In this document: in pieces, positions 1 through 57,799 of the stretch | Numbering within the stretch: position 1 is the stretch's first letter | Layout of the letters: the number at the start of each line of letters is the position of its first letter | Virus record (IMG/VR): IMGVR_UViG_3300033571_026375 | Coordinates: 62,001 to 119,799 of that record | Strand: one strand, 5' to 3' | Source: an uncultured virus (IMG/VR IMGVR_UViG_3300033571_026375) | Lineage: Duplodnaviria; Heunggongvirae; Uroviricota; Caudoviricetes | Length of the DNA: 57,799 nucleotides | The notes under the pieces: model-generated | Database searches by the model: none | Seen by the model: only the letters and a program-made list of their open reading frames with translations | Told to the model about the DNA's origin: nothing | Made by a program: the position numbers and the translations under genes

Positions 1-921
1 TATGCCAGTAGCTCTAACATCAGATCCCATACCTACGCCTGATGAACCGCCTATATTTGCATTATTAAATAAACCAATAATTTTATTTGTATTTATAGAT
101 AATGTATTATTATTGCCTAATAATATATTCTCTGACCCAGAAACTGTTGAATTATTTGCTACTACAACATTGGTATATCCACTTACAAATGTATTATTGC
201 CTAGCAACAAGATATTAATCCCAGATAACCCGGCAGTATTAGATACGCAAATAGCATTAGATGCGTTGATATCAATATTATTTCCTAATAATAAACCAGA
301 ATAAACAGTACCAGCGTTATTAGAACCTAGATCTATATATAGTAAACCAGATAGAGTATTATTTGACCCCAGAACATTATATGAGTATCCATTAATAATA
401 TTTAATCCACCAAGAACAGTATTGGCAGTATTAGCTCTAAAAACTGTACTCAAAGTACCAGTATGATCAACATTAAAGATAATTTCGCCGCTAGTAGCTG
501 ATGTAGTCGGATTTAAAACTTTTGATCGTATCTGAGCATAATTTATAGTTTGACTATTAGTATCATGACCAGCTAAATCTATAGTAGAAGGATAGCTGCC
601 GGATTCTGGAGAAATACCGGGATTGTGCAAGAGCAGCAGTCTTACACCAGTAGGACAGTTTGTGGTTCCTTCTATTTTGAGGCCGTCATATGCACAAGGA
701 GCTATAACGTGCAAAGCAGCATCGGGATTTTTATCTCCCAACCCTAAGCGACCGGTCGAAGCATCATAATATAAAAAGCTGTTTGTGCCAGATACGGCGA
801 AATCTATATTTTGTCCGTTTCTGTTAAAAACAGTATTAACACCGGAAGTATCTGATATAATATTATCATATCCTGTACCAGAGCCTAGATATAATATTCC
901 GGAAATTATATTGTCTGACAT
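1..921 (-). CDS. Tail fibre/spike-like virion protein, truncated by the window edge (not in the ORF track)
   Basis: Read manually. ATG at 921 lies 12 nt after the TMP stop and the frame stays open to position 1 (MSDNIISGILYLGSGTGYDNIISD...). It contains GRLGLGDKNPDAALHV, a fibre-type 'GxxGIGxxxPxxxLHV' motif, followed by Asn/Gly-rich ..LGNN.. beta-roll-like repeats. Confidence 0.8.
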   Translation of the reverse strand, partial: MSDNIISGILYLGSGTGYDNIISDTSGVNTVFNRNGQNIDFAVSGTNSFLYYDASTGRLGLGDKNPDAALHVIAPCAYDGLKIEGTTNCPTGVRLLLLHNPGISPESGSYPSTIDLAGHDTNSQTINYAQIRSKVLNPTTSATSGEIIFNVDHTGTLSTVFRANTANTVLGGLNIINGYSYNVLGSNNTLSGLLYIDLGSNNAGTVYSGLLLGNNIDINASNAICVSNTAGLSGINILLLGNNTFVSGYTNVVVANNSTVSGSENILLGNNNTLSINTNKIIGLFNNANIGGSSGVGMGSDVRATGI

Positions 922-933
922 TTTTAACTTTCT

Positions 934-3900
934 TTATTGTGGTGGTTCTTCGTTACCTACGCGATTTTGATTAAGTGCTGTATTGACATTTCCTCTTACA
1001 ATATCTCCTAATGGACCTTCCAATAGTTTTTGTAGTGCTTCTGCTCCGTTAACATTAATCTCCAATGGCTTCTGTTGTGTTAGAGTTAAATTAATTTGTG
1101 GTGGAATATTAAGTTTTTGTAATTGGCCAATAAATCTATCAAAGGTGGCGGTAAATTGGGCTAATTTATCAAAATCAGGTCCGCCACTATTAGATACACC
1201 ACTAGTGCCTCCGCCAGATTCATCCGTCATTCCGCCATATTGCCTATACATAATAGGACCGCCCGCTTGCTTATATACTACAGGACCACCATTATTAAAT
1301 CTATTACTATTAATATCTTGTAATAAAGCAAGATTATTCCTGGTAGCATTTCTATTAACTACAAATTCACCAGGAGTGAGCATAGCAGGCACAGTATCAG
1401 TTCCTTTGGGCTGATAAGGAATTAACATGCCATTATTAGCATAAATTAATCCTCCGTACTGTTTACCAACAGGCGGATTCGCTCCTCCTGCTCCTGGTGC
1501 TGGTAAACCTACCGCTGTTGAGCCCGGTAAAGATACTGAGCCCACTTCTTTATTTAATTCTAACCATCCTTCGTATAGCGCTTTTCCTTCTGCCTGGCCA
1601 TGCTTTATTTGAGCATCTAGAATATCATAGTAAGTAAATCCAGGATTTTGTACCGACTCATAATTTCTAGCATTACCTGTTAGAGATTGTATAGCTACAG
1701 AAGATCTTTGAACGACACCTAATAAATACTGAAAGCGTTGTTGAGCCGTTGCTCTTTCTGCATTTATGAGAGCAGCCTTTTGATCGGACGATGCTTTTGC
1801 TATTTTATCTTCAACCATAGTTATAACTTGATCTTTAGTTAGATCTTCGTTAATAGCGTTTGCATCAAGTGCATCAAACAGATTACGAGCTTGCTTTATC
1901 TGATTATCTATTTCAAAAAATAATGGCGCTCTATTTCCAAATTTTTTATATCCGCTTAATATTTGAGTTTGTTCTTGACGTTCTTCGTGTCTTTGTCTCG
2001 CTTCAGCCCATTGCTTATGATCTGGGTTGTGACCCCCGTTCGCATAATAACTCGGTGTGATAATACCACCATCAGCTTTATAATTTCCATCATTAATAGC
2101 ACTCAATAGAGGTAAATGTTTTTTTGTTGCTCTAGCATTAACTACAAATTCTCCAGGAGTCAACATTGCTGGTACGGTATCTGTGCCTCTTGGTTGATAA
2201 TTTATAAGAGTTCCATTACTAGCATATACCATACCTCCGTTGTACAAACCAGCGGCTCCCGCCGCAGGAGCAGCGGCGGCACCGGCCGCAGCGGGACCAG
2301 GAACAGCACCAGCAGGTGCAGCGGCGCCTCCGAGCATACCCGCAAGAGCATCTTTGGCCGCCCCAATGGTGTCGGTTACTGATTGTTTCGCCGAGTCTAT
2401 GCTCTGACTAATCATTACAATTATTTTTGATTGTATGCTATTAACTTCCTCGTCTACCCAAGCTGGTTTTTCAACTGAAGCTTTGGCTATCGCGGCCTCG
2501 GCTTTCATTCCAGTATATTCTATGGCGCCCATAATGAGTTTTGTACTAATACCCATATTAGTTCTATTTTGTAGTTGTAGCGTTAAAATATTTTCTGCAT
2601 TTTTTTGGTTTTTATTTTGACTATCTTTACAACAATCTAAAATTTTACCTGTTGATTCATCTAATTTTTTAGGAACAGGATTATTAATTAATAATGATTT
2701 GATATCCTTGCCAAGAATCTCTACATTTTTTACATCTTTACCAACATTACTGAGTTTTGCAGCATTCTTGTCTGATACAAACAAAGGAGGAGCCGCGGGA
2801 GCAGATTGTCCTCCGGCTGATAAATATGAAACAGTTCCGCCTTTGCTACGGTTGAGAGTTTTTAATAAAGGCAAGTGTTTTTGTGTGGCGGCTCTATTAA
2901 CCACAAATTCACCCGGCGTTAACATAGCCGGAACAGTATCAGTACCCCTAGGTTGATAAGGAATAAGCATGCCATTTTGAGCATATACCACACCACCCCT
3001 AGACAATCCTTGTGCTTCTTTTTCTTGTTTTAAGACACTATCATATTTACCAAATCCTTTTTTCCATCTATCTTTCTTTTGATAAGCTATACTATTAAAA
3101 TAATTATATTCTCCTAGTTTACGTCTCCAGAATGCATAAGCTGTTTTATATTGAGTAAGAGGGCTTGTTCTACCCCACATAACTGTTTTTCCGCGAACAC
3201 TCATTGGTCGATTTGCTATTTCCATTTGTTTAGCAACGTCTGTACTACTTGCAGACTCTACAAATTCATCTGCGGCTCCCTGTTTTTTTTCTGGAGGCAC
3301 GGGTCGAACACCAAATGGTATTGCTGGTGCGGCCCCCGCAGATTGACGTATACCCGCATTACCTTCTTTATTATTTTGGTCAGTACCGAACTGGCCGGAT
3401 GGTAAGAATCCTCCTTGTTTTTTTATTCTAGCTTTATCTTCTTCTGATAAATTTCTAGTATCTTGAGGAGCACCGCCTGGCTTATAATTAAACCCGCCCT
3501 TTCCATCATATGTTGTAGAACTAGGGACAAATGGAGCGGTAGTAGTGTGGGTTTGAGACGAAACAGTTCTGCCTCCAACAGGACTTTTAGCGCGCATAGC
3601 GCCGCCGGTTTCATCTCCTTCTAAACCAATACCTTTATTTAAGCCACTAGTATCTCTTTGATCATATGCTGTGGTTCTTCTATTACTACCTCTAATTCTC
3701 TTGCCTGTAGCATCTGTCTGATAGCCATAAACAGCGGCCGTAGTAAATAACTTTTTGATCGGCTCTGGTGGAGCATGACCGGCCACTAGTTGTCTACTTA
3801 CATATTCTTTATATGTTAATTCATCATAATAATTAGGAGTTTCTATCTTTTTAACAGTTTTACCAGCAGGATCGACAACAGTGGGCTCCAGAGGGGGAAC

Positions 3901-6900
3901 AGTTGGTGTGTTACCTCCACCGCTACCGCCGCCGCCACCACCACCAGAACCTCCAGTACCAGGAGCTGGTGGAATTGTTGGAGCACCTCCTGGGGGTTTT
4001 TGATTTTGTTTATTTGCATTAAGCATCATCCAAGCCTGCCATGCAGCCAGTAATGCGGCACCACCCGCTGCTAATCTTGCCCATTTGGACTTAGTGACAG
4101 CAGCCCATTTATCTTTGACATATCCTCTCCATGTTCTTCCTTTAATACTAATATCATCATCATATGCTTTTACTAAATCATCATAATCTTTACTACCTTT
4201 TTTAATTTTTAATTTATCAGCGGCCTCGTCTATACCCTGTTGTCTAGCTTTTGTACGAGCATTTTCAAAAGCCCCGGCCATATTGGGATCAGAATCTACA
4301 ATACCTCTAGCATTAGGACCAAATATAATATTTCCATCATCATCTATCATATATCCATTTTTCTTCAGATCATCTGCAAATTGTCCAAATCTATCGGGAT
4401 ACTGTGTTGCTATGGTATTCCAAGCATCAGCATCGTTCATCTTTGTCGCACCAGCATCAAGTTTCAATTGTTCTATTTGAGCATTAACTTGTTGTTTAGC
4501 AGCTGAGCCTGGTCCGGTCTCAAAATAATCTTTCATCTGTTGGTCTGAAAATTCATTTATAGACTTATTATATTTGGCTCTAGCTTCGGCTACGGCATTA
4601 TTCCAGGCTTCTGCTACTTTTGGACTCTTAAATTTAATGGGTTTTTCTGGTGTTGCCGGTTGCTCGGTTTTCGTTTTTGCTTTAGCTTCAGTATCAGTTT
4701 TAACATCATCAGCTGTTTTTGGTTTAGCTTTTGCATCATCGGACATGTCTTTGAGAGCTGCTTTACTTTTATCTGCTATGTCCTTAGCTTCTGCTGAACG
4801 ACTAACAGCAGTATTTTTTATCTTGACAGGCTGACCGTCTGCAGCTTCTTGAAAAAATCTATATTTAAATAATCCCTTTGTGTTTACAGCGCCGGCGCCA
4901 ATACCCAAAGCCATATCAGCAATGTCTACAATATTTTCCATAGAAGCAGCAGCTTCCTGATACGAATTTTGACTTCTTAATAACTGTTGACGAGCAAATT
5001 CTTTAGGATCGGTATTTTTTAGATTTTGATAATTCTTTTCTTCAACAGCATCAGCCAAATACATTGCTCCAAGCGAACCTCCGATAGTTAATACCGCTGC
5101 TCCTCCAGCAGCTGCTATTCCAGCGGGCAATAAAAATGGTGAAGCAGCGCCTATTGCTGCTGTCATGACTAAATTTCTCGCTCCTTTACGCAAACCTTCT
5201 CTATTGCCTTCATCTATAATATCTTCTCTCAAACCTAATTGTTCATTATCTCTAATACTTGTAGACATACCTTGTTCATTGGCGACAAGTTCCTCCAAAG
5301 ACCCCACTCCTGTACCGCCGATAGCTCTTAAAGAAATAAGACCTTCTAAAGTATTTAGTCTTTCCATATACTGTAATCTTTTCTGTCCCCATTCTTTTTG
5401 TTTGGCTCTTAGCGTATTAATTTCAGATGGATCTATCCCTCCGGCTCCACCGCTACCCCAAGCTTCAACCCCTTGTTTTTCCTTTGTTTGATTTTGTGCT
5501 AATTTAGCTTCTGCATCTCTTAGATCTTGGGCTTGTCGGGCAGAATCTAGTCTATACCTGAGAACATTCGCCCATGTATCAAGTTGAGGAGAGAGAGTAC
5601 GAATATGCGGTTCTATTTCGGCTCTTTCGTCTTGTTTACGAGTAGTATCAGAAAATACACCGCCACTACCAGATAAAAAGCCTTTGGGCATCCAGGCATC
5701 GGATGAGCTGATATATGGATTAGCAGCCGATTGAACATCTGGATTTCTAGATAACCATGTTAATAAATCTAGTACATTAACAGTATTATCTTTGGTCATA
5801 TCTGTTAATTTAAAACGCTCTTCTAATAGTTTTTTATCTTTACGTGCCCCACGAGATGCATCAAAAATGCTTAAGTTTCCCATAAAATATTCAACACCAA
5901 AAACATTAGATCTTGCTAATGCCATTTTTTTCTTATCAAACAAATCTTTTTGTATACGAAATGTCTTATTTTGTGCTTCATAATTAGCTTTTTTAGCTTT
6001 ATCAATAATATCTTGTGATATTCCTTGTCTAATTAAAGTACCCGCAATTTGTCTATCATACATATCACCTGCCGGTAAGTCTACGCCGGTTTCCGATCTT
6101 TCTCGTAGATCATCTTCTGCTATTTTAAGCTGTTCTGGAGTAACACCAAGATTTAAAAGATGGTCCTTGAAAACCGTTCGTCTAGTATAATCTCTCACCG
6201 TCATGTCCAAAGTATCTTCTCTAGATGCATTACCGGCTAATAATTGGTCATTTCTAATCCCTGTAATCAATGCTTGTTGAATAACTTTTGGCGATATGTT
6301 TCCAACACCATTGCCGGTAACGTCTACAACAGGGTCGGCACTTCCGCCGCTTAAATAAACCACCCCTCCTTGACTATATCCTGTAGATCCACCACTATTC
6401 AAGGATCGTAGTAGTGGTAGATTTTTTTGTGTTGCTCGTCTATTAACAACAAATTCTCCTGGGGTTAACATCGCGGGAACTGTATCAGTGCCCTGGGGTT
6501 TAAAGTTGACTAAGTTTCCACCCGTTTGAGCATAGATAACTCCGCCAGCCGCCTTCTTTTGTGGCAATACAGCGCCACGAGACATAAACCATTGATCTGT
6601 TGGTAAAGCTCCAAAAGCATTAGACAAACCAAATAGAGTATGGGCTTCCATAGCGTCTTTATAGAATTGAGACCCATCTGTTTTTAAAGATTGAGCAAAA
6701 TTAGCCATACGAAGAGCATTATCTGGTTCGTTTTTCTCATCAAAGAAATAGTCTTGTCCTACCCAATTTCCTTTTCCTCCATACCAATCCATCAAACGAT
6801 AAAGTCCCGTTCTAATAAAAGATAAGGTTTGAGGATCAAAATACGGCATGCGATTTGGTCCTCTCAGATTGAATATATCATCACCAAATTTTTGAATAAG

Positions 6901-9900
6901 ACCTTTTCGTATATCTTTACCAGCAAATTCATTATATGGATTAAAAATTACTTTGACTAAATCAGAAACAGTGGCGTTTTCTGGTATCGCACTAACTAAC
7001 GTGGCGTCTGATAATGAACCATCTCGTCCAACAGTTTTCAATTTGGATCCCTGAAGCTGATTACCTAATATATTTTGCCAATCCGGACTCAATTTCATAC
7101 CCGATATTTTACCAAATCTAGACGCAGCTCCTAAACTACGAAATACTGCGGCGATAGGCACCTTATTCTCATAAAACTGCTTTAACAGACTAGTATCCCC
7201 ACCAGCTAAGGAACCAAAAGCATTAGCTGCTCCACTAATCATAGTCATAGCATTATCTAGAGCATTATAAGCTGATACATTAGGAGCCCTATTTTGTAAT
7301 TGCGAGACATAAGCTCCTGCTTGATTTAATACTCCTGCCATATGCTGCGCTGCTGCTACGGGGTTACCTGATATAGCAGCTCTGAGAGCTTGAGGACCAC
7401 CAGATTTAGAAAGCCATCCATAAGGAGCACCCGGTAATTTTAGGCCCCCAAATAATGCCATCGATCCACGAATCAGTGCGGCAGTTGCTTGAGGAAGTTC
7501 AGCATCAGAAAATACAGCGCCTTTCGGCATAATTGGATCTACTTTATTTGCTCCAGAAGCTAGCTGGCCTCTAAACTCTTGGAATTTTTTGAGTAAAAAT
7601 TCTCCTACATTAACTGTGGTGGGCTCATCGCTCATAGCAGAGAACACATCTACCCCGCCGTCTCCAGCTAAGCCTACATTTTTAATTAAAGAATTTTGAG
7701 GATGATCGAATACTAAATTAAGATTTGCTGCTACTTTTTTAGCCTGTGCATCTACATTAGGATCATTATTAGTTTGAAACTTGAATAAGTCTATTATATC
7801 AGTAAAAATCGGATTAGTAGGATCATCTAGTTTCGATGCTTTTAAAATATCTGGTACTGTATATTTTTTAGTTGTAAATAATCTTTTTCGTGATTCGTCC
7901 AAATTTTGAAAAAGAGTTTCTGAAATATTATTAGGCAACAAAGTGGTAAAAGGCTTACCATCAAAATTCTTAGTTGATGGATCAAATAGTTCTCCGGTAT
8001 ATTCTTCATAAGCTATTGGTATAGATAATTGAGGTTGTTTACCCTGTATATTCACTGGTAAATTGACCTTTAATTCGTCAACCGGTAGTAATCTGCTATG
8101 TACTTTGCCTTTAGTAGCAGCAGCTTGTTGAGCAGCGACATCCTCAAAATCTTTACCTAGAATCTCACGCATATTTCCATTTATCATGAACGGAAAAGAC
8201 TTGGATATTTTTGTTGCTGTATTTTCTATATCAAAAGGCTTAGAGGCTAAGAAATCTGGATTTTTGATGGCGGGTTTGGCACCAGTCAATCCTATTTTTA
8301 CTTTATTATATTTAGCAGCATTAGTATCTATAAACTGAAGGCCATCTTTAAATTGTTGCTCTAAAGATTGTTGTGCAATAATTGCGCTAGTAGCATTCAA
8401 TTTGACTAGCTCATCTAAGGGGGCTATTTCATTTTGATCAAGAGTTATAAATTGTGCTAGACCATTATATAAACTAGATAATTTTTGTTGTAAAGCTGCA
8501 CCAAGGCCGCCGGTATCCTTATATGTGGAAGCTCCACTTAAAAAATCTACTGTATTTTTATATAGCTCATAGTTCTCTGAACTAATAGTATTAGCGTCTT
8601 TTATTCCTTTGCCGGTAATAACACCATTCATTTTTTCTAAGTCAGGATACATAGCGGATTTATACTTACCAGATCCGAAAACGACCCAGCTTTTGCTATC
8701 GAATCCATCATTTGAGGAATATGGAGTGCCAATATCGAAATTTGGCTGCTTTACAGAAACTCCCATCGCTAGTCCTGGAGCCCAGCCCGCATAATTCAAT
8801 GGGGATCTTTTATAGTACCAAATTTTAAAAGAAGGCGCAGCAGACACATCTTTATCAGTTGGTCTAATCTCTGTAGAAGTATCAAACGCTATACCGTATG
8901 ATTTACCAGCTAGTGTAGGATTCCATTCATTAGCATTAGAAGTAAAATCACTTAATTTTGGAAGATCATCAGCAAAAGCAATAGGATCCATACTTATAGA
9001 TTTATGAAGAGTAGAGTCTAATGCTTCAAATGATCGAAATCGATCTTTGTATTCTGTAGCCTTGGACTGAGCAAAATTTGTTGATTTGAACTTGTCTAAA
9101 CCCAAATATAAATTTGTCTCAGCAGCCTTGATAATAGGCATATCGCTACTAGCGTCGATAGCACCTTGGTTGTCTATATATGCATACTGATCATCTCCAA
9201 CCCTGGAAATACCAACTGCTGAGCCAACTCTAACTTTACCACTTGTTGGTTTAATTTGATCTAAGTTAAAGTTAGGACTATCGGGGTCTGCTCCCGGTGA
9301 TGGGATCGTAGTATTATCATCAGAAAAATCTAAAGTATAATAACTAGGTAATAATCTAATATTCTGCTTGTATCCAGCACTCCAAATGGCTCTATTAGCT
9401 TCTACACTAGGATCAATAATCTCTTTATCACTCATCATGCCAAATTCATCCATACTAGTTTGACTGCCCCAATTGGTAACAAAACCACCAGCAGCATAAT
9501 AAGATACTTTACCTCCTCTGGAATATCCATTATTAATAGATTTTAATAACGGAAGATTCGCTTGAGTAGCGGCTCTATTGACAACAAACTCTCCCGGTGT
9601 TAGCATTGCAGGAACAGTATCTGTACCTTTTGGTTGAAAATTGATAAATTGACCACCAGCAGCATAAACCATGCCTCCGCTAGCTAAACCTCCAGCGCCA
9701 GGAGCTTTCTGCATAATAGAAACCATTGTATTGACTTTGTCTGCTATATCTCTAAGCTCATTATTCTGGAAAGTTAATACTGTTTTAGTTAAGCCGTCTA
9801 CTATTAGTTTACTATTTTGTACTGCTATATCATTGGCTAGTTGTTGATCTAATTGTCCTAATAATCTAGTAGCTGTTGACTGTTCCGCTATTGACTGATT

Positions 9901-12900
9901 ATAATATTGTATAGCAGCAGCTGTGGCGGGATCTTGTTCGGGATTTCGTAGAGTATTGAGTATCTGTTGGAATAGCGGAGAAACTCCCATGCCGGACTCG
10001 GCTAACATTGTCTCTAGAACATTTGCTTTAATATTATTTGCTTGTTGATTGTCTCCTAAAAATGGCATAATATCTTGAAGAGTACCTAGGGTTTCCTTTC
10101 TTTCGTTGGCAAAAGCTGTTTGAGCAGCTCTCATAGCTTCAGCAGCAGAAGCTCCCTGATTTAATGCATCCCTATATGCCTTTTGAGCACCTATGCTATT
10201 CTGAATAGTATTTTGTTGACCATTCATATTTCTTTGCAGTCTATACAAAGATTGATTTAACGAATCTAATTCATCAGGAGTACTGGTAACTACTTTTTCT
10301 AAGAAGCCAATTCTACCAGCTGCTTTTTGTTGAGCTTCTTGTATAGCATCCATAGCTGAGCTTGCTTTTTCTGTATTAGTAGCCATATCCTCTAAAGCAG
10401 CTCTATTTTCTCTTAAAGCAATATTAGTATTCTTAAGTTCGCTATTAAATTTGATAAAATCTTGAATACCAGCAGGACCTTTATCAGCCGCTTCTCTACT
10501 AGATGATTGTAAAATATCTCTATTATTATTCAGACTTAAGATCTTATTAAAGATATCCGTTGGATCAGTTAGACCACCTGTTTGTCTAGCAATAGAAGCA
10601 TCTCTTTTAGCAAAAGCATCTGCGACAGTGATGGTTCTGCCAAGAGCTTTAGATAAAGCGGTACTACCATCAGCAGCGATATTGACAGATTTATTAAATT
10701 TATCTCTAGCACTGGTTTCCAGGTCAATAATACGATTAATATTATTAGCATAAGCATTCAAAACATTCTGATAATTCTCTAAAGCTTTGATAGCTGCTTG
10801 CTGTGCATCTTTTGCTGTATCTATAACGCTAGACAACGATCCTAGTTTTTCGGAAAGCTTGGCAAAATCAACTTTTTCGTCGCCAGATTTTCTTAAATCT
10901 ACTAATGTATCACCAACTTCTTTAGCTAATTTATCCGCTAGCTCCGGAGGTAATCCTAATCCACTGAGTTCGTCTCGTACGCTTTTATCTACAGCTCTGG
11001 CTATAGCTTCATTAGAGGCATCTGGACCTTTGTCTTCTAATGTTTTATTGATAGTAGACATAACAGTATTTTCTACTGTTTCTCCAAGATTCATAAGCTG
11101 CGCCATTTCTGGTGCTCTTGTACCAAATAACGAAGAGGCAGATGCCTGAGCAGATGATCTTACTCCGGGATTATAGGCTCGTGGATTTTGTATAATATTA
11201 GATGTTTGTAAATCAACTGAACCTACTTTGGCTTGTCCTTGTAGGGCGCTAACATTTAAATCTATATTGTCCGTCATTTGTTTTAATGAATATGCAGCAG
11301 CATTTATAGCCTGTTCCATATTAGTAAACATTCTCTTTAATGATCTTGTATATACAGAAGCTACTGTGCCTAATTCTCTTTGATCTTTTTCTCTCTGGGC
11401 AATTGCGGCCTGCGTACGAATTTTATTAGCTCCTTGTATACTAATAATCTCATCTATACGAGCTTTTTTCTCTTCTTCTGTATATCTAGTAGATAATTCT
11501 ATCTCACGAATATGCTTATTTAAAGCACTATCAGCATAAACTAAGGATGTAGCAAAATCTTTAAATTCCGGTCCGCCAAGAATATCTCCAATATTTTCTC
11601 CTCCTCTAATACGGGCAGAAATTAATTGATTAATATTATCAGCTACTGGCTTAAAGGATTGACTAGATTCTAGAGCTTGCTGTCCACTATATTTTGCTGC
11701 TTTGGCAGCATAAGTATCAGCACCTCCAAAACTAGTGTTGATATATTCCATAATACCTTCTTTTTCCAATACTTGTGATCTTAAAGCAGCCCTCCTATTG
11801 GTATTATTGGTTTCACTATTTTGTAGAGATGATATGAAAACATCTATACCATTGATCCATCCAGCGGAGGCCGTATCTAATGTTTGTGATCTTAGTCTTT
11901 CCGAAGATCTGCTAGCATCTATAATATTTGACTGAATAGCATTTCTAAGATCTAACTGATTCAGATCTTTATTTAACTTATCAAATTGTTCGGTAAGGCC
12001 ACTAAGAGCTTGCTCAACTCTATTTTTTTCTAATTCTATACCAAATTGTCTAATCCCATTATATGCTTGTATAGCTGCTTCTCCTAGCACAGCAAAAATT
12101 TGAACTCTTCCAGCAAATCTAGCAATATTACTGGCTAGGCCAGCAAATCTATTCCCCGTACGACTAAGACCATCTGCAAAATTAGTTAATTCTCCACTAA
12201 TCTGATTTGCATATGCAAAAGCCTGAGTTCCTCCTCTGATACCTCCAGCAACACCAGCTTCCGTGGCGCTAGATTTAGCATTGATAGTATCAGCAATAAT
12301 ATTCCCAACGGTCATAACGGCAAAAGAAGCTAGCATATTATTTTGCCTATTAAATTCTCTAGCTTCATCTGGACCCCTAGCTCCAGTACTTCTAGCATTT
12401 TGTTCTACTGCTGTTGTTCTAGCTCTTATTTCTCTCTGTATAGTCTCTTCTACATCTCTTTCACTACCAGCTCGTATTCTAGCTGCTCTAGCTATATTAC
12501 CGGCAGCCATAGCGGCTTGTGCTACTTCTTCTCTGCGATTTTGAGTATATCGCATATTCATCTGTTCTAGAGTTTCTGCGTCTCTCATCAAATTATTAAT
12601 AACCCTACCCAGATCATCTCCAGTAGCGCCAATAGCAGCTAAATCTAAACCAGTTCCTCCACCAAGGGCACGAAGTGGACCAGTTCCAGAGGCCGCAACA
12701 GTTTCGAAAGCTTGTCTTCGACGATCTCCAGCTCCTGCTCTAACTTCTGTTTCTAGTTCCTCTCCGGTTAGTCCAGCAGCGGCCGCGGCATTCCTAGCGG
12801 CGTCCGTCAATCTTCTTAATTCATCTTCCATGTCGCTTAGAGTATCTTGCAATTCTACTCCACTCATGTTTGCTAAAGATTGCATTACTGCTACTTCTGC

Positions 12901-15900
12901 TTCTGCTTCTTGTCTGGTTCTAATTAAAGCTTGTTCTAGATCGTATAATACATCTGCACTAGCACCGGCTGCGCGAGCCATAACTAGATCGGCCTCATAT
13001 GCTCTTTGTGCTTCTGCTGCCGTGGCCTGATATCCACGACTCAATAATTGAGAGGATCTAGAGGATGCAACTCCTAAATCATTAAGTACTGTAGCTAGGT
13101 CTCCTAGAGATCTGACAGCAGTATTACTCGCTCCTATTGTATCTACAGAAATAGCATCGGGTCTTGCTGCTGGCCCTCTGCTTCTGCCTCCGAATAAGAA
13201 TTTCTGTACCCTGCCTCCGCTATTCAACCCCAAAGCCTTCGTGGCTTTTTCTCTTAAGATAAAGCTGCCAACAGGCAATCCTATAGGACCAATACTATCA
13301 CTGGTTCCAGTGCCCGATCCTTTAAATATGCTCATCCCTCCACTCGCAAAACTATTCATCCCATTTCGATCAGCCTGATTCATTTTATGGAGTTTCCCAT
13401 AACCAATTTTTTTAGCCATAGCTGGAGGAACATAAGCTTCACCATTACTAACCATAGCAGGTACAGTCCCACCACCAGCATAGCCCATAACGTTCTTTAA
13501 ATATGTAACGATATTATCTTTGATTGTGGATGGCCCACTAATAGTTCTCTTAACATCTGTGGGTATATCATCAGGTAGTCCAAAATATTTAGCAGCATCG
13601 CCTAACCCATTGGGAAAATCAAATCCCATGCCTTTGAGGGCTCCGGGACCACCAAGTTTTTGTACAACCTGTTCTAGTAATAACCCCTCTATATCTCCCT
13701 GTGCTTGCGAATTTGGTAAACTTTTGCCAGTTCCGTATAAATAACTAGTGATACCTTCATTAGATCGTTTTTTGGCTGCTGCTATATTACGCGGATCATC
13801 ATCAACAAATAATGAATCTGGATTCAAAAATGCAGCCTTTAATTCGGCAATTTCATCTGCACTAATATTTTCGCCACCAAAGCCTTTAAATTGAGATCGT
13901 GGTATGGGTAGATCTTTACTGGCTAAAAATCCTTGTATAAGACCCAAAGTCGATTCTGGTCTAGCCGTCACCACTCGTATATATTGTAATAAATCTTTTC
14001 TTTGTTTTATCAACTCTACTAAAGATGATCCAAGATAAGTTAATTCTGCTCCCTGTAATGCTGCAGATACTTTATTTGGGTCACTAAACTCCGAAAACAC
14101 TGGTTTGCCTGGATCGGATAATATCTTGTCGGCTCCAGTAACTAGTGTTCGGTCAAAATCCGTATTAAGTTCTTTACCTAGCCCAAGTTTTGCTAGTATA
14201 TCGCCTGTTGTGGCTACCTCTGCTAATCTCGTGGTTAATTTATCTGTTGTTTCTGATACAATAGAGCTAAAAGAAGAAGCTATTTTACTATCCATTATTC
14301 CGCTAATAACTCTAACCTTTGCGGACTGAGAAAGTGACGGAGATTCGATATCCATATTTTGATCGGCAAATTTCGATCCAAATAAGCCTGCTGCGGCAAC
14401 TTCTAGATTATTATTCTGTAATTTAGTTATCTGAGCTTTTGCTGCTCCTAATTGCCTATTGTTTGCTGTAACAGCTTTTTGAAGAATAGCTTCTTTAAGT
14501 CCTTGTGTTTTTGCATCTGGATTTCTTTGTCCTAGTATTGTGTATATCTCACCTGAACTAACTCCAACTTCTCTTTCTGTTGTACTTATGCCACCTTTTC
14601 TGCCAGATAAAATATCTAGGATATCTTTTCTACTCATGCCTCTTGCTTTTTCAAGAGTAAGGGTTTCACCCCCTTCTTTAAATTTTTGAACAATACCTCC
14701 AGATCTTAATTTCCTATAAAATTGCTTTTTATGAGATTCTAATCCAGGACCTGTATCTCCTCCATAGTATTCAAGATTGCCTAGATTGACAGTATTACGA
14801 CCAAGCGGGTCTGTTTCTATGGATCCGTCAACTTGGTCCGAAGAATTTTCTTTAAAAAACCTATTAACTGATCTATCTAATAATTTTTTAGCCAACAATT
14901 TAGCTATTAAAGCTCGTTTTGGTTCTTTGGTAGTTTTAAATTTTACTTCCCCCCATACGTTACGAGATGATACGGTGTCTACAGGATAATTGGGATTGTC
15001 TTTATTAGCTGCTTCAAGATTATGTCTTTTCCTGATTATTTCCTCATACTTAGTAGCCCAGGCTTTTTCTGCACGAGAATACTCTAGACCATCTATAGAA
15101 TCTGATTCAGGTCCTTGATAGGTTGGTCGCTGAGATTCTACTAATAATTTTCTATTCTTAGGATCTTTTATTTTTGTCTTTAATTTTCCAGTTAACGTAG
15201 GATATGCACCTTTGATCTCACGTATCTCTGCATCAGTGAGCGGTTTCTCTTTAACTCTAATAATTTGAGCATTAACTTTATCATTTAATTCTAAGTTAGA
15301 GTTTTTGTTACGTGGATATAAATAGTTATTTATGATAGTTCTCTGACTATCAGCAAGCTCTCTAACAGTATATCCTCCTTCTCGTAATTTTTTTATACCT
15401 CCTCCACGATTCATGCTGCTTAAATTGTCAGCACCGATACTTCTAACCGCACTCTTTCTCATTACAAACTCACCAGGAGTTAATCTAGCATTGACGCTAT
15501 CAGAATCTCCTGAGCCGGGAACCAATCCTCCTCTAGCAAAACCTATAACACCTCCGTCTCTGGCTCGTTGACGATTACCCCTAAAACCTCCACCAAAACC
15601 ACCAGCAAATTGAGTGAGGGCACTAGCTCCTCTAAAAGCACCCATAATAGCTATTAATGGCAAAACACCTTTAGTTGCATCAGCTACTTTAATTAGTGCG
15701 CTGGCTAAATCCAAACCAAGTCTCACTAAAGTTTGAAAACCCTTACTATCTCCTAGAGATCTAACTAAAGCACTAAATTCTTCTCTTACTTTTTGTATTT
15801 GAACCGCCAGTGCCATCTGACCTTTAGCCGCATCTATCGCAAGAGAGCCTTGACCTTGTTGTGCAATTTTCAGAGCTTCTTGAGCGGTGGAAAACTGTTG

Positions 15901-17109
15901 GATTAACGGAAGCACTTTACCGATTTGTCTGAATCCACCAAGTTCTTCTACTATGCTACTAAATTTTAAATCTCTGGGATCTAGTCTACTTAATCCTTCG
16001 CTGAGTCTGCGCACAGCTTCGTAGGGCCCAACGAATTTACCTTCTAAGTCTGTGAGAGTAACTCCGAATTCTTTTAAGGCTTCTACTGTATCTCCTCTTT
16101 GAATACGAGTAAAAATAGTTCTTAATCCAGTGGCGATAGTTTCAGCACTTTCGCGAGTAGTCGCACGAACACTAGTAAATACTGCAATAAATTCATTTAA
16201 CGCATCTGTGCCTTCACTGACACCTTTACTAGCAGCAGCAAATACACCACCAGTTCTTTGTATAGCAGTAATAATATCTCCGGCTTCTACGGCAAAAGCC
16301 GCAGCAACAGAATTTACACTACCTAAAGCATTTTCTAGCTGTCCAGCGCTAATGCCGAACTGTCTCATAAGCGCGATACTGCCTTCTACAGTATCTGATA
16401 AGCTATCAAAAGATGGGGCCAAAGCACTTTTAGCTAATGCTTCTAGCGCGATTCTCGTATCTTTAGCTGTTAAACCAGCTTGCGCCAATGTTACAGCAAC
16501 CTGAGAAATATCCGATGATGAGACGCCAAAATTTGTAGCTAATTTTGTTATCTCTTGTACCATAGCAGATAATGATTCTCTGCTTTCATTAGTAACTTGT
16601 GACAATCTAACGATTTGTCTATCAAATTCTATATACTGTTGAACACCTTTGGCCAGAGCGTTTGTAACGCCGTAAATAACAGATGTTACAGAAGCGAACG
16701 CAGCAAAACGTCGTACGGCTAGTCCTGCTTGACGACCGAAATCCTCAAATTCTGTTCTGGCTTGCGCAATGGCTCTGCTGGCGTTATTGGCGGCGCCGGC
16801 TGTTCTAACCAAAGGAGTACTGATGGTTGCGGGCAAATTCACATTTCCAACCGCTCTCATCGCAGCCGCCAAATTATTAAATGCTGTAGTAGCATTTGTC
16901 GCAGCTGTTGTCGTAGCTCCTAAAGTTTGTGTTAATACTCTTAGATTATTATTGACTTGAGTAATTGTTCTAGATGCATTTCTATCTATATTTAAATTGA
17001 TATTAGCATTGATATTACCTAGCTGTCTACGAATATTAGACGTTATTTGCCTAATATTAGACGGACCTCTGAGATTGATTTCTGCTGTAAGATTAAATCC
17101 TCTAGCCAT
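934..17109 (-). CDS. Giant tail tape measure protein (5391 aa) with repeat-delimited cargo domains
   Basis: The N-terminal ~500 aa match the phage tape-measure core pattern (FDRQIVRLSQVT...LAQAGL...AVEAGDI...ESAETIATGLRTIFTRI...LGGFRQIGK). The gene lies downstream of the tail tube and chaperone-like genes. RBS GGGAG at 17116-17120. Confidence 0.92.
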   Translation of the reverse strand: MARGFNLTAEINLRGPSNIRQITSNIRRQLGNINANINLNIDRNASRTITQVNNNLRVLTQTLGATTTAATNATTAFNNLAAAMRAVGNVNLPATISTPLVRTAGAANNASRAIAQARTEFEDFGRQAGLAVRRFAAFASVTSVIYGVTNALAKGVQQYIEFDRQIVRLSQVTNESRESLSAMVQEITKLATNFGVSSSDISQVAVTLAQAGLTAKDTRIALEALAKSALAPSFDSLSDTVEGSIALMRQFGISAGQLENALGSVNSVAAAFAVEAGDIITAIQRTGGVFAAASKGVSEGTDALNEFIAVFTSVRATTRESAETIATGLRTIFTRIQRGDTVEALKEFGVTLTDLEGKFVGPYEAVRRLSEGLSRLDPRDLKFSSIVEELGGFRQIGKVLPLIQQFSTAQEALKIAQQGQGSLAIDAAKGQMALAVQIQKVREEFSALVRSLGDSKGFQTLVRLGLDLASALIKVADATKGVLPLIAIMGAFRGASALTQFAGGFGGGFRGNRQRARDGGVIGFARGGLVPGSGDSDSVNARLTPGEFVMRKSAVRSIGADNLSSMNRGGGIKKLREGGYTVRELADSQRTIINNYLYPRNKNSNLELNDKVNAQIIRVKEKPLTDAEIREIKGAYPTLTGKLKTKIKDPKNRKLLVESQRPTYQGPESDSIDGLEYSRAEKAWATKYEEIIRKRHNLEAANKDNPNYPVDTVSSRNVWGEVKFKTTKEPKRALIAKLLAKKLLDRSVNRFFKENSSDQVDGSIETDPLGRNTVNLGNLEYYGGDTGPGLESHKKQFYRKLRSGGIVQKFKEGGETLTLEKARGMSRKDILDILSGRKGGISTTEREVGVSSGEIYTILGQRNPDAKTQGLKEAILQKAVTANNRQLGAAKAQITKLQNNNLEVAAAGLFGSKFADQNMDIESPSLSQSAKVRVISGIMDSKIASSFSSIVSETTDKLTTRLAEVATTGDILAKLGLGKELNTDFDRTLVTGADKILSDPGKPVFSEFSDPNKVSAALQGAELTYLGSSLVELIKQRKDLLQYIRVVTARPESTLGLIQGFLASKDLPIPRSQFKGFGGENISADEIAELKAAFLNPDSLFVDDDPRNIAAAKKRSNEGITSYLYGTGKSLPNSQAQGDIEGLLLEQVVQKLGGPGALKGMGFDFPNGLGDAAKYFGLPDDIPTDVKRTISGPSTIKDNIVTYLKNVMGYAGGGTVPAMVSNGEAYVPPAMAKKIGYGKLHKMNQADRNGMNSFASGGMSIFKGSGTGTSDSIGPIGLPVGSFILREKATKALGLNSGGRVQKFLFGGRSRGPAARPDAISVDTIGASNTAVRSLGDLATVLNDLGVASSRSSQLLSRGYQATAAEAQRAYEADLVMARAAGASADVLYDLEQALIRTRQEAEAEVAVMQSLANMSGVELQDTLSDMEDELRRLTDAARNAAAAAGLTGEELETEVRAGAGDRRRQAFETVAASGTGPLRALGGGTGLDLAAIGATGDDLGRVINNLMRDAETLEQMNMRYTQNRREEVAQAAMAAGNIARAARIRAGSERDVEETIQREIRARTTAVEQNARSTGARGPDEAREFNRQNNMLASFAVMTVGNIIADTINAKSSATEAGVAGGIRGGTQAFAYANQISGELTNFADGLSRTGNRFAGLASNIARFAGRVQIFAVLGEAAIQAYNGIRQFGIELEKNRVEQALSGLTEQFDKLNKDLNQLDLRNAIQSNIIDASRSSERLRSQTLDTASAGWINGIDVFISSLQNSETNNTNRRAALRSQVLEKEGIMEYINTSFGGADTYAAKAAKYSGQQALESSQSFKPVADNINQLISARIRGGENIGDILGGPEFKDFATSLVYADSALNKHIREIELSTRYTEEEKKARIDEIISIQGANKIRTQAAIAQREKDQRELGTVASVYTRSLKRMFTNMEQAINAAAYSLKQMTDNIDLNVSALQGQAKVGSVDLQTSNIIQNPRAYNPGVRSSAQASASSLFGTRAPEMAQLMNLGETVENTVMSTINKTLEDKGPDASNEAIARAVDKSVRDELSGLGLPPELADKLAKEVGDTLVDLRKSGDEKVDFAKLSEKLGSLSSVIDTAKDAQQAAIKALENYQNVLNAYANNINRIIDLETSARDKFNKSVNIAADGSTALSKALGRTITVADAFAKRDASIARQTGGLTDPTDIFNKILSLNNNRDILQSSSREAADKGPAGIQDFIKFNSELKNTNIALRENRAALEDMATNTEKASSAMDAIQEAQQKAAGRIGFLEKVVTSTPDELDSLNQSLYRLQRNMNGQQNTIQNSIGAQKAYRDALNQGASAAEAMRAAQTAFANERKETLGTLQDIMPFLGDNQQANNIKANVLETMLAESGMGVSPLFQQILNTLRNPEQDPATAAAIQYYNQSIAEQSTATRLLGQLDQQLANDIAVQNSKLIVDGLTKTVLTFQNNELRDIADKVNTMVSIMQKAPGAGGLASGGMVYAAGGQFINFQPKGTDTVPAMLTPGEFVVNRAATQANLPLLKSINNGYSRGGKVSYYAAGGFVTNWGSQTSMDEFGMMSDKEIIDPSVEANRAIWSAGYKQNIRLLPSYYTLDFSDDNTTIPSPGADPDSPNFNLDQIKPTSGKVRVGSAVGISRVGDDQYAYIDNQGAIDASSDMPIIKAAETNLYLGLDKFKSTNFAQSKATEYKDRFRSFEALDSTLHKSISMDPIAFADDLPKLSDFTSNANEWNPTLAGKSYGIAFDTSTEIRPTDKDVSAAPSFKIWYYKRSPLNYAGWAPGLAMGVSVKQPNFDIGTPYSSNDGFDSKSWVVFGSGKYKSAMYPDLEKMNGVITGKGIKDANTISSENYELYKNTVDFLSGASTYKDTGGLGAALQQKLSSLYNGLAQFITLDQNEIAPLDELVKLNATSAIIAQQSLEQQFKDGLQFIDTNAAKYNKVKIGLTGAKPAIKNPDFLASKPFDIENTATKISKSFPFMINGNMREILGKDFEDVAAQQAAATKGKVHSRLLPVDELKVNLPVNIQGKQPQLSIPIAYEEYTGELFDPSTKNFDGKPFTTLLPNNISETLFQNLDESRKRLFTTKKYTVPDILKASKLDDPTNPIFTDIIDLFKFQTNNDPNVDAQAKKVAANLNLVFDHPQNSLIKNVGLAGDGGVDVFSAMSDEPTTVNVGEFLLKKFQEFRGQLASGANKVDPIMPKGAVFSDAELPQATAALIRGSMALFGGLKLPGAPYGWLSKSGGPQALRAAISGNPVAAAQHMAGVLNQAGAYVSQLQNRAPNVSAYNALDNAMTMISGAANAFGSLAGGDTSLLKQFYENKVPIAAVFRSLGAASRFGKISGMKLSPDWQNILGNQLQGSKLKTVGRDGSLSDATLVSAIPENATVSDLVKVIFNPYNEFAGKDIRKGLIQKFGDDIFNLRGPNRMPYFDPQTLSFIRTGLYRLMDWYGGKGNWVGQDYFFDEKNEPDNALRMANFAQSLKTDGSQFYKDAMEAHTLFGLSNAFGALPTDQWFMSRGAVLPQKKAAGGVIYAQTGGNLVNFKPQGTDTVPAMLTPGEFVVNRRATQKNLPLLRSLNSGGSTGYSQGGVVYLSGGSADPVVDVTGNGVGNISPKVIQQALITGIRNDQLLAGNASREDTLDMTVRDYTRRTVFKDHLLNLGVTPEQLKIAEDDLRERSETGVDLPAGDMYDRQIAGTLIRQGISQDIIDKAKKANYEAQNKTFRIQKDLFDKKKMALARSNVFGVEYFMGNLSIFDASRGARKDKKLLEERFKLTDMTKDNTVNVLDLLTWLSRNPDVQSAANPYISSSDAWMPKGFLSGSGGVFSDTTRKQDERAEIEPHIRTLSPQLDTWANVLRYRLDSARQAQDLRDAEAKLAQNQTKEKQGVEAWGSGGAGGIDPSEINTLRAKQKEWGQKRLQYMERLNTLEGLISLRAIGGTGVGSLEELVANEQGMSTSIRDNEQLGLREDIIDEGNREGLRKGARNLVMTAAIGAASPFLLPAGIAAAGGAAVLTIGGSLGAMYLADAVEEKNYQNLKNTDPKEFARQQLLRSQNSYQEAAASMENIVDIADMALGIGAGAVNTKGLFKYRFFQEAADGQPVKIKNTAVSRSAEAKDIADKSKAALKDMSDDAKAKPKTADDVKTDTEAKAKTKTEQPATPEKPIKFKSPKVAEAWNNAVAEARAKYNKSINEFSDQQMKDYFETGPGSAAKQQVNAQIEQLKLDAGATKMNDADAWNTIATQYPDRFGQFADDLKKNGYMIDDDGNIIFGPNARGIVDSDPNMAGAFENARTKARQQGIDEAADKLKIKKGSKDYDDLVKAYDDDISIKGRTWRGYVKDKWAAVTKSKWARLAAGGAALLAAWQAWMMLNANKQNQKPPGGAPTIPPAPGTGGSGGGGGGGSGGGNTPTVPPLEPTVVDPAGKTVKKIETPNYYDELTYKEYVSRQLVAGHAPPEPIKKLFTTAAVYGYQTDATGKRIRGSNRRTTAYDQRDTSGLNKGIGLEGDETGGAMRAKSPVGGRTVSSQTHTTTAPFVPSSTTYDGKGGFNYKPGGAPQDTRNLSEEDKARIKKQGGFLPSGQFGTDQNNKEGNAGIRQSAGAAPAIPFGVRPVPPEKKQGAADEFVESASSTDVAKQMEIANRPMSVRGKTVMWGRTSPLTQYKTAYAFWRRKLGEYNYFNSIAYQKKDRWKKGFGKYDSVLKQEKEAQGLSRGGVVYAQNGMLIPYQPRGTDTVPAMLTPGEFVVNRAATQKHLPLLKTLNRSKGGTVSYLSAGGQSAPAAPPLFVSDKNAAKLSNVGKDVKNVEILGKDIKSLLINNPVPKKLDESTGKILDCCKDSQNKNQKNAENILTLQLQNRTNMGISTKLIMGAIEYTGMKAEAAIAKASVEKPAWVDEEVNSIQSKIIVMISQSIDSAKQSVTDTIGAAKDALAGMLGGAAAPAGAVPGPAAAGAAAAPAAGAAGLYNGGMVYASNGTLINYQPRGTDTVPAMLTPGEFVVNARATKKHLPLLSAINDGNYKADGGIITPSYYANGGHNPDHKQWAEARQRHEERQEQTQILSGYKKFGNRAPLFFEIDNQIKQARNLFDALDANAINEDLTKDQVITMVEDKIAKASSDQKAALINAERATAQQRFQYLLGVVQRSSVAIQSLTGNARNYESVQNPGFTYYDILDAQIKHGQAEGKALYEGWLELNKEVGSVSLPGSTAVGLPAPGAGGANPPVGKQYGGLIYANNGMLIPYQPKGTDTVPAMLTPGEFVVNRNATRNNLALLQDINSNRFNNGGPVVYKQAGGPIMYRQYGGMTDESGGGTSGVSNSGGPDFDKLAQFTATFDRFIGQLQKLNIPPQINLTLTQQKPLEINVNGAEALQKLLEGPLGDIVRGNVNTALNQNRVGNEEPPQ
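1354..9627 (-). repeat. Five dispersed copies of the protein motif GTDTVPAMLTPGEFVVN in the TMP (1354-1404, 2137-2187, 2896-2946, 6442-6492, 9577-9627)
   Basis: All 17 residues are identical in the five copies, which differ at synonymous codon positions. Degenerate copies occur at ~13250-13310, ~13430-13470 and ~15455-15510. Confidence 0.97.
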
Positions 17110-17120
17110 TAATTACTCCC

Positions 17121-17159
17121 ATAAAATAACAACGCCACACTAAAAAGCATGGCGTTGGT
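17121..17159 (-). terminator. Intrinsic terminator-like hairpin directly upstream of the TMP RBS
   Basis: Minus-strand RNA CAACGCCAUGC-UUUUUA-GUGUGGCGUUG followed by UUAUUUUAU. The two G-U pairs form only on the minus strand. Confidence 0.7.
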
Positions 17160-17193
17160 TAATGAAACAAAGCTAGAATAAAACAATAAACTA

Positions 17194-18081
17194 TTATGTA
17201 GTTGATTTATTTCCCTCTGATACTGATGCTGCAGGAGTTGCTTCATTGGTAGGTTCTTTGGTTTCTAAACTTTTTTTAGTTTCCTCATCTAAAATTACTG
17301 GATTGCCGTTGTCATCCAAAAATGGCTGACTATCAACTAAGTACTCTCCATCTGCATCTACTCTATTACCATCTTTATCAATGAACTCTCCGTTGTCATT
17401 AATGTACCTACCATTTTCATCTACTAATCTTCCTTCGCCATCTACAGTTCTACCTTGCTTATCTATAAATCTTAAATTGTCATTAACAAATTTATATTTA
17501 CGTAAAAACTTATTCTCGGGCAAATTCTTCTCAAAATCATTATCCAAACCGTAAATCATATTGGCCAATTTCTGTGCTCCCGCAAGAGCTACGGGATCAT
17601 CTATGCGACCCATATAGTCTTCCAGGCTCTCAAAATACTTTTTATCACTATCTTTATACACCACACAAACACTCACCAAATAATTAAATCTAGCATTATC
17701 AGCTTGACCTTCGGCACTATGATTGTCTAGGGAAGTCCTAACACTAATTAATTCTCTAATCTTACCTCGTACTTCTCTCATCTTAATGGCCATTTTTTTA
17801 GCTTCACTAAGAGCAAAACCGCCCTTGGCTAGTTTTCTTTCGCCTTCTAATAATTCTTTTTGCAAATCATTGTATTCTTTTTGCTTATCTTCGTTCCATA
17901 AGCCTTGCTCTTCGAGTAGATCATCCATTTTGGCTCTTACAACACTCTTGCTTTTAATAGCGTCTGTAAAAGCATGATTATATACTTTCTGAGCTTCTCT
18001 TTGATCCGTTAAAGAGGGCGACCTCACCATAAATGTTTTCGTCTCTTCACCAACCACAACTTTAAAATCCTCAGTTTTCAT
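17194..18081 (-). CDS. Putative tail assembly chaperone with C-terminal 7-aa DxxG repeats
   Basis: Lies immediately upstream of the TMP. Charged helical N-terminal part and a repeat tract FIDKQGR-TVDGEGR-LVDENGR-YINDNGE-FIDKDGN-RVDADGE. The function is inferred from position only. Confidence 0.5.
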   Translation of the reverse strand: MKTEDFKVVVGEETKTFMVRSPSLTDQREAQKVYNHAFTDAIKSKSVVRAKMDDLLEEQGLWNEDKQKEYNDLQKELLEGERKLAKGGFALSEAKKMAIKMREVRGKIRELISVRTSLDNHSAEGQADNARFNYLVSVCVVYKDSDKKYFESLEDYMGRIDDPVALAGAQKLANMIYGLDNDFEKNLPENKFLRKYKFVNDNLRFIDKQGRTVDGEGRLVDENGRYINDNGEFIDKDGNRVDADGEYLVDSQPFLDDNGNPVILDEETKKSLETKEPTNEATPAASVSEGNKSTT

Positions 18082-18104
18082 ATTATACTGTCCTTTCTTC
18101 TATG

Positions 18105-18413
18105 TTAATTATTTTTTGTATTATCTTTTGGTACTCTAAAAGAATAATTGAAATTTTGCTTAAAAAATCCACCATACTTATAAAAATCATCTTCAAGATT
18201 TCTGATCTGAGCATTTCCTTGGTTTAGAATCTGATTTCTAGTTCTTTCCCACATATCAGAAAATTCTATTTGTTCCGAGGTAAGGTTATCTTCATTTTCA
18301 ATATCTTGCCCCCACAAAAATCCAAAAGTATTTTCAAACTTGCTTAATGCTCCTATCATTGTTGTTTCTACTCTTTTTTTAAGATGAAATATCAGTCGTT
18401 CAGTATCTGTCAT
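18105..18413 (-). CDS. Hypothetical protein (tail assembly region)
   Basis: 102-aa ORF tightly packed in the operon, with an AAGGA RBS upstream. Confidence 0.7.
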   Translation of the reverse strand: MTDTERLIFHLKKRVETTMIGALSKFENTFGFLWGQDIENEDNLTSEQIEFSDMWERTRNQILNQGNAQIRNLEDDFYKYGGFFKQNFNYSFRVPKDNTKNN

Positions 18414-18427
18414 AGTATTATTCCTTA

Positions 18428-19474
18428 TTATTTTTTCCTATTAAAATTTAATTCTTTGAGCTGATCTCTAATGTTTTGTTTCACATCCGGTAAATCCGCG
18501 TCTTTGATAGTTCCTGCATTCAATACCGTACTAACTTTATTTTGTCTTTTCAAGAGATTTTCCGGACTATTCAATTTTAAAATATCATCTCTTTGAGCTG
18601 CTGAATCAGCCATGAGAAAAACTTCGTTAGCTTTTTTCATGCGATCAGATCCCAATATATTATTTACACTCTTTTCCTGTTTTTGTTTCTTATTTTCTCT
18701 TTGGTTATGAATCATCCATCCCTCAAGAGCATCGTCATCCTCTATAATTTCTTTTTCAGGACACTCTGGATGTTCATATACTCTATCATACATTAATGAT
18801 ATACTAAGAATAGCCTTTTGTTCTTCATTAAAATCTATAATACTATATGGAAATAAATGATTTTTATTAATAGCATAATAATTACGCCAATAGTCGCTAC
18901 GAGCAAGAGCTTTTAACGTGGATATATCTATAATATTAGAGCTAATCTTATGAATTAAATGATTAAATAGCTGATAATTATTATTGTTATAAAATATTAA
19001 ATTATTAGTTTGATAAATATATAATGTATTACTAATAATAAATTCGTTTTTAATATTAGCGCAATAATTTTCTAAAGTTAAAAAATCTAAACTATGAGAT
19101 AGATTAAATAACTCATTATATCTGGTTCTAGTAGAAGCTAATTCTTTTCTATATTTAGTTTTCTTAGTATTATCAAAAAAATGATAGTATAAATCTACCT
19201 TAATATTTTCAATTTTTTTCTCCAGCATTTCCATATCTTTTTTATATGCTGGGTATACTATGTCTAATTCAAATAATAAGTCTTCTATATTATCTTCTAA
19301 AATAAATGAACTAGAATATAAATTGTCTTCGTATGTATTGTCGTATAATAGATTAGCCTGAAGTCTTATATCTATACTAGCAGACCTCAACTCGTATAAC
19401 ACATCTTTGTGTTCTATAAGTTGCTTACCAGATAAAATTCTATTTACAAATTTTTCTAGTTCTATTGTTTTCAC
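18428..19474 (-). CDS. Hypothetical protein, possibly a tail assembly chaperone partner
   Basis: 348-aa ORF with a GTG start abutting the upstream stop. Located between the tail tube and the TMP. Confidence 0.65.
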   Translation of the reverse strand: MKTIELEKFVNRILSGKQLIEHKDVLYELRSASIDIRLQANLLYDNTYEDNLYSSSFILEDNIEDLLFELDIVYPAYKKDMEMLEKKIENIKVDLYYHFFDNTKKTKYRKELASTRTRYNELFNLSHSLDFLTLENYCANIKNEFIISNTLYIYQTNNLIFYNNNNYQLFNHLIHKISSNIIDISTLKALARSDYWRNYYAINKNHLFPYSIIDFNEEQKAILSISLMYDRVYEHPECPEKEIIEDDDALEGWMIHNQRENKKQKQEKSVNNILGSDRMKKANEVFLMADSAAQRDDILKLNSPENLLKRQNKVSTVLNAGTIKDADLPDVKQNIRDQLKELNFNRKK

Positions 19475-19475
19475 A

Positions 19476-19625
19476 TTATTCTGTCTGCTTAGCTATAATA
19501 GAATTTTGTAAACTAGATATCTCTTTATCTTTATCATCTAGTTGTTTTTGTAATTCTGTAATAGCTTTTTGAGACTGAACAATATCTACATACATTTTAC
19601 CTATTATAGTAAAAATTTCTTCCAT
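19476..19625 (-). CDS. Small coiled-coil protein, 49 aa (not in the ORF track)
   Basis: Read manually: MEEIFTIIGKMYVDIVQSQKAITELQKQLDDKDKEISSLQNSIIAKQTE*. It has a GGAAGGA RBS and fills the gap, with its stop adjacent to the next start. Confidence 0.75.
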   Translation of the reverse strand: MEEIFTIIGKMYVDIVQSQKAITELQKQLDDKDKEISSLQNSIIAKQTE

Positions 19626-19659
19626 CGTGTCCTTCCTTTTGAATCTCTGTAACTAATTA

Positions 19660-20718
19660 TCAACTAATTGGGAACGTGCTATCGCTCTCATAAATATCAG
19701 TACTATAGTTTACAGTACCTGTTGGTGCGCTATAGGTGAAATCATTGTAAGTTTGATAGCTATAAGTTACTGTTGCATTACCACCACCAGTATCACCACC
19801 GGTATAGTTAACACTTGTTAATTTATTCTTCTTACCAAGATCAATTGTTGTACCGTCACAAAGCCTAATCACAATTTCTTTGTTAGTGAGAGCTTTAGGA
19901 TTGTTACATACAGCTTCGGTATTTCCTGCAACACCGACTAAATCGCCGTCACCAGCAACACACTCAATTTCGCATGTTACTTCAACAGGGAAATTCACGT
20001 AGCGATAGTATGGAGTACGCTGACCTAGTCTATAGATACTTTCTCTACCTAAATTCATACTAACACTAACATTTTGAATTTTCATACCGGAGGGAATGCC
20101 TCCGCTAAGATAAGATAGGGTAGAAGCAGCATTAGCGGCTCCTGTTGGTAAAACACTAGAAGAACTCCATAAACCACGACGCAAAATACCAACGCCGCTT
20201 GGGACTGCACTGCCAAGCTTGTTCTCATTAGCAGTTGCGGATGGGGATGCAAGCCAAACTTTGTCGTTACTAACTAGTGTAACTTCTTCTGTAAAATTAC
20301 CCTCCGTTGGGAAAGTATATGTTACACTAGATAAGTATGCTGGGACACATTCAACCGATGCTACCGGAGTGCCGGTATTAGCTGAATCTGTATCTTTGAA
20401 TAAATTTAATCTAACGCCGCAACGATGATTAGCCAATGTGCTAAGACTACCCGTGCCCATGGTCATAGCATACAAAGTAGGGTTATTATCTAATACTTTA
20501 TTAAGTGTAATTTCAACTTCTGGAATTTCTTCGTAGTTATCATATAATTCTAGCTGTCCAAGCTGATAAACTGGTTCAAGATTAAAATTGGTGTTCATAC
20601 CTACGCTCTGTAAGCCTCTAACAATATCATATGATGTATTTTGAGCACTTGCTGTGCCCGATGGGCCGTTAACTTCTACAGATTGACAAGCGTAGTAAAT
20701 TCTATTATTATTAGCCAT
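19660..20718 (-). CDS. Major tail tube protein with two tandem tube-like domains
   Basis: Located after the neck genes. Ser/Thr/Gly-rich beta protein with a strong GGAG RBS. Internal repeat LQSVGMNTNFNLEPVYQLGQ / IQNVSVSMNLGRESIYRLGQ. Confidence 0.75.
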   Translation of the reverse strand: MANNNRIYYACQSVEVNGPSGTASAQNTSYDIVRGLQSVGMNTNFNLEPVYQLGQLELYDNYEEIPEVEITLNKVLDNNPTLYAMTMGTGSLSTLANHRCGVRLNLFKDTDSANTGTPVASVECVPAYLSSVTYTFPTEGNFTEEVTLVSNDKVWLASPSATANENKLGSAVPSGVGILRRGLWSSSSVLPTGAANAASTLSYLSGGIPSGMKIQNVSVSMNLGRESIYRLGQRTPYYRYVNFPVEVTCEIECVAGDGDLVGVAGNTEAVCNNPKALTNKEIVIRLCDGTTIDLGKKNKLTSVNYTGGDTGGGNATVTYSYQTYNDFTYSAPTGTVNYSTDIYESDSTFPIS

Positions 20719-20755
20719 AATTTAATCTCCAGAAAATATTGTGTGTTATTGGTTA

Positions 20756-21712
20756 TCAGATAATAACTTGCGTGGTTAATCTTAATGTACACCAATATAA
20801 ATTTTTATTCGCGCTCTCCATATTTAATACACTGATTTCTTTGAAATAGCACAAATTCCAACGATAATTTTCTAACAGGTCAGTATAGCATAATCCGTTG
20901 GGATTGAGAGATCCATTATAGGTCAAAGGATAGGTTCCACTATTGACCACTTTATTAATATCGTATAAAATAATAGTCTTATTTTTCTGTAGACGAATAA
21001 TATCTATAATTTTATTGTTGTCTATCGCATTCTCAGTAAATACATGTAATAAAATATCTTGATCTACAGCAAAATCATAAGATCCTAATTGCCATGGTTG
21101 AGAATAGCTTCTAGAAATAGGCTCTATAACAATTGCTGGCATTTGAACCCTATGAGAAGCTCCTATAGCATATTCTCCAGAGTTTGCCTGATTAATTTGT
21201 GGGACCGGTTTGTATGTTAACTCTTGTAATTCTTTCCATTGTGGATCAGAACTATTTTTATATACTTGACACCATCTATAAGCATAATTGGCTCGTACAT
21301 TACTATTTATGGGGATGGAAGAATTAAAAATAACTTGTCCCATAGGATAATTGATGCTATATGAGATGGCATTATTTCCAGTAGGTCCAGGATAAAATGT
21401 ATTACCAATATATAAACCAGAAAATAATATTGGTTGATAATTATTGTATGTAATACCGGATTCCCAAATCCAGTCTTTTTTAAAGGTTTGCCATACTTGT
21501 CCATTACTATATCCTGGTTGGGATACTGGCTTTAATGAGCTGAAAGAGCCTCCGTATAAACCAGAAGTTGGAATATTAATATTTACAAAACCCCCGATAT
21601 TCAAAAAGCCCCAGTCTAAGAAGTGTTTCAGATTGGCCTCAAGCTGATTAAGTAGCTGATTTTCTCCTATATTTGATATATTATTAAATGTGTTTGAATG
21701 ATTACAACTCAT
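20756..21712 (-). CDS. Putative tail terminator/neck protein
   Basis: Start moved to ATG 21712 (MSCNHS), which forms an ATGA overlap with the upstream stop. Segment VQMPAIVIE...DILLHVFTE resembles tail-terminator patterns, and the gene directly precedes the tube gene. Confidence 0.55.
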   Translation of the reverse strand: MSCNHSNTFNNISNIGENQLLNQLEANLKHFLDWGFLNIGGFVNINIPTSGLYGGSFSSLKPVSQPGYSNGQVWQTFKKDWIWESGITYNNYQPILFSGLYIGNTFYPGPTGNNAISYSINYPMGQVIFNSSIPINSNVRANYAYRWCQVYKNSSDPQWKELQELTYKPVPQINQANSGEYAIGASHRVQMPAIVIEPISRSYSQPWQLGSYDFAVDQDILLHVFTENAIDNNKIIDIIRLQKNKTIILYDINKVVNSGTYPLTYNGSLNPNGLCYTDLLENYRWNLCYFKEISVLNMESANKNLYWCTLRLTTQVII

Positions 21713-22356
21713 ATATATCTCTCCAATTCTTTTTCTATTTGTTGCAATAGGGAGTCGTCTAATCTTTCTATAGCTCTTGTAACCCAATTATTGTTAACAG
21801 TACCAGCAAATTGAGCGGGAACTCTCCAATTAATTTTTTGAGAAGATACCATGATAGCAGAACCTGTTCTGGATCTTGGATTGTTACCCATTTGTACTGT
21901 ATAATTTCTAATTAAAATTTTGTTACCATCTAGTAATAACCATCTTAACCACGGGATAGTTGATCCGCTAGTATCATCAACTACTATAGATTCAGGTAAT
22001 GATAAAACATCAGAAAAATCTGACTTAATAATATCCAAACTAAATCCACCACTGAGTCTTCCGGCCCTGGCTGATAGGGGAGATTTTCTCAGATTAACAT
22101 TAGAGGACCATGCATCAAAAAGCCTATTGATTCTAGAATCTGCATCTGGAACACCCAACTCTGATCGTAGTTGCCCACTTAATAAAGATACATATTCTGG
22201 CTCAGCAAAAAGTGCTTGTTTAACATAGGTAGGTAATATTTTTTGTGTAGATGACTCTACTTTATCGAAAATAGGTTGTAGATAAGCTATAATAGCAGAT
22301 AAAATTTTACTATTTATTTGTGAGTCGGTATCTAGAATTTTGAATTGAATATTCAT
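21709..22356 (-). CDS. Putative neck/tail-completion protein
   Basis: Start probably ATG 22356 (MNIQFK, ATGA overlap with the upstream stop). Located between the head-closure-like and terminator-like genes. Confidence 0.5.
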   Translation of the reverse strand: MNIQFKILDTDSQINSKILSAIIAYLQPIFDKVESSTQKILPTYVKQALFAEPEYVSLLSGQLRSELGVPDADSRINRLFDAWSSNVNLRKSPLSARAGRLSGGFSLDIIKSDFSDVLSLPESIVVDDTSGSTIPWLRWLLLDGNKILIRNYTVQMGNNPRSRTGSAIMVSSQKINWRVPAQFAGTVNNNWVTRAIERLDDSLLQQIEKELERYI

Positions 22357-22874
22357 AATATTTTTTGCCACATAGTAATAATATAGTTATTATGTCCTAG
22401 TCCACATGGTTCGGGCTCATTAACTCTACTATATCTACGATGTCCGTAGCCGGATATTGTACTATCTATAATAATTTCTTTTGCATTTTGTAATTTAGGT
22501 AGTAACGATATGCTGCATATAGATTGAGCCATATTATTAGTAATGTTTACACTTTTAGAATCCCAATTAAACCAGTACTTACTATCGAACAGCATAGCTA
22601 AATAAACAGTTTCTTCTGGACTAAGATCAATAATACCATAGCTATTACATACAGGACATATGCCCATAGGAGCAAAAGGAGCAGGGCCGGTATTATTATA
22701 CATATTAGACGATCTTTGATTAATAGGATCAAAAATACAATTGCTACAGATGGCCTGTTTCAATGAACTATAGATAATTTTACATGGCACAGACAAACCA
22801 TTCTTACCAATCAGCGAATCAATAGCGCTATTATAAATGCTTTTCAATTCTGGGAAATTAATATTGTCTATCAT
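22353..22874 (-). CDS. Putative head-closure/head-tail joining protein with a Zn-finger-like insert
   Basis: 173 aa with CSNC...CPVC. First of three neck-region genes. Confidence 0.5.
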   Translation of the reverse strand: MIDNINFPELKSIYNSAIDSLIGKNGLSVPCKIIYSSLKQAICSNCIFDPINQRSSNMYNNTGPAPFAPMGICPVCNSYGIIDLSPEETVYLAMLFDSKYWFNWDSKSVNITNNMAQSICSISLLPKLQNAKEIIIDSTISGYGHRRYSRVNEPEPCGLGHNNYIITMWQKIL

Positions 22875-22900
22875 ATAAAACCTATGTGGTAAATAAAGTA

Positions 22901-25375
22901 TTATACACTATATGGGATTCTTTGTTCTTTAGTACCGGTTCCGAATACATACGGGAATGCTGGTACTGATAAATTATTATCCTCAAAAGTTAAATAATAA
23001 GCATATGTTCCGGATGGATATTCTGGGGTGACTCCGAATCTTCCGTTGAAATTATCTAAGTCTCCATATCCAGAAACATATACATAATCTTCTATAAATA
23101 ATCCCATAGGCAAAGAATATGGAGTATCTCCAACAACCATAGTGTTCCAATATTTCCAGTTTATTGGTCTATGGGTACTATCCGTAATACCAGAATAGCT
23201 CGGTCGCATTTTAATAATAGCACTATCTATATTCATGCTTCCAGAATAAGCATAAGGACCATATATAGGATAGCCATCTGTGCAAAAACCCAGAATCTTA
23301 GAATGTCCATCAGAGTGTCTAAAATAGTCATGATTATAGTGACTACCGCTATAATAGCTATTAGATTTTATTAATTTATCTGTTTCCCAACACCTCTTTA
23401 AAAATTTACCGTCTGTATACTTATATGAACCATCCACATTCACATAACCACCACAATCATCTGCTCCAAAAAAATGACTATTAAAAGATAGATTATATGT
23501 AAAACCAGATGGTGCCGATACGAATCCGGGTAGTGTTCCTGTGCCAGCTGATATAGATAAAATTGGAACACCATTATTCATTATTCCATGTATACCAGTA
23601 TTATTGATTCTCATAGGATTATGAGTATATTGACCGCCTCTATAATCCAATCTAAATGTATAATTTTGATCAACAATCACCGCTCCATTTTTGAAACCTA
23701 TTCTGGCAGAAGTACCATTATTATTAAGAGGGCGCCCTGCTAAAGCCGGATAAGGATCACCATCTGTAGATATTGCAAATTTATTTCCATCAAAAATCAT
23801 AGATGTATTACTCGGATAAGATCCACTATTATTAGAAATAGTTAATAAAGAAAAATCGAACCAGTTTTTGTCTAATGGAGATCTTTGCCAATAATTATTT
23901 TGTACACAAAAATAAAACCAGTCGCTATCGTATAGCAATGAGCCTGGGGTGCCAGAGCTAGTGGGATTAGATATGGTCCCGGAACTAACAGGATTATATA
24001 ATTTATCTGTTTTAATACTTAGTCTTTTATAACTATTACTATAGTCTATAGTAACTCCTTCTTCTCCTACTATATTGAGTCTGTCTCCATCTGTTAAGTT
24101 TATAATTATTCTATCATTGTTAGAAATATTATTTGGTGAAGATGCTATGATCAAACGAGTATCTGGTGGGGTAGGAAAATCGATAGATGATTCGTCTACT
24201 GTTAGGTATGCTAAGCTATTCCAGGAATTAGTGCCATTTCCTACTTTCATCCTATGGGTGTCTAGCTCGTATCCTATTTCTCCGATAGCTAAAGTAGGAT
24301 TAATACCTGTCCATTGAGACAGGGTGTCTCTTCTAACCCTAATTCTAGTATAATTACTGTCGTTATAGGATAACGGAGTGACAGGAGCACCTGATCGAGA
24401 TATGGTAATTGGTATGCTGGGTGTAGTATATTGTCCTTGACCAGCAGAATTTCTACCACCTACTCTAAAAATATATGTTTTGTCTAACTCTAAATTATCG
24501 ACAGCAAATGATGTTGAACTAGTAATACCAGCAACTAACCAGTTGGTAGAGTATATAGCATCACCAGACACGGGTCCGTATTGTATAGTGTAATCTGTTA
24601 CATTAGCACCTCCGTCATCCGCAGGATAATTCCAGTTTAAACTAACTTGTTTGTATGCTGTTTCGGATATAACGAGCGACTGTGGCTCAAAAGGAGGAAC
24701 CGGATCGTATACCAAATTCAATAGAGATGGACTAAGAGCAAACTCGTTGCCTATATTAATCACGCCTCCTGCTCCTAAGCCGGATCTTACTCCGCTAAGT
24801 ATCAGAATTATTCTATTATTTTTTTGCCACGATATAGAGTTATTATGAGGTAATAAGTGTTCGGTTACCGGTATGGATACCTGTGAGTTTGCGCTTACTG
24901 TGACAATCGATATATTAGTTTTTTTATAATCTCGGATAGTTGAGAAATTATTGCTTGGCAAATATCCGCCTGATTGAGAGCACGATGCTATATGTATATT
25001 TGTAGATGATCCAAAATCTGAAACTAGTGCTTTTCTGAAATCGCTCTCTAAAGCAGGAACGCTTATATTTACATTAATATTGGGGTCGGAACCCAATTGA
25101 GGAGCAGACGTTAGAGTCTTGTCATCTATCCCACTAGATAAATTTAAAATTAAATTAGCAGATACTAGTGCTCCTTTATGGATAGGTAAAGATAAATCTA
25201 TTGTGTTGACACAAAATCTTTCTATGATATTTTTATTATTTCTATAACCAGATGGATTATATCCTATTAATTGATAGTTTCCGTCTATATCCTCTATAAT
25301 TTGAGAATTATTTGGTTCTATATAAAAACCCTGTAATATACCAGAAGATAATGGAATAGATAAATTAAAGCTCAT
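22901..25375 (-). CDS. Virion appendage protein: FN3 + Mtd-N/hyaluronidase-N-like + degenerate YHYH domain
   Basis: FN3: LNWNYPADDGGANVTDYTIQY...YIFRVGGRNSAG. Fibre N-module: RIRVRRDTLSQWTGINPTLAIGEIGYELDTHRMKVGNG. YHYH-family motifs: HSKILGFCTDGYPIYGPY and LDNFNGRFGVTPEYPSGTYAYY. Confidence 0.8.
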   Translation of the reverse strand: MSFNLSIPLSSGILQGFYIEPNNSQIIEDIDGNYQLIGYNPSGYRNNKNIIERFCVNTIDLSLPIHKGALVSANLILNLSSGIDDKTLTSAPQLGSDPNINVNISVPALESDFRKALVSDFGSSTNIHIASCSQSGGYLPSNNFSTIRDYKKTNISIVTVSANSQVSIPVTEHLLPHNNSISWQKNNRIILILSGVRSGLGAGGVINIGNEFALSPSLLNLVYDPVPPFEPQSLVISETAYKQVSLNWNYPADDGGANVTDYTIQYGPVSGDAIYSTNWLVAGITSSTSFAVDNLELDKTYIFRVGGRNSAGQGQYTTPSIPITISRSGAPVTPLSYNDSNYTRIRVRRDTLSQWTGINPTLAIGEIGYELDTHRMKVGNGTNSWNSLAYLTVDESSIDFPTPPDTRLIIASSPNNISNNDRIIINLTDGDRLNIVGEEGVTIDYSNSYKRLSIKTDKLYNPVSSGTISNPTSSGTPGSLLYDSDWFYFCVQNNYWQRSPLDKNWFDFSLLTISNNSGSYPSNTSMIFDGNKFAISTDGDPYPALAGRPLNNNGTSARIGFKNGAVIVDQNYTFRLDYRGGQYTHNPMRINNTGIHGIMNNGVPILSISAGTGTLPGFVSAPSGFTYNLSFNSHFFGADDCGGYVNVDGSYKYTDGKFLKRCWETDKLIKSNSYYSGSHYNHDYFRHSDGHSKILGFCTDGYPIYGPYAYSGSMNIDSAIIKMRPSYSGITDSTHRPINWKYWNTMVVGDTPYSLPMGLFIEDYVYVSGYGDLDNFNGRFGVTPEYPSGTYAYYLTFEDNNLSVPAFPYVFGTGTKEQRIPYSV

Positions 25376-28071
25376 AATTTTTCTACTCCCAATCTGATTC
25401 CGGAGGTGAAAATTTCTCCGGATGTCCAGGGTTGATTGGTACCTGGATTTGTCATTTGGTAAAATTGAAATAGCCTATATGATGCTCTATCTGTTGTATG
25501 GATTGGTCCGAACCTCATATAATCATCATAATTAGCCTTAAACTTTGAGGTTGGTGGATCAAAATTACTAGTATATCTTGCAATATTTTGACTATATCTA
25601 TATTCATCAATAATGCCACTATAGCCTATAAAAATATATGGATAAGGGTCTCTTGAGCCCCAGTACGAACCATACCAAAGTCCATTTCCACCAAATAAAA
25701 TATTCTGTAAAAATGGCAAACCAGAAGTATCTGTTGATACATACGGATAAGAATTAGTTAAGCTATAAAGAACTGGCCCATCAATAATATCACTTGATTT
25801 TAACTTAGAGGGATACCAGATGGCAAAATTACCGTTATGATCTAGTATGGAGTTGTTATTATCATCGAAAAATTGCCATCCTTGACCTTTACGTCCGGAT
25901 GGGAAAGATAGTCTCTGATATGTTGTACCAGAAACACCATTCAAATACGCAATATACTGACCGGTATTAGGCAATGGATGGGATCTTACAAGAGCTACGT
26001 GATGCCATTCTCCAGTATTAGCAATAACAGGAAAAGGTAAAACTAATTGAGACGTTATAGAAGAGAGTTCCCAGGTGTTCTGACCGTCTTCATTTGGATT
26101 TATTTTTATAGGATGTTCTATTTTTATAGAAGATGGATTACAGGATATTCTATACCATTGTGAGTAGCTATTATAATTAAATGCTGGAATTATGTTAGGT
26201 AATGTCCTAGGAAAAGTATCCATAAGTACAATAGTATCATTTTGTCCTGTGAAGTTTACCCAAGACTCAATCGTAAATTTTTCTTCCTCGGGATGCTTCT
26301 GTATATTTGCTATTAATGATGATTGTTTTTGATTATCACTCAAAAAAGCAATTCCACTAGAGCCAAATCTATGATTAGAGGTATAATATGTTGAACCATC
26401 CTTTATAATAGGATGATTGTATTTAGAATAATCTCGAATAGGATCCTCTTCACCATGTATTAAGAGCATAACATTATTTCTGTGAGGATCGGAGATGCCT
26501 GTCTCAAAAACGTTTATAAAAGATGAATCTAGAAAATTTTTACGAGCACTATTATACACTTTTAATCCTGCGACAGCTTCACCAGGATTGTGTCTCCAAC
26601 GTGACAGAGGATCGGAAAATGATAAGGAGTTGCCATAGTTATCTCTACCTCTGCTATTAGCTGCATATATAATGCTGTTGATGACCCCTTTTTTATCTGT
26701 AAAAATATATGAAGAGTCTTTATCCATAGATGCTAATAGTCTTCTATCTGAAGACGATGTACTCTTACTCCATTCTGTTAGTCCATCAGAAATAATTTGA
26801 TTATTATTAAGAGCCTGTTGGGTATCATTATTATTGATGACGAAAGTTAATCCTGGAGTGAGTGGTAATATCTTAGAATCTGCACCTAGAAAATATCTAG
26901 GGTCATTACCTGTGTTATCAACCAAAGTTATATCATCAAATAATATTAATTGTCCTCTAGCATAATATGCCGAGTCAACAGGATTGCGGGGTCTCGGAAC
27001 CATAGAAAGATACTGAAAGAGTAGCACACCTTCATCATAGTAGTGAGCATTTCGCTCATATGTTCTATTAAACAATCTAATATTATCATATTTAAAACCA
27101 CTAATTTGTATCTCTATATCCCATAGATCTCTATCGGTATAAATATCAGTATTTTCTACTAGTGCATCTGTTCCCTCTACTTTTAGCTTTAGTCCTCCGC
27201 CTATATGATCAAATTCAAATTCAAAATGTGTCCATCTAGACGTAACATCGCTTCCTCTTGTGATACCTTTACCTTGGGATCTTATCGTATCATCATTAGC
27301 TATTGTCAGTATTTTACAAGGATTGCTAAGAGATGGGATTCCATTAGTATCCTGCGCACTATATAAAGGAGTAATTCTATAATTAGGTAAAGTATCTGAT
27401 AAATTTAAATCAAAAACTCCACTAATTCCATTATTTTGTTCCACCTGTAAACCGATAGATTGTCTCACCCCTGTATTTTGTGGGGGGTTGTACATCTTAA
27501 GTGGTAAAAGATGATCTCCGCTAATCTGTACTATGTTCAATAACAAACCAGTAACATTTCCACTACAAAATGCTAAAAATGGATGTTTATTTCCAAATCT
27601 TCCAGCAGGAAAGTCTACATTGTGGTAATCTAAATGTTTGGTTTCTATTCCTAAAGTTCTGATACCAAAATAAGATTTTGTTCCGCTTATAGAAGGAAAG
27701 CCACTTAGTTGAATATAACTTATAAATTCAAGATTATTAGGATCATTAACAGGAACATTCGTAAGAGCTAAAAATCCGGGAGGACTACCAAAACCAGGAT
27801 AATCATTACTCAGTATATAAGTACCGCAGTTATTGTCTGAACAAATAGTACTATAATGTTGACCACTAGGGACAATTCCATTATTTACAGAATATGTAGA
27901 GTATGTTGCCGATAATATTCCATTTGATGCTATCGTTTCGTTGCTATAGGTATATCCTCCAAAAGCATATCGTGGATATCCTGGCTTAGAATATTCGGTA
28001 GACCAATATTTTGGGTCTAATTGTTTAGTAAATGTGGCTCTGTCAAAACCATCAAAAAATAATGTGGCCAT
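25372..28071 (-). CDS. Virion protein with a LamG/concanavalin A-like domain
   Basis: LamG-type motifs LLIHGE, FTIESWVN, WHHVALVRS and GIIDEYRYS..ARYTSNF. Begins MATLFFDGFD and has a GGAG RBS. Confidence 0.75.
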   Translation of the reverse strand: MATLFFDGFDRATFTKQLDPKYWSTEYSKPGYPRYAFGGYTYSNETIASNGILSATYSTYSVNNGIVPSGQHYSTICSDNNCGTYILSNDYPGFGSPPGFLALTNVPVNDPNNLEFISYIQLSGFPSISGTKSYFGIRTLGIETKHLDYHNVDFPAGRFGNKHPFLAFCSGNVTGLLLNIVQISGDHLLPLKMYNPPQNTGVRQSIGLQVEQNNGISGVFDLNLSDTLPNYRITPLYSAQDTNGIPSLSNPCKILTIANDDTIRSQGKGITRGSDVTSRWTHFEFEFDHIGGGLKLKVEGTDALVENTDIYTDRDLWDIEIQISGFKYDNIRLFNRTYERNAHYYDEGVLLFQYLSMVPRPRNPVDSAYYARGQLILFDDITLVDNTGNDPRYFLGADSKILPLTPGLTFVINNNDTQQALNNNQIISDGLTEWSKSTSSSDRRLLASMDKDSSYIFTDKKGVINSIIYAANSRGRDNYGNSLSFSDPLSRWRHNPGEAVAGLKVYNSARKNFLDSSFINVFETGISDPHRNNVMLLIHGEEDPIRDYSKYNHPIIKDGSTYYTSNHRFGSSGIAFLSDNQKQSSLIANIQKHPEEEKFTIESWVNFTGQNDTIVLMDTFPRTLPNIIPAFNYNSYSQWYRISCNPSSIKIEHPIKINPNEDGQNTWELSSITSQLVLPFPVIANTGEWHHVALVRSHPLPNTGQYIAYLNGVSGTTYQRLSFPSGRKGQGWQFFDDNNNSILDHNGNFAIWYPSKLKSSDIIDGPVLYSLTNSYPYVSTDTSGLPFLQNILFGGNGLWYGSYWGSRDPYPYIFIGYSGIIDEYRYSQNIARYTSNFDPPTSKFKANYDDYMRFGPIHTTDRASYRLFQFYQMTNPGTNQPWTSGEIFTSGIRLGVEKL

Positions 28072-28113
28072 TTAATACTCCAGAAAGATATAATATAAGT
28101 ATATACCCCTTTG

Positions 28114-29415
28114 TTATGTACAATCTATGCTGAACGGAGATTTCTTTACAACAGTGAAATTTTTACGATAAAATGCTGATCGTGACACGATAATATCGTC
28201 AATATAACCACTAAAACCTTCTGTTACATAACCTCTGCTATACAGATTATCAAAATTATAATATTGACTATGTAATGCTCCAATAATTAAATATGGATTA
28301 TTTATGATAATATTATTAGGATAATAAATCTCTTGTTGTTCGATACCATCAAAAAATAATGATATATAGTTTTTAGATCTACATATAGTAATATTATTAT
28401 ATGAGTTTGTAGCTAATACCGGAGAACTAGATAAAATATTCACTCCGTTGATATTAAAATAAATATTTTGATTATTGTGATATAATTGCCATATATTATC
28501 ATTGCCACCATATTCTGAACAAGACGACAGCAGAGTTCTATTCTGACTGTCTACAATAGAATCTGGTTTAAACCATACTGAGATGGTAAAGTTTCCACTA
28601 AGAGACCAGAGTGTATTATATAAACCATCCGGGTCGTATGCTCTCATATGAGGATAAGTTTGAGTAATAAAAGATTCGTCACTATATGAAACATCTCCAG
28701 GAAAATACCAGCTTCCATCTGATATATTTGGCTCGACATTTTCTATTGTATCAATTTGATTAATTAAACAAGAATAATCCACAATTTGATTTCTATCTGC
28801 TTGATCCATATTTGCAAAGAACAATAAATCATTATCATTATCTATTCCGCCAGATGGAATAATAATATCACTAGTAGTAAACAATCCGGTTCCTATATTA
28901 TTAATTGCGGCTACTCTAATTTGATAAGGAACATTATTTGTTATGGAAATATTTAATCCTGTATTGGTACTAGTGCCATCGTAATAGGTATTCCAAGAAG
29001 CTCCAGAATCGTCACTATACTCTACTAAATAGTCTGTAATGGGTGATTTACCATCAAAAGGTTTTGGCCATTTAAAAATACCTAATGAATCCTTGTCTCT
29101 TGCAAAAATATATTCTATAAGACCAGGAGGAGTAGGGGGTAAATTATATACCAAGACATCTGCTGCTATATAAGATATTCGATTTTCTTCCTTGAGAGTA
29201 TTATAAGATAATACATCGCTAGAGACATATGTTAAATTTATAATAGGTGATTTTTTATTATATGAAATAACATCAGCCGCAAGATAAGATAAATTAATTT
29301 TTTCTGTTGGAATAGTATAAGATACAGTATCGATAGAAAGATACGAAAGCAATATCTGTTCAAGCTCGCTGGTGTCTCTTTTATTGATAAAACCAAAGAA
29401 TGGAGGAAGAATCAT
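28114..29415 (-). CDS. Virion protein: 19-aa repeats + FN3 + LamG
   Basis: FN3: WPKPFDGKSPITDYLVEYS...YQIRVAAINNIG. LamG: FTISVWFKP...FSGYIDDI. Four N-terminal SYxxxDVxxY-type repeats. Confidence 0.75.
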   Translation of the reverse strand: MILPPFFGFINKRDTSELEQILLSYLSIDTVSYTIPTEKINLSYLAADVISYNKKSPIINLTYVSSDVLSYNTLKEENRISYIAADVLVYNLPPTPPGLIEYIFARDKDSLGIFKWPKPFDGKSPITDYLVEYSDDSGASWNTYYDGTSTNTGLNISITNNVPYQIRVAAINNIGTGLFTTSDIIIPSGGIDNDNDLLFFANMDQADRNQIVDYSCLINQIDTIENVEPNISDGSWYFPGDVSYSDESFITQTYPHMRAYDPDGLYNTLWSLSGNFTISVWFKPDSIVDSQNRTLLSSCSEYGGNDNIWQLYHNNQNIYFNINGVNILSSSPVLATNSYNNITICRSKNYISLFFDGIEQQEIYYPNNIIINNPYLIIGALHSQYYNFDNLYSRGYVTEGFSGYIDDIIVSRSAFYRKNFTVVKKSPFSIDCT

Positions 29416-29417
29416 AA

Positions 29418-30584
29418 TTATGGTCCACTATTTAATGCTGTTGTATCTCCCGATAATAATAATTTAGCTGTAGCAATTTTAACAATAGTAGCTATAGAGT
29501 ATTGTCCAACTAGTTTGGTGTGATTATATCTATTTAATATGGTGCCGGAAAATCTCACTTGCCCCGACCCTAATTGGGCTACCAGACAATTAAATCCATT
29601 GGTAATATTATTTGAAAAACTCACATTAATAAAACTATCATTGTGGTCTAGTGCTATAATTTTACCGTTATCGTTTTGTTCGACAATATAATTATTAGTA
29701 GTTTGATAATTAATACTGGCAGAAAATCTATTTAGTTCACCGTCGCCCAAAGACTGAGTTCCTGTGAAACTATTGCCGCCATTAATTTTTGCAAAATATG
29801 ATTGGTCATATATCGCGGACGAGCCTAAGCCGAGTGTATTGCGTTGTTCTTGAGCCGTACCATCATTTAATAGTTTTACTGCTTGGCTAGTAGCTGTAAT
29901 TAATCTGAAGCCTGTATTACTATTTCCATACAACATAGCGCCGGAATAGATGGACAAACTAGATATAGAATCTAGAGCAGAAGAGTGGGCTTGTACGTCT
30001 GTGCCAATATCTAATCCGGAAACACTTATTAGTAGTTTATTAAAATCATCATCATGATAAGATAATGATATATAATCTCCGCTTTCTAAAAGATTATAAA
30101 CTCTGTCATCGACTCCTTCGTTAAAATTTGTAATTTGAGCAACATTGTGTTGATGACTCACAGGAGCATAGATCCCAACTATATTTGGTGAAGAAATAGT
30201 CAATGTATTACTATTACTGTCGAGAGCAATAGATGTTCCATTATTACCAGCTATTCGTAATGTATCAGATATTCCGCTTAAAGAAATTGTATTAATAAAA
30301 TCAGTCAATTTTAACACAGATATTCCGGAACCAGGTGGTCCCATGGGTCCAATAGGCCCAACTATACTATCACCCTTGTCTCCCTTCTCTCCCTTATCTC
30401 CTTGAGGACCTGGTAGGCCGGATCCTGGTGGTCCTTGTAAACCTCTTTCTATATCAACAATAGCAATAGTCCTAGTAAAATTATCGTTTATATTTACTGT
30501 GGATGAACGAACATCTTCAGAGCTTTCTGTAGTATTGATAATGAGTAATTTATTTTCTGGAGTAATCACATTGATAGTAGGCAT
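29418..30584 (-). CDS. Collagen-repeat fibre protein
   Basis: Gly-X-Y tract GLQGPPG...GPQGDKGEKGDKGD...GPIGPMGPPG, plus fibre-type motifs (YAPVSHQH, GLDIGTDVQAH, QRNTLGLG). Confidence 0.75.
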   Translation of the reverse strand: MPTINVITPENKLLIINTTESSEDVRSSTVNINDNFTRTIAIVDIERGLQGPPGSGLPGPQGDKGEKGDKGDSIVGPIGPMGPPGSGISVLKLTDFINTISLSGISDTLRIAGNNGTSIALDSNSNTLTISSPNIVGIYAPVSHQHNVAQITNFNEGVDDRVYNLLESGDYISLSYHDDDFNKLLISVSGLDIGTDVQAHSSALDSISSLSIYSGAMLYGNSNTGFRLITATSQAVKLLNDGTAQEQRNTLGLGSSAIYDQSYFAKINGGNSFTGTQSLGDGELNRFSASINYQTTNNYIVEQNDNGKIIALDHNDSFINVSFSNNITNGFNCLVAQLGSGQVRFSGTILNRYNHTKLVGQYSIATIVKIATAKLLLSGDTTALNSGP

Positions 30585-30585
30585 A

Positions 30586-33500
30586 TCATGTATCCTTCAA
30601 TATAAGTACGGTATCTGTGCCGGTGCTATCGGAAACCCTAATATGAAATGCTGATTGGTTACCCCAATCCACCGTATTAGGAATAGAAGATAAAGTAATA
30701 ATAGTAGTATTATTTATCGGATTAAATATATCTTTATCTTTATTTATAGGAAATCTTCTAAACCCACAGCGAACATAATTTTCAGTACCATCTAGGTCTA
30801 TTCTGACATCAATAGTTTCAGACAGAGCTGGCAGTCTGCCCCCATCTATCTCTAGGGTAACAGTCCAACTATTAGATGCTGAAGGCCAAGTAACAGAGGC
30901 CGACAGTATCTCTAATGGCTTACTAACCACCATAGGAATGTCTTTTTCATATTTTTTAGGAACAATATTTGTACTAATATTACTAAATATAGGCATATTT
31001 ATATTTTCTTTAGTCATAATACGATAAAAATAGTTACCATATAAAATATTGGCTCTTCCAGAGATTTTGAAATCATAAACACCTTCTTGATCTGAAGATA
31101 TATTATTTGGCATAATTTTAATATTATCTTCTATGATTTTGTATATATTTACATAATTGCCTATGTTGAAATTATTATATAGATTAGTGCTAATTATTAA
31201 TCCTGTATTATCTATGACGGCAATATAGGGCACTCCAGGAGAATCGATAGCATTTAATGATGTAGATCCACTAACAGAACTCATGGCTATATTATCATTA
31301 ATTGATAGATTTAGATTATTATGATAAACAGTAACTAAATTATTAATAGTATCTATATCTTTAATTTGATTTAGAAATTTAATATCTATCATCAAAGCGC
31401 TCTGTCCTATATTAGTATAAATTTTATTATAGAATACAACATTATTTCCGACTATATTGGTTGAAGATAGCTCTGTTATAAATGAATCAACGACAGTTAT
31501 CTCGTTATTCCATTCTGTTTTGGTAATTGTTATATTTATTAGATTTCCCTCTAATAATACATTATTGATATTGCTAATTAAAACAGTTTGAGCCGAAGAG
31601 TTGTAACTACCTGTGGTTTTAAAATTATTTTTAGTATTTATAGACTCTAGTATAATGCCAGATATAATGGGAAGATAATTCTTAGCTAACCATGGAGATC
31701 CTCCGCTAGTATAATATAATTCGTTATTAGAGCAGGTAGGAGGCTCTGGAAAACAAATATCGTGAGGAATGTATCCTCCGTATGCAGAACCATCTATGCC
31801 ATAAATAGATGGACTAATATTATTAATAATATCTCCACTAACTATACTAATATATTCAGGTATGCAAGGGATAATAGGAGGTAATGATGATTGAGAAGGT
31901 TTTGTAACTGGTGTAGCGGTAGCCTTATGTACCCAGAAATATGTGGATGGGATAGCACCCGGCCTAGCCTGAACATTAAAGGTTGGAAAAGTAGAATTAG
32001 ATGGTGATTCTATGTCTAATTTAAATACAGTGCCTGTGCCACGAGCGGCATTACCCAAAATAGCAGATGTTAAATTGATAGCCACTGGGCTAGTCAGGGA
32101 TATCGACTGAGAGCCGGATAATTCTGTTTGATTGGTATACATATTGGTCAATAAGTAGTTTGCTGTTCCATTACGCAGATTTTCTACGATGCCTCTTTCC
32201 AGCTGAGTATTACCAAATGATAGTCTAGTATCTAAAGCAAAAGACGAACCATCCCAACTAAAATTATTATTAGCCGCTGGTGGAGGATCCGTTATTTCCA
32301 CATACGGCCTCGGCAATACAACTCCGCTGATCCTTAAATATCCTGTTTCCCAGCAATTAGTATATGCTATATTGGTTCTAGTATTAGAAGAATCAATATT
32401 TATAAAACGTAGACCTGTTAATCTAACATCATTCGACTTCCATGCTCCATTTGTGGGCAGATATCCGCTAAAACCGGGACTTAGATATCCTTTAATGCCC
32501 AGCTTATTGTTCAGTCCATCGTTTCCTATGGATCCATTACCCAATAAGCATCCAAAATTATATTGTATATCTCCATTAAATAAATTATTCAAGTCACTGA
32601 TATTTTCAAATTTATAATTTCCTACTACAATATCAACTAATCCGGTTCTGGGTTGAAAAGCTTCTTTTGTATTTACATACCACAGATTAGATGGAACTGG
32701 AGATCCAGGAAAACTCGAAGTAGTTTTCTTTAAAGAATATCTTCCATTATTCGAATTACTGACATCTTGATTTATTCTGATATAAACTTCATTCCCTATC
32801 ACAAGATCTTCTGACTGGATACCAAAATTATTAGTTTCATTCATCAGCAAAAATAGAAGTGAGTCTGGTTCTTCTTGTCCACTATATGGGATAATCTTAG
32901 TTGGACATGTATTATTAGGTAATATACTACGACATTCTAATTCATCAACAATAGGCTCTGGTTTCCATCTATACGTTCCCTGTAGTGGTAAAATTTGTAG
33001 TCCGGTAGATGGTGTAAATACCGGCTTATCACTATCGAAGTAAACTGCTATGCTAATGTTAGGATCATTGATAGAAACTGTCTGATTAAAAGTTAGAACC
33101 TTAGATCCGCTATTATTTCTTGCGTCTACCACTGTAATGCCGAAAGTTTCATCGTATGCAGCACCATTGGGAGCAAAAGACAAAGGATATCCTTGGATAA
33201 TAACTTCTCCACTCTGTAAGTTATTATATAGCGGAGCGTTAAAAGGATTATCTAATAAATAAGATGGATAATTAATAGTATAGCTTAAGCCAGATGGTAA
33301 ACTGCCGCTAATAATTATCCCAGTTAAACCAGTTGGCTGTGGACATTGTTCTCTTGCTTTGGGGCCGAATTTTAATTTACGAAAATAAAATGTATCACAC
33401 AGCGGCTTGAGTAATAGTTGCTCCTGAGGATCCTCTTTATCTTGTACAACGGGATCAGGATGAGGAATATCTATAGGAACATAAGTAAATAAAGTATCTA

Positions 33501-36500
33501 CAATATCTGGTGGTTCTATATATGGATTTTCTAATACCAAATTTGTATCTATGGCAGTAATCGTGAATGGTAATGATCCCAACAAGGAGCACGACGGCAC
33601 TCCAGAAAACTTAAAATGCCAAGTTTTAAGATTATCATTGAAAGATGGACTAGATGAAGACAAGCATGGATTTTGTAAATTCGGATCGATTACATCGCTA
33701 TATTTGGGATCTAAACGAGGGTCATATCCTGTGCAAAAAGTTGGAGTGTTTTGTAAAATAATAGTAGGAGGATGTAATGGTGACTCCAAACCAAAAATAG
33801 TATCAAATTCCAGTGTCCACGGCTCGTCACCTTGTTTAATAATAATTCCAGATTCTGGATTGGTATAATTTTTAATGCCACTAATTTTTATTGATTTTGC
33901 TTGATCAATAACAATATCTCTATTAGTATTTTGTAATTCTAGTAAATTAACTTTTGCCACAGCCGTAATCTTATCTGTAGCTATGCCTTTGCATTGAAGA
34001 GTGATAGAAGGATTAATAGATGTCTTATCTATTAAAATTCTAGAATCCCATTTCTGTACAAATTTATTACCTGTTCCAGCTACCTCCCAGATATTCAAAT
34101 CTTTATTATACTTTTTGTACATATTAGCATAGTTCATATCGATAGTATTTTCACCATCAAATGTAATATTCGGGTATACCCCACTATTTGGCTCCTTGAT
34201 ATCAGCTTGAATAAAAAATTCATTGTTAGGAGTATTGTATAAATTAGGAAAAATATATTGTATAGAATTAGTGGGAATGTACTTGATATTGAATGAAGAA
34301 CGACTATAGCTCCCGTATGTATCATCAGCAAAAATATTCATAGTATATATACCGGTAGACGGAGCATATTTACCATATATGTCTGGCTTACCTTGCGCTG
34401 TTACGATCCACAGTTTATTAATATTATCATATCTATAAGACAAACTATAAGATAAATATCTGTGTGTTATAGTGCCAAAATTAGGAGTATTAAATAATGT
34501 TACTCTTGGAGGTAGATTGGGCCTATGTTTGCAAACTCCCTCTACTATAGCAAATTCGTATACCCACGGTTTATCAATTTCAAATTCGGGCACTGTATTG
34601 GTAAAAGTAGTATCTATAAGCAATGGTCTGAAAAAAGTAAAATTAGTCAAATAATTTTCTGAAGTATAAGTAGTCCAACTCGGATTGCCATTTGTATATA
34701 TAGGTTGAGATACCGAGAAATTGACCAGTCTATCAGCAGCATAAGCTGTTTCTGATAAATACGATGTATTTCCGGTGTTAGTCGGCACATATTCTATGTT
34801 AAATCTGTTTAGGCCAGGATCAAAACCAGCAAAGATTCGTGTTGTTCCAAAATATACTCCTCCATTTACTGATGTGGTGATAGAAGAGTGTTGCTGATCC
34901 GTTTCGTAAACCGGCACCTGAAATGATATATTTTCATCTTTTGCTAAATTTATATATGTGTTAGTATTTAAATTATTAATATGTGGAGTATATGGAGGTC
35001 TATCATTTAAGCTAGATAATATATGTAAAGAACCACTACCCGAAGCTATTATTTGACCGCTATTAAAATCATTGACAATAACTATTGGATTCCAAATACC
35101 AGTAGAAAATCCACCACCAGCTGGATAGCCTATAAGCTCTAGCTCAGAAGATGAATGTCTTACAAAATCATAACTGAAATCATTGGGTGATCCGTAAACG
35201 AATAATCCTTGATCGTTAGGATTATTAACTCCTAAATCTATACCTTTAACATCAAAATATAGCTTCCAATAAGGAGAAGTTACTGATGCATACCCAGTAG
35301 GATAGGTAGGTACTATCATAGGTCTTTCAGTAATACTCAAATTAAGATATCTATAATCTGAACCAGTTTCATCAAAGACACCAATCGCTATAGGAAACAC
35401 CCCAGTATTTTTAAACGGATAGATATTGATGCCTATATTCCAGCCAGATGATGTATATCCATATAAACTATCAAAATATAGAAAACTATATTCCGCTACT
35501 CCGCTAATAAATATCTTAGGAGTATTAATAGAAATATTGCTATTTAATGGAGGAGTACCTCCGCTGATCCTAACTCTCACTGTAAGCGCATCAGTATCAG
35601 TATAGGTCGACATATTATTAGTTACAGGATTAAATATAGCAAAATCTCTATTTTTTAATACCGACACATCACGAATGCCTATTTTGGGAATTTCTGGATA
35701 ATTGACAATATTACCAGATTGTAACGCAGAACCTATGGACACAGAGATGGGATAAGATGAAAATGCTGGTAATGTTTGAGGCAGATGGAAGATATGGTTC
35801 CATTTTTTAGTACTGTCGTCAAATGCATGTATAGTATGTTCCAGCAGATCAATATTATTTACATTAGAAAGCGTGGCAACATTTCTTATAAAGGCATTAT
35901 TTAAATTAGGATCCAGGTGGGGCTTGATATTAAAGTGACTATCTATTATGTAAACTAGACCAGAATTATTAATCAAACTAGTATCATATGGTATATCTAT
36001 AGATATTTTTTGATATGATAATTTATCTTTAATTTTATAAAGATTACTAGATGATGGCATACCATCAATAAAATCAAAATAATAATATTTATCAAATAAC
36101 ATATAATCAGATATAGGAGTATTTTTATATCCAGATATTGATACACATAATCTTCCAGAGGTACACGATGAAGTACCATTATCTACTACAGAATATATAC
36201 CTGTAAATATAGGAGGAACAAGATGCCCATCAGTATCCTGGGGCCACCTAGCAGTAGAACCTCCATGAGACTGCACTATAAGATTGTTATAGTCTATTAA
36301 GTTAAACGATCCGGAATTATACCCTACAAAATCGATGTATCCAGATATAGGAGTTCGAGTGTTAATACCAGTAGAGAATACGTCTACATGTCTGTTTGTG
36401 TCTTCTAACAAAGCTTTGCTAGCATACATATATTGATTTGGAGGTATGGCGATCTTTCCGTCTATAGATATTCCTGTTATATGAGTGGTCTCATTGCTGT

Positions 36501-39500
36501 TATTTATTTTATTGATATGCGATCCACCAATAATATTTACATCATTAATTTTTTGTAATTTAATATGATCATTTTTATTAAGAAAACTTTTAATAGAATC
36601 TAAGCGAGTTAACTGAATAATATTGCCATTATAAAATATATTATTATTTTTATTATATGGTTGATTAAGATTACAATATTTAACTGTAGTATTAATAGTT
36701 GGTAAAATATAAAATAAAGATTTATTTATCTCTTTATAAGAAGGAAAGTATGCTATGCCAGTATTAACTAGCGACGGATGATCTAGCTTAAGAGGTAAGG
36801 GATCAGCCGGATCTTGCATATATGCATATAAATAACAAGCATTATTACCAGAAGGCATATTATTAGGATCAATTCTCAACTGAATGATATCATATCTATC
36901 AACTGGTATAGACCAATTAATATTTGAATCATAGCCTAGTGTTCCGGTATCTATCACAGGAGTTACGCCGGAAACAACACCTAATTTATTTAAATAATCG
37001 ATGTGCAATTGATCAGCTAATTTTATTTGTGTGATAGAAAAATCTCCCATTGATCCGGACGTGCTCAATACTCCATAAAAATTTAGAGTATTAGGGTTAT
37101 GTCCAAGATATAAAAGTTCTACCATTCTCGTATTTGTGCTGGATCCGCTTGTATCTATAAAAATCTTATATGGCAAAGAAACAGTTCCTTTACCATAAAT
37201 ACCACTAGATAACAAGTGATGAACAGGGAATCCAGAGGCATTAATCCTATAAAATTCTGTATACCCAATATCATCGGAGTCAACGATCTTGTGTGTTTTC
37301 ACTCCGCTAAGTAGAATCGGAGATCCGGTAGATATTACACTAGAAAAACCCAGCCTGTCATCTAGAAGAATTCCAGTGGATGATAGAATATTATGATTAC
37401 GAGGAATAACTCCAGATAATTGATATCCGTTTTGAATACTTAACACCTGGTGACCAGATTGATTAGATATATTGTCTGTGTAGTTTAATAAATATCCGGT
37501 AGCAAGTCTATTTGCTAATTTAGACGAAATAGAACATGTCCCTGACACCGAATTACTGAATATATCACTATTGAAGGTTAGTCTTTCGATATTATCTGGA
37601 GCTAGAACTGTTAATGATCTTTCCATCAATATAAAATCTTGTTCCGGAGTGGGATCGGTATTTCTGATAGACATATTTTGTTGCAATACAGTGAAGCCTG
37701 TGTGGTAGACTTTAGACGTATCAAAAATCATATAAGGAGATAATGCAGCAAAATTGAATAGTTCAATATTGTCAAATACTTTTACAAGACCAGTAGGTAA
37801 ATTTATAGCGAGTTCTTTTTTGTTCTTGTCAAATTCGAAAGTAGCATTATTATAGACTTGATCAAATAAATTTAAATTGGGTCTTATATCATATATCTTA
37901 TTATTATTATGAAATAAAGATCCTAAAAATGAACAACCATTGGTCAAATAGGATGCTCGTACAGCATGATTAAAATAATCAGGATAAATACTTTCTTTAA
38001 GAAGATAGCTTCTGTCATCCTTAACGTAGATTTTATTTCCGCTGATACTCTCTATATCAAAAAAGTTATTTTTTGGTAAGCGATTTTGATTTGAATTATA
38101 GACAGTATCAAAAACTATGGGTATTCTATTTACTATTTTAGGACTATAGCTCTTACGATTATGATTACGATCTAGATTAACAGAAATATTACCGGAATGA
38201 ACAATATTATATATGGATGGGTATAAAAATAAATTTTCTACAGAAAAAGCTTTGTCAGATAAAATATCGATATCGAAATAAGTATCTATTCTAGGCAATT
38301 GAGGATTATACGCGGATGTGACCGGGTTATAGATCCTGAGATAATCGGTATTTCGTTCATCTAAATTAAATTCATCATTTATAGCACTAATAGAAATCTT
38401 AGAAGATGTTACATCCGTATAAAAAGTAACTAGTCCCGTAACATACTCTCCATTATCATTATAATTTTCTCTGATACCAAAGCCGTTAAAGCCTCCAGAT
38501 AATGAAGGTATCGGGCAAATACCTGTATAGGTAGTAAAGTTATAGGTCTGAAAAATTTCTGGAAAATAATGTCCAGAATCAGGAATATTACCAGAATAGC
38601 AAATCTTGCCATTTTGAGATATTCCGCTATAAGCAGAATCAAGTCTTATAGCATATTCATCTGTATAAAGTCTATACGGAATAAGCTTACCCCAGGTATA
38701 GAAAAAGTTTGGTTCAGTAAATTTTAGACTTGTGGGTAATAGAGACAGTTGATCTTCATAATATCCCTGTTGACCATGACCTATTCTATTAGCAGATAAT
38801 GATGCTCTATTAGGATAATTAATTTTAATCTGATTATTTTTACCAGGAAATAGGATGTACGCCGTACCACTCTTAGCGCTAATGGCATAGTCGTGTACTA
38901 CAAGATCGTTATTTTCACAAAGAAGAGAGTCAATAGAAGAATCGAGAAAAATTTTGCCATTATCATTAAATATATTAATTGATTCCAAAATTTCATATCT
39001 ATCAGATAACTCTATTCTTGATCCATGATGAGTTTTTGTATTAGAAATAATTCCATGGCCATCCTCTGTGATTAATAAACCATACTCATATGGGGCGCTA
39101 TCAATGTAGGCTCCAGCATAAATGCGTTGCTCTGTAATAAAATGAGCATTATCATCAGAACCTAATTTATCGACATATAAGACAGCATTATTAAGTTCTT
39201 TATCAAAATACCAGTAGTCATGAGCATAATTTAATTGATTGTTATCTCTAGTATAATCTATATTTGACTGTAATAATCCTATAGTATCATTACTGTAATA
39301 TAATTGTTGTAATGGATTTAGCGGATAATTAGGACTCTTATTGTCTATAAAAGATCTATCAATATTGTTATGAAATTGTCGATAAATTTTTATAGGATCA
39401 TCAGAGTACCACACATAATCTACAATATTATCCGTTAATGAAAAATAAGCTTCATCATTTATATTCTCGTAATTTTCTGTTAATAATTCTATATTTGTAT

Positions 39501-42500
39501 AAGTGGGTGGATACGAAATACTCTCTAGGTTAGATATATTTTCGCTTTGTAGGTTCTGGAGAACATTATTTTCTGGCACCAAATTAGAATCTTCAGACTC
39601 TGTGAATAACCAAGAGTACATATTTTTGGTGGACCATGAAATATTTTTATATTCATGATAGTTAGTATATATTAATTTATCTACTTCATTCTCTGAACAT
39701 ATATCATTAAATCGGTCTTCTTCCTCAATATAATAAGAAATTAAAAGTTCATTCATATTATGATTTATAACTTCATTATTCTCGGTCAAAATAAGCTCTA
39801 TATCTGAACCTCTTTTTTCTTGTAATAATCCATTCGTCAACGTGGCGCTATAATCATTAAATGAGCCGATTCTCATCCTAGAACCAAAAGACGGATTAAC
39901 ATTCCTCATGGGTAATAACTGATTTGTAAATAATGTAGATACAGAATAATCAAAATTAGTATTATCAAAAATAATTTTGCCATTATTAATAGGTGTTCCG
40001 CTAAAAATAGTTGGCTTATATACATTTTTTACTTTATATCCAGATCCCAAAGTATTGTTAAGATTGTCTTTAAGAGATACATCAGAATAAATAGATAGAA
40101 ACTCTGGAGATCCTGATATAGATGCTGGGATATAATGTTGTAAAATGGGCTTACATTTTGTGACGATATCGCTATTTTTATTCAAGATGCCGGAAAAATT
40201 ATTTTCTGCAGTCAAAAATGTTATGTATGGATTATATCCTCCGATATGACGCAATTCTCCAACAAGTGTAGCCGGAGGTGCGTTTTCCTCCAAATGATTT
40301 TGTGTAAGATAAATATTTTCTGTTCTTAGAATATTGCTCACGTCATAAGCGAAGACTTCCATGGTTGATACAGGATTATCGGCAACCTCGATAATAAAAT
40401 TATCTGTAATACTCAAGCCATCTTCGTCTGTAGCTATTAAATCTATAGAATAAGCTCCTATATCGCATATATCCGGCGTTCCGCTAAAACTAATAGTTTG
40501 GCTATTAAATACTAACCATCTTGGTAAGGAGTGTCCACCTTTTATCTCTGCGGAATATTTTAGTTCTCCATGATCTGAATCAGAAAAAGTATCACTAGGA
40601 ACATTATATTCAAAAATATCATTAGCATAAATATTAAAATTACCAATAGGTTTAGCTACTAAAGGATTTTCTTGTTGATTCTGTATATAGATATAAAGAA
40701 TTTTTTCAAAATTAGGAGCAATATTATCTTTGTGTGATGATGCTTTAACTCTAATGGGAATTATATTATTAGTTTCATAATCAAAAGATGTATTAGTATA
40801 TAAATAATATCTATTACCACTTTGTTGAATATTAAAAAATTTATTATTATCAGATAAATATCCGTTAGATAACTCAAATGACGGAGGATTGGATATAAAA
40901 TTGACAGGTTTATTTCCAGAATCAAAAATAGATATTCTGTGATAATTACTATCATCTTTCCATCTAATATAACAGCCACTATGTTTATTGAGATCAGAGT
41001 ATGTAGAGCTATAACTACAATTATATGTATTTCTATGATATAAATTTAATGTTCCTGTATTATTATTAAAAACGGGTCTTACAGAAACAACGGAGCCATC
41101 TGAAATATTAGTAATGTTGTATGGTATAGATATAGAAAATATAAAAGGATTATTGTTTGTGGCCACATTTGTTACATCATCTAAATCAAATATTCCATTT
41201 TGATCAATATCATCAACAGCTATCTCTATAGAATTATTTTGATTGCTGTATAAAAGAGCATCTTGGGGATTGATCACCGTGCCTGATCCGCCGTCATTTA
41301 CAAATGAAAATCTCGCATCAGGGAAAAACTGCGCAGTATTTGTGGCTTTTGCATCTTTGATATTTTGAAACTCAGAATTAATATAAAGACTATCGCATTC
41401 TTTATATACAAAAAAAGAGTAATTATCTAGAATAACACGAATATCTCCAGTAAATTGTTGTGGATTAGGACTATCTGAGTATAATGGATAGTTAATAAAT
41501 AATTTATTGCCACTAATAGATTGTATAATTCGATTATAGGCTATATTAGAATAAGGTTGTACAAGCTTAATATTCATATTATTTTTAGCAATTTGATCTA
41601 TTCTATAGCCGGCATTATTTACCGTACCGATGGGTAAAGTAATGATATTATTACTAATAGAAGCAATAAAATCAAATGCAAATAATTTATTATATTCACT
41701 AGTATTTTGAATATAAATTTTAGTTTCGTTATTTAGTGTTTGTTTGACTCCTCTCCATTCTGGTGATGATACAAAAAAGGAGTCTTGACCACTTAGCAGA
41801 GCTTTATATCTCTTTTTGGGTAAAAAATATTTAGAGCTGCTTACAAATTCTATATCTACTTCTGAGTCTTGTACCACGCCATGATTTTTACTGTATATGG
41901 AGATATGAGGACTTGTAAACGACTGGGTAAAAATACCGCTATATCTAGGTTTAGATACATCTAGAATGAGATTACCATCAAAAGTTTTTTCGAATATGCC
42001 ACTTATATGTACCTGTGTTGGAGTATACATATGATAAGTAGGTAAATGTCGAATAGATATATCAAGTTCTCTATTAGGAGCATCCAGACAATTTATATAT
42101 TGTCCGACTCGGGTTGGCGATTCTGGTCTTACTGGATTTGTATAGTTCCAAAAATGATAATGTCTACGTAGTTGAGAGTTATTAAATACTTGTATTTTAG
42201 TTCCGCTATTGGGAACAGTTGTACTATTTAGTATTTCTGTAATATTTAAAGGATTACGATAGGTTGCATTATTAATAATACCACTTTCAAAAAGAAAATG
42301 TCCAACACCGCTACTTAGACCTTTATTAATTAATAGTTCTATATTGAATGCTATAGTTTTATCTTTAGGTAAATTAATAATAGGTGTCATAGAGCGCCAA
42401 TTACCATCCGTCTCTGTGCCCCTTAAATAAGCTGCAACAGTTGAATACTGTCCGTGTTCCAAAATTTGATTACCAGAACCCACTGTTCTAAAAGCTCCAA

Positions 42501-44658
42501 AAGCAAACTGGTTAGGCACCTCTGTTATGCCATAAGAACCCATAGCTACTGACTGATCACTTCTGGTAGTAGAACCTAAATTAGTAGCAATAGAATTATC
42601 GCCACTTGCCATATTGCGACTGCCGATAGTAGCAGAATTAAAGCCGGCTAATATATTATGTTGACCTATTGATATGCTATTTTCAGAACTGGTGAAATTG
42701 TTTTCTCCAACAGTGAGCGTATTAATAGAAGCACTATCAGTAACATTATCATCTAGTCCAACAATCAGATTCCTTTCATTACTAATTTCTATGTCGCCAT
42801 TAGATCTTTGTAAAATATTAGATGCTGTGATTTGACGAGAAGGTTCTCTGGGATCTGTAAACTTAGGTATAAAATTATTTTCGCCCTGAATGTGATCAAA
42901 GGTAACATTATTATAACTAAAAGACCCAGTGATATTTGCTGCATTACGATAAAATGATCCGTGCGCATTATCTAATAAGTCCGCATTTAAATTAGTTACT
43001 AATAAATTATTATTACCAACAGACAACGGAGGTCTAGTAGGAGTAGCATTGTCTCCCAGTATACGTAATTGTGATGCAACCTCTAAGTCTGCTAAGAATC
43101 TTTTAAAGCCATATATAGTTTGAGATGTATTTGTACTAATATATAGTTGATCTGCAATTTCTCTAAATAAAACTGTACTAGTATCTCCCTGTAGATTCTC
43201 TATTATATAAATAGATTGAGCATCTCCTCCATTAATATCGTCCTGATTTATATCATTAGCATCTATACTAGAACCCGATCCAAAAATATTAGTAATCAAT
43301 CTAAGTTGATTATCTGTAGGATAATATGCTAAGATACCTGTTTTATTAGTAAAAGATCCACCATAATTAAAAGTAAATCCTCTTGGCTCGGAGGGTAATA
43401 TATTAGGTCTGTTTGTACCTAACAGAGGAAGATTGTCATATAGGCTAACATCTCCAGCACTAGTAATTAAATTACCAATAATATTTAATGATCCTAATTT
43501 TGTGTCATCTGATTCAGCATTTAGCGGCCTATAGCCAAGAGAAGAAATAATATCTTGAGAATCAGCGAGATATACATCTTCTATCAGGCCTTTGGTATTG
43601 ATAACAAATTTGGTTCCTACTTGGGATTGACTGTGTAAATTGGGCAGTCTATCTAAATTTAATGTGCCAGATAAATTGTTAGCATTTTGATAAAAAGATC
43701 CATGCCTCCCATCTAATAAATCAGCATCCAGTCCGGATGATTCTCCGTCGTTACCGGCATGCCAAGGAGTATATCCCAACAATGCAATAATATCTTGAAT
43801 AGTTAATGATGATCCAGATATGACTCTTCCTTTATCATCTGTCGTAATTTTGGTATATGTTCCTGGAGATCCTACAGGAGTTAAAGATATAGAATTTTCT
43901 TCAACTAAAATATCTGAAGAAGGACCAATTTCCAAAACCACCGTGCCGTTTGGTACTGTGGTCAGTCCTCCGCCAATAAGACCAGAACCAGCTACAATAT
44001 TTATAGTGGATCCGCTAACTACAATATTTCCAGTATTCAAAGGAAAAGAACTAAAACTAGAACCATTGTAATAAATTAATCTATTAACAGAATACGAAGA
44101 ATTACTTGTGCCTCCCTTAGAAATTGGGAGCGTGCCGATCAATTGATTTATATTAACGCCAGTAGCTCTAACGACACTATCATCTACTACAATAGTAGAG
44201 TTGGAAATTCTTAGACCATCTCCGATTTTTACATCTAAAATAGAAGTATTATTGGGACCGATTGTGCGTTGTATTCCAGAACCGGCTATTATACCAGTTA
44301 TACTATTATTAGTAGCATTACTCAGATTAACTATATCATTAACGGTATACGGAGAGCTAACAAGTTTATTTCCATCATATGAGATCAAATAATTGGTATC
44401 AAAATTAGTATTATTGGTACCTCCACTAGTAATTGGCAATACATTAAAAATTAAACCATCTTTACCGGGTTCTCCTTTAGGTCCTTGTGGTCCAGTATCG
44501 CCGACTGGACCTTTTTCTATGGTGACCAAATTAATAGTATTAGTTCTTAAATCAGATACTAGAACTCTGGTTGTAGATATCTCTTGTGAATTAGATAAAT
44601 TAGATATTACAAGATATCTAGATGGTTGAAATTGCTCTTGAACGGATACTATACTCAT
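30586..44658 (-). CDS. Giant fibre/adhesin-like virion protein (4690 aa)
   Basis: Short collagen stretch, LPIxxGGT repeats, GTYTKITTDDKGRV, WHAGNDG..SGLDADLLDG, and YadA-head-like repeats (~42500-42730). Also cadherin-like (FDYE) and dystroglycan-cadherin/He_PIG-like (TFSDSD...LPRWLVFN...FSGTP) domains, then Ig-like repeats. Confidence 0.8.
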   Translation of the reverse strand: MSIVSVQEQFQPSRYLVISNLSNSQEISTTRVLVSDLRTNTINLVTIEKGPVGDTGPQGPKGEPGKDGLIFNVLPITSGGTNNTNFDTNYLISYDGNKLVSSPYTVNDIVNLSNATNNSITGIIAGSGIQRTIGPNNTSILDVKIGDGLRISNSTIVVDDSVVRATGVNINQLIGTLPISKGGTSNSSYSVNRLIYYNGSSFSSFPLNTGNIVVSGSTINIVAGSGLIGGGLTTVPNGTVVLEIGPSSDILVEENSISLTPVGSPGTYTKITTDDKGRVISGSSLTIQDIIALLGYTPWHAGNDGESSGLDADLLDGRHGSFYQNANNLSGTLNLDRLPNLHSQSQVGTKFVINTKGLIEDVYLADSQDIISSLGYRPLNAESDDTKLGSLNIIGNLITSAGDVSLYDNLPLLGTNRPNILPSEPRGFTFNYGGSFTNKTGILAYYPTDNQLRLITNIFGSGSSIDANDINQDDINGGDAQSIYIIENLQGDTSTVLFREIADQLYISTNTSQTIYGFKRFLADLEVASQLRILGDNATPTRPPLSVGNNNLLVTNLNADLLDNAHGSFYRNAANITGSFSYNNVTFDHIQGENNFIPKFTDPREPSRQITASNILQRSNGDIEISNERNLIVGLDDNVTDSASINTLTVGENNFTSSENSISIGQHNILAGFNSATIGSRNMASGDNSIATNLGSTTRSDQSVAMGSYGITEVPNQFAFGAFRTVGSGNQILEHGQYSTVAAYLRGTETDGNWRSMTPIINLPKDKTIAFNIELLINKGLSSGVGHFLFESGIINNATYRNPLNITEILNSTTVPNSGTKIQVFNNSQLRRHYHFWNYTNPVRPESPTRVGQYINCLDAPNRELDISIRHLPTYHMYTPTQVHISGIFEKTFDGNLILDVSKPRYSGIFTQSFTSPHISIYSKNHGVVQDSEVDIEFVSSSKYFLPKKRYKALLSGQDSFFVSSPEWRGVKQTLNNETKIYIQNTSEYNKLFAFDFIASISNNIITLPIGTVNNAGYRIDQIAKNNMNIKLVQPYSNIAYNRIIQSISGNKLFINYPLYSDSPNPQQFTGDIRVILDNYSFFVYKECDSLYINSEFQNIKDAKATNTAQFFPDARFSFVNDGGSGTVINPQDALLYSNQNNSIEIAVDDIDQNGIFDLDDVTNVATNNNPFIFSISIPYNITNISDGSVVSVRPVFNNNTGTLNLYHRNTYNCSYSSTYSDLNKHSGCYIRWKDDSNYHRISIFDSGNKPVNFISNPPSFELSNGYLSDNNKFFNIQQSGNRYYLYTNTSFDYETNNIIPIRVKASSHKDNIAPNFEKILYIYIQNQQENPLVAKPIGNFNIYANDIFEYNVPSDTFSDSDHGELKYSAEIKGGHSLPRWLVFNSQTISFSGTPDICDIGAYSIDLIATDEDGLSITDNFIIEVADNPVSTMEVFAYDVSNILRTENIYLTQNHLEENAPPATLVGELRHIGGYNPYITFLTAENNFSGILNKNSDIVTKCKPILQHYIPASISGSPEFLSIYSDVSLKDNLNNTLGSGYKVKNVYKPTIFSGTPINNGKIIFDNTNFDYSVSTLFTNQLLPMRNVNPSFGSRMRIGSFNDYSATLTNGLLQEKRGSDIELILTENNEVINHNMNELLISYYIEEEDRFNDICSENEVDKLIYTNYHEYKNISWSTKNMYSWLFTESEDSNLVPENNVLQNLQSENISNLESISYPPTYTNIELLTENYENINDEAYFSLTDNIVDYVWYSDDPIKIYRQFHNNIDRSFIDNKSPNYPLNPLQQLYYSNDTIGLLQSNIDYTRDNNQLNYAHDYWYFDKELNNAVLYVDKLGSDDNAHFITEQRIYAGAYIDSAPYEYGLLITEDGHGIISNTKTHHGSRIELSDRYEILESINIFNDNGKIFLDSSIDSLLCENNDLVVHDYAISAKSGTAYILFPGKNNQIKINYPNRASLSANRIGHGQQGYYEDQLSLLPTSLKFTEPNFFYTWGKLIPYRLYTDEYAIRLDSAYSGISQNGKICYSGNIPDSGHYFPEIFQTYNFTTYTGICPIPSLSGGFNGFGIRENYNDNGEYVTGLVTFYTDVTSSKISISAINDEFNLDERNTDYLRIYNPVTSAYNPQLPRIDTYFDIDILSDKAFSVENLFLYPSIYNIVHSGNISVNLDRNHNRKSYSPKIVNRIPIVFDTVYNSNQNRLPKNNFFDIESISGNKIYVKDDRSYLLKESIYPDYFNHAVRASYLTNGCSFLGSLFHNNNKIYDIRPNLNLFDQVYNNATFEFDKNKKELAINLPTGLVKVFDNIELFNFAALSPYMIFDTSKVYHTGFTVLQQNMSIRNTDPTPEQDFILMERSLTVLAPDNIERLTFNSDIFSNSVSGTCSISSKLANRLATGYLLNYTDNISNQSGHQVLSIQNGYQLSGVIPRNHNILSSTGILLDDRLGFSSVISTGSPILLSGVKTHKIVDSDDIGYTEFYRINASGFPVHHLLSSGIYGKGTVSLPYKIFIDTSGSSTNTRMVELLYLGHNPNTLNFYGVLSTSGSMGDFSITQIKLADQLHIDYLNKLGVVSGVTPVIDTGTLGYDSNINWSIPVDRYDIIQLRIDPNNMPSGNNACYLYAYMQDPADPLPLKLDHPSLVNTGIAYFPSYKEINKSLFYILPTINTTVKYCNLNQPYNKNNNIFYNGNIIQLTRLDSIKSFLNKNDHIKLQKINDVNIIGGSHINKINNSNETTHITGISIDGKIAIPPNQYMYASKALLEDTNRHVDVFSTGINTRTPISGYIDFVGYNSGSFNLIDYNNLIVQSHGGSTARWPQDTDGHLVPPIFTGIYSVVDNGTSSCTSGRLCVSISGYKNTPISDYMLFDKYYYFDFIDGMPSSSNLYKIKDKLSYQKISIDIPYDTSLINNSGLVYIIDSHFNIKPHLDPNLNNAFIRNVATLSNVNNIDLLEHTIHAFDDSTKKWNHIFHLPQTLPAFSSYPISVSIGSALQSGNIVNYPEIPKIGIRDVSVLKNRDFAIFNPVTNNMSTYTDTDALTVRVRISGGTPPLNSNISINTPKIFISGVAEYSFLYFDSLYGYTSSGWNIGINIYPFKNTGVFPIAIGVFDETGSDYRYLNLSITERPMIVPTYPTGYASVTSPYWKLYFDVKGIDLGVNNPNDQGLFVYGSPNDFSYDFVRHSSSELELIGYPAGGGFSTGIWNPIVIVNDFNSGQIIASGSGSLHILSSLNDRPPYTPHINNLNTNTYINLAKDENISFQVPVYETDQQHSSITTSVNGGVYFGTTRIFAGFDPGLNRFNIEYVPTNTGNTSYLSETAYAADRLVNFSVSQPIYTNGNPSWTTYTSENYLTNFTFFRPLLIDTTFTNTVPEFEIDKPWVYEFAIVEGVCKHRPNLPPRVTLFNTPNFGTITHRYLSYSLSYRYDNINKLWIVTAQGKPDIYGKYAPSTGIYTMNIFADDTYGSYSRSSFNIKYIPTNSIQYIFPNLYNTPNNEFFIQADIKEPNSGVYPNITFDGENTIDMNYANMYKKYNKDLNIWEVAGTGNKFVQKWDSRILIDKTSINPSITLQCKGIATDKITAVAKVNLLELQNTNRDIVIDQAKSIKISGIKNYTNPESGIIIKQGDEPWTLEFDTIFGLESPLHPPTIILQNTPTFCTGYDPRLDPKYSDVIDPNLQNPCLSSSSPSFNDNLKTWHFKFSGVPSCSLLGSLPFTITAIDTNLVLENPYIEPPDIVDTLFTYVPIDIPHPDPVVQDKEDPQEQLLLKPLCDTFYFRKLKFGPKAREQCPQPTGLTGIIISGSLPSGLSYTINYPSYLLDNPFNAPLYNNLQSGEVIIQGYPLSFAPNGAAYDETFGITVVDARNNSGSKVLTFNQTVSINDPNISIAVYFDSDKPVFTPSTGLQILPLQGTYRWKPEPIVDELECRSILPNNTCPTKIIPYSGQEEPDSLLFLLMNETNNFGIQSEDLVIGNEVYIRINQDVSNSNNGRYSLKKTTSSFPGSPVPSNLWYVNTKEAFQPRTGLVDIVVGNYKFENISDLNNLFNGDIQYNFGCLLGNGSIGNDGLNNKLGIKGYLSPGFSGYLPTNGAWKSNDVRLTGLRFINIDSSNTRTNIAYTNCWETGYLRISGVVLPRPYVEITDPPPAANNNFSWDGSSFALDTRLSFGNTQLERGIVENLRNGTANYLLTNMYTNQTELSGSQSISLTSPVAINLTSAILGNAARGTGTVFKLDIESPSNSTFPTFNVQARPGAIPSTYFWVHKATATPVTKPSQSSLPPIIPCIPEYISIVSGDIINNISPSIYGIDGSAYGGYIPHDICFPEPPTCSNNELYYTSGGSPWLAKNYLPIISGIILESINTKNNFKTTGSYNSSAQTVLISNINNVLLEGNLINITITKTEWNNEITVVDSFITELSSTNIVGNNVVFYNKIYTNIGQSALMIDIKFLNQIKDIDTINNLVTVYHNNLNLSINDNIAMSSVSGSTSLNAIDSPGVPYIAVIDNTGLIISTNLYNNFNIGNYVNIYKIIEDNIKIMPNNISSDQEGVYDFKISGRANILYGNYFYRIMTKENINMPIFSNISTNIVPKKYEKDIPMVVSKPLEILSASVTWPSASNSWTVTLEIDGGRLPALSETIDVRIDLDGTENYVRCGFRRFPINKDKDIFNPINNTTIITLSSIPNTVDWGNQSAFHIRVSDSTGTDTVLILKDT

Positions 44659-44665
44659 TTGATTA

Positions 44666-45118
44666 TTAATTGCCTAATGACGAACATTGTCCACAATCAT
44701 CTTGCGTATTAATATCACACTGAAATGCTTCAGTACCAGGAACATTTCTTGATATCAATCCAATAGAGCCTTGTAAAATTCTAAATACTTTTTTCCCTCC
44801 ACCAGAATATAAATCGTTCGGCTCTTGTAATTCTAGATCATATCTTGCACCACCGAAGGTATATTGAGCTGTTTGACTAGCTGGTATTCTTAAAATTAGT
44901 TTACCTAATAATGGATCTATATAAAACTCATATTGACTATTTCGTGTATCTGTCACAAAAGTACGTATAATGGGATTTTCTGGTTGATCTTCTATCCATC
45001 TGAGTCTTGCACACCAATTTGTCAAATTAATAGCAGTATTATTATCGTTCTTATATTCAAAAGCAATAACAAAAGCTGTTCCTTTTTCCATTGTAAAACT
45101 GTATTCAGCAGCTGCCAT
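44666..45118 (-). CDS. BppU-N-like/Ig-fold adaptor protein
   Basis: Pattern INLTNWCARL...LILRIPASQTAQY...YDLEL...VFRILQG, typical of small proteins that precede fibre genes. GGAG RBS. Confidence 0.55.
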   Translation of the reverse strand: MAAAEYSFTMEKGTAFVIAFEYKNDNNTAINLTNWCARLRWIEDQPENPIIRTFVTDTRNSQYEFYIDPLLGKLILRIPASQTAQYTFGGARYDLELQEPNDLYSGGGKKVFRILQGSIGLISRNVPGTEAFQCDINTQDDCGQCSSLGN

Positions 45119-45133
45119 GGTTGTCTCCTATGA

Positions 45134-45649
45134 TCAAGAATAGAAATATCGTGATCTATCAGTATAGGTTTGTAAATATCTGGGATCAAAATTATTTCCA
45201 ACGAATGGACTGAGAATAGCCTTAGCAGTGGTAGCTTGCCCAACATCCCAATGAGAAACTAGTTCATCGTATGCTGCACAAGGACCTTGTTCTAGTATAG
45301 TTTTCCATCCCGCTAAACTGCCCGCTATAGATAATTGAGCTGGACCGAGTGCTGCTCTTATACCCTCATTGGCAGCTTTGGTTCTAAAAGTACTTTGATC
45401 AACAATACAAGCAGCTTTCAAGCTGACTAAACTAATAAAAATTTCATCTCTATCAGAAGTAGGATCTGGACTAATGTTTGGATTGGTAACATCGACCAGA
45501 TATTGATGTTCAAGAACCACGTCAAATTGAACATATTTTGCTGCTACTGTTATAACTTGCAGTATCCTTTCGTCGCTATAAGTAGGTTGATCACTTAAAT
45601 CGTTGATTAGCGTGCGCACAATAATAGGTATTTCTGTTTGCCAAGACAT
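45134..45649 (-). CDS. Putative head-tail adaptor/connector
   Basis: First gene after the capsid gene. Helical pattern VRTLINDL...YSDERI. Confidence 0.6.
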   Translation of the reverse strand: MSWQTEIPIIVRTLINDLSDQPTYSDERILQVITVAAKYVQFDVVLEHQYLVDVTNPNISPDPTSDRDEIFISLVSLKAACIVDQSTFRTKAANEGIRAALGPAQLSIAGSLAGWKTILEQGPCAAYDELVSHWDVGQATTAKAILSPFVGNNFDPRYLQTYTDRSRYFYS

Positions 45650-45714
45650 AATAATAATTCCTATAAGAAAAAATGCTGCTTATATAGAAGATATACACCT
45701 TTTGCTAGGTATAT

Positions 45715-45750
45715 AAAAAAAGAAGGACCAGATAAACTGGTCCCTCTTTT
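45715..45750 (-). terminator. Intrinsic terminator after the major capsid gene
   Basis: Minus-strand AGAGGGACCAG-UUUAU-CUGGUCCUUCU followed by a U-tract. Confidence 0.85.
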
Positions 45751-45778
45751 ATTTTAGCTATATCAAAGTCAAGAACTA

Positions 45779-46792
45779 TTATAGAGAGCCTAAAATCACT
45801 CTGCGGTTGTCTAGAACAGCAAAGCCCTGTTCTGCCCAGCCGTAAAAACCAGCTCTCTTTTGACGATGAAGAGTATCATCTTCAAAAATCTGAACTTCTT
45901 CACGGATTGGCATAATGAAACTATCTCTCTTGCGTAGATCAAGACCAACAACAAGCTCATTGTCGCCACCCGGTAAAGTAGCTGAGAGTGTGTTATTGAA
46001 GAATAACTGGTATTCTTGACCTTCGCCAAGTTCATCTAGATCATGAAGATTAACGCCGAAAACGCGATTTACTGTGCCATCGGCAGCTGTGTAAATCTCT
46101 CTGCGTGTTACTTCATCAACCTGATCGAGACCCCAATTACGGATATCTTCCATTGCCTCGGGAGAAATATAAAGATCTGTTAATAGACCTCTATTGTTAC
46201 TAGCTGAGTTACCGCCTCCGTTACGACGCATAACTGTTTTCATAAGAGAAACCAATCTCTTTGTAAACTGACCACTAGCGGCATCGCTATCATAAACAAC
46301 GATATTACGATCAACGCCAGCGGCTAGAAGAGTATGCCAGCCATCATCGTTCATCTTTTTAACAAATGAAGCTTCTAGAACTTCCATTGCGCGACCAACA
46401 ACGTCCCAACGGGCGTCTCTAGCGTATTTTAGGAGATAGTCGATACTAGCACCAATATCAAATGTTGGTACCATAACGTAATCGCCTTCTACATGTCGCT
46501 CTGGGATATAACCGTGGTTGGGTACAGTATAGGCGACAAAGTCCTTTTCTGTACCAGGAGCCAAGAAATCTAATGGAAATTCTGGAGTAGCGCTTTGAGC
46601 TAAACGAATAGGTTCAAAGATACCGTCTAGAATATTGCCGCTAAGTACGGCCTGACGAAGAGGCTGCTCTAGAGCTTTGGCAAATTCTGCGTTGGCAGCT
46701 AAAGAAGTTTCTCTGTGTTGTGAACCAGACTTGATCAAAAGATCTGTAAGTTCTGGTGTTGCTTGAAAAGGTTTACTATTTACTGCTGACAT
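45779..46792 (-). CDS. Major capsid protein (HK97 fold expected)
   Basis: 337 aa. Follows the protease/scaffold and decoration genes, has a strong GGAG RBS and a downstream terminator. The C-terminal GFYGWAEQGFAVLD pattern is typical of HK97-type capsids. Confidence 0.85.
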   Translation of the reverse strand: MSAVNSKPFQATPELTDLLIKSGSQHRETSLAANAEFAKALEQPLRQAVLSGNILDGIFEPIRLAQSATPEFPLDFLAPGTEKDFVAYTVPNHGYIPERHVEGDYVMVPTFDIGASIDYLLKYARDARWDVVGRAMEVLEASFVKKMNDDGWHTLLAAGVDRNIVVYDSDAASGQFTKRLVSLMKTVMRRNGGGNSASNNRGLLTDLYISPEAMEDIRNWGLDQVDEVTRREIYTAADGTVNRVFGVNLHDLDELGEGQEYQLFFNNTLSATLPGGDNELVVGLDLRKRDSFIMPIREEVQIFEDDTLHRQKRAGFYGWAEQGFAVLDNRRVILGSL

Positions 46793-46813
46793 GTTTATTT
46801 TCTCCGTTTGTTA

Positions 46814-47296
46814 TTAGGCAATGTTGACTGCTACTTTTGCGTAACCATCTGCATCTTTTGCACTCAAGAAACGACCAACGCGATAAGCTTCATCTTCTGT
46901 GCCAGCATCACTGGGTGGTGTGGCAGAGAAGTTTCCGCTGGCACCAACATAAGCGGTAGCGCCAGCAGTTGGAGAGCCTACTACTCTATTTGTAGTAATT
47001 TGACCAACTTGTAGCAAAGTAACTTTGCCACCACCTTGCACTTCATCTTTGTGCCAATTGATGTGTTGTCTAGTCAAATCAATATTCACTACGTCATTTA
47101 AGAGTACACCTACTGGTTTGCAGCCACTAGCAGTGGTAGCATATGCTACTACAGCCGAGCTATCATCCATAGCTACTCCCGAACCACCGGTGCTGATAGA
47201 AGCAACACCACCACGTTCTATAGTAGAAGTAGTAGAATTGTTCATGAAGTAAGAGATATCTGTTTGAAGTTCAATACGATCTGGTTTAAGAGCCAT
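46814..47296 (-). CDS. Putative capsid decoration/cement protein
   Basis: 160 aa, Gly/Ala/Val-rich, between the scaffold and capsid genes. GGGAG RBS. Confidence 0.65.
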   Translation of the reverse strand: MALKPDRIELQTDISYFMNNSTTSTIERGGVASISTGGSGVAMDDSSAVVAYATTASGCKPVGVLLNDVVNIDLTRQHINWHKDEVQGGGKVTLLQVGQITTNRVVGSPTAGATAYVGASGNFSATPPSDAGTEDEAYRVGRFLSAKDADGYAKVAVNIA

Positions 47297-47309
47297 GTTT
47301 TATTCTCCC

Positions 47310-48032
47310 TTATTTTGAGTTTTTACTTAATCTAGCACTAACAAATTCTACAAGTTCAGAACGAATAGCTTCTACTGGTGATTCTGTGGAATCACTACCA
47401 ACACTAAGTTCAATAGCTTCTTCTGTTTCTACTGTTTCAAGAGCAGCAACAGCTTCTTCTGCAGCCATTTTCTTAGAAGGTTTCATCATCATGGCCTCTT
47501 CTTCTTTTTTCATTGAAGGCTTAACAGCGGCCAGAATTGTAGTCATAGCTTCGAACGACTCATCGTCAATACTATCAAATTTATCGACGGTGGAAGTTGC
47601 GGTATCATTGTCTAAACCAGCAGAAAGTAATGCTGCCATTCTTTTCATTTTCTTTTCTTTCTTGAGCATTTCTTCTTCTTTAGACTTATAGCCCGCTAAA
47701 GTTTCGACTAAGGCTTCTAATTCTGCCTTGGTTTTCTTGGATTCTTCTTCCATAGAATCTTTTTCTGCTTGCCATTTTTTCATAGCTGCTTCGAGCTGTT
47801 CGTCAAAAGATGCTTTCATTTTTTCTGTTTCTTCTTCTTGTAGTTTCTTGGCGGCTTGAAGTGAAGCAAGTTCTTCTTCTTTGGCCTGAAGTGTACTAGA
47901 AAGATTCTGATTAGAATCCTTAAGTTCCGAAGCAATACTGTATGCTTCTTTAACAGTTTCGGCGCAAGCAGATGATACTGTATCGATTTTAGCGCCTAGT
48001 TCTGCGACTTGCTTTTCTAAAATTTCGCTCAT
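47310..48032 (-). CDS. Nested in-frame scaffold protein (internal start at M277)
   Basis: GGAGA at 48041-48045 lies 8 nt before the in-frame ATG (MSEILEK), where the coiled-coil composition begins. Confidence 0.6.
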   Translation of the reverse strand: MSEILEKQVAELGAKIDTVSSACAETVKEAYSIASELKDSNQNLSSTLQAKEEELASLQAAKKLQEEETEKMKASFDEQLEAAMKKWQAEKDSMEEESKKTKAELEALVETLAGYKSKEEEMLKKEKKMKRMAALLSAGLDNDTATSTVDKFDSIDDESFEAMTTILAAVKPSMKKEEEAMMMKPSKKMAAEEAVAALETVETEEAIELSVGSDSTESPVEAIRSELVEFVSARLSKNSK

Positions 48033-48860
48033 AATTATATTCTCCACGGTTGAAGTAGACTGATTTAATATTACACCTGATTTTGATAAATCATCATTTT
48101 TTTTATCGAATAAACTAGAAATATTTTCTTTTGTAAAAATTATACTATCTGGATTAGCGGGTTTGTCCACAAATCCCTTACCACTAAAAGTAATATTTCT
48201 AAGTACACGACCAATCTTATAGATCTCATGCTCACCGGCTCCGCCATATGATCTTAAATATTTAGTTAAATATGCAGTACTATTATTTCGCTGCAATATT
48301 TTATATTCTCCAGTGTTCTTATGAATTAAGCCGTAATCGAATCCATCAAAATAACATTCCATGCTAACATATTTGGTACCATTTTCTATCTCTGTGATGA
48401 GGTTTTCAGCACGTTCTTTGAGAGTAGGATCTGTAAAAGCTCGATATATTACAGAGCCGGTTAGAATATGAAATTTATCTGGAATACTATTAATATCTAT
48501 GTTTTCATCTATACGACTACCATTCTCATCAATCGGCCAATTAGCTGTAATGTGACCTATAATAAGATTTTCATCGTGTTCAAGATTTGTCGGCTTATCT
48601 TCTGGTGTGTGCCTAGCTTTCCATACTTCAAGTTTATCAAAAATATCATCATTTTTATTCCATGATGAACTAACTAATATAGATTGTACATAATACAAGT
48701 CTGCATCATCTAAAGAAGCTAAACTAATAAATTGATCTTTAATACGAGTAGACGGGTCGTTATTTATCAGAGGGCATGCTATGGAAGCATATGCTATAGT
48801 AGAGGATGATAAAATTTGATTATTTAATCCATCATTAATTTCTTGGTCATATATAATCAT
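47310..48860 (-). CDS. Prohead protease-scaffold fusion
   Basis: N-terminal motifs KPTNLEH, IIGH, VSMEC and FSGKGFVDKPA, with a C-terminal E/K/A coiled coil. Located between portal and capsid genes. Confidence 0.75.
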   Translation of the reverse strand: MIIYDQEINDGLNNQILSSSTIAYASIACPLINNDPSTRIKDQFISLASLDDADLYYVQSILVSSSWNKNDDIFDKLEVWKARHTPEDKPTNLEHDENLIIGHITANWPIDENGSRIDENIDINSIPDKFHILTGSVIYRAFTDPTLKERAENLITEIENGTKYVSMECYFDGFDYGLIHKNTGEYKILQRNNSTAYLTKYLRSYGGAGEHEIYKIGRVLRNITFSGKGFVDKPANPDSIIFTKENISSLFDKKNDDLSKSGVILNQSTSTVENIIMSEILEKQVAELGAKIDTVSSACAETVKEAYSIASELKDSNQNLSSTLQAKEEELASLQAAKKLQEEETEKMKASFDEQLEAAMKKWQAEKDSMEEESKKTKAELEALVETLAGYKSKEEEMLKKEKKMKRMAALLSAGLDNDTATSTVDKFDSIDDESFEAMTTILAAVKPSMKKEEEAMMMKPSKKMAAEEAVAALETVETEEAIELSVGSDSTESPVEAIRSELVEFVSARLSKNSK

Positions 48861-48866
48861 ATAATA

Positions 48867-51053
48867 TTAAACCTTATCACTGTATAAAAAATGATAAAAT
48901 GAGGTTTTAGCGTGTTTAATTTCATCAGTACTAATTTCTTTACCAATAGATAAAGACAACTGCTTTAACCATACACTATATTCATTAATAATTGTGTTAT
49001 TTAACGGAGAATTAATAGTATTTAAGATTTTTTCTTGGGATATGGTGCAGAAAGGATCCAAGTTAAAGAATATGGAGCTTTTAAGCTTTTCTAGTTCTTC
49101 GATCTCTTGATTGGATAAACTACGTAGATTTTTTTTGTTGAAAAACTCTAGCATGATAGGATTTACAATTTTATTGATTTGTTCTTGAGCTTGGGCGCAC
49201 CATAAGATTAATTTAGCTCCGGTTTGTGGGGCAAATTTTTTGGGAGATCTTTTACTGGAATCTTTAGATGATGGGGGTCGGCCTTGCTGTGGTTCGCCTG
49301 GCAAAGATTCTGGCGAATCTTTGACCAACTGGGTTGGTTTAAAAGCTTGTCTGAGTTCTAGAGAATTCTTCTCTCCATTTTTTTTAGTATCGAGTTGCAA
49401 ACCCACCTGGCTCGGCGTAACTATACCTGTTTGTAAAGCTATTTTTTTCAAACTATTGTCTGGCTGAGGATCATGCCACGGACCAGATTTATTTATCATT
49501 CTTGAACCCTTTCGATCTCTATGTTCTCTATTGAGACGAGATTTTTCTATATCTGGATCAAAACCAAAACGAGTTTGTAAGAGTTCGTCACTAATAAGAT
49601 TACGATCAGCCAATTGAATTAATAATGCTTTTTCAGAATCTTCGTTACTAAGATCCATTCTATCAAATTCTATCTTTGCAGGATATTTAAAACCCATAGC
49701 CTTTTGTACTAATGCAATTTCTTTATCCCAAAATTCTGTCAATAAATCTCTTCCATACTGTAATCTTTGAGTTAGTGTCTTTAGACTAATAAAATTATTG
49801 GTTGTTCCTGCTGCCCCAAAAGTACCTGTTAGGGTGGGAGGAATGCCAAGACCAGCATAGACACTATTAAGATGTGGTATATATTTAGCTTCGCCTAAAA
49901 ATTGATGAACATTAGTATTGGATTCTAACAACTCTATATCAGGCCCCCAAACTAAGTCCATTGTGCCTCCACCAACATTATTTCCTAGAATCTGAGCTAA
50001 TTTACCAGCTGCTGCTTTGGTAGGAGCTATTTTATGCTCTAAACTACCTAATTTAAAAATACGGATATTTGATATTGCTCCGTCGAGCGCTGCCATATCA
50101 GCTAATTTTAATTTTTCGATAACTGTAATATCATCCATGATAGAGTATACCATGGGATAAGCCCAAGGTTGCCAATCGTCTTTTTTGTAGTGAAAAACAA
50201 GTGTTTTGTCTGCGGACAAAGGAAACGGCTTTTTACTTTTAGCTGCTTCCAGAATTTGTGATGGTAAATTATTTACAATTTCTTGCTCTTGAGTGCTTTT
50301 AGGACTATTAATAGTTCTTCTAAGATTAGCTGGCAAAGATAGTTCATAAGTTTTAAGCGAACTAAAAGATGCTAGAGCACCAGCAGACACATCAACATAG
50401 AATGGGTCTATAAAAGTATATTTCCACGGTATCTCTCTTTTTTCTAGTTTAATAGAATCCAAGTCGTCTACAGTTAAATCAGGAGAGCCTACTGCTCTAT
50501 ATAAATTATCAGAAACTTTTAAGCTTAATTTACCTGTTTGTCTATTAATTACTATATTACCTGTTTTATACAGATTATTAAGAAATCTTTCGCTACGTTC
50601 TTTTCCTTTTATTTTTTTAAACCAACTTCTATAGAATCTTTCTATTCTTTTGTTTTTATGTACTAATCGAATTCCTTGAGAACCAAAATCACCCATAAGA
50701 TCTATGACATTTTTAACTAGTCCTACTCTCTGATAAATATCTTCTGCTCTTTTGATAATACCTTTGATGTGTTTGGGTACTGCTTCGTCTGGACGAAAAA
50801 AATCATAGTCAGATCTGGTTAAGCCTGGGCGGCCGCCGGTGCTACCATCTAGATTGGAATAATTTAACCCATATCGTCTATTAGCATTAGCATGTTGATG
50901 CTCTATAAGTGTATATTCTGACATAGATTCAGAAGATTTATTTAGAGCTTCTCTTTTTGACGATAAATCATCTCCCCATGTAACATATGCTTCTTGGCCG
51001 ATAATAGATTGATCGTCTATAGCTGAACTTTTTGGATACTTTTTATTGGCCAT
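48867..51053 (-). CDS. Portal protein
   Basis: 728 aa, located directly after the large terminase and before the protease. Portal-like helical composition. Confidence 0.8.
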   Translation of the reverse strand: MANKKYPKSSAIDDQSIIGQEAYVTWGDDLSSKREALNKSSESMSEYTLIEHQHANANRRYGLNYSNLDGSTGGRPGLTRSDYDFFRPDEAVPKHIKGIIKRAEDIYQRVGLVKNVIDLMGDFGSQGIRLVHKNKRIERFYRSWFKKIKGKERSERFLNNLYKTGNIVINRQTGKLSLKVSDNLYRAVGSPDLTVDDLDSIKLEKREIPWKYTFIDPFYVDVSAGALASFSSLKTYELSLPANLRRTINSPKSTQEQEIVNNLPSQILEAAKSKKPFPLSADKTLVFHYKKDDWQPWAYPMVYSIMDDITVIEKLKLADMAALDGAISNIRIFKLGSLEHKIAPTKAAAGKLAQILGNNVGGGTMDLVWGPDIELLESNTNVHQFLGEAKYIPHLNSVYAGLGIPPTLTGTFGAAGTTNNFISLKTLTQRLQYGRDLLTEFWDKEIALVQKAMGFKYPAKIEFDRMDLSNEDSEKALLIQLADRNLISDELLQTRFGFDPDIEKSRLNREHRDRKGSRMINKSGPWHDPQPDNSLKKIALQTGIVTPSQVGLQLDTKKNGEKNSLELRQAFKPTQLVKDSPESLPGEPQQGRPPSSKDSSKRSPKKFAPQTGAKLILWCAQAQEQINKIVNPIMLEFFNKKNLRSLSNQEIEELEKLKSSIFFNLDPFCTISQEKILNTINSPLNNTIINEYSVWLKQLSLSIGKEISTDEIKHAKTSFYHFLYSDKV

Positions 51054-51108
51054 AATTTATATTCTAAATGTAATAGTATTGTAATTGAATTATCTATTCA
51101 TACACTAA

Positions 51109-53142
51109 TTATCGATATATGCCATTATATAGGTCTTCATTAGCTCCAGAAGTAAACCATTCAGGGCCTTTGTATAATTGACCATCTTGTTTCACTATTT
51201 CCGTTCTATTTCCTCCAATAACATCATAAGATGGTGCTACCAAATATGTCTTTAATTGTCTAGCTATCATATTAGCTATTAATAGTGCGCTATATCTGTC
51301 TTTACGTAGTCTACCCTTTTTTCCATTTTGTAATTTAACCTCTGGAGTATCCCAACGATCACGACCTCCAGATCCTGTACTTGTTTGTGTCATTACAATA
51401 GTGGTAAGTTCATTCTTTAATTCTTCTATTTCCAATATGCACTCACTTAAGCTATCATATAAAGGATTAAGATCGGTGTCTAGAATATTTTTGCCCTCTT
51501 GATCTAAAGCTAAGCCCAATGTAAGAGGATCAAATCTAGGAAATAATAATACTTTATCTTCTAAATCTTTTCGTAAGCCATGATTAGCTTGACTAGTCCA
51601 GTCTGCTTTAGCAAATTGTACCAGCTCTAATATATGATGTCCTGGCTGATCATCTGTATCCTTAGGCTTGTCTCTATTGATAGTAGGCCATATCAATATT
51701 TCTCCATTTTCTAATTTTGACGGATCATGCAGCGACTCTTCGATAGCTATACCACCACCCTGAGCATCCATTCCTATTTTCAAAGGAGGAAATACTTTCA
51801 TTAAGTTTCGGATTTTACGAGCGCAAAAACTATAAAAATCATATTCATTAATTAAACCAGTTTTTTGACGCTCTTTAAAATTAGTTCTATTAGTAGTCCA
51901 ACAATAAACAATTCTAGCATGATCAGGATGTAGTTCTAAGACTACAATACTAAAATTATCTCTTTCAGAGGCTGGGTCGATACCATAGATATATTTACTA
52001 AAATTATTGCCAGTAGTAACAGAATCAAAGACAATGATCTGGTTATTTAATATAATGGGTCGTGTATCGCTAGTGACACAACTTTCGATTAAACTTCTCT
52101 TAAAAAACCCATCGCTGTCAGCCGTAAAGCATGCTGCATATTCCATATTATATATGCCAGTATGAATGGTGGCTTTTGCTCTAGCAACCTGTTTGTCATC
52201 CATGAAGCCTTTAGGTATGAGTTCATATGGTATTCTAATAATACTATAGTCTTTCCAATTAAAATTTTCTGGTACTTCACCATTAAAAATTTCTTCTAAT
52301 TTTTTATTATCTCCTTTGCTTTCTATAATAGTTTTATATCGTTTCCAATAATTAGCAAAATGTTTGAATGAATAGTCTGCTGTTCCTGATATAATAGCCT
52401 GATTACCCATTTTTTGACTTAGCTGTTCTAGTTCTTCATTCCATACTCCTGCTTCGATCATGGCTCTTTTTTTGGCTTGTTCTTTAACATTCTGGATAGG
52501 ACTAGCTGAAACTGCTGCGAAACCAGCGACTACTGTTTCATAAATATCCGGAGATATAGATGCAAACTCGTCCGCAATAATAATATGAGCTCTTAAACCT
52601 CTGATTTTGCTACCATCTCCCATAGGAACAGCTATGGTCCAACTATCTCCTAATCTAATAGTACATCTATCAACATCTCGACGAGGACCATCATCATTAC
52701 CATTAAAAATACTTCTCAGAATAGGACTGCCTCTCCAGATAGTTTCCATATACTCAAAAATAATTTTACTCTGCCTAAAAGCTGCGCCAACTATTACAAT
52801 TTTAGTACCAGGATTAAAAATACATCGTAATATAGAATATAAAGCTAAAAGAAAAGATTTACCCCAACCACGACTAGCGATATACATAGGAAATGGTCTT
52901 TCCCAAAATTCTTGTAGAATTACTACTTGCATAGGATGCAATTCTATATTAAATAGTAATTTACATGTTGTTGCTATGTATCTAGGACTTTTTAATAACT
53001 TTATAAGATGTAAATCTGGATTTTCTATATCCTGTTCTGATCTACCAATCATTGGATTGCTTGCTATACTAAGAGAATTAAGATCTCCTAGGTCTAGCCA
53101 AGCATCGTCAAAGATCTGTTTTTGGCTGTCCGTGATATTCAT
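51109..53142 (-). CDS. terL: Terminase large subunit
   Basis: Walker A ASRGWGKS, IRGLRA, Walker B IIIADEF, and RNase H-like nuclease motifs YGIDPA ... KDRYSA. Confidence 0.93.
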   Translation of the reverse strand: MNITDSQKQIFDDAWLDLGDLNSLSIASNPMIGRSEQDIENPDLHLIKLLKSPRYIATTCKLLFNIELHPMQVVILQEFWERPFPMYIASRGWGKSFLLALYSILRCIFNPGTKIVIVGAAFRQSKIIFEYMETIWRGSPILRSIFNGNDDGPRRDVDRCTIRLGDSWTIAVPMGDGSKIRGLRAHIIIADEFASISPDIYETVVAGFAAVSASPIQNVKEQAKKRAMIEAGVWNEELEQLSQKMGNQAIISGTADYSFKHFANYWKRYKTIIESKGDNKKLEEIFNGEVPENFNWKDYSIIRIPYELIPKGFMDDKQVARAKATIHTGIYNMEYAACFTADSDGFFKRSLIESCVTSDTRPIILNNQIIVFDSVTTGNNFSKYIYGIDPASERDNFSIVVLELHPDHARIVYCWTTNRTNFKERQKTGLINEYDFYSFCARKIRNLMKVFPPLKIGMDAQGGGIAIEESLHDPSKLENGEILIWPTINRDKPKDTDDQPGHHILELVQFAKADWTSQANHGLRKDLEDKVLLFPRFDPLTLGLALDQEGKNILDTDLNPLYDSLSECILEIEELKNELTTIVMTQTSTGSGGRDRWDTPEVKLQNGKKGRLRKDRYSALLIANMIARQLKTYLVAPSYDVIGGNRTEIVKQDGQLYKGPEWFTSGANEDLYNGIYR

Positions 53143-53587
53143 AAATTTTTCTCATGATACTGATAGCCATCTTTTCGGCATTAGATGCATTACCACAAAA
53201 TACCAGTTTAATATTATATATTATTTGTAATTCTATCATGTGTTTCAAAATAAATTTAGGCGATATTTTTAACTTATCCCACATGCGTTTAGGAACATTA
53301 GATCCCACAGGATATATTAAAACATCTTCTAGATCAAATTCACATAGTAAGAAAGAATTAGGTATTTTATTCATTCTTTCAATAACATCTTTAAATCTTT
53401 TTTCTGTAATATTATTAGCAAATTCACTTACACTACCTTTACGCTCTATACAAAAAATATGTTCTAATCCTTTTAAGGAATAATCCCCAGTATCTAATTT
53501 AGATATACTTTTTTCCATGTGATCGAAAGACCATGGATGTTGTTCTCTGGTATCTATAATTATATGAAAATTACTGAAGTCTATCAT
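53108..53587 (-). CDS. ERCC4/XPF-family nuclease
   Basis: Hallmark motifs IIIDTREQ, LDTGDYS and IERK. Confidence 0.88.
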   Translation of the reverse strand: MIDFSNFHIIIDTREQHPWSFDHMEKSISKLDTGDYSLKGLEHIFCIERKGSVSEFANNITEKRFKDVIERMNKIPNSFLLCEFDLEDVLIYPVGSNVPKRMWDKLKISPKFILKHMIELQIIYNIKLVFCGNASNAEKMAISIMRKIYEYHGQPKTDL

Positions 53588-53840
53588 TAGCTAAAATTCT
53601 TAAAAAAGTTGCAGCATATATTTCTTCCATACCCTTAATTAAATCATGATGATATTTACACAATGTAATACCATTTTCTGTGTTAAATCTCAAACCGGGA
53701 TAATTTGACCAAGTTTTGATGTGATGGGCGTTTAATTTTTTTTTCATATTACAATTAGGCCATCTGCATTTATACTTATCTCTTTGATATACTTGTTCTC
53801 TCCATTTTTTATAGGCAGGATCTTTAAAATTTCTAAACAT
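53571..53840 (-). CDS. HNH endonuclease
   Basis: RDKYKC...C...AHHIK...NGITLCKYHH. Confidence 0.9.
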   Translation of the reverse strand: MFRNFKDPAYKKWREQVYQRDKYKCRWPNCNMKKKLNAHHIKTWSNYPGLRFNTENGITLCKYHHDLIKGMEEIYAATFLRILANDRLQ

Positions 53841-53842
53841 AG

Positions 53843-54817
53843 CTAATTAGTATCGTGTAAAACCATTTCTTTTACCAAATCATCAAAAGTTGTAGATGGT
53901 TTCCAGCCTAATTGCTGTTGTGCTTTAGTATTGACTCCCCTAAGATACTGAACCTCTGCTGGTCTATATAATGAAGGATCAATATCTACATACTTCTTAT
54001 AATCAAGATTGACTATTTCAAAGGCTTTCTTTAAAAAGTCTAACACAGTATATGTAGAGCCGGTGCAAATAACATAGTCATCAGCTACTTTATGTTGCAA
54101 CATAAGATGCATAGCATATACATAGTCTTTAGCATGTCCCCAATCTCTACTAGCATTTAAATTGCCTAATTTTAAGGTATCATTGGTTTTACCTTTCACT
54201 AAGTCTCCTATATATTTTGTGATTTTACGAGTAACAAAATTGTCCCCGCGTCGTGGACTTTCGTGATTAAACAATATTCCAGAACAAGCAAAAATACCAT
54301 ATGCTTCACGATAAATCTGCAACATTCTGTGACTTGCTACTTTGGCTACTCCGTATGGGCTCTGAGGTATTAATTCGGTATTTTCATCTTGATATTTTTT
54401 CCCATCATTAGATATGCTAAAATTACGACCAAACATTTCGCTAGTACTAGCCTGATAAAACTTTATGGCTGAGCCATGACTTCGTATGGCTTCTAGCCAG
54501 TGTACAACTCCTATAGTATCTATCTCGAAAGTGGTAGATGGTTGCTTGAAGCTGGTTCCTACATGGCTTTGTGCTGCAAGATTGTATATCTCATCAGGAC
54601 TATATTTATTAATTAATGTATGAGAACATGATGAGTCTGTGAGGTCAAATTCTTCTAAAATTAAATTGGGGGCTTTTATTATGTGCTTAATTCTTTCAAA
54701 ACTATTAATACTAGATCTACGATAACATCCTATTACTTTATATTCCTTGTCTAGTAGTAGTTCAGCTAAATATGATCCATCCTGACCTGTTATTCCTGTA
54801 ATAATAGCTGTTTTCAT
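53843..54817 (-). CDS. gmd: GDP-mannose 4,6-dehydratase
   Basis: GITGQDGSYLAELLL, YNLAAQSHV, FYQASTSE, PQSPYGVAK, GILFNHESPRRG..FVTRKIT and LGNLNASRDWGHAKDYV. Confidence 0.96.
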   Translation of the reverse strand: MKTAIITGITGQDGSYLAELLLDKEYKVIGCYRRSSINSFERIKHIIKAPNLILEEFDLTDSSCSHTLINKYSPDEIYNLAAQSHVGTSFKQPSTTFEIDTIGVVHWLEAIRSHGSAIKFYQASTSEMFGRNFSISNDGKKYQDENTELIPQSPYGVAKVASHRMLQIYREAYGIFACSGILFNHESPRRGDNFVTRKITKYIGDLVKGKTNDTLKLGNLNASRDWGHAKDYVYAMHLMLQHKVADDYVICTGSTYTVLDFLKKAFEIVNLDYKKYVDIDPSLYRPAEVQYLRGVNTKAQQQLGWKPSTTFDDLVKEMVLHDTN

Positions 54818-54822
54818 CTGTA

Positions 54823-55659
54823 CTATTCTCCTCTGTCTAAAATGATTTCTGGTGTGAGTAATGGGCTGTCTACTATTTGATCTGCATATTCGTGGTATTC
54901 AGCTAGTTTATTTTTACTTTTTTCTACCGCCATAGCCATAATTTCCATTTGTCTTCCTTCTTTTTCTCTAATATTTTCATCTTCTAACATTCGTATTAAG
55001 CCTATCCAAGAGCTTTTACCATCTTCTATGCGTTTTATGCGCTGTTCTCGCGTAGCTTTTAAATCTTTGCTTATCTTTTGTTGTTCATTTAATAGTTTAG
55101 TATATTCATTAGTATAATTAGCAATACTATTTCTAGCGAAACTTAGTTGTGTTTCTAAATTAGACAATTTAGCAATATCTCTTTGGTCCTCTGGTTTAGT
55201 ATATTCTTTATCGACTTGTACCTGAAGCTTTTCAGTGTCAGCTATGTGTCGCTTTCTTTCTTTCATACTGCGATTGATGAGAATATCTATTGTAATAAAC
55301 TGTTTAATTTGTAATTCTTCTGCTGCTAAAACGTCTTCTCTAAATTGTTTGATGAGTCCTATCCATGTATTTTCAAAATATGCTAATTCTCCGCTATCTT
55401 TATCAAATTGTTTTTCTATTTCTGGCCAAAATGTTTTTGTATATAGTTTTTGTCTAAGTATTCGATCATTAATTTGTTCTTCGTGAGACGATAAATTGAT
55501 TTTAGATTCTCTAATGTATCTCTCGATAGGAGTTGAGCTTCGATTTAAATGTTGAGCAATTTCATCAATACTTAATGTTGTAATATTATCTCTAATATAT
55601 TTTTCTTCATCTAAACTTAATTGTCCTCTTTTTTTAGGTATTTTAGAATTAGATGTCAT
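54823..55659 (-). CDS. HTH + coiled-coil protein, candidate terminase small subunit
   Basis: N-terminal HTH-like segment (LSIDEIAQHLNRSSTPIERY) and a long coiled coil, upstream of terL. The function is a positional guess. Confidence 0.4.
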   Translation of the reverse strand: MTSNSKIPKKRGQLSLDEEKYIRDNITTLSIDEIAQHLNRSSTPIERYIRESKINLSSHEEQINDRILRQKLYTKTFWPEIEKQFDKDSGELAYFENTWIGLIKQFREDVLAAEELQIKQFITIDILINRSMKERKRHIADTEKLQVQVDKEYTKPEDQRDIAKLSNLETQLSFARNSIANYTNEYTKLLNEQQKISKDLKATREQRIKRIEDGKSSWIGLIRMLEDENIREKEGRQMEIMAMAVEKSKNKLAEYHEYADQIVDSPLLTPEIILDRGE

Positions 55660-56305
55660 AATTATTTTCAGATAAAATATTTTTAATAACTTTGGTTAAT
55701 TTAACGAGATCTGACTTATAGACTTTATCTCCATGCTTCAATCTCAAGTATGTTTCTCTGTATTGTGCAGGAATATGTTTGTCTAACAGGGTGATTATTT
55801 GTTCATTAGCTACAATATCTAATATTGAATGTTTGGCATTTCCACTGGTGAGACTTTCAGACAGATCGTCTATTCCTACCGGTTTCATTATGTTCTTTTT
55901 TCTAGAGTTTCTATTATTCCATGCTGCATATTCTTCGCAGTCATCTTTATTTGTATATTCTAAACACTGATTAGTAGAGTTCTTACAATGTTTATCAAAA
56001 AATCTACAACTAATACAGGGTTTATCGGGTCTTTGATAATTATCTCGTTTATAGTTAAATAGCCTATTTCTTACGTGGGTCCATAAGAAGTTTTCTAAGG
56101 GGCGTTTTTTGTCATATTTTTCCAGGCCTTCTAGAGCAAATATGGCTGCCTGCTGTTTCATATCCTCAAAACTATGATAGCCGAACTGGAATTTATAGGC
56201 CAATCTTTTACTAATATTATCCAATACTGTCAAAAATTCTTGCTCATTTACATTGTTCGGAAGTGTTGATGGGCATTTCTTGGGCTTGAGATTTTTCTTG
56301 GTCAT
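55649..56305 (-). CDS. Phage sigma70-like factor with a Cys-rich insertion
   Basis: Region-2-like segment EDMKQQAAIFALEGLEKYD...LENFLWTHVRNRL, followed by CISC...C...C...C. Confidence 0.7.
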   Translation of the reverse strand: MTKKNLKPKKCPSTLPNNVNEQEFLTVLDNISKRLAYKFQFGYHSFEDMKQQAAIFALEGLEKYDKKRPLENFLWTHVRNRLFNYKRDNYQRPDKPCISCRFFDKHCKNSTNQCLEYTNKDDCEEYAAWNNRNSRKKNIMKPVGIDDLSESLTSGNAKHSILDIVANEQIITLLDKHIPAQYRETYLRLKHGDKVYKSDLVKLTKVIKNILSENNYDI

Positions 56306-56429
56306 TTATAAGCTCTGCTATACACTTTCCATCTGGTTGGTTAAGATCATCCGCTATATTTTCGATACATCCTGAAGCTTTAGTACACAGCACAGAAGCA
56401 ACATTGGTGATTTTTTTGGAATTACTCAT
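56244..56429 (-). CDS. Small hypothetical protein
   Basis: Start likely MSNSKK at 56429 with AAGGT upstream, just downstream of the minus-strand promoter. It overlaps the sigma ORF start by ~60 nt. Confidence 0.4.
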   Translation of the reverse strand: MSNSKKITNVASVLCTKASGCIENIADDLNQPDGKCIAELINDQEKSQAQEMPINTSEQCK

Positions 56430-56438
56430 AATTTTACC

Positions 56439-56492
56439 TTGCGCAAAATAGGTCAATACCTATTATAATAGGTTGTTGTGGCAATTTGTCAA
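56439..56492. promoter_or_regulatory. Bidirectional sigma70-type promoter with a palindromic -10
   Basis: Perfect palindrome ACCTATTATAATAGGT at 56458-56473. TTGACA on the minus strand (56492-56487) and TTGCGC on the plus strand (56439-56444) are each 16 nt from TATTAT or 19 nt from TATAAT. Confidence 0.65.
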
Positions 56493-56512
56493 CTTTACAA
56501 AGGAAATAAAAA

Positions 56513-56731
56513 ATGGCTAATTATAAAAAATGGTCTAGTAGTGAATTAGATTACATTCAGAATAATCATGCTGCATTATCTGATGACGGACTAGCGGCCA
56601 AGTTAACAGAAATGACAGGGCAAAATATCAGCACATCTATGATTCGTAGACAGCGTCGTAAGTTGGCTCTGAAAAAGAATAGGGGAAGACCAAAAAAGAT
56701 TAATACTACTAAGTCTTCTACTACAGTTTGA
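56513..56731 (+). CDS. Small basic DNA-binding protein (HTH-like + AT-hook)
   Basis: KKWSSSELDYI...LAAKL...ISTSMIRRQRRKL...RGRPKK. AAGGA RBS and a downstream terminator. Confidence 0.75.
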   Translation: MANYKKWSSSELDYIQNNHAALSDDGLAAKLTEMTGQNISTSMIRRQRRKLALKKNRGRPKKINTTKSSTTV

Positions 56732-56758
56732 TAATTTAATTTAAATACTAATGTGTGT

Positions 56759-56793
56759 TGCAGCAAAGGCGGGGAAACTCGCCTTTTGTTGTA
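56759..56793 (+). terminator. Intrinsic terminator
   Basis: AAAGGCGGG-GAAA-CUCGCCUUU with a GNRA loop, followed by a U-rich tail. Confidence 0.8.
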
Positions 56794-56991
56794 TATTAAC
56801 TGTATTTTTAGACAATAAAAGCTACTCTGGTTACTAGCAACAACCCATAAATTATTTAAGTTTATCATTAAAGTGGGTCTATAGGGGTGGTTTAGGTGAT
56901 ACATTTACTTTATTGTGTCCTTATTATGTTTGTACCACCGGGCGATTTTCGAAGTTTGGGGGAAATGGGTAACATAAACGAAAAAACCCCC

Positions 56992-57069
56992 TAACCTATT
57001 GTGGTATAAGGACTTAGGGTATATTTGCCCCCAAAAATTTGATGTAACTCCTTATGCCACAAGCACTTA
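56992..57069. repeat. Inverted pair of 25-bp pseudo-palindromic sites
   Basis: TAACCTATTGTGGTATAAGGACTTA (56992-57016) matches the reverse complement of 57045-57069 (TAAGTGCTTGTGGCATAAGGAGTTA) at 19/25 positions. Confidence 0.8.
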
Positions 57070-57081
57070 CAACAACTTTTT

Positions 57082-57117
57082 TTGGCATGACTCTTGCGAT
57101 AGCAAAAGGTGTGCCAA
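57082..57117. promoter_or_regulatory. Head-to-head pair of sigma54-type -24/-12 motifs
   Basis: Plus strand TTGGCATGACTCTTGC and minus strand TTGGCACACCTTTTGCT. Both are GG-N10-GC and they lie 4 bp apart. Confidence 0.6.
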
Positions 57118-57180
57118 TCGGGCCGATAAATCGTAAAAGTTTTGTCAAAATCTCTTGACATAAAAATTCCTATTTTTCTC

Positions 57181-57208
57181 TTGAAGTTTCAAGAAAGCAT
57201 GGTATAAT
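57181..57208 (+). promoter_or_regulatory. Sigma70-type promoter with extended -10
   Basis: TTGAAG-N16-TATAAT with TGn before the -10, 38 nt upstream of ORF 57247. The -35 is overlapped by the inverted repeat TCTTGAA-GT-TTCAAGA. Confidence 0.7.
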
Positions 57209-57246
57209 GTCGATATAAGAAAAAGAGAAAAAAGAGAGAAAGAAAA

Positions 57247-57477
57247 ATGTTTGCTAACCTGATTGTTCTGAATACTGTGACTGAGTTGACCGAGTTCCTC
57301 AATAAGACTTCGCTCGATACTCTGGTGAATAGGGTTGCTTTTGCTGGTGATCTTCTGGCAAGGGTTAATAAGTTTAACCAGATTAACATAGATGAGGAAA
57401 TTGGATTCTGTGATGATGGTGGTTGGATTGAAGTTGACGAGATGGGCTATGTTGTGGATGATGCCTGGCTTCCCTAA
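57247..57477 (+). CDS. Hypothetical acidic protein, probable early gene
   Basis: 76 aa directly downstream of the promoter, with a purine-only leader. Confidence 0.7.
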   Translation: MFANLIVLNTVTELTEFLNKTSLDTLVNRVAFAGDLLARVNKFNQINIDEEIGFCDDGGWIEVDEMGYVVDDAWLP

Positions 57478-57518
57478 GTTATCCAACAATCCTACACTCT
57501 AAACAGAAAGAAAAAGAA

Positions 57519-57799
57519 ATGTATCCGATTATCCGAAATGCAAAACGACAAGCCAGAATGGTTTTCCTGGGAATAGCAATCCCTACCGAAGTGAAAAACA
57601 TAGATGGTGAAGATATCCAAGTTGAGAAGGTGATCAAATTCAACCGAACCGCCCTGAAGAATATGGGCAAGCGTAAGGTGGAAAAGAACGATCCCCGCTT
57701 TGTGGGGGGTACTGATCATATGATCATGCGTGTGGGAAAGCCTGGCTCATCTGAGCGTGTGCAGGCTCTCGCCTCACAATATGCCGCGATTATGGAGTG
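57519..57799 (+). CDS. Hypothetical protein, truncated by the window edge (not in the ORF track)
   Basis: Read manually: MYPIIRNAKRQARMVFLGIAIP...GKPGSSERVQALASQYAAIME, open to the end of the window. Its leader (AGAAAGAAAAAGAA-ATG) resembles that of the preceding gene. Confidence 0.7.
   Translation, partial: MYPIIRNAKRQARMVFLGIAIPTEVKNIDGEDIQVEKVIKFNRTALKNMGKRKVEKNDPRFVGGTDHMIMRVGKPGSSERVQALASQYAAIME

Follow-up and report, generated by a model that had tools for sequence, protein, structure and literature searches.

The window, a stretch of 57,799 nucleotides from a 119.8-kb uncultured virus record of IMG/VR (IMGVR_UViG_3300033571_026375), carries a 5,391-aa ORF late in a TerL–portal–capsid–fibre block (Table 1). 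Profile searches have shown that residues 186–379 of its product match PF10145 PhageMin_Tail (E 6.6e-23, 82.1 bits against a cut-off of 33.2) and residues 145–491 match TIGR01760 tape_meas_TP901 (E 9.5e-28, 97.2 bits against a cut-off of 28.8), and the N-terminal ~520 aa match five PHROG tape measure families. These matches identify the ORF as encoding a giant TP901-type tape measure protein (TMP) of an uncultured jumbo phage. A 295-aa ORF immediately precedes the TMP gene, as it does in 79 of 79 related loci, where it is the best conserved TMP neighbour (median 64% identity); it matches no Pfam or PHROG family. No family match was found for the ORFs downstream of the TMP gene, no protease family was found among the neighbouring ORFs scanned, and no canonical -1 frameshift pair was established by inspection. 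The whole TMP gene has no Megablast match in cultured phages, and its C-terminal 755 aa have none in tblastn at E<=1e-5, but single modules, described below, do match at E<=0.01.

Table 1. Features of the tape measure region, in window coordinates
Feature	Position	Strand	Remarks
295-aa ORF	17194..18081	minus	immediately precedes the TMP gene; position alone makes it a candidate chaperone
Giant tape measure protein (TMP) gene	934..17109	minus	5,391-aa ORF; PF10145, TIGR01760 and PHROG matches
Module copy 1	15400..15558	minus	aa 518-570; diverged, lambda-like class; core DSDSVNARLTPGEFVMR
Variable cassette	14596..15396	minus	aa ~572-838; between copy 1 helices and closing GG-x-x-QKF-x-x-G bracket
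Module copies 2 and 2b	13222..13491	minus	aa ~1207-1296; tandem, diverged; E 7.8e-8 and 2.0e-4
Module copy 3	9484..9690	minus	aa 2474-2542; exact 17-mer 9577-9627; E 4.7e-30
Module copy 4	6343..6555	minus	aa 3519-3589; exact 17-mer 6442-6492; E 6.3e-27
Module copy 5	2809..3012	minus	aa 4700-4767; exact 17-mer 2896-2946; E 7.0e-29
Module copy 6	2032..2250	minus	aa 4954-5026; exact 17-mer 2137-2187; E 2.8e-29
Module copy 7 (last)	1255..1467	minus	aa 5215-5285; exact 17-mer 1354-1404; E 2.2e-29
C-terminal tail past the last module	937..1254	minus	aa 5286-5391

The initial annotation had reported five exact copies of GTDTVPAMLTPGEFVVN in the TMP, starting at aa 2495, 3540, 4722, 4975 and 5236 with irregular spacings of 1045, 1182, 253 and 261 aa. 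Both the copies and the spacings are confirmed, and the three codon strings quoted there match the copies at aa 5236, 4975 and 4722. Five exact copies cannot have arisen by chance, and their irregular spacing reflects a conserved segment architecture rather than ruler periodicity. The 17-mer is the core of a module of ~70 aa, over which the copies are 47–65% identical and beyond which the likeness stops. The TMP carries eight such modules, five with the exact core and three diverged (~aa 518–570, 1207–1260 and 1249–1296), and a module HMM places all eight matches of the 119.8-kb record inside the TMP ORF. The ~70-aa extent and the three diverged copies were both missing from the initial annotation. 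Copy 1 scores i-E 3.2e-07 in one search and E 8.8e-23 in another, and copies 2 and 2b are 99% identical in close relatives and kept in 17 related loci (alignment A3).

The module opens with a Gly-Gly/aromatic bracket, followed by the core D-T-V-P-A-M-L-T-P-G-E-F-V, a pair of short helices that end in L-x-x-x-N and a closing Gly-Gly bracket, and D, G-E-F-V and N are near-invariant across 910 distinct module sequences. The eight copies stand at the borders of unlike TMP segments, and five of them form one subclass. The segment of ~975 aa between copies 3 and 4 is conserved and non-helical and has no PDB, Pfam or Atlas match. Copy 7 ends 106 aa from the C-terminus, the other seven copies being internal, and residues 4958–5391 align collinearly with the C-termini of distant relatives. 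By eye only, the C-terminal tail resembles the end of lambda gpH.

Pairwise comparison of the 51-nt cores (ten pairs) has shown 40–43 of 51 bases to be identical with zero amino-acid changes, and the 7–11 synonymous differences over ~13 synonymous sites (pS 0.53–0.85) are near saturation. Near-saturated synonymous sites without replacements bear out the original view that the copies are not a recent duplication. In the module outside the core, pS is 0.51–0.81 and pN is 0.30–0.43. The copies do not decay in close relatives: the three closest (85–92% identity, measured over the searched C-terminal 702 aa) keep all five exact cores, and their modules are 95.5% identical to those of the window, compared with 86.5% for the rest of the protein. 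The 79 related viral loci hold 63 exact cores in 48 DNA versions, in which all synonymous codons are used. Outside the core, copies of the same gene (identity 0.53–0.64) are no more alike than copies of different genes (0.53–0.62), which argues against gene conversion. The exchange of cassettes at module borders, described below, would be in keeping with a likeness caused by recent duplication, by gene conversion or by a recombination signal in the DNA, but the diverse core DNA and the lack of excess likeness among same-gene copies contradict this explanation and make it extremely improbable. The identity of the cores is explained by purifying selection on the peptide and not by gene conversion, and the proposal that such selection keeps old duplicates identical is supported by the near-saturated pS, the relatives and the 48 DNA versions. 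It is shown here by sequence comparison that the core of the five-copy subclass is held identical by purifying selection. A metagenome_contigs scan for close relatives that would supply orthologous DNA of the C-terminal copies found none, so the orthologous codon evidence is that of the part of each related TMP covered by viral loci (<=4,136 residues).

The lineage is a large one of uncultured jumbo phages, with 271 relatives in IMG/VR. A search for giant relatives gave 843 matches at E<=0.001, and the window TMP and the best 120 of these (121 proteins) all carry 3–9 modules, the exact 17-mer accounting for 362 of 657 loosely defined cores. In a library of 1.84 billion proteins, 15,207 representative proteins match the module at E<=0.001. 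The module sits behind three TMP core families (PF10145, PF06791 and PF20155). It is spread over phages of Actinobacteria, Proteobacteria, Cyanobacteria and Bacteroidota. Its end lies 62–71 aa from the C-terminus in all seven Gram-negative siphophage TMPs checked (lambda, 9NA, Carvaje, VpaJT_1, MaInes, phi46:1 and JWF), and it is internal in the TMPs of the actinophages Cheetobro, MacGully, Bosnia and Douge and of the cyanomyophage S-SM2. S-SM2, a T4-like phage whose tail parts differ, has an identical copy of the 13-mer DTVPAMLTPGEFV; HK97 gp16 has no detectable module. Pfam searches with six and then 41 modules found no family covering the module, and PF09718 Tape_meas_lam_C has no match in the window TMP. 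A lead to PF09718 given by the Protein Atlas for one module (0.86; otherwise unnamed clusters) was rejected as the neighbouring lambda region. In the paper library searched, no paper combines 'GEFV' with 'tape measure' and no description of the module came up, and nothing relevant to the module was found in a paper on P22 SieA (PMC10883804).

The TMP is variable at copy 1. The cassette residues 601–800 are 16–19% identical to those of the relatives P0002–4, against 87% overall, and alignment shows unrelated sequences of differing lengths between fixed borders. This cassette, which parts of copy 1 delimit, is replaced in relatives with 85–92% identity over the C-terminal 702 aa searched. Searched against PDB, the cassette gave only chance-level kinase rows (E about 0.09).

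A 41-row module profile searched against all PDB sequences matches residues 732–786 of lambda gpH (E 1.2e-4). The surrounding Gly-rich, C-proximal region (~723–793) has the same layout of bracket, core and two helices as the module, and, by eye, a hydrophobic and Gly-rich stretch precedes the module in gpH as it does copies 1 and 6 of the window. The lambda module ends 67 aa from the C-terminus, compared with 106 aa for the last copy of the window. However, gpH has a single copy with a degenerate core, in which only A and G-E-F-V (residues 753–756) are common to both and the Asp is not conserved, and this copy follows a different N-terminal TMP family, PF06791. The PF09718 match of gpH (627–701) is upstream of the module and does not cover it. 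Lambda gpH matures to gpH* and gpHC, a C-terminal piece of ~14 kDa being cut "from the glycine-rich region" (PMC12617516), and mass arithmetic would place the start of this piece at ~residue 710–725, just upstream of the module.

In JBD30 gp46, residues 1015–1067 match the profile (E 3.1e-5, one-sequence search), and a 'hook' of residues 1022–1066 has been predicted by AlphaFold2-multimer (PMC11445458). The anchoring and cleavage roles of this hook are presented as speculation there, and a cut at residue 1066 is proposed. The hook fold, a short beta-hairpin and two helices, agrees with the low-confidence secondary structure modelled for the window module, although gp46 has a single C-proximal module, 92 aa from its end, and the window TMP has eight. 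The TMP of Douge, gp16 (sequence of PDB 8ZDO/8ZDQ), carries two modules at 964–1027 and 1412–1468 (E 3.6e-12) with diverged cores (S-D-S-M-L-A-R-V-S-N-G-E-F-I), and so multiple copies and internal placement also occur in a TMP of ordinary length. The Douge structure models only residues 1658–1699 of the TMP (PMC13033339), and the module is not resolved in the lambda, Douge and JBD30 maps (PMC11101478, PMC13033339, PMC11445458). On the basis of the profile matches, lambda gpH 732–786 and JBD30 gp46 1015–1067 are assigned here to the module family, and it is highly probable that selection maintains the module in TMPs and that it shares its ancestry with the lambda and JBD30 element.

T5 pb2 has the same order of parts, namely a hydrophobic stretch, an anchor, a cut and a hub-seated C-terminal coiled coil; it is cut after R1127, and residues 1085–1127 of pb2* anchor in the opened hub (PMC10038345). 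As a candidate module, however, pb2 1070–1135 scored 1.5 bits, whereas shuffled sequences reached up to 8.7 bits (974 scored of 1,000 made), with no domain found there, and short look-alike strings noticed by eye were within the range of shuffled controls; both were rejected. The cultured Thermus phage P23-45 also has a giant TMP, the 5,002-aa gp96, which contains a fused virion RNA polymerase and is said to define the extraordinarily long tail (PMC10770324). Its lineage is unrelated and no module copy was detected in it (score -0.6 bits), but gp96 is a precedent for functional non-ruler domains within a TMP.

Folding of the module by itself, which the initial annotation had put forward, gave a low-confidence model: AlphaFold predicts only the two helices with confidence (pLDDT ~85 for residues 41–60), and the mean pLDDT of the model is 65.6. 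In a model of two tandem copies, each copy forms a short hairpin and then two helices, at low confidence (mean pLDDT 48.4). Foldseek with the single-module model gave 0 matches, as expected because the model is poor.

These observations lead to a tentative hypothesis, the leading one here but somewhat short of an even chance, that the module acts as a docking "hook" or junction node. According to this hypothesis, the module would have no independent fold and would take up its structure once TMP chains have assembled into an oligomer, or when bound to a partner within the tail lumen or the baseplate hub. It would adjoin sites of TMP processing and mark the borders where the giant TMP has its segments held, perhaps cleaved, and swapped among phages. 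Many copies per chain would fit one shared partner or one another, and any change in the core might then be penalised in all copies at once, freezing the sequence. The cassette swap at copy 1 counts for the junction reading, and the occurrence behind three TMP core families points to mobility of the module. Against docking are the poor models, the absence of the module from every resolved structure, the speculative nature of the published JBD30 hook role, the failure of the T5 anchor, to which the hook was likened, to match the module profile, and the position of seven of the eight copies far from the C-terminus, with internal modules also in the actinophage and S-SM2 TMPs. The hub offers only three crevices, too few for all eight copies of a chain to dock in it. 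The 13-mer shared with S-SM2 also speaks more for a universal partner or intrinsic chemistry than for a phage-specific docking site.

Another explanation, which we consider rather unlikely, is that each copy is a self-cleaving site or a protease recognition site and that the TMP is a polyprotein with up to eight cuts. Lambda gpH is cut within the Gly-rich stretch to which its module belongs, and no catalyst is known for this cut (PMC12617516); T5 pb2 is also cut, and the cut proposed for JBD30 gp46 coincides with the C-terminal boundary of the profile match (PMC11445458). The modules border unlike segments, and the near-invariant D, G-E-F-V and N would suit catalysis or recognition. However, lambda does not conserve the Asp, 17 invariant residues exceed the needs of a cleavage site, the neighbouring ORFs scanned include no protease family and the T5 cut site has no significant likeness to the module. 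An extension of the processing explanation, unlikely in our estimation, is that the junction frees TMP segments from the tail into the host before the DNA, as a changeable payload; the released segments would include the ~975-aa block and the swappable cassette at copy 1. If this were true, the same chemistry would account for the cut of lambda gpH into gpH* and gpHC, which has gone unexplained for 50 years.

It is distinctly unlikely, to our mind, that the module engages the cell envelope after ejection, binding peptidoglycan in a LysM-like manner or inserting into a membrane, and anchoring the extruded TMP channel in the wall. A universal partner would explain both the identical 13-mer in a T4-like cyanophage and the broad spread over host phyla. 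Wall-binding domains typically come as small repeated units joined by Gly-rich linkers, and a LysM receptor kinase gave a faint profile match (PDB chain, E 0.86). Moreover, T5 pb2C, at the equivalent place, has been proposed to digest peptidoglycan (PMC10038345). On the other hand, Pfam LysM (PF01476) matches none of 41 modules at E<=10 and is absent from the whole 119.8-kb record at the same threshold, at which 12 of 14 control genomes are positive, and the order of hairpin and then two helices, modelled at low confidence, is not the beta-alpha-alpha-beta of LysM. The copies could instead be landing pads of a tail assembly chaperone, presumably the product of the 295-aa ORF, that would keep the long TMP soluble and recruit tube subunits. 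The constant position and strong conservation of this ORF are in favour, and the motif would be frozen if many copies had to fit the same partner. Nevertheless, the explanation seems improbable: ordinary TMPs carry the module once, near the C-terminus, and have unrelated chaperones, which coat the whole protein, and the 295-aa ORF matches no chaperone family.

TMPs are usually seen as simple helical rulers, and the results on the module go beyond that. It is clear that the 17-mer core belongs to a widespread but unnamed TMP module and that selection acts on its peptide. An element of ~70 residues without a Pfam family is present in more than 15,000 representative proteins, is placed near where the ruler of lambda is cut, and is repeated up to nine times per protein in a jumbo-phage lineage that keeps its core as strict as an active site. 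Lambda gpH 732–786 is a defined, mutable target for the old question of the gpH cut, and the module provides a handle on how giant TMPs are built, how they exchange cassettes and, perhaps, how they carry cargo.

An invariant 17-residue peptide, GTDTVPAMLTPGEFVVN, is shown by database comparison to be the core of a selected and widespread module of tape measure proteins (TMPs), which is present in eight copies at segment borders of the giant TMP of the window. The window DNA is that of a phage whose long ORFs are almost all encoded on the minus strand. It corresponds to bases 62001-119799 of a virus record of 119.8 kb, which is put at 74% completeness; part of a 223-kb IMG/VR contig is 100% identical to it in the two stretches tested. 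The N-terminus of the giant ORF matches PF10145 (PhageMin_Tail) at aa 186-379 with 82 bits, TIGR01760 (tape_meas_TP901) at aa 145-491 and several PHROG tape measure families, and therefore the ORF encodes a giant TP901-type TMP. At ~0.15 nm per residue, its 5,391 aa would correspond to a tail of about 800 nm, an uncertain length in view of the non-helical blocks. There is no close cultured phage; in tblastn, the N-terminal 575 aa find their best matches, at about 24% identity, in the TMP cores of SPbeta-like phages. The TMP identity of the ORF is ordinary, and a giant TMP is already known in the cultured phage P23-45 (PMC10770324, in excerpt).

Genes of the window and its surroundings and collinear stretches of the giant TMP
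Feature	Position	Strand	Remarks
Large terminase	51109-53142		family scan
Portal	48867-51053		family scan
Major capsid protein, weak match	45779-46792		family scan; cement protein adjoins
Second giant ORF, 4,690 aa	30586-44658	same as the other giant ORF	between head and fibre genes; sole family match, He_PIG Ig-like domain
Several fibre-like ORFs			family scan; fn3, Laminin_G, Mtd_N, YHYH
824-aa ORF	22901-25375		fn3, Mtd_N (N-terminal domain of major tropism determinant), YHYH
Eight-ORF block upstream of the TMP gene	17194-22874		173, 220, 343, 352, 49, 348, 102 and 295 aa; the 295-aa ORF adjoins the TMP gene
Giant ORF (TMP), 5,391 aa	934-17109	-	family scans
ORFs downstream of the TMP gene	G000:C1:41677-62921 (partly in L002)		1,488, 526, 526, 1,775 and 2,772 aa
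Collinear stretch 1	N-terminal ~575 aa		60-75% identity to distant relatives
Collinear stretch 2	about aa 1200-3595 (~2,400 aa)		35-59% identity; spans module copies 2, 2b, 3 and 4
Collinear stretch 3	C-terminal ~430 aa		

Synteny of the upstream block holds in 75-79 of the 79 related viral loci (52 for its 49-aa ORF), and the seven other ORFs, scanned against Pfam and PHROG, gave no family. Genes for the tube and the chaperone presumably lie within this block, the 352-aa ORF (19660-20718) being a tube candidate by eye. Four of the downstream ORFs were scanned (the 1,775-aa ORF over its first 800 aa, the 2,772-aa ORF excluded) and gave no family match except a weak beta-roll. By sequence, the proteins of the distal tail and hub are unrecognisable in this lineage. 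The 824-aa ORF, which looks like a receptor-binding fibre, is kept in only 19 of the 79 loci.

The initial annotation had reported five identical 17-aa repeats, and the copies starting at aa 2495, 3540, 4722, 4975 and 5236 are exact, with the quoted codon strings present in the window DNA. The DNA of the cores has diverged as claimed and the peptide has not: ten pairwise comparisons give 40-43 identical bases of 51 nt, with 7-11 differences at synonymous sites, of which there are about 13 (pS 0.53-0.85, pairwise Nei-Gojobori, plus codon tallies), and zero replacements. Chunked self-BLAST places the likeness between copies within about 70 residues, at 47-65% identity, with none beyond. A profile of the five copies detects additional diverged copies at aa 518-570 and aa 1212-1258, and a broader profile resolves a tandem pair at about aa 1207-1296 and gives eight matches over the whole virus record, every one inside the giant ORF; the diverged copies are named 1, 2 and 2b, and those with the exact 17-mer 3-7. 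The near-invariant positions, taken from 910 distinct module sequences, are in order G-G, aromatic-Ala and Gly, a D-x-x-P-A-x-L-x-x-G-E-F-V core, L-x-x-x-N, G-G and a final G. Three subclasses are visible: a lambda-like first copy following the TMP core domain, a second class whose closing bracket is ...QKF-x-x-GG, and the class of the five invariant copies.

A search limited to proteins of 2,965-9,435 aa scored 1,349 candidates, of which 843 are giant relatives at E<=0.001; relatives in IMG/VR number 271. All 121 proteins examined, namely the giant TMP and 120 listed relatives, carry three to nine modules. These proteins contain 657 loosely defined cores; 362 have the exact 17-mer, and a further 85 depart from it by V to I only. 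The copies do not decay in close relatives, because the three closest among those listed (85-92% identical in the C-terminal 702 aa that were searched) have five exact cores at matching positions, and their modules are 95.5% identical to those of the window, compared with 86.5% for the rest of the protein. In 79 other IMG/VR loci, where the TMP gene is covered only as far as the fetched flank reaches (longest reading frame, 4,136 residues), there are 63 exact cores, spread over 42 loci and encoded by 48 DNA versions that draw on every synonymous codon family. Outside the core, same-position copies in different genes are 0.59-0.68 identical, and paralogous copies are 0.53-0.64 identical within one gene versus 0.53-0.62 between genes, a comparison that argues against gene conversion among the copies. 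These conservation, codon and paralogue comparisons indicate that there has been no concerted evolution among module copies, and together with synonymous change without replacement they bear out the earlier proposal that selection on the peptide holds the copies alike. The module duplications are thus older than the divergence of the lineage, each copy being independently maintained.

Distant relatives are collinear with the giant TMP over three stretches, and thus the modules lie at borders of unlike segments. The segment from the helices of copy 1 (about aa 571) to a GG-x-x-QKF-x-x-G bracket (about aa 838) is unrelated and of different length in the same three closest relatives among those listed, and the border at copy 1 is, by this alignment, demonstrably a site of exchange. 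This variable cassette (window 14596-15396, aa ~572-838) contains a PD-(D/E)xK-like string discerned by eye, PVD...GEVKFK, and a PDB search with it gave chance-level rows only. Between copies 3 and 4 lies a block of about 975 aa (window 6556-9474, aa 2545-3517), which is rich in aromatic residues, Pro, Gly and Asn, unlike a helical ruler; its conservation in distant relatives is 35-59%, and searches of Pfam, PDB sequences and the Atlas gave no match. EF-hand domains of Pfam (PF13202, PF00036, PF13405) occur in the giant relatives P0005, P0011, P0014, P0017, P0022 and P0040, and PF03983 in others, for example P0029, P0056 and P0085, which suggests that inserts vary within this lineage of TMPs.

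None of the 41 modules tested has a Pfam match. In a library of 1.84 billion proteins, the module is matched by 15,207 representatives at E<=0.001, and among cultured phages at E<=0.01 by 301 records with the first-copy query and 170 with the invariant-class query, most of them annotated TMPs of Gordonia, Mycobacterium, Pseudomonas, Vibrio, Klebsiella and Salmonella phages and cyanophages. Since it is found behind three different TMP core families, PF10145 (window), PF06791 (lambda) and PF20155 (9NA, Cheetobro, MaInes), it behaves as a mobile module. It ends 62-71 aa from the C-terminus in all seven Gram-negative siphophage TMPs checked (lambda, Salmonella phage 9NA (gp50), Carvaje, VpaJT_1, MaInes, phi46:1 and JWF), whereas four actinophage TMPs carry it internally, in one to three copies. 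The T4-like cyanophage S-SM2 likewise has it at an internal position, and there the 13-mer DTVPAMLTPGEFV is the same as in the window. The S-SM2 protein SSM2_012 (NC_015279, 2502-4802), annotated as a transmembrane protein and encoded between baseplate hub genes and a transglycosylase gene, has one module and is probably the TMP of this phage. HK97 gp16 and P23-45 gp96 (5,002 aa) are without it.

Against all PDB chain sequences, a 41-row module profile matches lambda gpH at residues 732-786 (E 1.2e-4; its G-E-F-V lies at 753-756) and the TMP of mycobacteriophage Douge twice, at 964-1027 and 1412-1468 (E 3.6e-12). Neither protein has its matched stretch modelled: the Douge structure shows residues 1658-1699 alone (PMC13033339, in part), for lambda gpH a C-terminal coiled coil only is described (PMC11101478, in part), and one gpH chain in the PDB covers only residues 818-849. 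The C-terminal piece gpHC is kept in the lambda particle, its cleavage site and catalyst being stated as unknown (PMC12617516, in part). By mass arithmetic from a gel-mobility estimate of 14 kDa, this piece would begin at about residue 710-725, just upstream of the module. JBD30 gp46 matches the profile at 1015-1067, and its element and that of gpH are homologous to the window module at the profile level. The JBD30 authors speculate, by analogy with T5, that cleavage of the TMP at residue 1066 is followed by its anchoring in the baseplate through the hook (PMC11445458, in part). T5 pb2 is cut after R1127, with residues 1085-1127 lodged between hub subunits once the receptor is bound (PMC10038345, in part); its module score is not above shuffled controls.

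A single-module AlphaFold model (41 aligned sequences; mean pLDDT 65.6, pTM 0.30) is confident only for a pair of short helices (query residues 45-50 and 52-60 of 81), and finds no match with Foldseek. A model of tandem copies 2 and 2b (18 sequences) draws a short hairpin followed by two helices in each copy, in agreement with the published JBD30 hook, which is weak evidence at a mean pLDDT of 48.4. Such poor monomer models are compatible with a module whose folding may require an oligomer or a partner. The module has no family name, and in the literature searched it appears only in two guises, as the hook predicted for JBD30 and, by implication, as the lambda glycine-rich region.

It is tentatively proposed that the module serves, next to processing sites, as a docking or junction node. 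However, hub sites are too few for eight copies per chain, the identical 13-mer is present in a T4-like phage, and the module is not visible in any structure. The module could instead direct cleavage of the giant TMP as a polyprotein, which seems unlikely. An envelope-binding element acting after ejection is quite improbable, and tests of LysM membership were negative; that the copies are landing pads for a chaperone is very doubtful. If the module is a docking or junction node, the many copies in a chain would meet a single common partner or each other, and this would account for the frozen core sequence.

Follow-up and report, generated by a model that had tools for sequence, protein, structure and literature searches.

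A putative HAD-superfamily phosphatase embedded in the giant tape measure protein of a large uncultured phage

T4 Pnkp (PseT) carries a C-terminal 3'-phosphatase of the HAD superfamily (structures PDB 5uj0 and 1ltq; bacterial Pnkp1, 4xrp) in which R213 is essential, while the class B acid phosphatase AphA (PDB 1z5g, 2b82) is a secreted homotetramer. In the T4 enzyme, D165 is described as the nucleophile and D167 as the general acid/base, S211 and K258 contact the phosphate, Mg2+ is bound by D165 and D278, and the domain also opens 2',3'-cyclic phosphates (PMC3592404). Deoxynucleoside-5'-monophosphatase of phage T5 (Dmp, PF26880), a free protein of 244 aa which is extended at its C-terminus, is made from the DNA transferred first into the host cell, and its loss is described to delay infection and to approximately halve virulence (10.64898/2026.04.02.716235). 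Enzymes which enter the cell within a structural protein are exemplified by gp96 of the Thermus phage P23-45. This tape measure protein (TMP) of 5,002 aa harbours a virion RNA polymerase in its N-terminal part, for which the authors propose an action at the entry pore (PMC10770324). In general, TMPs become part of the tail during its assembly and leave it when the phage infects (PMC9022992, PMC10770324).

The window analysed here, a contiguous stretch of 57,799 nucleotides, belongs to a viral record of 119.8 kb with an estimated completeness of 74%. Its open reading frame at 934..17109 (-) forms part of a structural module whose terminase, portal and tail-fibre (fibre-like) genes are located upstream on the same strand. 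The N-terminal part of the encoded protein matches TIGR01760 tape_meas_TP901 (E 4.3e-28, aa 145-491), PF10145 (E 3.3e-23, aa 186-379) and several TMP PHROGs, e.g. phrog_28 (E 8e-27). Both an N-terminal TMP domain and a position within the tail module being present, the product is a phage tail tape measure protein. The HAD core addressed in the following is located at about one fifth of the TMP length from the N-terminus (Table 1). A second viral record (G001, 223 kb, estimated to be complete) contains a HAD segment identical to that of the window.

Table 1. Features of the TMP gene and of its putative phosphatase cassette; nucleotide positions refer to the window, residue numbers to the TMP.
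Feature	Position	Strand	Basis or remark
Giant TMP gene, 5,391 aa	934..17109	-	single ORF
Conserved N-terminal TMP domain, aa 145-491	15637..16677	-	TIGR01760, PF10145, TMP PHROGs
Upstream Gly-rich joint, aa 803-814, SGGIVQKFKEGG	14668..14703	-	motif scan
Flanking module B, aa 815-974	14188..14667	-	AF2 model 2, BLASTP coverage
Predicted HAD-fold phosphatase core, aa 975-1135	13705..14187	-	motifs, conservation, profiles, model
Motif I DFDRTL, aa 984-989	14143..14160	-	D984 predicted nucleophile, D986 predicted acid/base; aligned to T4 Pnkp D165/D167
Motif II VVTARP (T1048, R1050)	13957..13974	-	aligned to T4 Pnkp S211-G-R213
Motif III K1091	13837..13839	-	aligned to T4 Pnkp K258
Motif IV FVDDDPRN, aa 1101-1108	13786..13809	-	D1103, D1104 predicted Mg2+ ligands; aligned to T4 Pnkp D277/D278
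Flanking module (d), aa 1136-1208	13486..13704	-	signature in homologs, AF2 models
Downstream Gly-rich joint, aa 1209-1229, GYAGGGTVPAMVSNGEAYVPP	13423..13485	-	motif scan

An earlier note on this DNA had proposed a HAD-superfamily phosphatase inside the TMP at 13730..14175, which corresponds to aa ~979-1126, with the four HAD motifs DFDRT (aa 984-988), VVTAR (aa 1046-1050), K1091 and FVDDDPRN (aa 1101-1108) in this order. The motifs are indeed found at these sites, and conservation, profile comparisons and the predicted fold likewise bear the proposal out. A regular expression for the ordered four motifs matches the real protein once (984-1104) and matches 3 of 2,000 sequences obtained by shuffling it; moreover, position 984 is the sole DxDx[TV][LIVM] site of the entire TMP. 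Conservation was counted in a MAFFT alignment of 81 rows comprising the window and 80 homologous segments. D984 and D986, whose recurrence in homologous segments the earlier note had made a touchstone of its proposal, are each present in 80 of the 81 rows, the remaining row showing a gap. T988 is retained in 79 rows (one V, one gap), position 1048 is T or S throughout (69 T, 12 S), and A1049, R1050, K1091 and D1104 are each found in all 81 rows. R1050, which lies two residues past the motif II Ser/Thr, is aligned to R213 of T4 Pnkp. At position 1103, 80 D and one E are observed, at position 1108, 68 N and 12 T. The three aspartates D1103-1105 attributed to motif IV in the earlier note did not stand as a whole: D1103 and D1104 are conserved, while D1105 varies (27 D, 34 N), so that motif IV is a DD pair rather than DDD. 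As overall identity to the query drops to as little as 32%, the catalytic set is evidently much more constrained than the remainder of the domain.

Curated family models do not detect this domain. The HAD segment has no Pfam, NCBIfam or PHROG match, no HAD family model reaches its own cut-off, and searches of Pfam with 25 family members returned sub-threshold HAD-type matches only. The PF08645 (PNK3P) model matches neither the HAD segment nor any other part of the phage genome, and PF10307 has no match in the phage genome either. Detection by a curated model is, however, a criterion of the library and not a defining trait of the HAD superfamily, and the link rests on profile comparisons instead. 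A phmmer search of PDB sequences with the single HAD segment gave no HAD match, and a profile of 25 TMP-domain sequences alone retrieved HAD chains from the PDB at E 0.23 or worse. When searched against 5.8 billion sequences, the same profile found two stand-alone proteins of ~183 aa, P0085 (E 7.5e-8) and P0086 (E 1.6e-5). A profile of this stand-alone family (52 sequences) aligns with the TMP-domain profile over 146 columns with every motif in register (hhalign 98.55%, E 1.5e-15), and the reciprocal search with the stand-alone profile has this TMP region as its sole match in both phage records. The combination of both profiles yields AphA as the best HMM match in the PDB (E 0.0017, motifs II-IV aligned), and HADs account for 16 of the 23 PDB matches at E<=10.

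The predicted structure points to the same superfamily. In a model of aa 965-1215, block-mean pLDDT amounts to ~89-98 across aa 975-1124 except for one cap block (71), and strands and helices alternate in a Rossmannoid alpha/beta fold, in agreement with what the earlier note had anticipated. Motif I follows strand E17-19, T1048 is placed at the end of strand E80-84, and K1091 is found inside helix H120-130 ahead of strand E136-139 (numbering of this model). Foldseek returns 34 PDB matches to the model at E<=1e-3, the best being AphA (6.8e-5), and finds the T4 Pnkp phosphatase 5uj0 at E 4e-4 with a target TM of 0.57. BFVD contributes 47 matching viral models at E<=1e-3, and several of these bear the name PNKP phosphatase domain. 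As a lead only, we note that in the embedding of a protein atlas the nearest named clusters are all viral with HAD-type Pfam families (scores 0.92-0.93), namely DUF2608, PF00702, HAD_SAK_1, Acid_phosphat_B and the T5 dNMPase (PF26880). Almost certainly, aa ~975-1135 adopt a HAD fold.

As judged from its sequence, we assign the domain to the small-cap branch, whose members include T4 Pnkp, T5 Dmp and the class B/C acid phosphatases. When one sequence each of T5 Dmp and T4 PseT was used, the alignment was restricted to one or two motifs (TMP-domain profile against the single T5 Dmp sequence: 1%, E 0.05), which made family alignments necessary; an initial search for Dmp relatives in viral contigs had merely returned copies at least 90% identical. 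Compared with a 19-sequence alignment of the T4 Pnkp phosphatase domain, the TMP-domain profile reaches 93.8% in hhalign (E 1.7e-7, 127 columns), and the resemblance to small-cap HADs such as the T4 Pnkp 3'-phosphatase suggested by the earlier note is thereby upheld. A 25-sequence alignment of T5 Dmp gives 78.8% (E 1.7e-5, 130 columns). The T4 Pnkp family also heads both structural rankings, which, together with the better profile score, makes it appear closer to the TMP domain than Dmp.

Several traits are common to all three proteins. An [ST]-x-R motif II is present in T4 Pnkp (S211-G-R213), T5 Dmp (T-A-R) and the TMP domain (T1048-A-R1050), and so is a motif IV of the DD type. In contrast to T4 Pnkp, to which its sequence identity amounts to 11-14%, the TMP domain has no fused 5'-kinase and is part of a virion structural protein instead of a free early enzyme. 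Furthermore, it possesses a helical mini-cap which is absent from T4 Pnkp. In the model, this insert of ~30 aa between motif I and helix 1 forms two short helices and appears to leave the active site relatively open. T5 Dmp has a cap insert of similar length, which the profile alignment superimposes on the mini-cap nearly without gaps, and shares the TAR version of motif II as well as the 12-residue spacing from the Lys to the DD pair. Beyond that, T5 Dmp acts at the very start of infection, as the TMP domain would too, yet it does so as a free protein while the latter is part of a TMP. AphA, with an identity of ~15%, differs by a motif IV of the GDxxxD type and by being a secreted homotetramer.

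The closest sequence relatives outside TMPs are the stand-alone phage HADs of ~183 aa represented by P0085 and P0086. They share with the TMP domain the DFD[ED]TL and LTAR motifs, the Lys and the DD(D)PxNI motif, but are free proteins with a flap insert longer by ~20 aa and without the flanking modules described below. P0086 exceeds the Pfam PNK3P (PF08645) cut-off (24.9 versus 22 bits), and P0085 matches PF00702 at E 3.6e-5 along with six other HAD-type models. The P0085 family comprises 60 proteins, several of which have precomputed matches to PF00702, PF11019, PF13419 or PF12689 and are annotated as HAD phosphatases in their sources. In viral contigs the stand-alone family is abundant, at least 455 stretches encoding a relative (455 of 600 among the pattern matches listed), while P0085 has no tblastn match among 50,697 deposited phage genomes.

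The TMP-embedded domain is widespread as well. With aa 950-1150 as query, phmmer searches of 1.84 billion representatives of 50% identity clusters retrieved 81 proteins at E<=1e-3, 54 at <=1e-10 and 21 at <=1e-30, the window's own protein being among the 81. The 80 homologs are 32-66% identical to the query overall. Nearly all of them (77) are 1,897-7,872 aa long (median 4,413), the other three having 162, 420 and 810 aa; among the long ones, residue 1,084 is the median start of the HAD domain. Viral contigs contain 51 loci for the HAD domain; the enclosing frame spans at least 2,000 aa in 47 of them and runs to the end of the sequence in the other four. A 351-aa HAD segment gave no tblastn match among the 50,697 deposited phage genomes.

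Judged by how the 80 homologs cover the TMP in BLASTP, conservation stretches from ~aa 800 to ~1300 and peaks at 1000-1200. Over module B, which precedes the core, BLASTP matches at E<=1e-5 extend in 52-56 of the 80 homologs, and an alignment of 16 loci spanning this module was good enough for modelling; G804 and G805 of the upstream joint are invariant in this 16-row alignment. The module consists, in this order, of four short helices, a long helix, three strands and another long helix (pLDDT mostly 87-97). It has no Pfam match, and its PDB sequence matches, including four CdiA-CT chains at E 0.7-1.0, are all non-significant. Module (d), following the core, comprises an EGxxxE helix, a D[FY]PxGLG motif, an IPT[DE]xK[RL]T strand and a C-terminal helix. 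Its signature occurs in 70 of the 80 homologs, 172-199 aa past motif I, and D1164, T1184 and K1187 are invariant across 27 rows; neither a PDB sequence match nor an Atlas match was found for it. Modelled without module B, module (d) shows a pLDDT of 42-63, which increases to 88-96 when module B is included (416 residues; overall mean pLDDT 88.8, pTM 0.62). As module (d) is confidently predicted only in the presence of module B, we infer that the two pack together, which would place the HAD core between two halves of one flanking domain. Accordingly modelled, aa ~815-1208 (~400 aa) are predicted to fold as a single cassette. Fold searches with the 416-residue model returned match lists filled by HADs. 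Past the downstream Gly-rich joint, relatives run into different, unrelated sequences. For the D...[DE]xK string of the flanking domain we considered a PD-(D/E)xK nuclease, but the strand order in the 416-residue model is non-canonical and no fold match was obtained, leaving this assignment as a lead only.

By analogy with T4 Pnkp, the domain would catalyse Mg2+-dependent phosphomonoester hydrolysis, with D984 forming the aspartyl-phosphate, D986 acting as general acid/base, T1048 and K1091 holding the phosphate, and D1103/D1104 binding Mg2+. Its sequence makes it very probable that the HAD domain is catalytically competent. Our overall best reading, held with middling confidence, is that of a Mg-dependent HAD phosphomonoesterase which resides in the TMP, is carried by the virion, is ejected together with the TMP and acts on nucleic-acid ends. 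Polynucleotide ends as the substrate are a tentative assignment made by analogy, which we rate somewhat below an even chance. Ends bearing a 3'-phosphate or a 2',3'-cyclic phosphate would be the likeliest targets and would be healed at the entry site. This assignment is suggested by the best-matching characterised family being an end-healing phosphatase, by the small size of the cap, and by the number of enzyme molecules: a virion contains only few copies of its TMP, and few molecules would suit rare substrates rather than bulk pools.

Among the alternatives, a mononucleotide phosphatase in the manner of T5 Dmp or AphA survives best, even if we consider it rather unlikely. Such an enzyme would have (d)NMPs or 3'-NMPs as substrates, would be active in the periplasm or cytoplasm as soon as infection starts and might, for example, shift nucleotide pools or dispose of breakdown products of host DNA. 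The early expression of T5 Dmp and the delayed, less virulent infection upon its loss (10.64898/2026.04.02.716235) are in line with such a role, as are the profile match to the Dmp family over 130 columns with its nearly gapless mini-cap, the common TAR motif and Lys-to-DD spacing, and the PF26880 cluster among the atlas neighbours. AphA, moreover, is the best PDB match in both the HMM and the Foldseek search. Nonetheless, T4 Pnkp outscores Dmp by profile (93.8% versus 78.8%) and leads both structural rankings, and the stand-alone relatives fit Pnkp far better than Dmp (hhalign 98.1%, E 7.5e-14 versus 18.5%, E 1.3e-3). A handful of enzyme molecules per virion would also be ill-suited to bulk pools, an objection which a long latent period would soften.

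Built into the virion as part of the TMP, the phosphatase would exit the tail together with it when infection begins, either preceding or accompanying the DNA. Since the TMP is built into the tail and expelled at infection, the enzyme would arrive in the host ahead of all phage gene expression. By analogy, delivery together with the TMP appears rather likely. P23-45 gp96 resembles the present protein in being a giant TMP with a cytoplasm-type enzyme in its N-terminal part; it differs in that its enzyme is an RNA polymerase of demonstrated activity, while the phosphatase is known from sequence and predicted structure. Measured against a tail lumen of ~4 nm (PMC9022992), a folded cassette of ~400 aa present threefold would be too big, which suggests that it travels unfolded or is placed or processed differently.

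This size constraint is compatible with a domain which plays no part in the newly infected cell, be it that it acts late during TMP synthesis or tail assembly, that it serves as a structural, Mg-binding or spacer module, or that it is excised at its Gly-rich joints prior to completion of the virion. Repeated Gly-rich joints bounding the cassette and the differing sequences beyond them in relatives would fit such processing. We regard these possibilities as quite improbable all the same: every catalytic residue is retained across 80 homologs which are only 32-66% identical, which argues for selection on catalysis and not on bulk, and the TMP-fused RNA polymerase of P23-45 provides a precedent for a virion-carried enzyme acting after injection (PMC10770324). 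Very improbable, finally, is a lipid, sugar or lipopolysaccharide phosphate of the envelope as substrate at the entry site, by which the domain would aid the TMP in crossing the envelope like muralytic TMP domains, since the hints in its favour are all below significance, nucleotides or nucleic acids are the substrates of every one of the nearest characterised relatives, and a position within the N-terminal fifth of the TMP keeps the domain well away from both the sole strongly hydrophobic segment found by a hydropathy scan (aa 3980-4016) and the C-terminal end, which sits at the tail tip.

A speculative extension of the end-healing reading, which we consider unlikely but worth stating, is that giant TMPs serve as strings for bringing in finished enzymes and that the cassette forms a two-part machine for processing nucleic-acid ends. 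A second conserved domain with an invariant D...[DE]xK, which may act as a nuclease or bind such ends, would grip the Pnkp-like phosphatase between its two halves, and the machine would be threaded in beside the leading end of the phage DNA to repair or trim this end or to undo damage by host nucleases before phage genes are expressed.

A literature search at the level of titles and abstracts revealed no published description of a HAD phosphatase within a TMP among the papers listed, and passages of a survey of jumbo phages (PMC7824862) present HAD phosphatases as free RNA-repair enzymes only. TMP-fused enzymes and Pnkp-like HADs are each already known, and a phosphatase in a TMP is a variant on these. 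By analogy, this large uncultured phage probably brings a preformed phosphatase into the cell it infects. If so, a phosphatase would join the short list of enzymes which phages carry inside the tail tube, and the very long TMPs of large uncultured phages would be supported as modular carriers of effector enzymes instead of rulers alone. With 81 clusters at 50% identity and 51 viral contigs, the family is large, and its HAD domain offers a concrete, easily assayed candidate for a biochemical need at the moment of DNA entry.

The gene neighbourhoods of the stand-alone family, comprising 93 open reading frames, are heterogeneous with no consistent partner gene. CCA-adding enzyme/HD, UvdE, PAP2 and further HD proteins occur twice each; dUTPase, NUDIX, AAA_33/zeta kinase, cytidylyltransferase and GIY-YIG occur once each; a few other unrelated families appear once or twice, and about two thirds of the frames are without a match. 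This heterogeneity, the failure to find a kinase, the Dmp-like cap and the closeness to AphA all speak against nucleic-acid ends. As to the kinase, no such domain was found beside the HAD domain. In the complete genome of the relative G001, a weak AAA_33 candidate for a polynucleotide kinase proved to be RuvB and no other kinase was found; the same genome encodes a protein with a PF09414 RNA-ligase domain.

The GYAGGG joint (the second, downstream Gly-rich stretch) marks the end of the HAD cassette of the 5,391-residue tape measure protein (TMP). Comparison of the window with the viral loci L002-L050 reveals that, downstream of this joint, related TMPs carry unrelated sequences, which suggests that cassettes are shuffled at the joints. 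Six copies of the joint motif (GTDTVPAMLTPGEFVVNR and variants) punctuate the TMP, each preceded by [FY]xxGG clusters, and are located at the edges of blocks which differ in conservation among relatives; they may represent sites of cleavage or recombination.

Ahead of the cassette is a module with a PD-(D/E)xK-like string, NYPVDTV ... WGEVKFKT, which is preceded by an AEKAW...YEE helix. While BLASTP matches from 26-30 of the 80 homologs with segments related to the HAD region touch this module, it is aligned over at least half its length in only two of the 80, and a Pfam search with it returned no match. For module B, the N-terminal part of the cassette, the profile search yielded nine weak matches. 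Four of these are CdiA-CT tRNA-nuclease chains (E 0.7-1.0, non-significant); in each, the match falls close to the N-terminal part of the chain and spans the GLLFGAAG..GSAF stretch. Since none of the matches is significant, we regard the likeness to CdiA-CT as a lead only. The giant homolog P0028 (7,122 aa) appears to bear the HAD domain in duplicate, with matches at residues 2293-2403 (E 8.9e-6) and 3479-3661 (E 4e-23).

Features of the window outside the HAD core
Feature	Position	Strand	Basis
Joint motif copies (n=6), GTDTVPAMLTPGEFVVNR and variants	TMP aa 545, 2505, 3550, 4732, 4985, 5246 (ORF 934-17109)	-	
PD-(D/E)xK-like string module	14710-15354 (TMP aa 586-800)	-	motif string
Module B	14188-14712	-	profile search of PDB sequences
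Region past second joint	13180-13485; loci L002-L050	- (window)	comparison of related TMPs
Second giant ORF, 4,690 aa	30586-44658	-	same structural module as TMP
ERCC4-type nuclease	53108-53587	-	phrog_3490, E 4.6e-16
Nucleotide-sugar epimerase	53843-54817	-	phrog_540, E 8e-74

In G001, a 223-kb relative estimated to be complete, no polynucleotide kinase was found. Its last ~700 bases (locus L133) encode an RNA-ligase-domain protein (PF09414, E 4.7e-19) of at least 236 aa, whose reading frame leaves the contig end.

Elsewhere in the window, the second giant ORF is flanked by head genes on one side and by fibre-like genes on the other, and has no PHROG match at E<=1e-5. The terminase gene overlaps at its start with that of the ERCC4-type nuclease, and the epimerase gene is situated just upstream.
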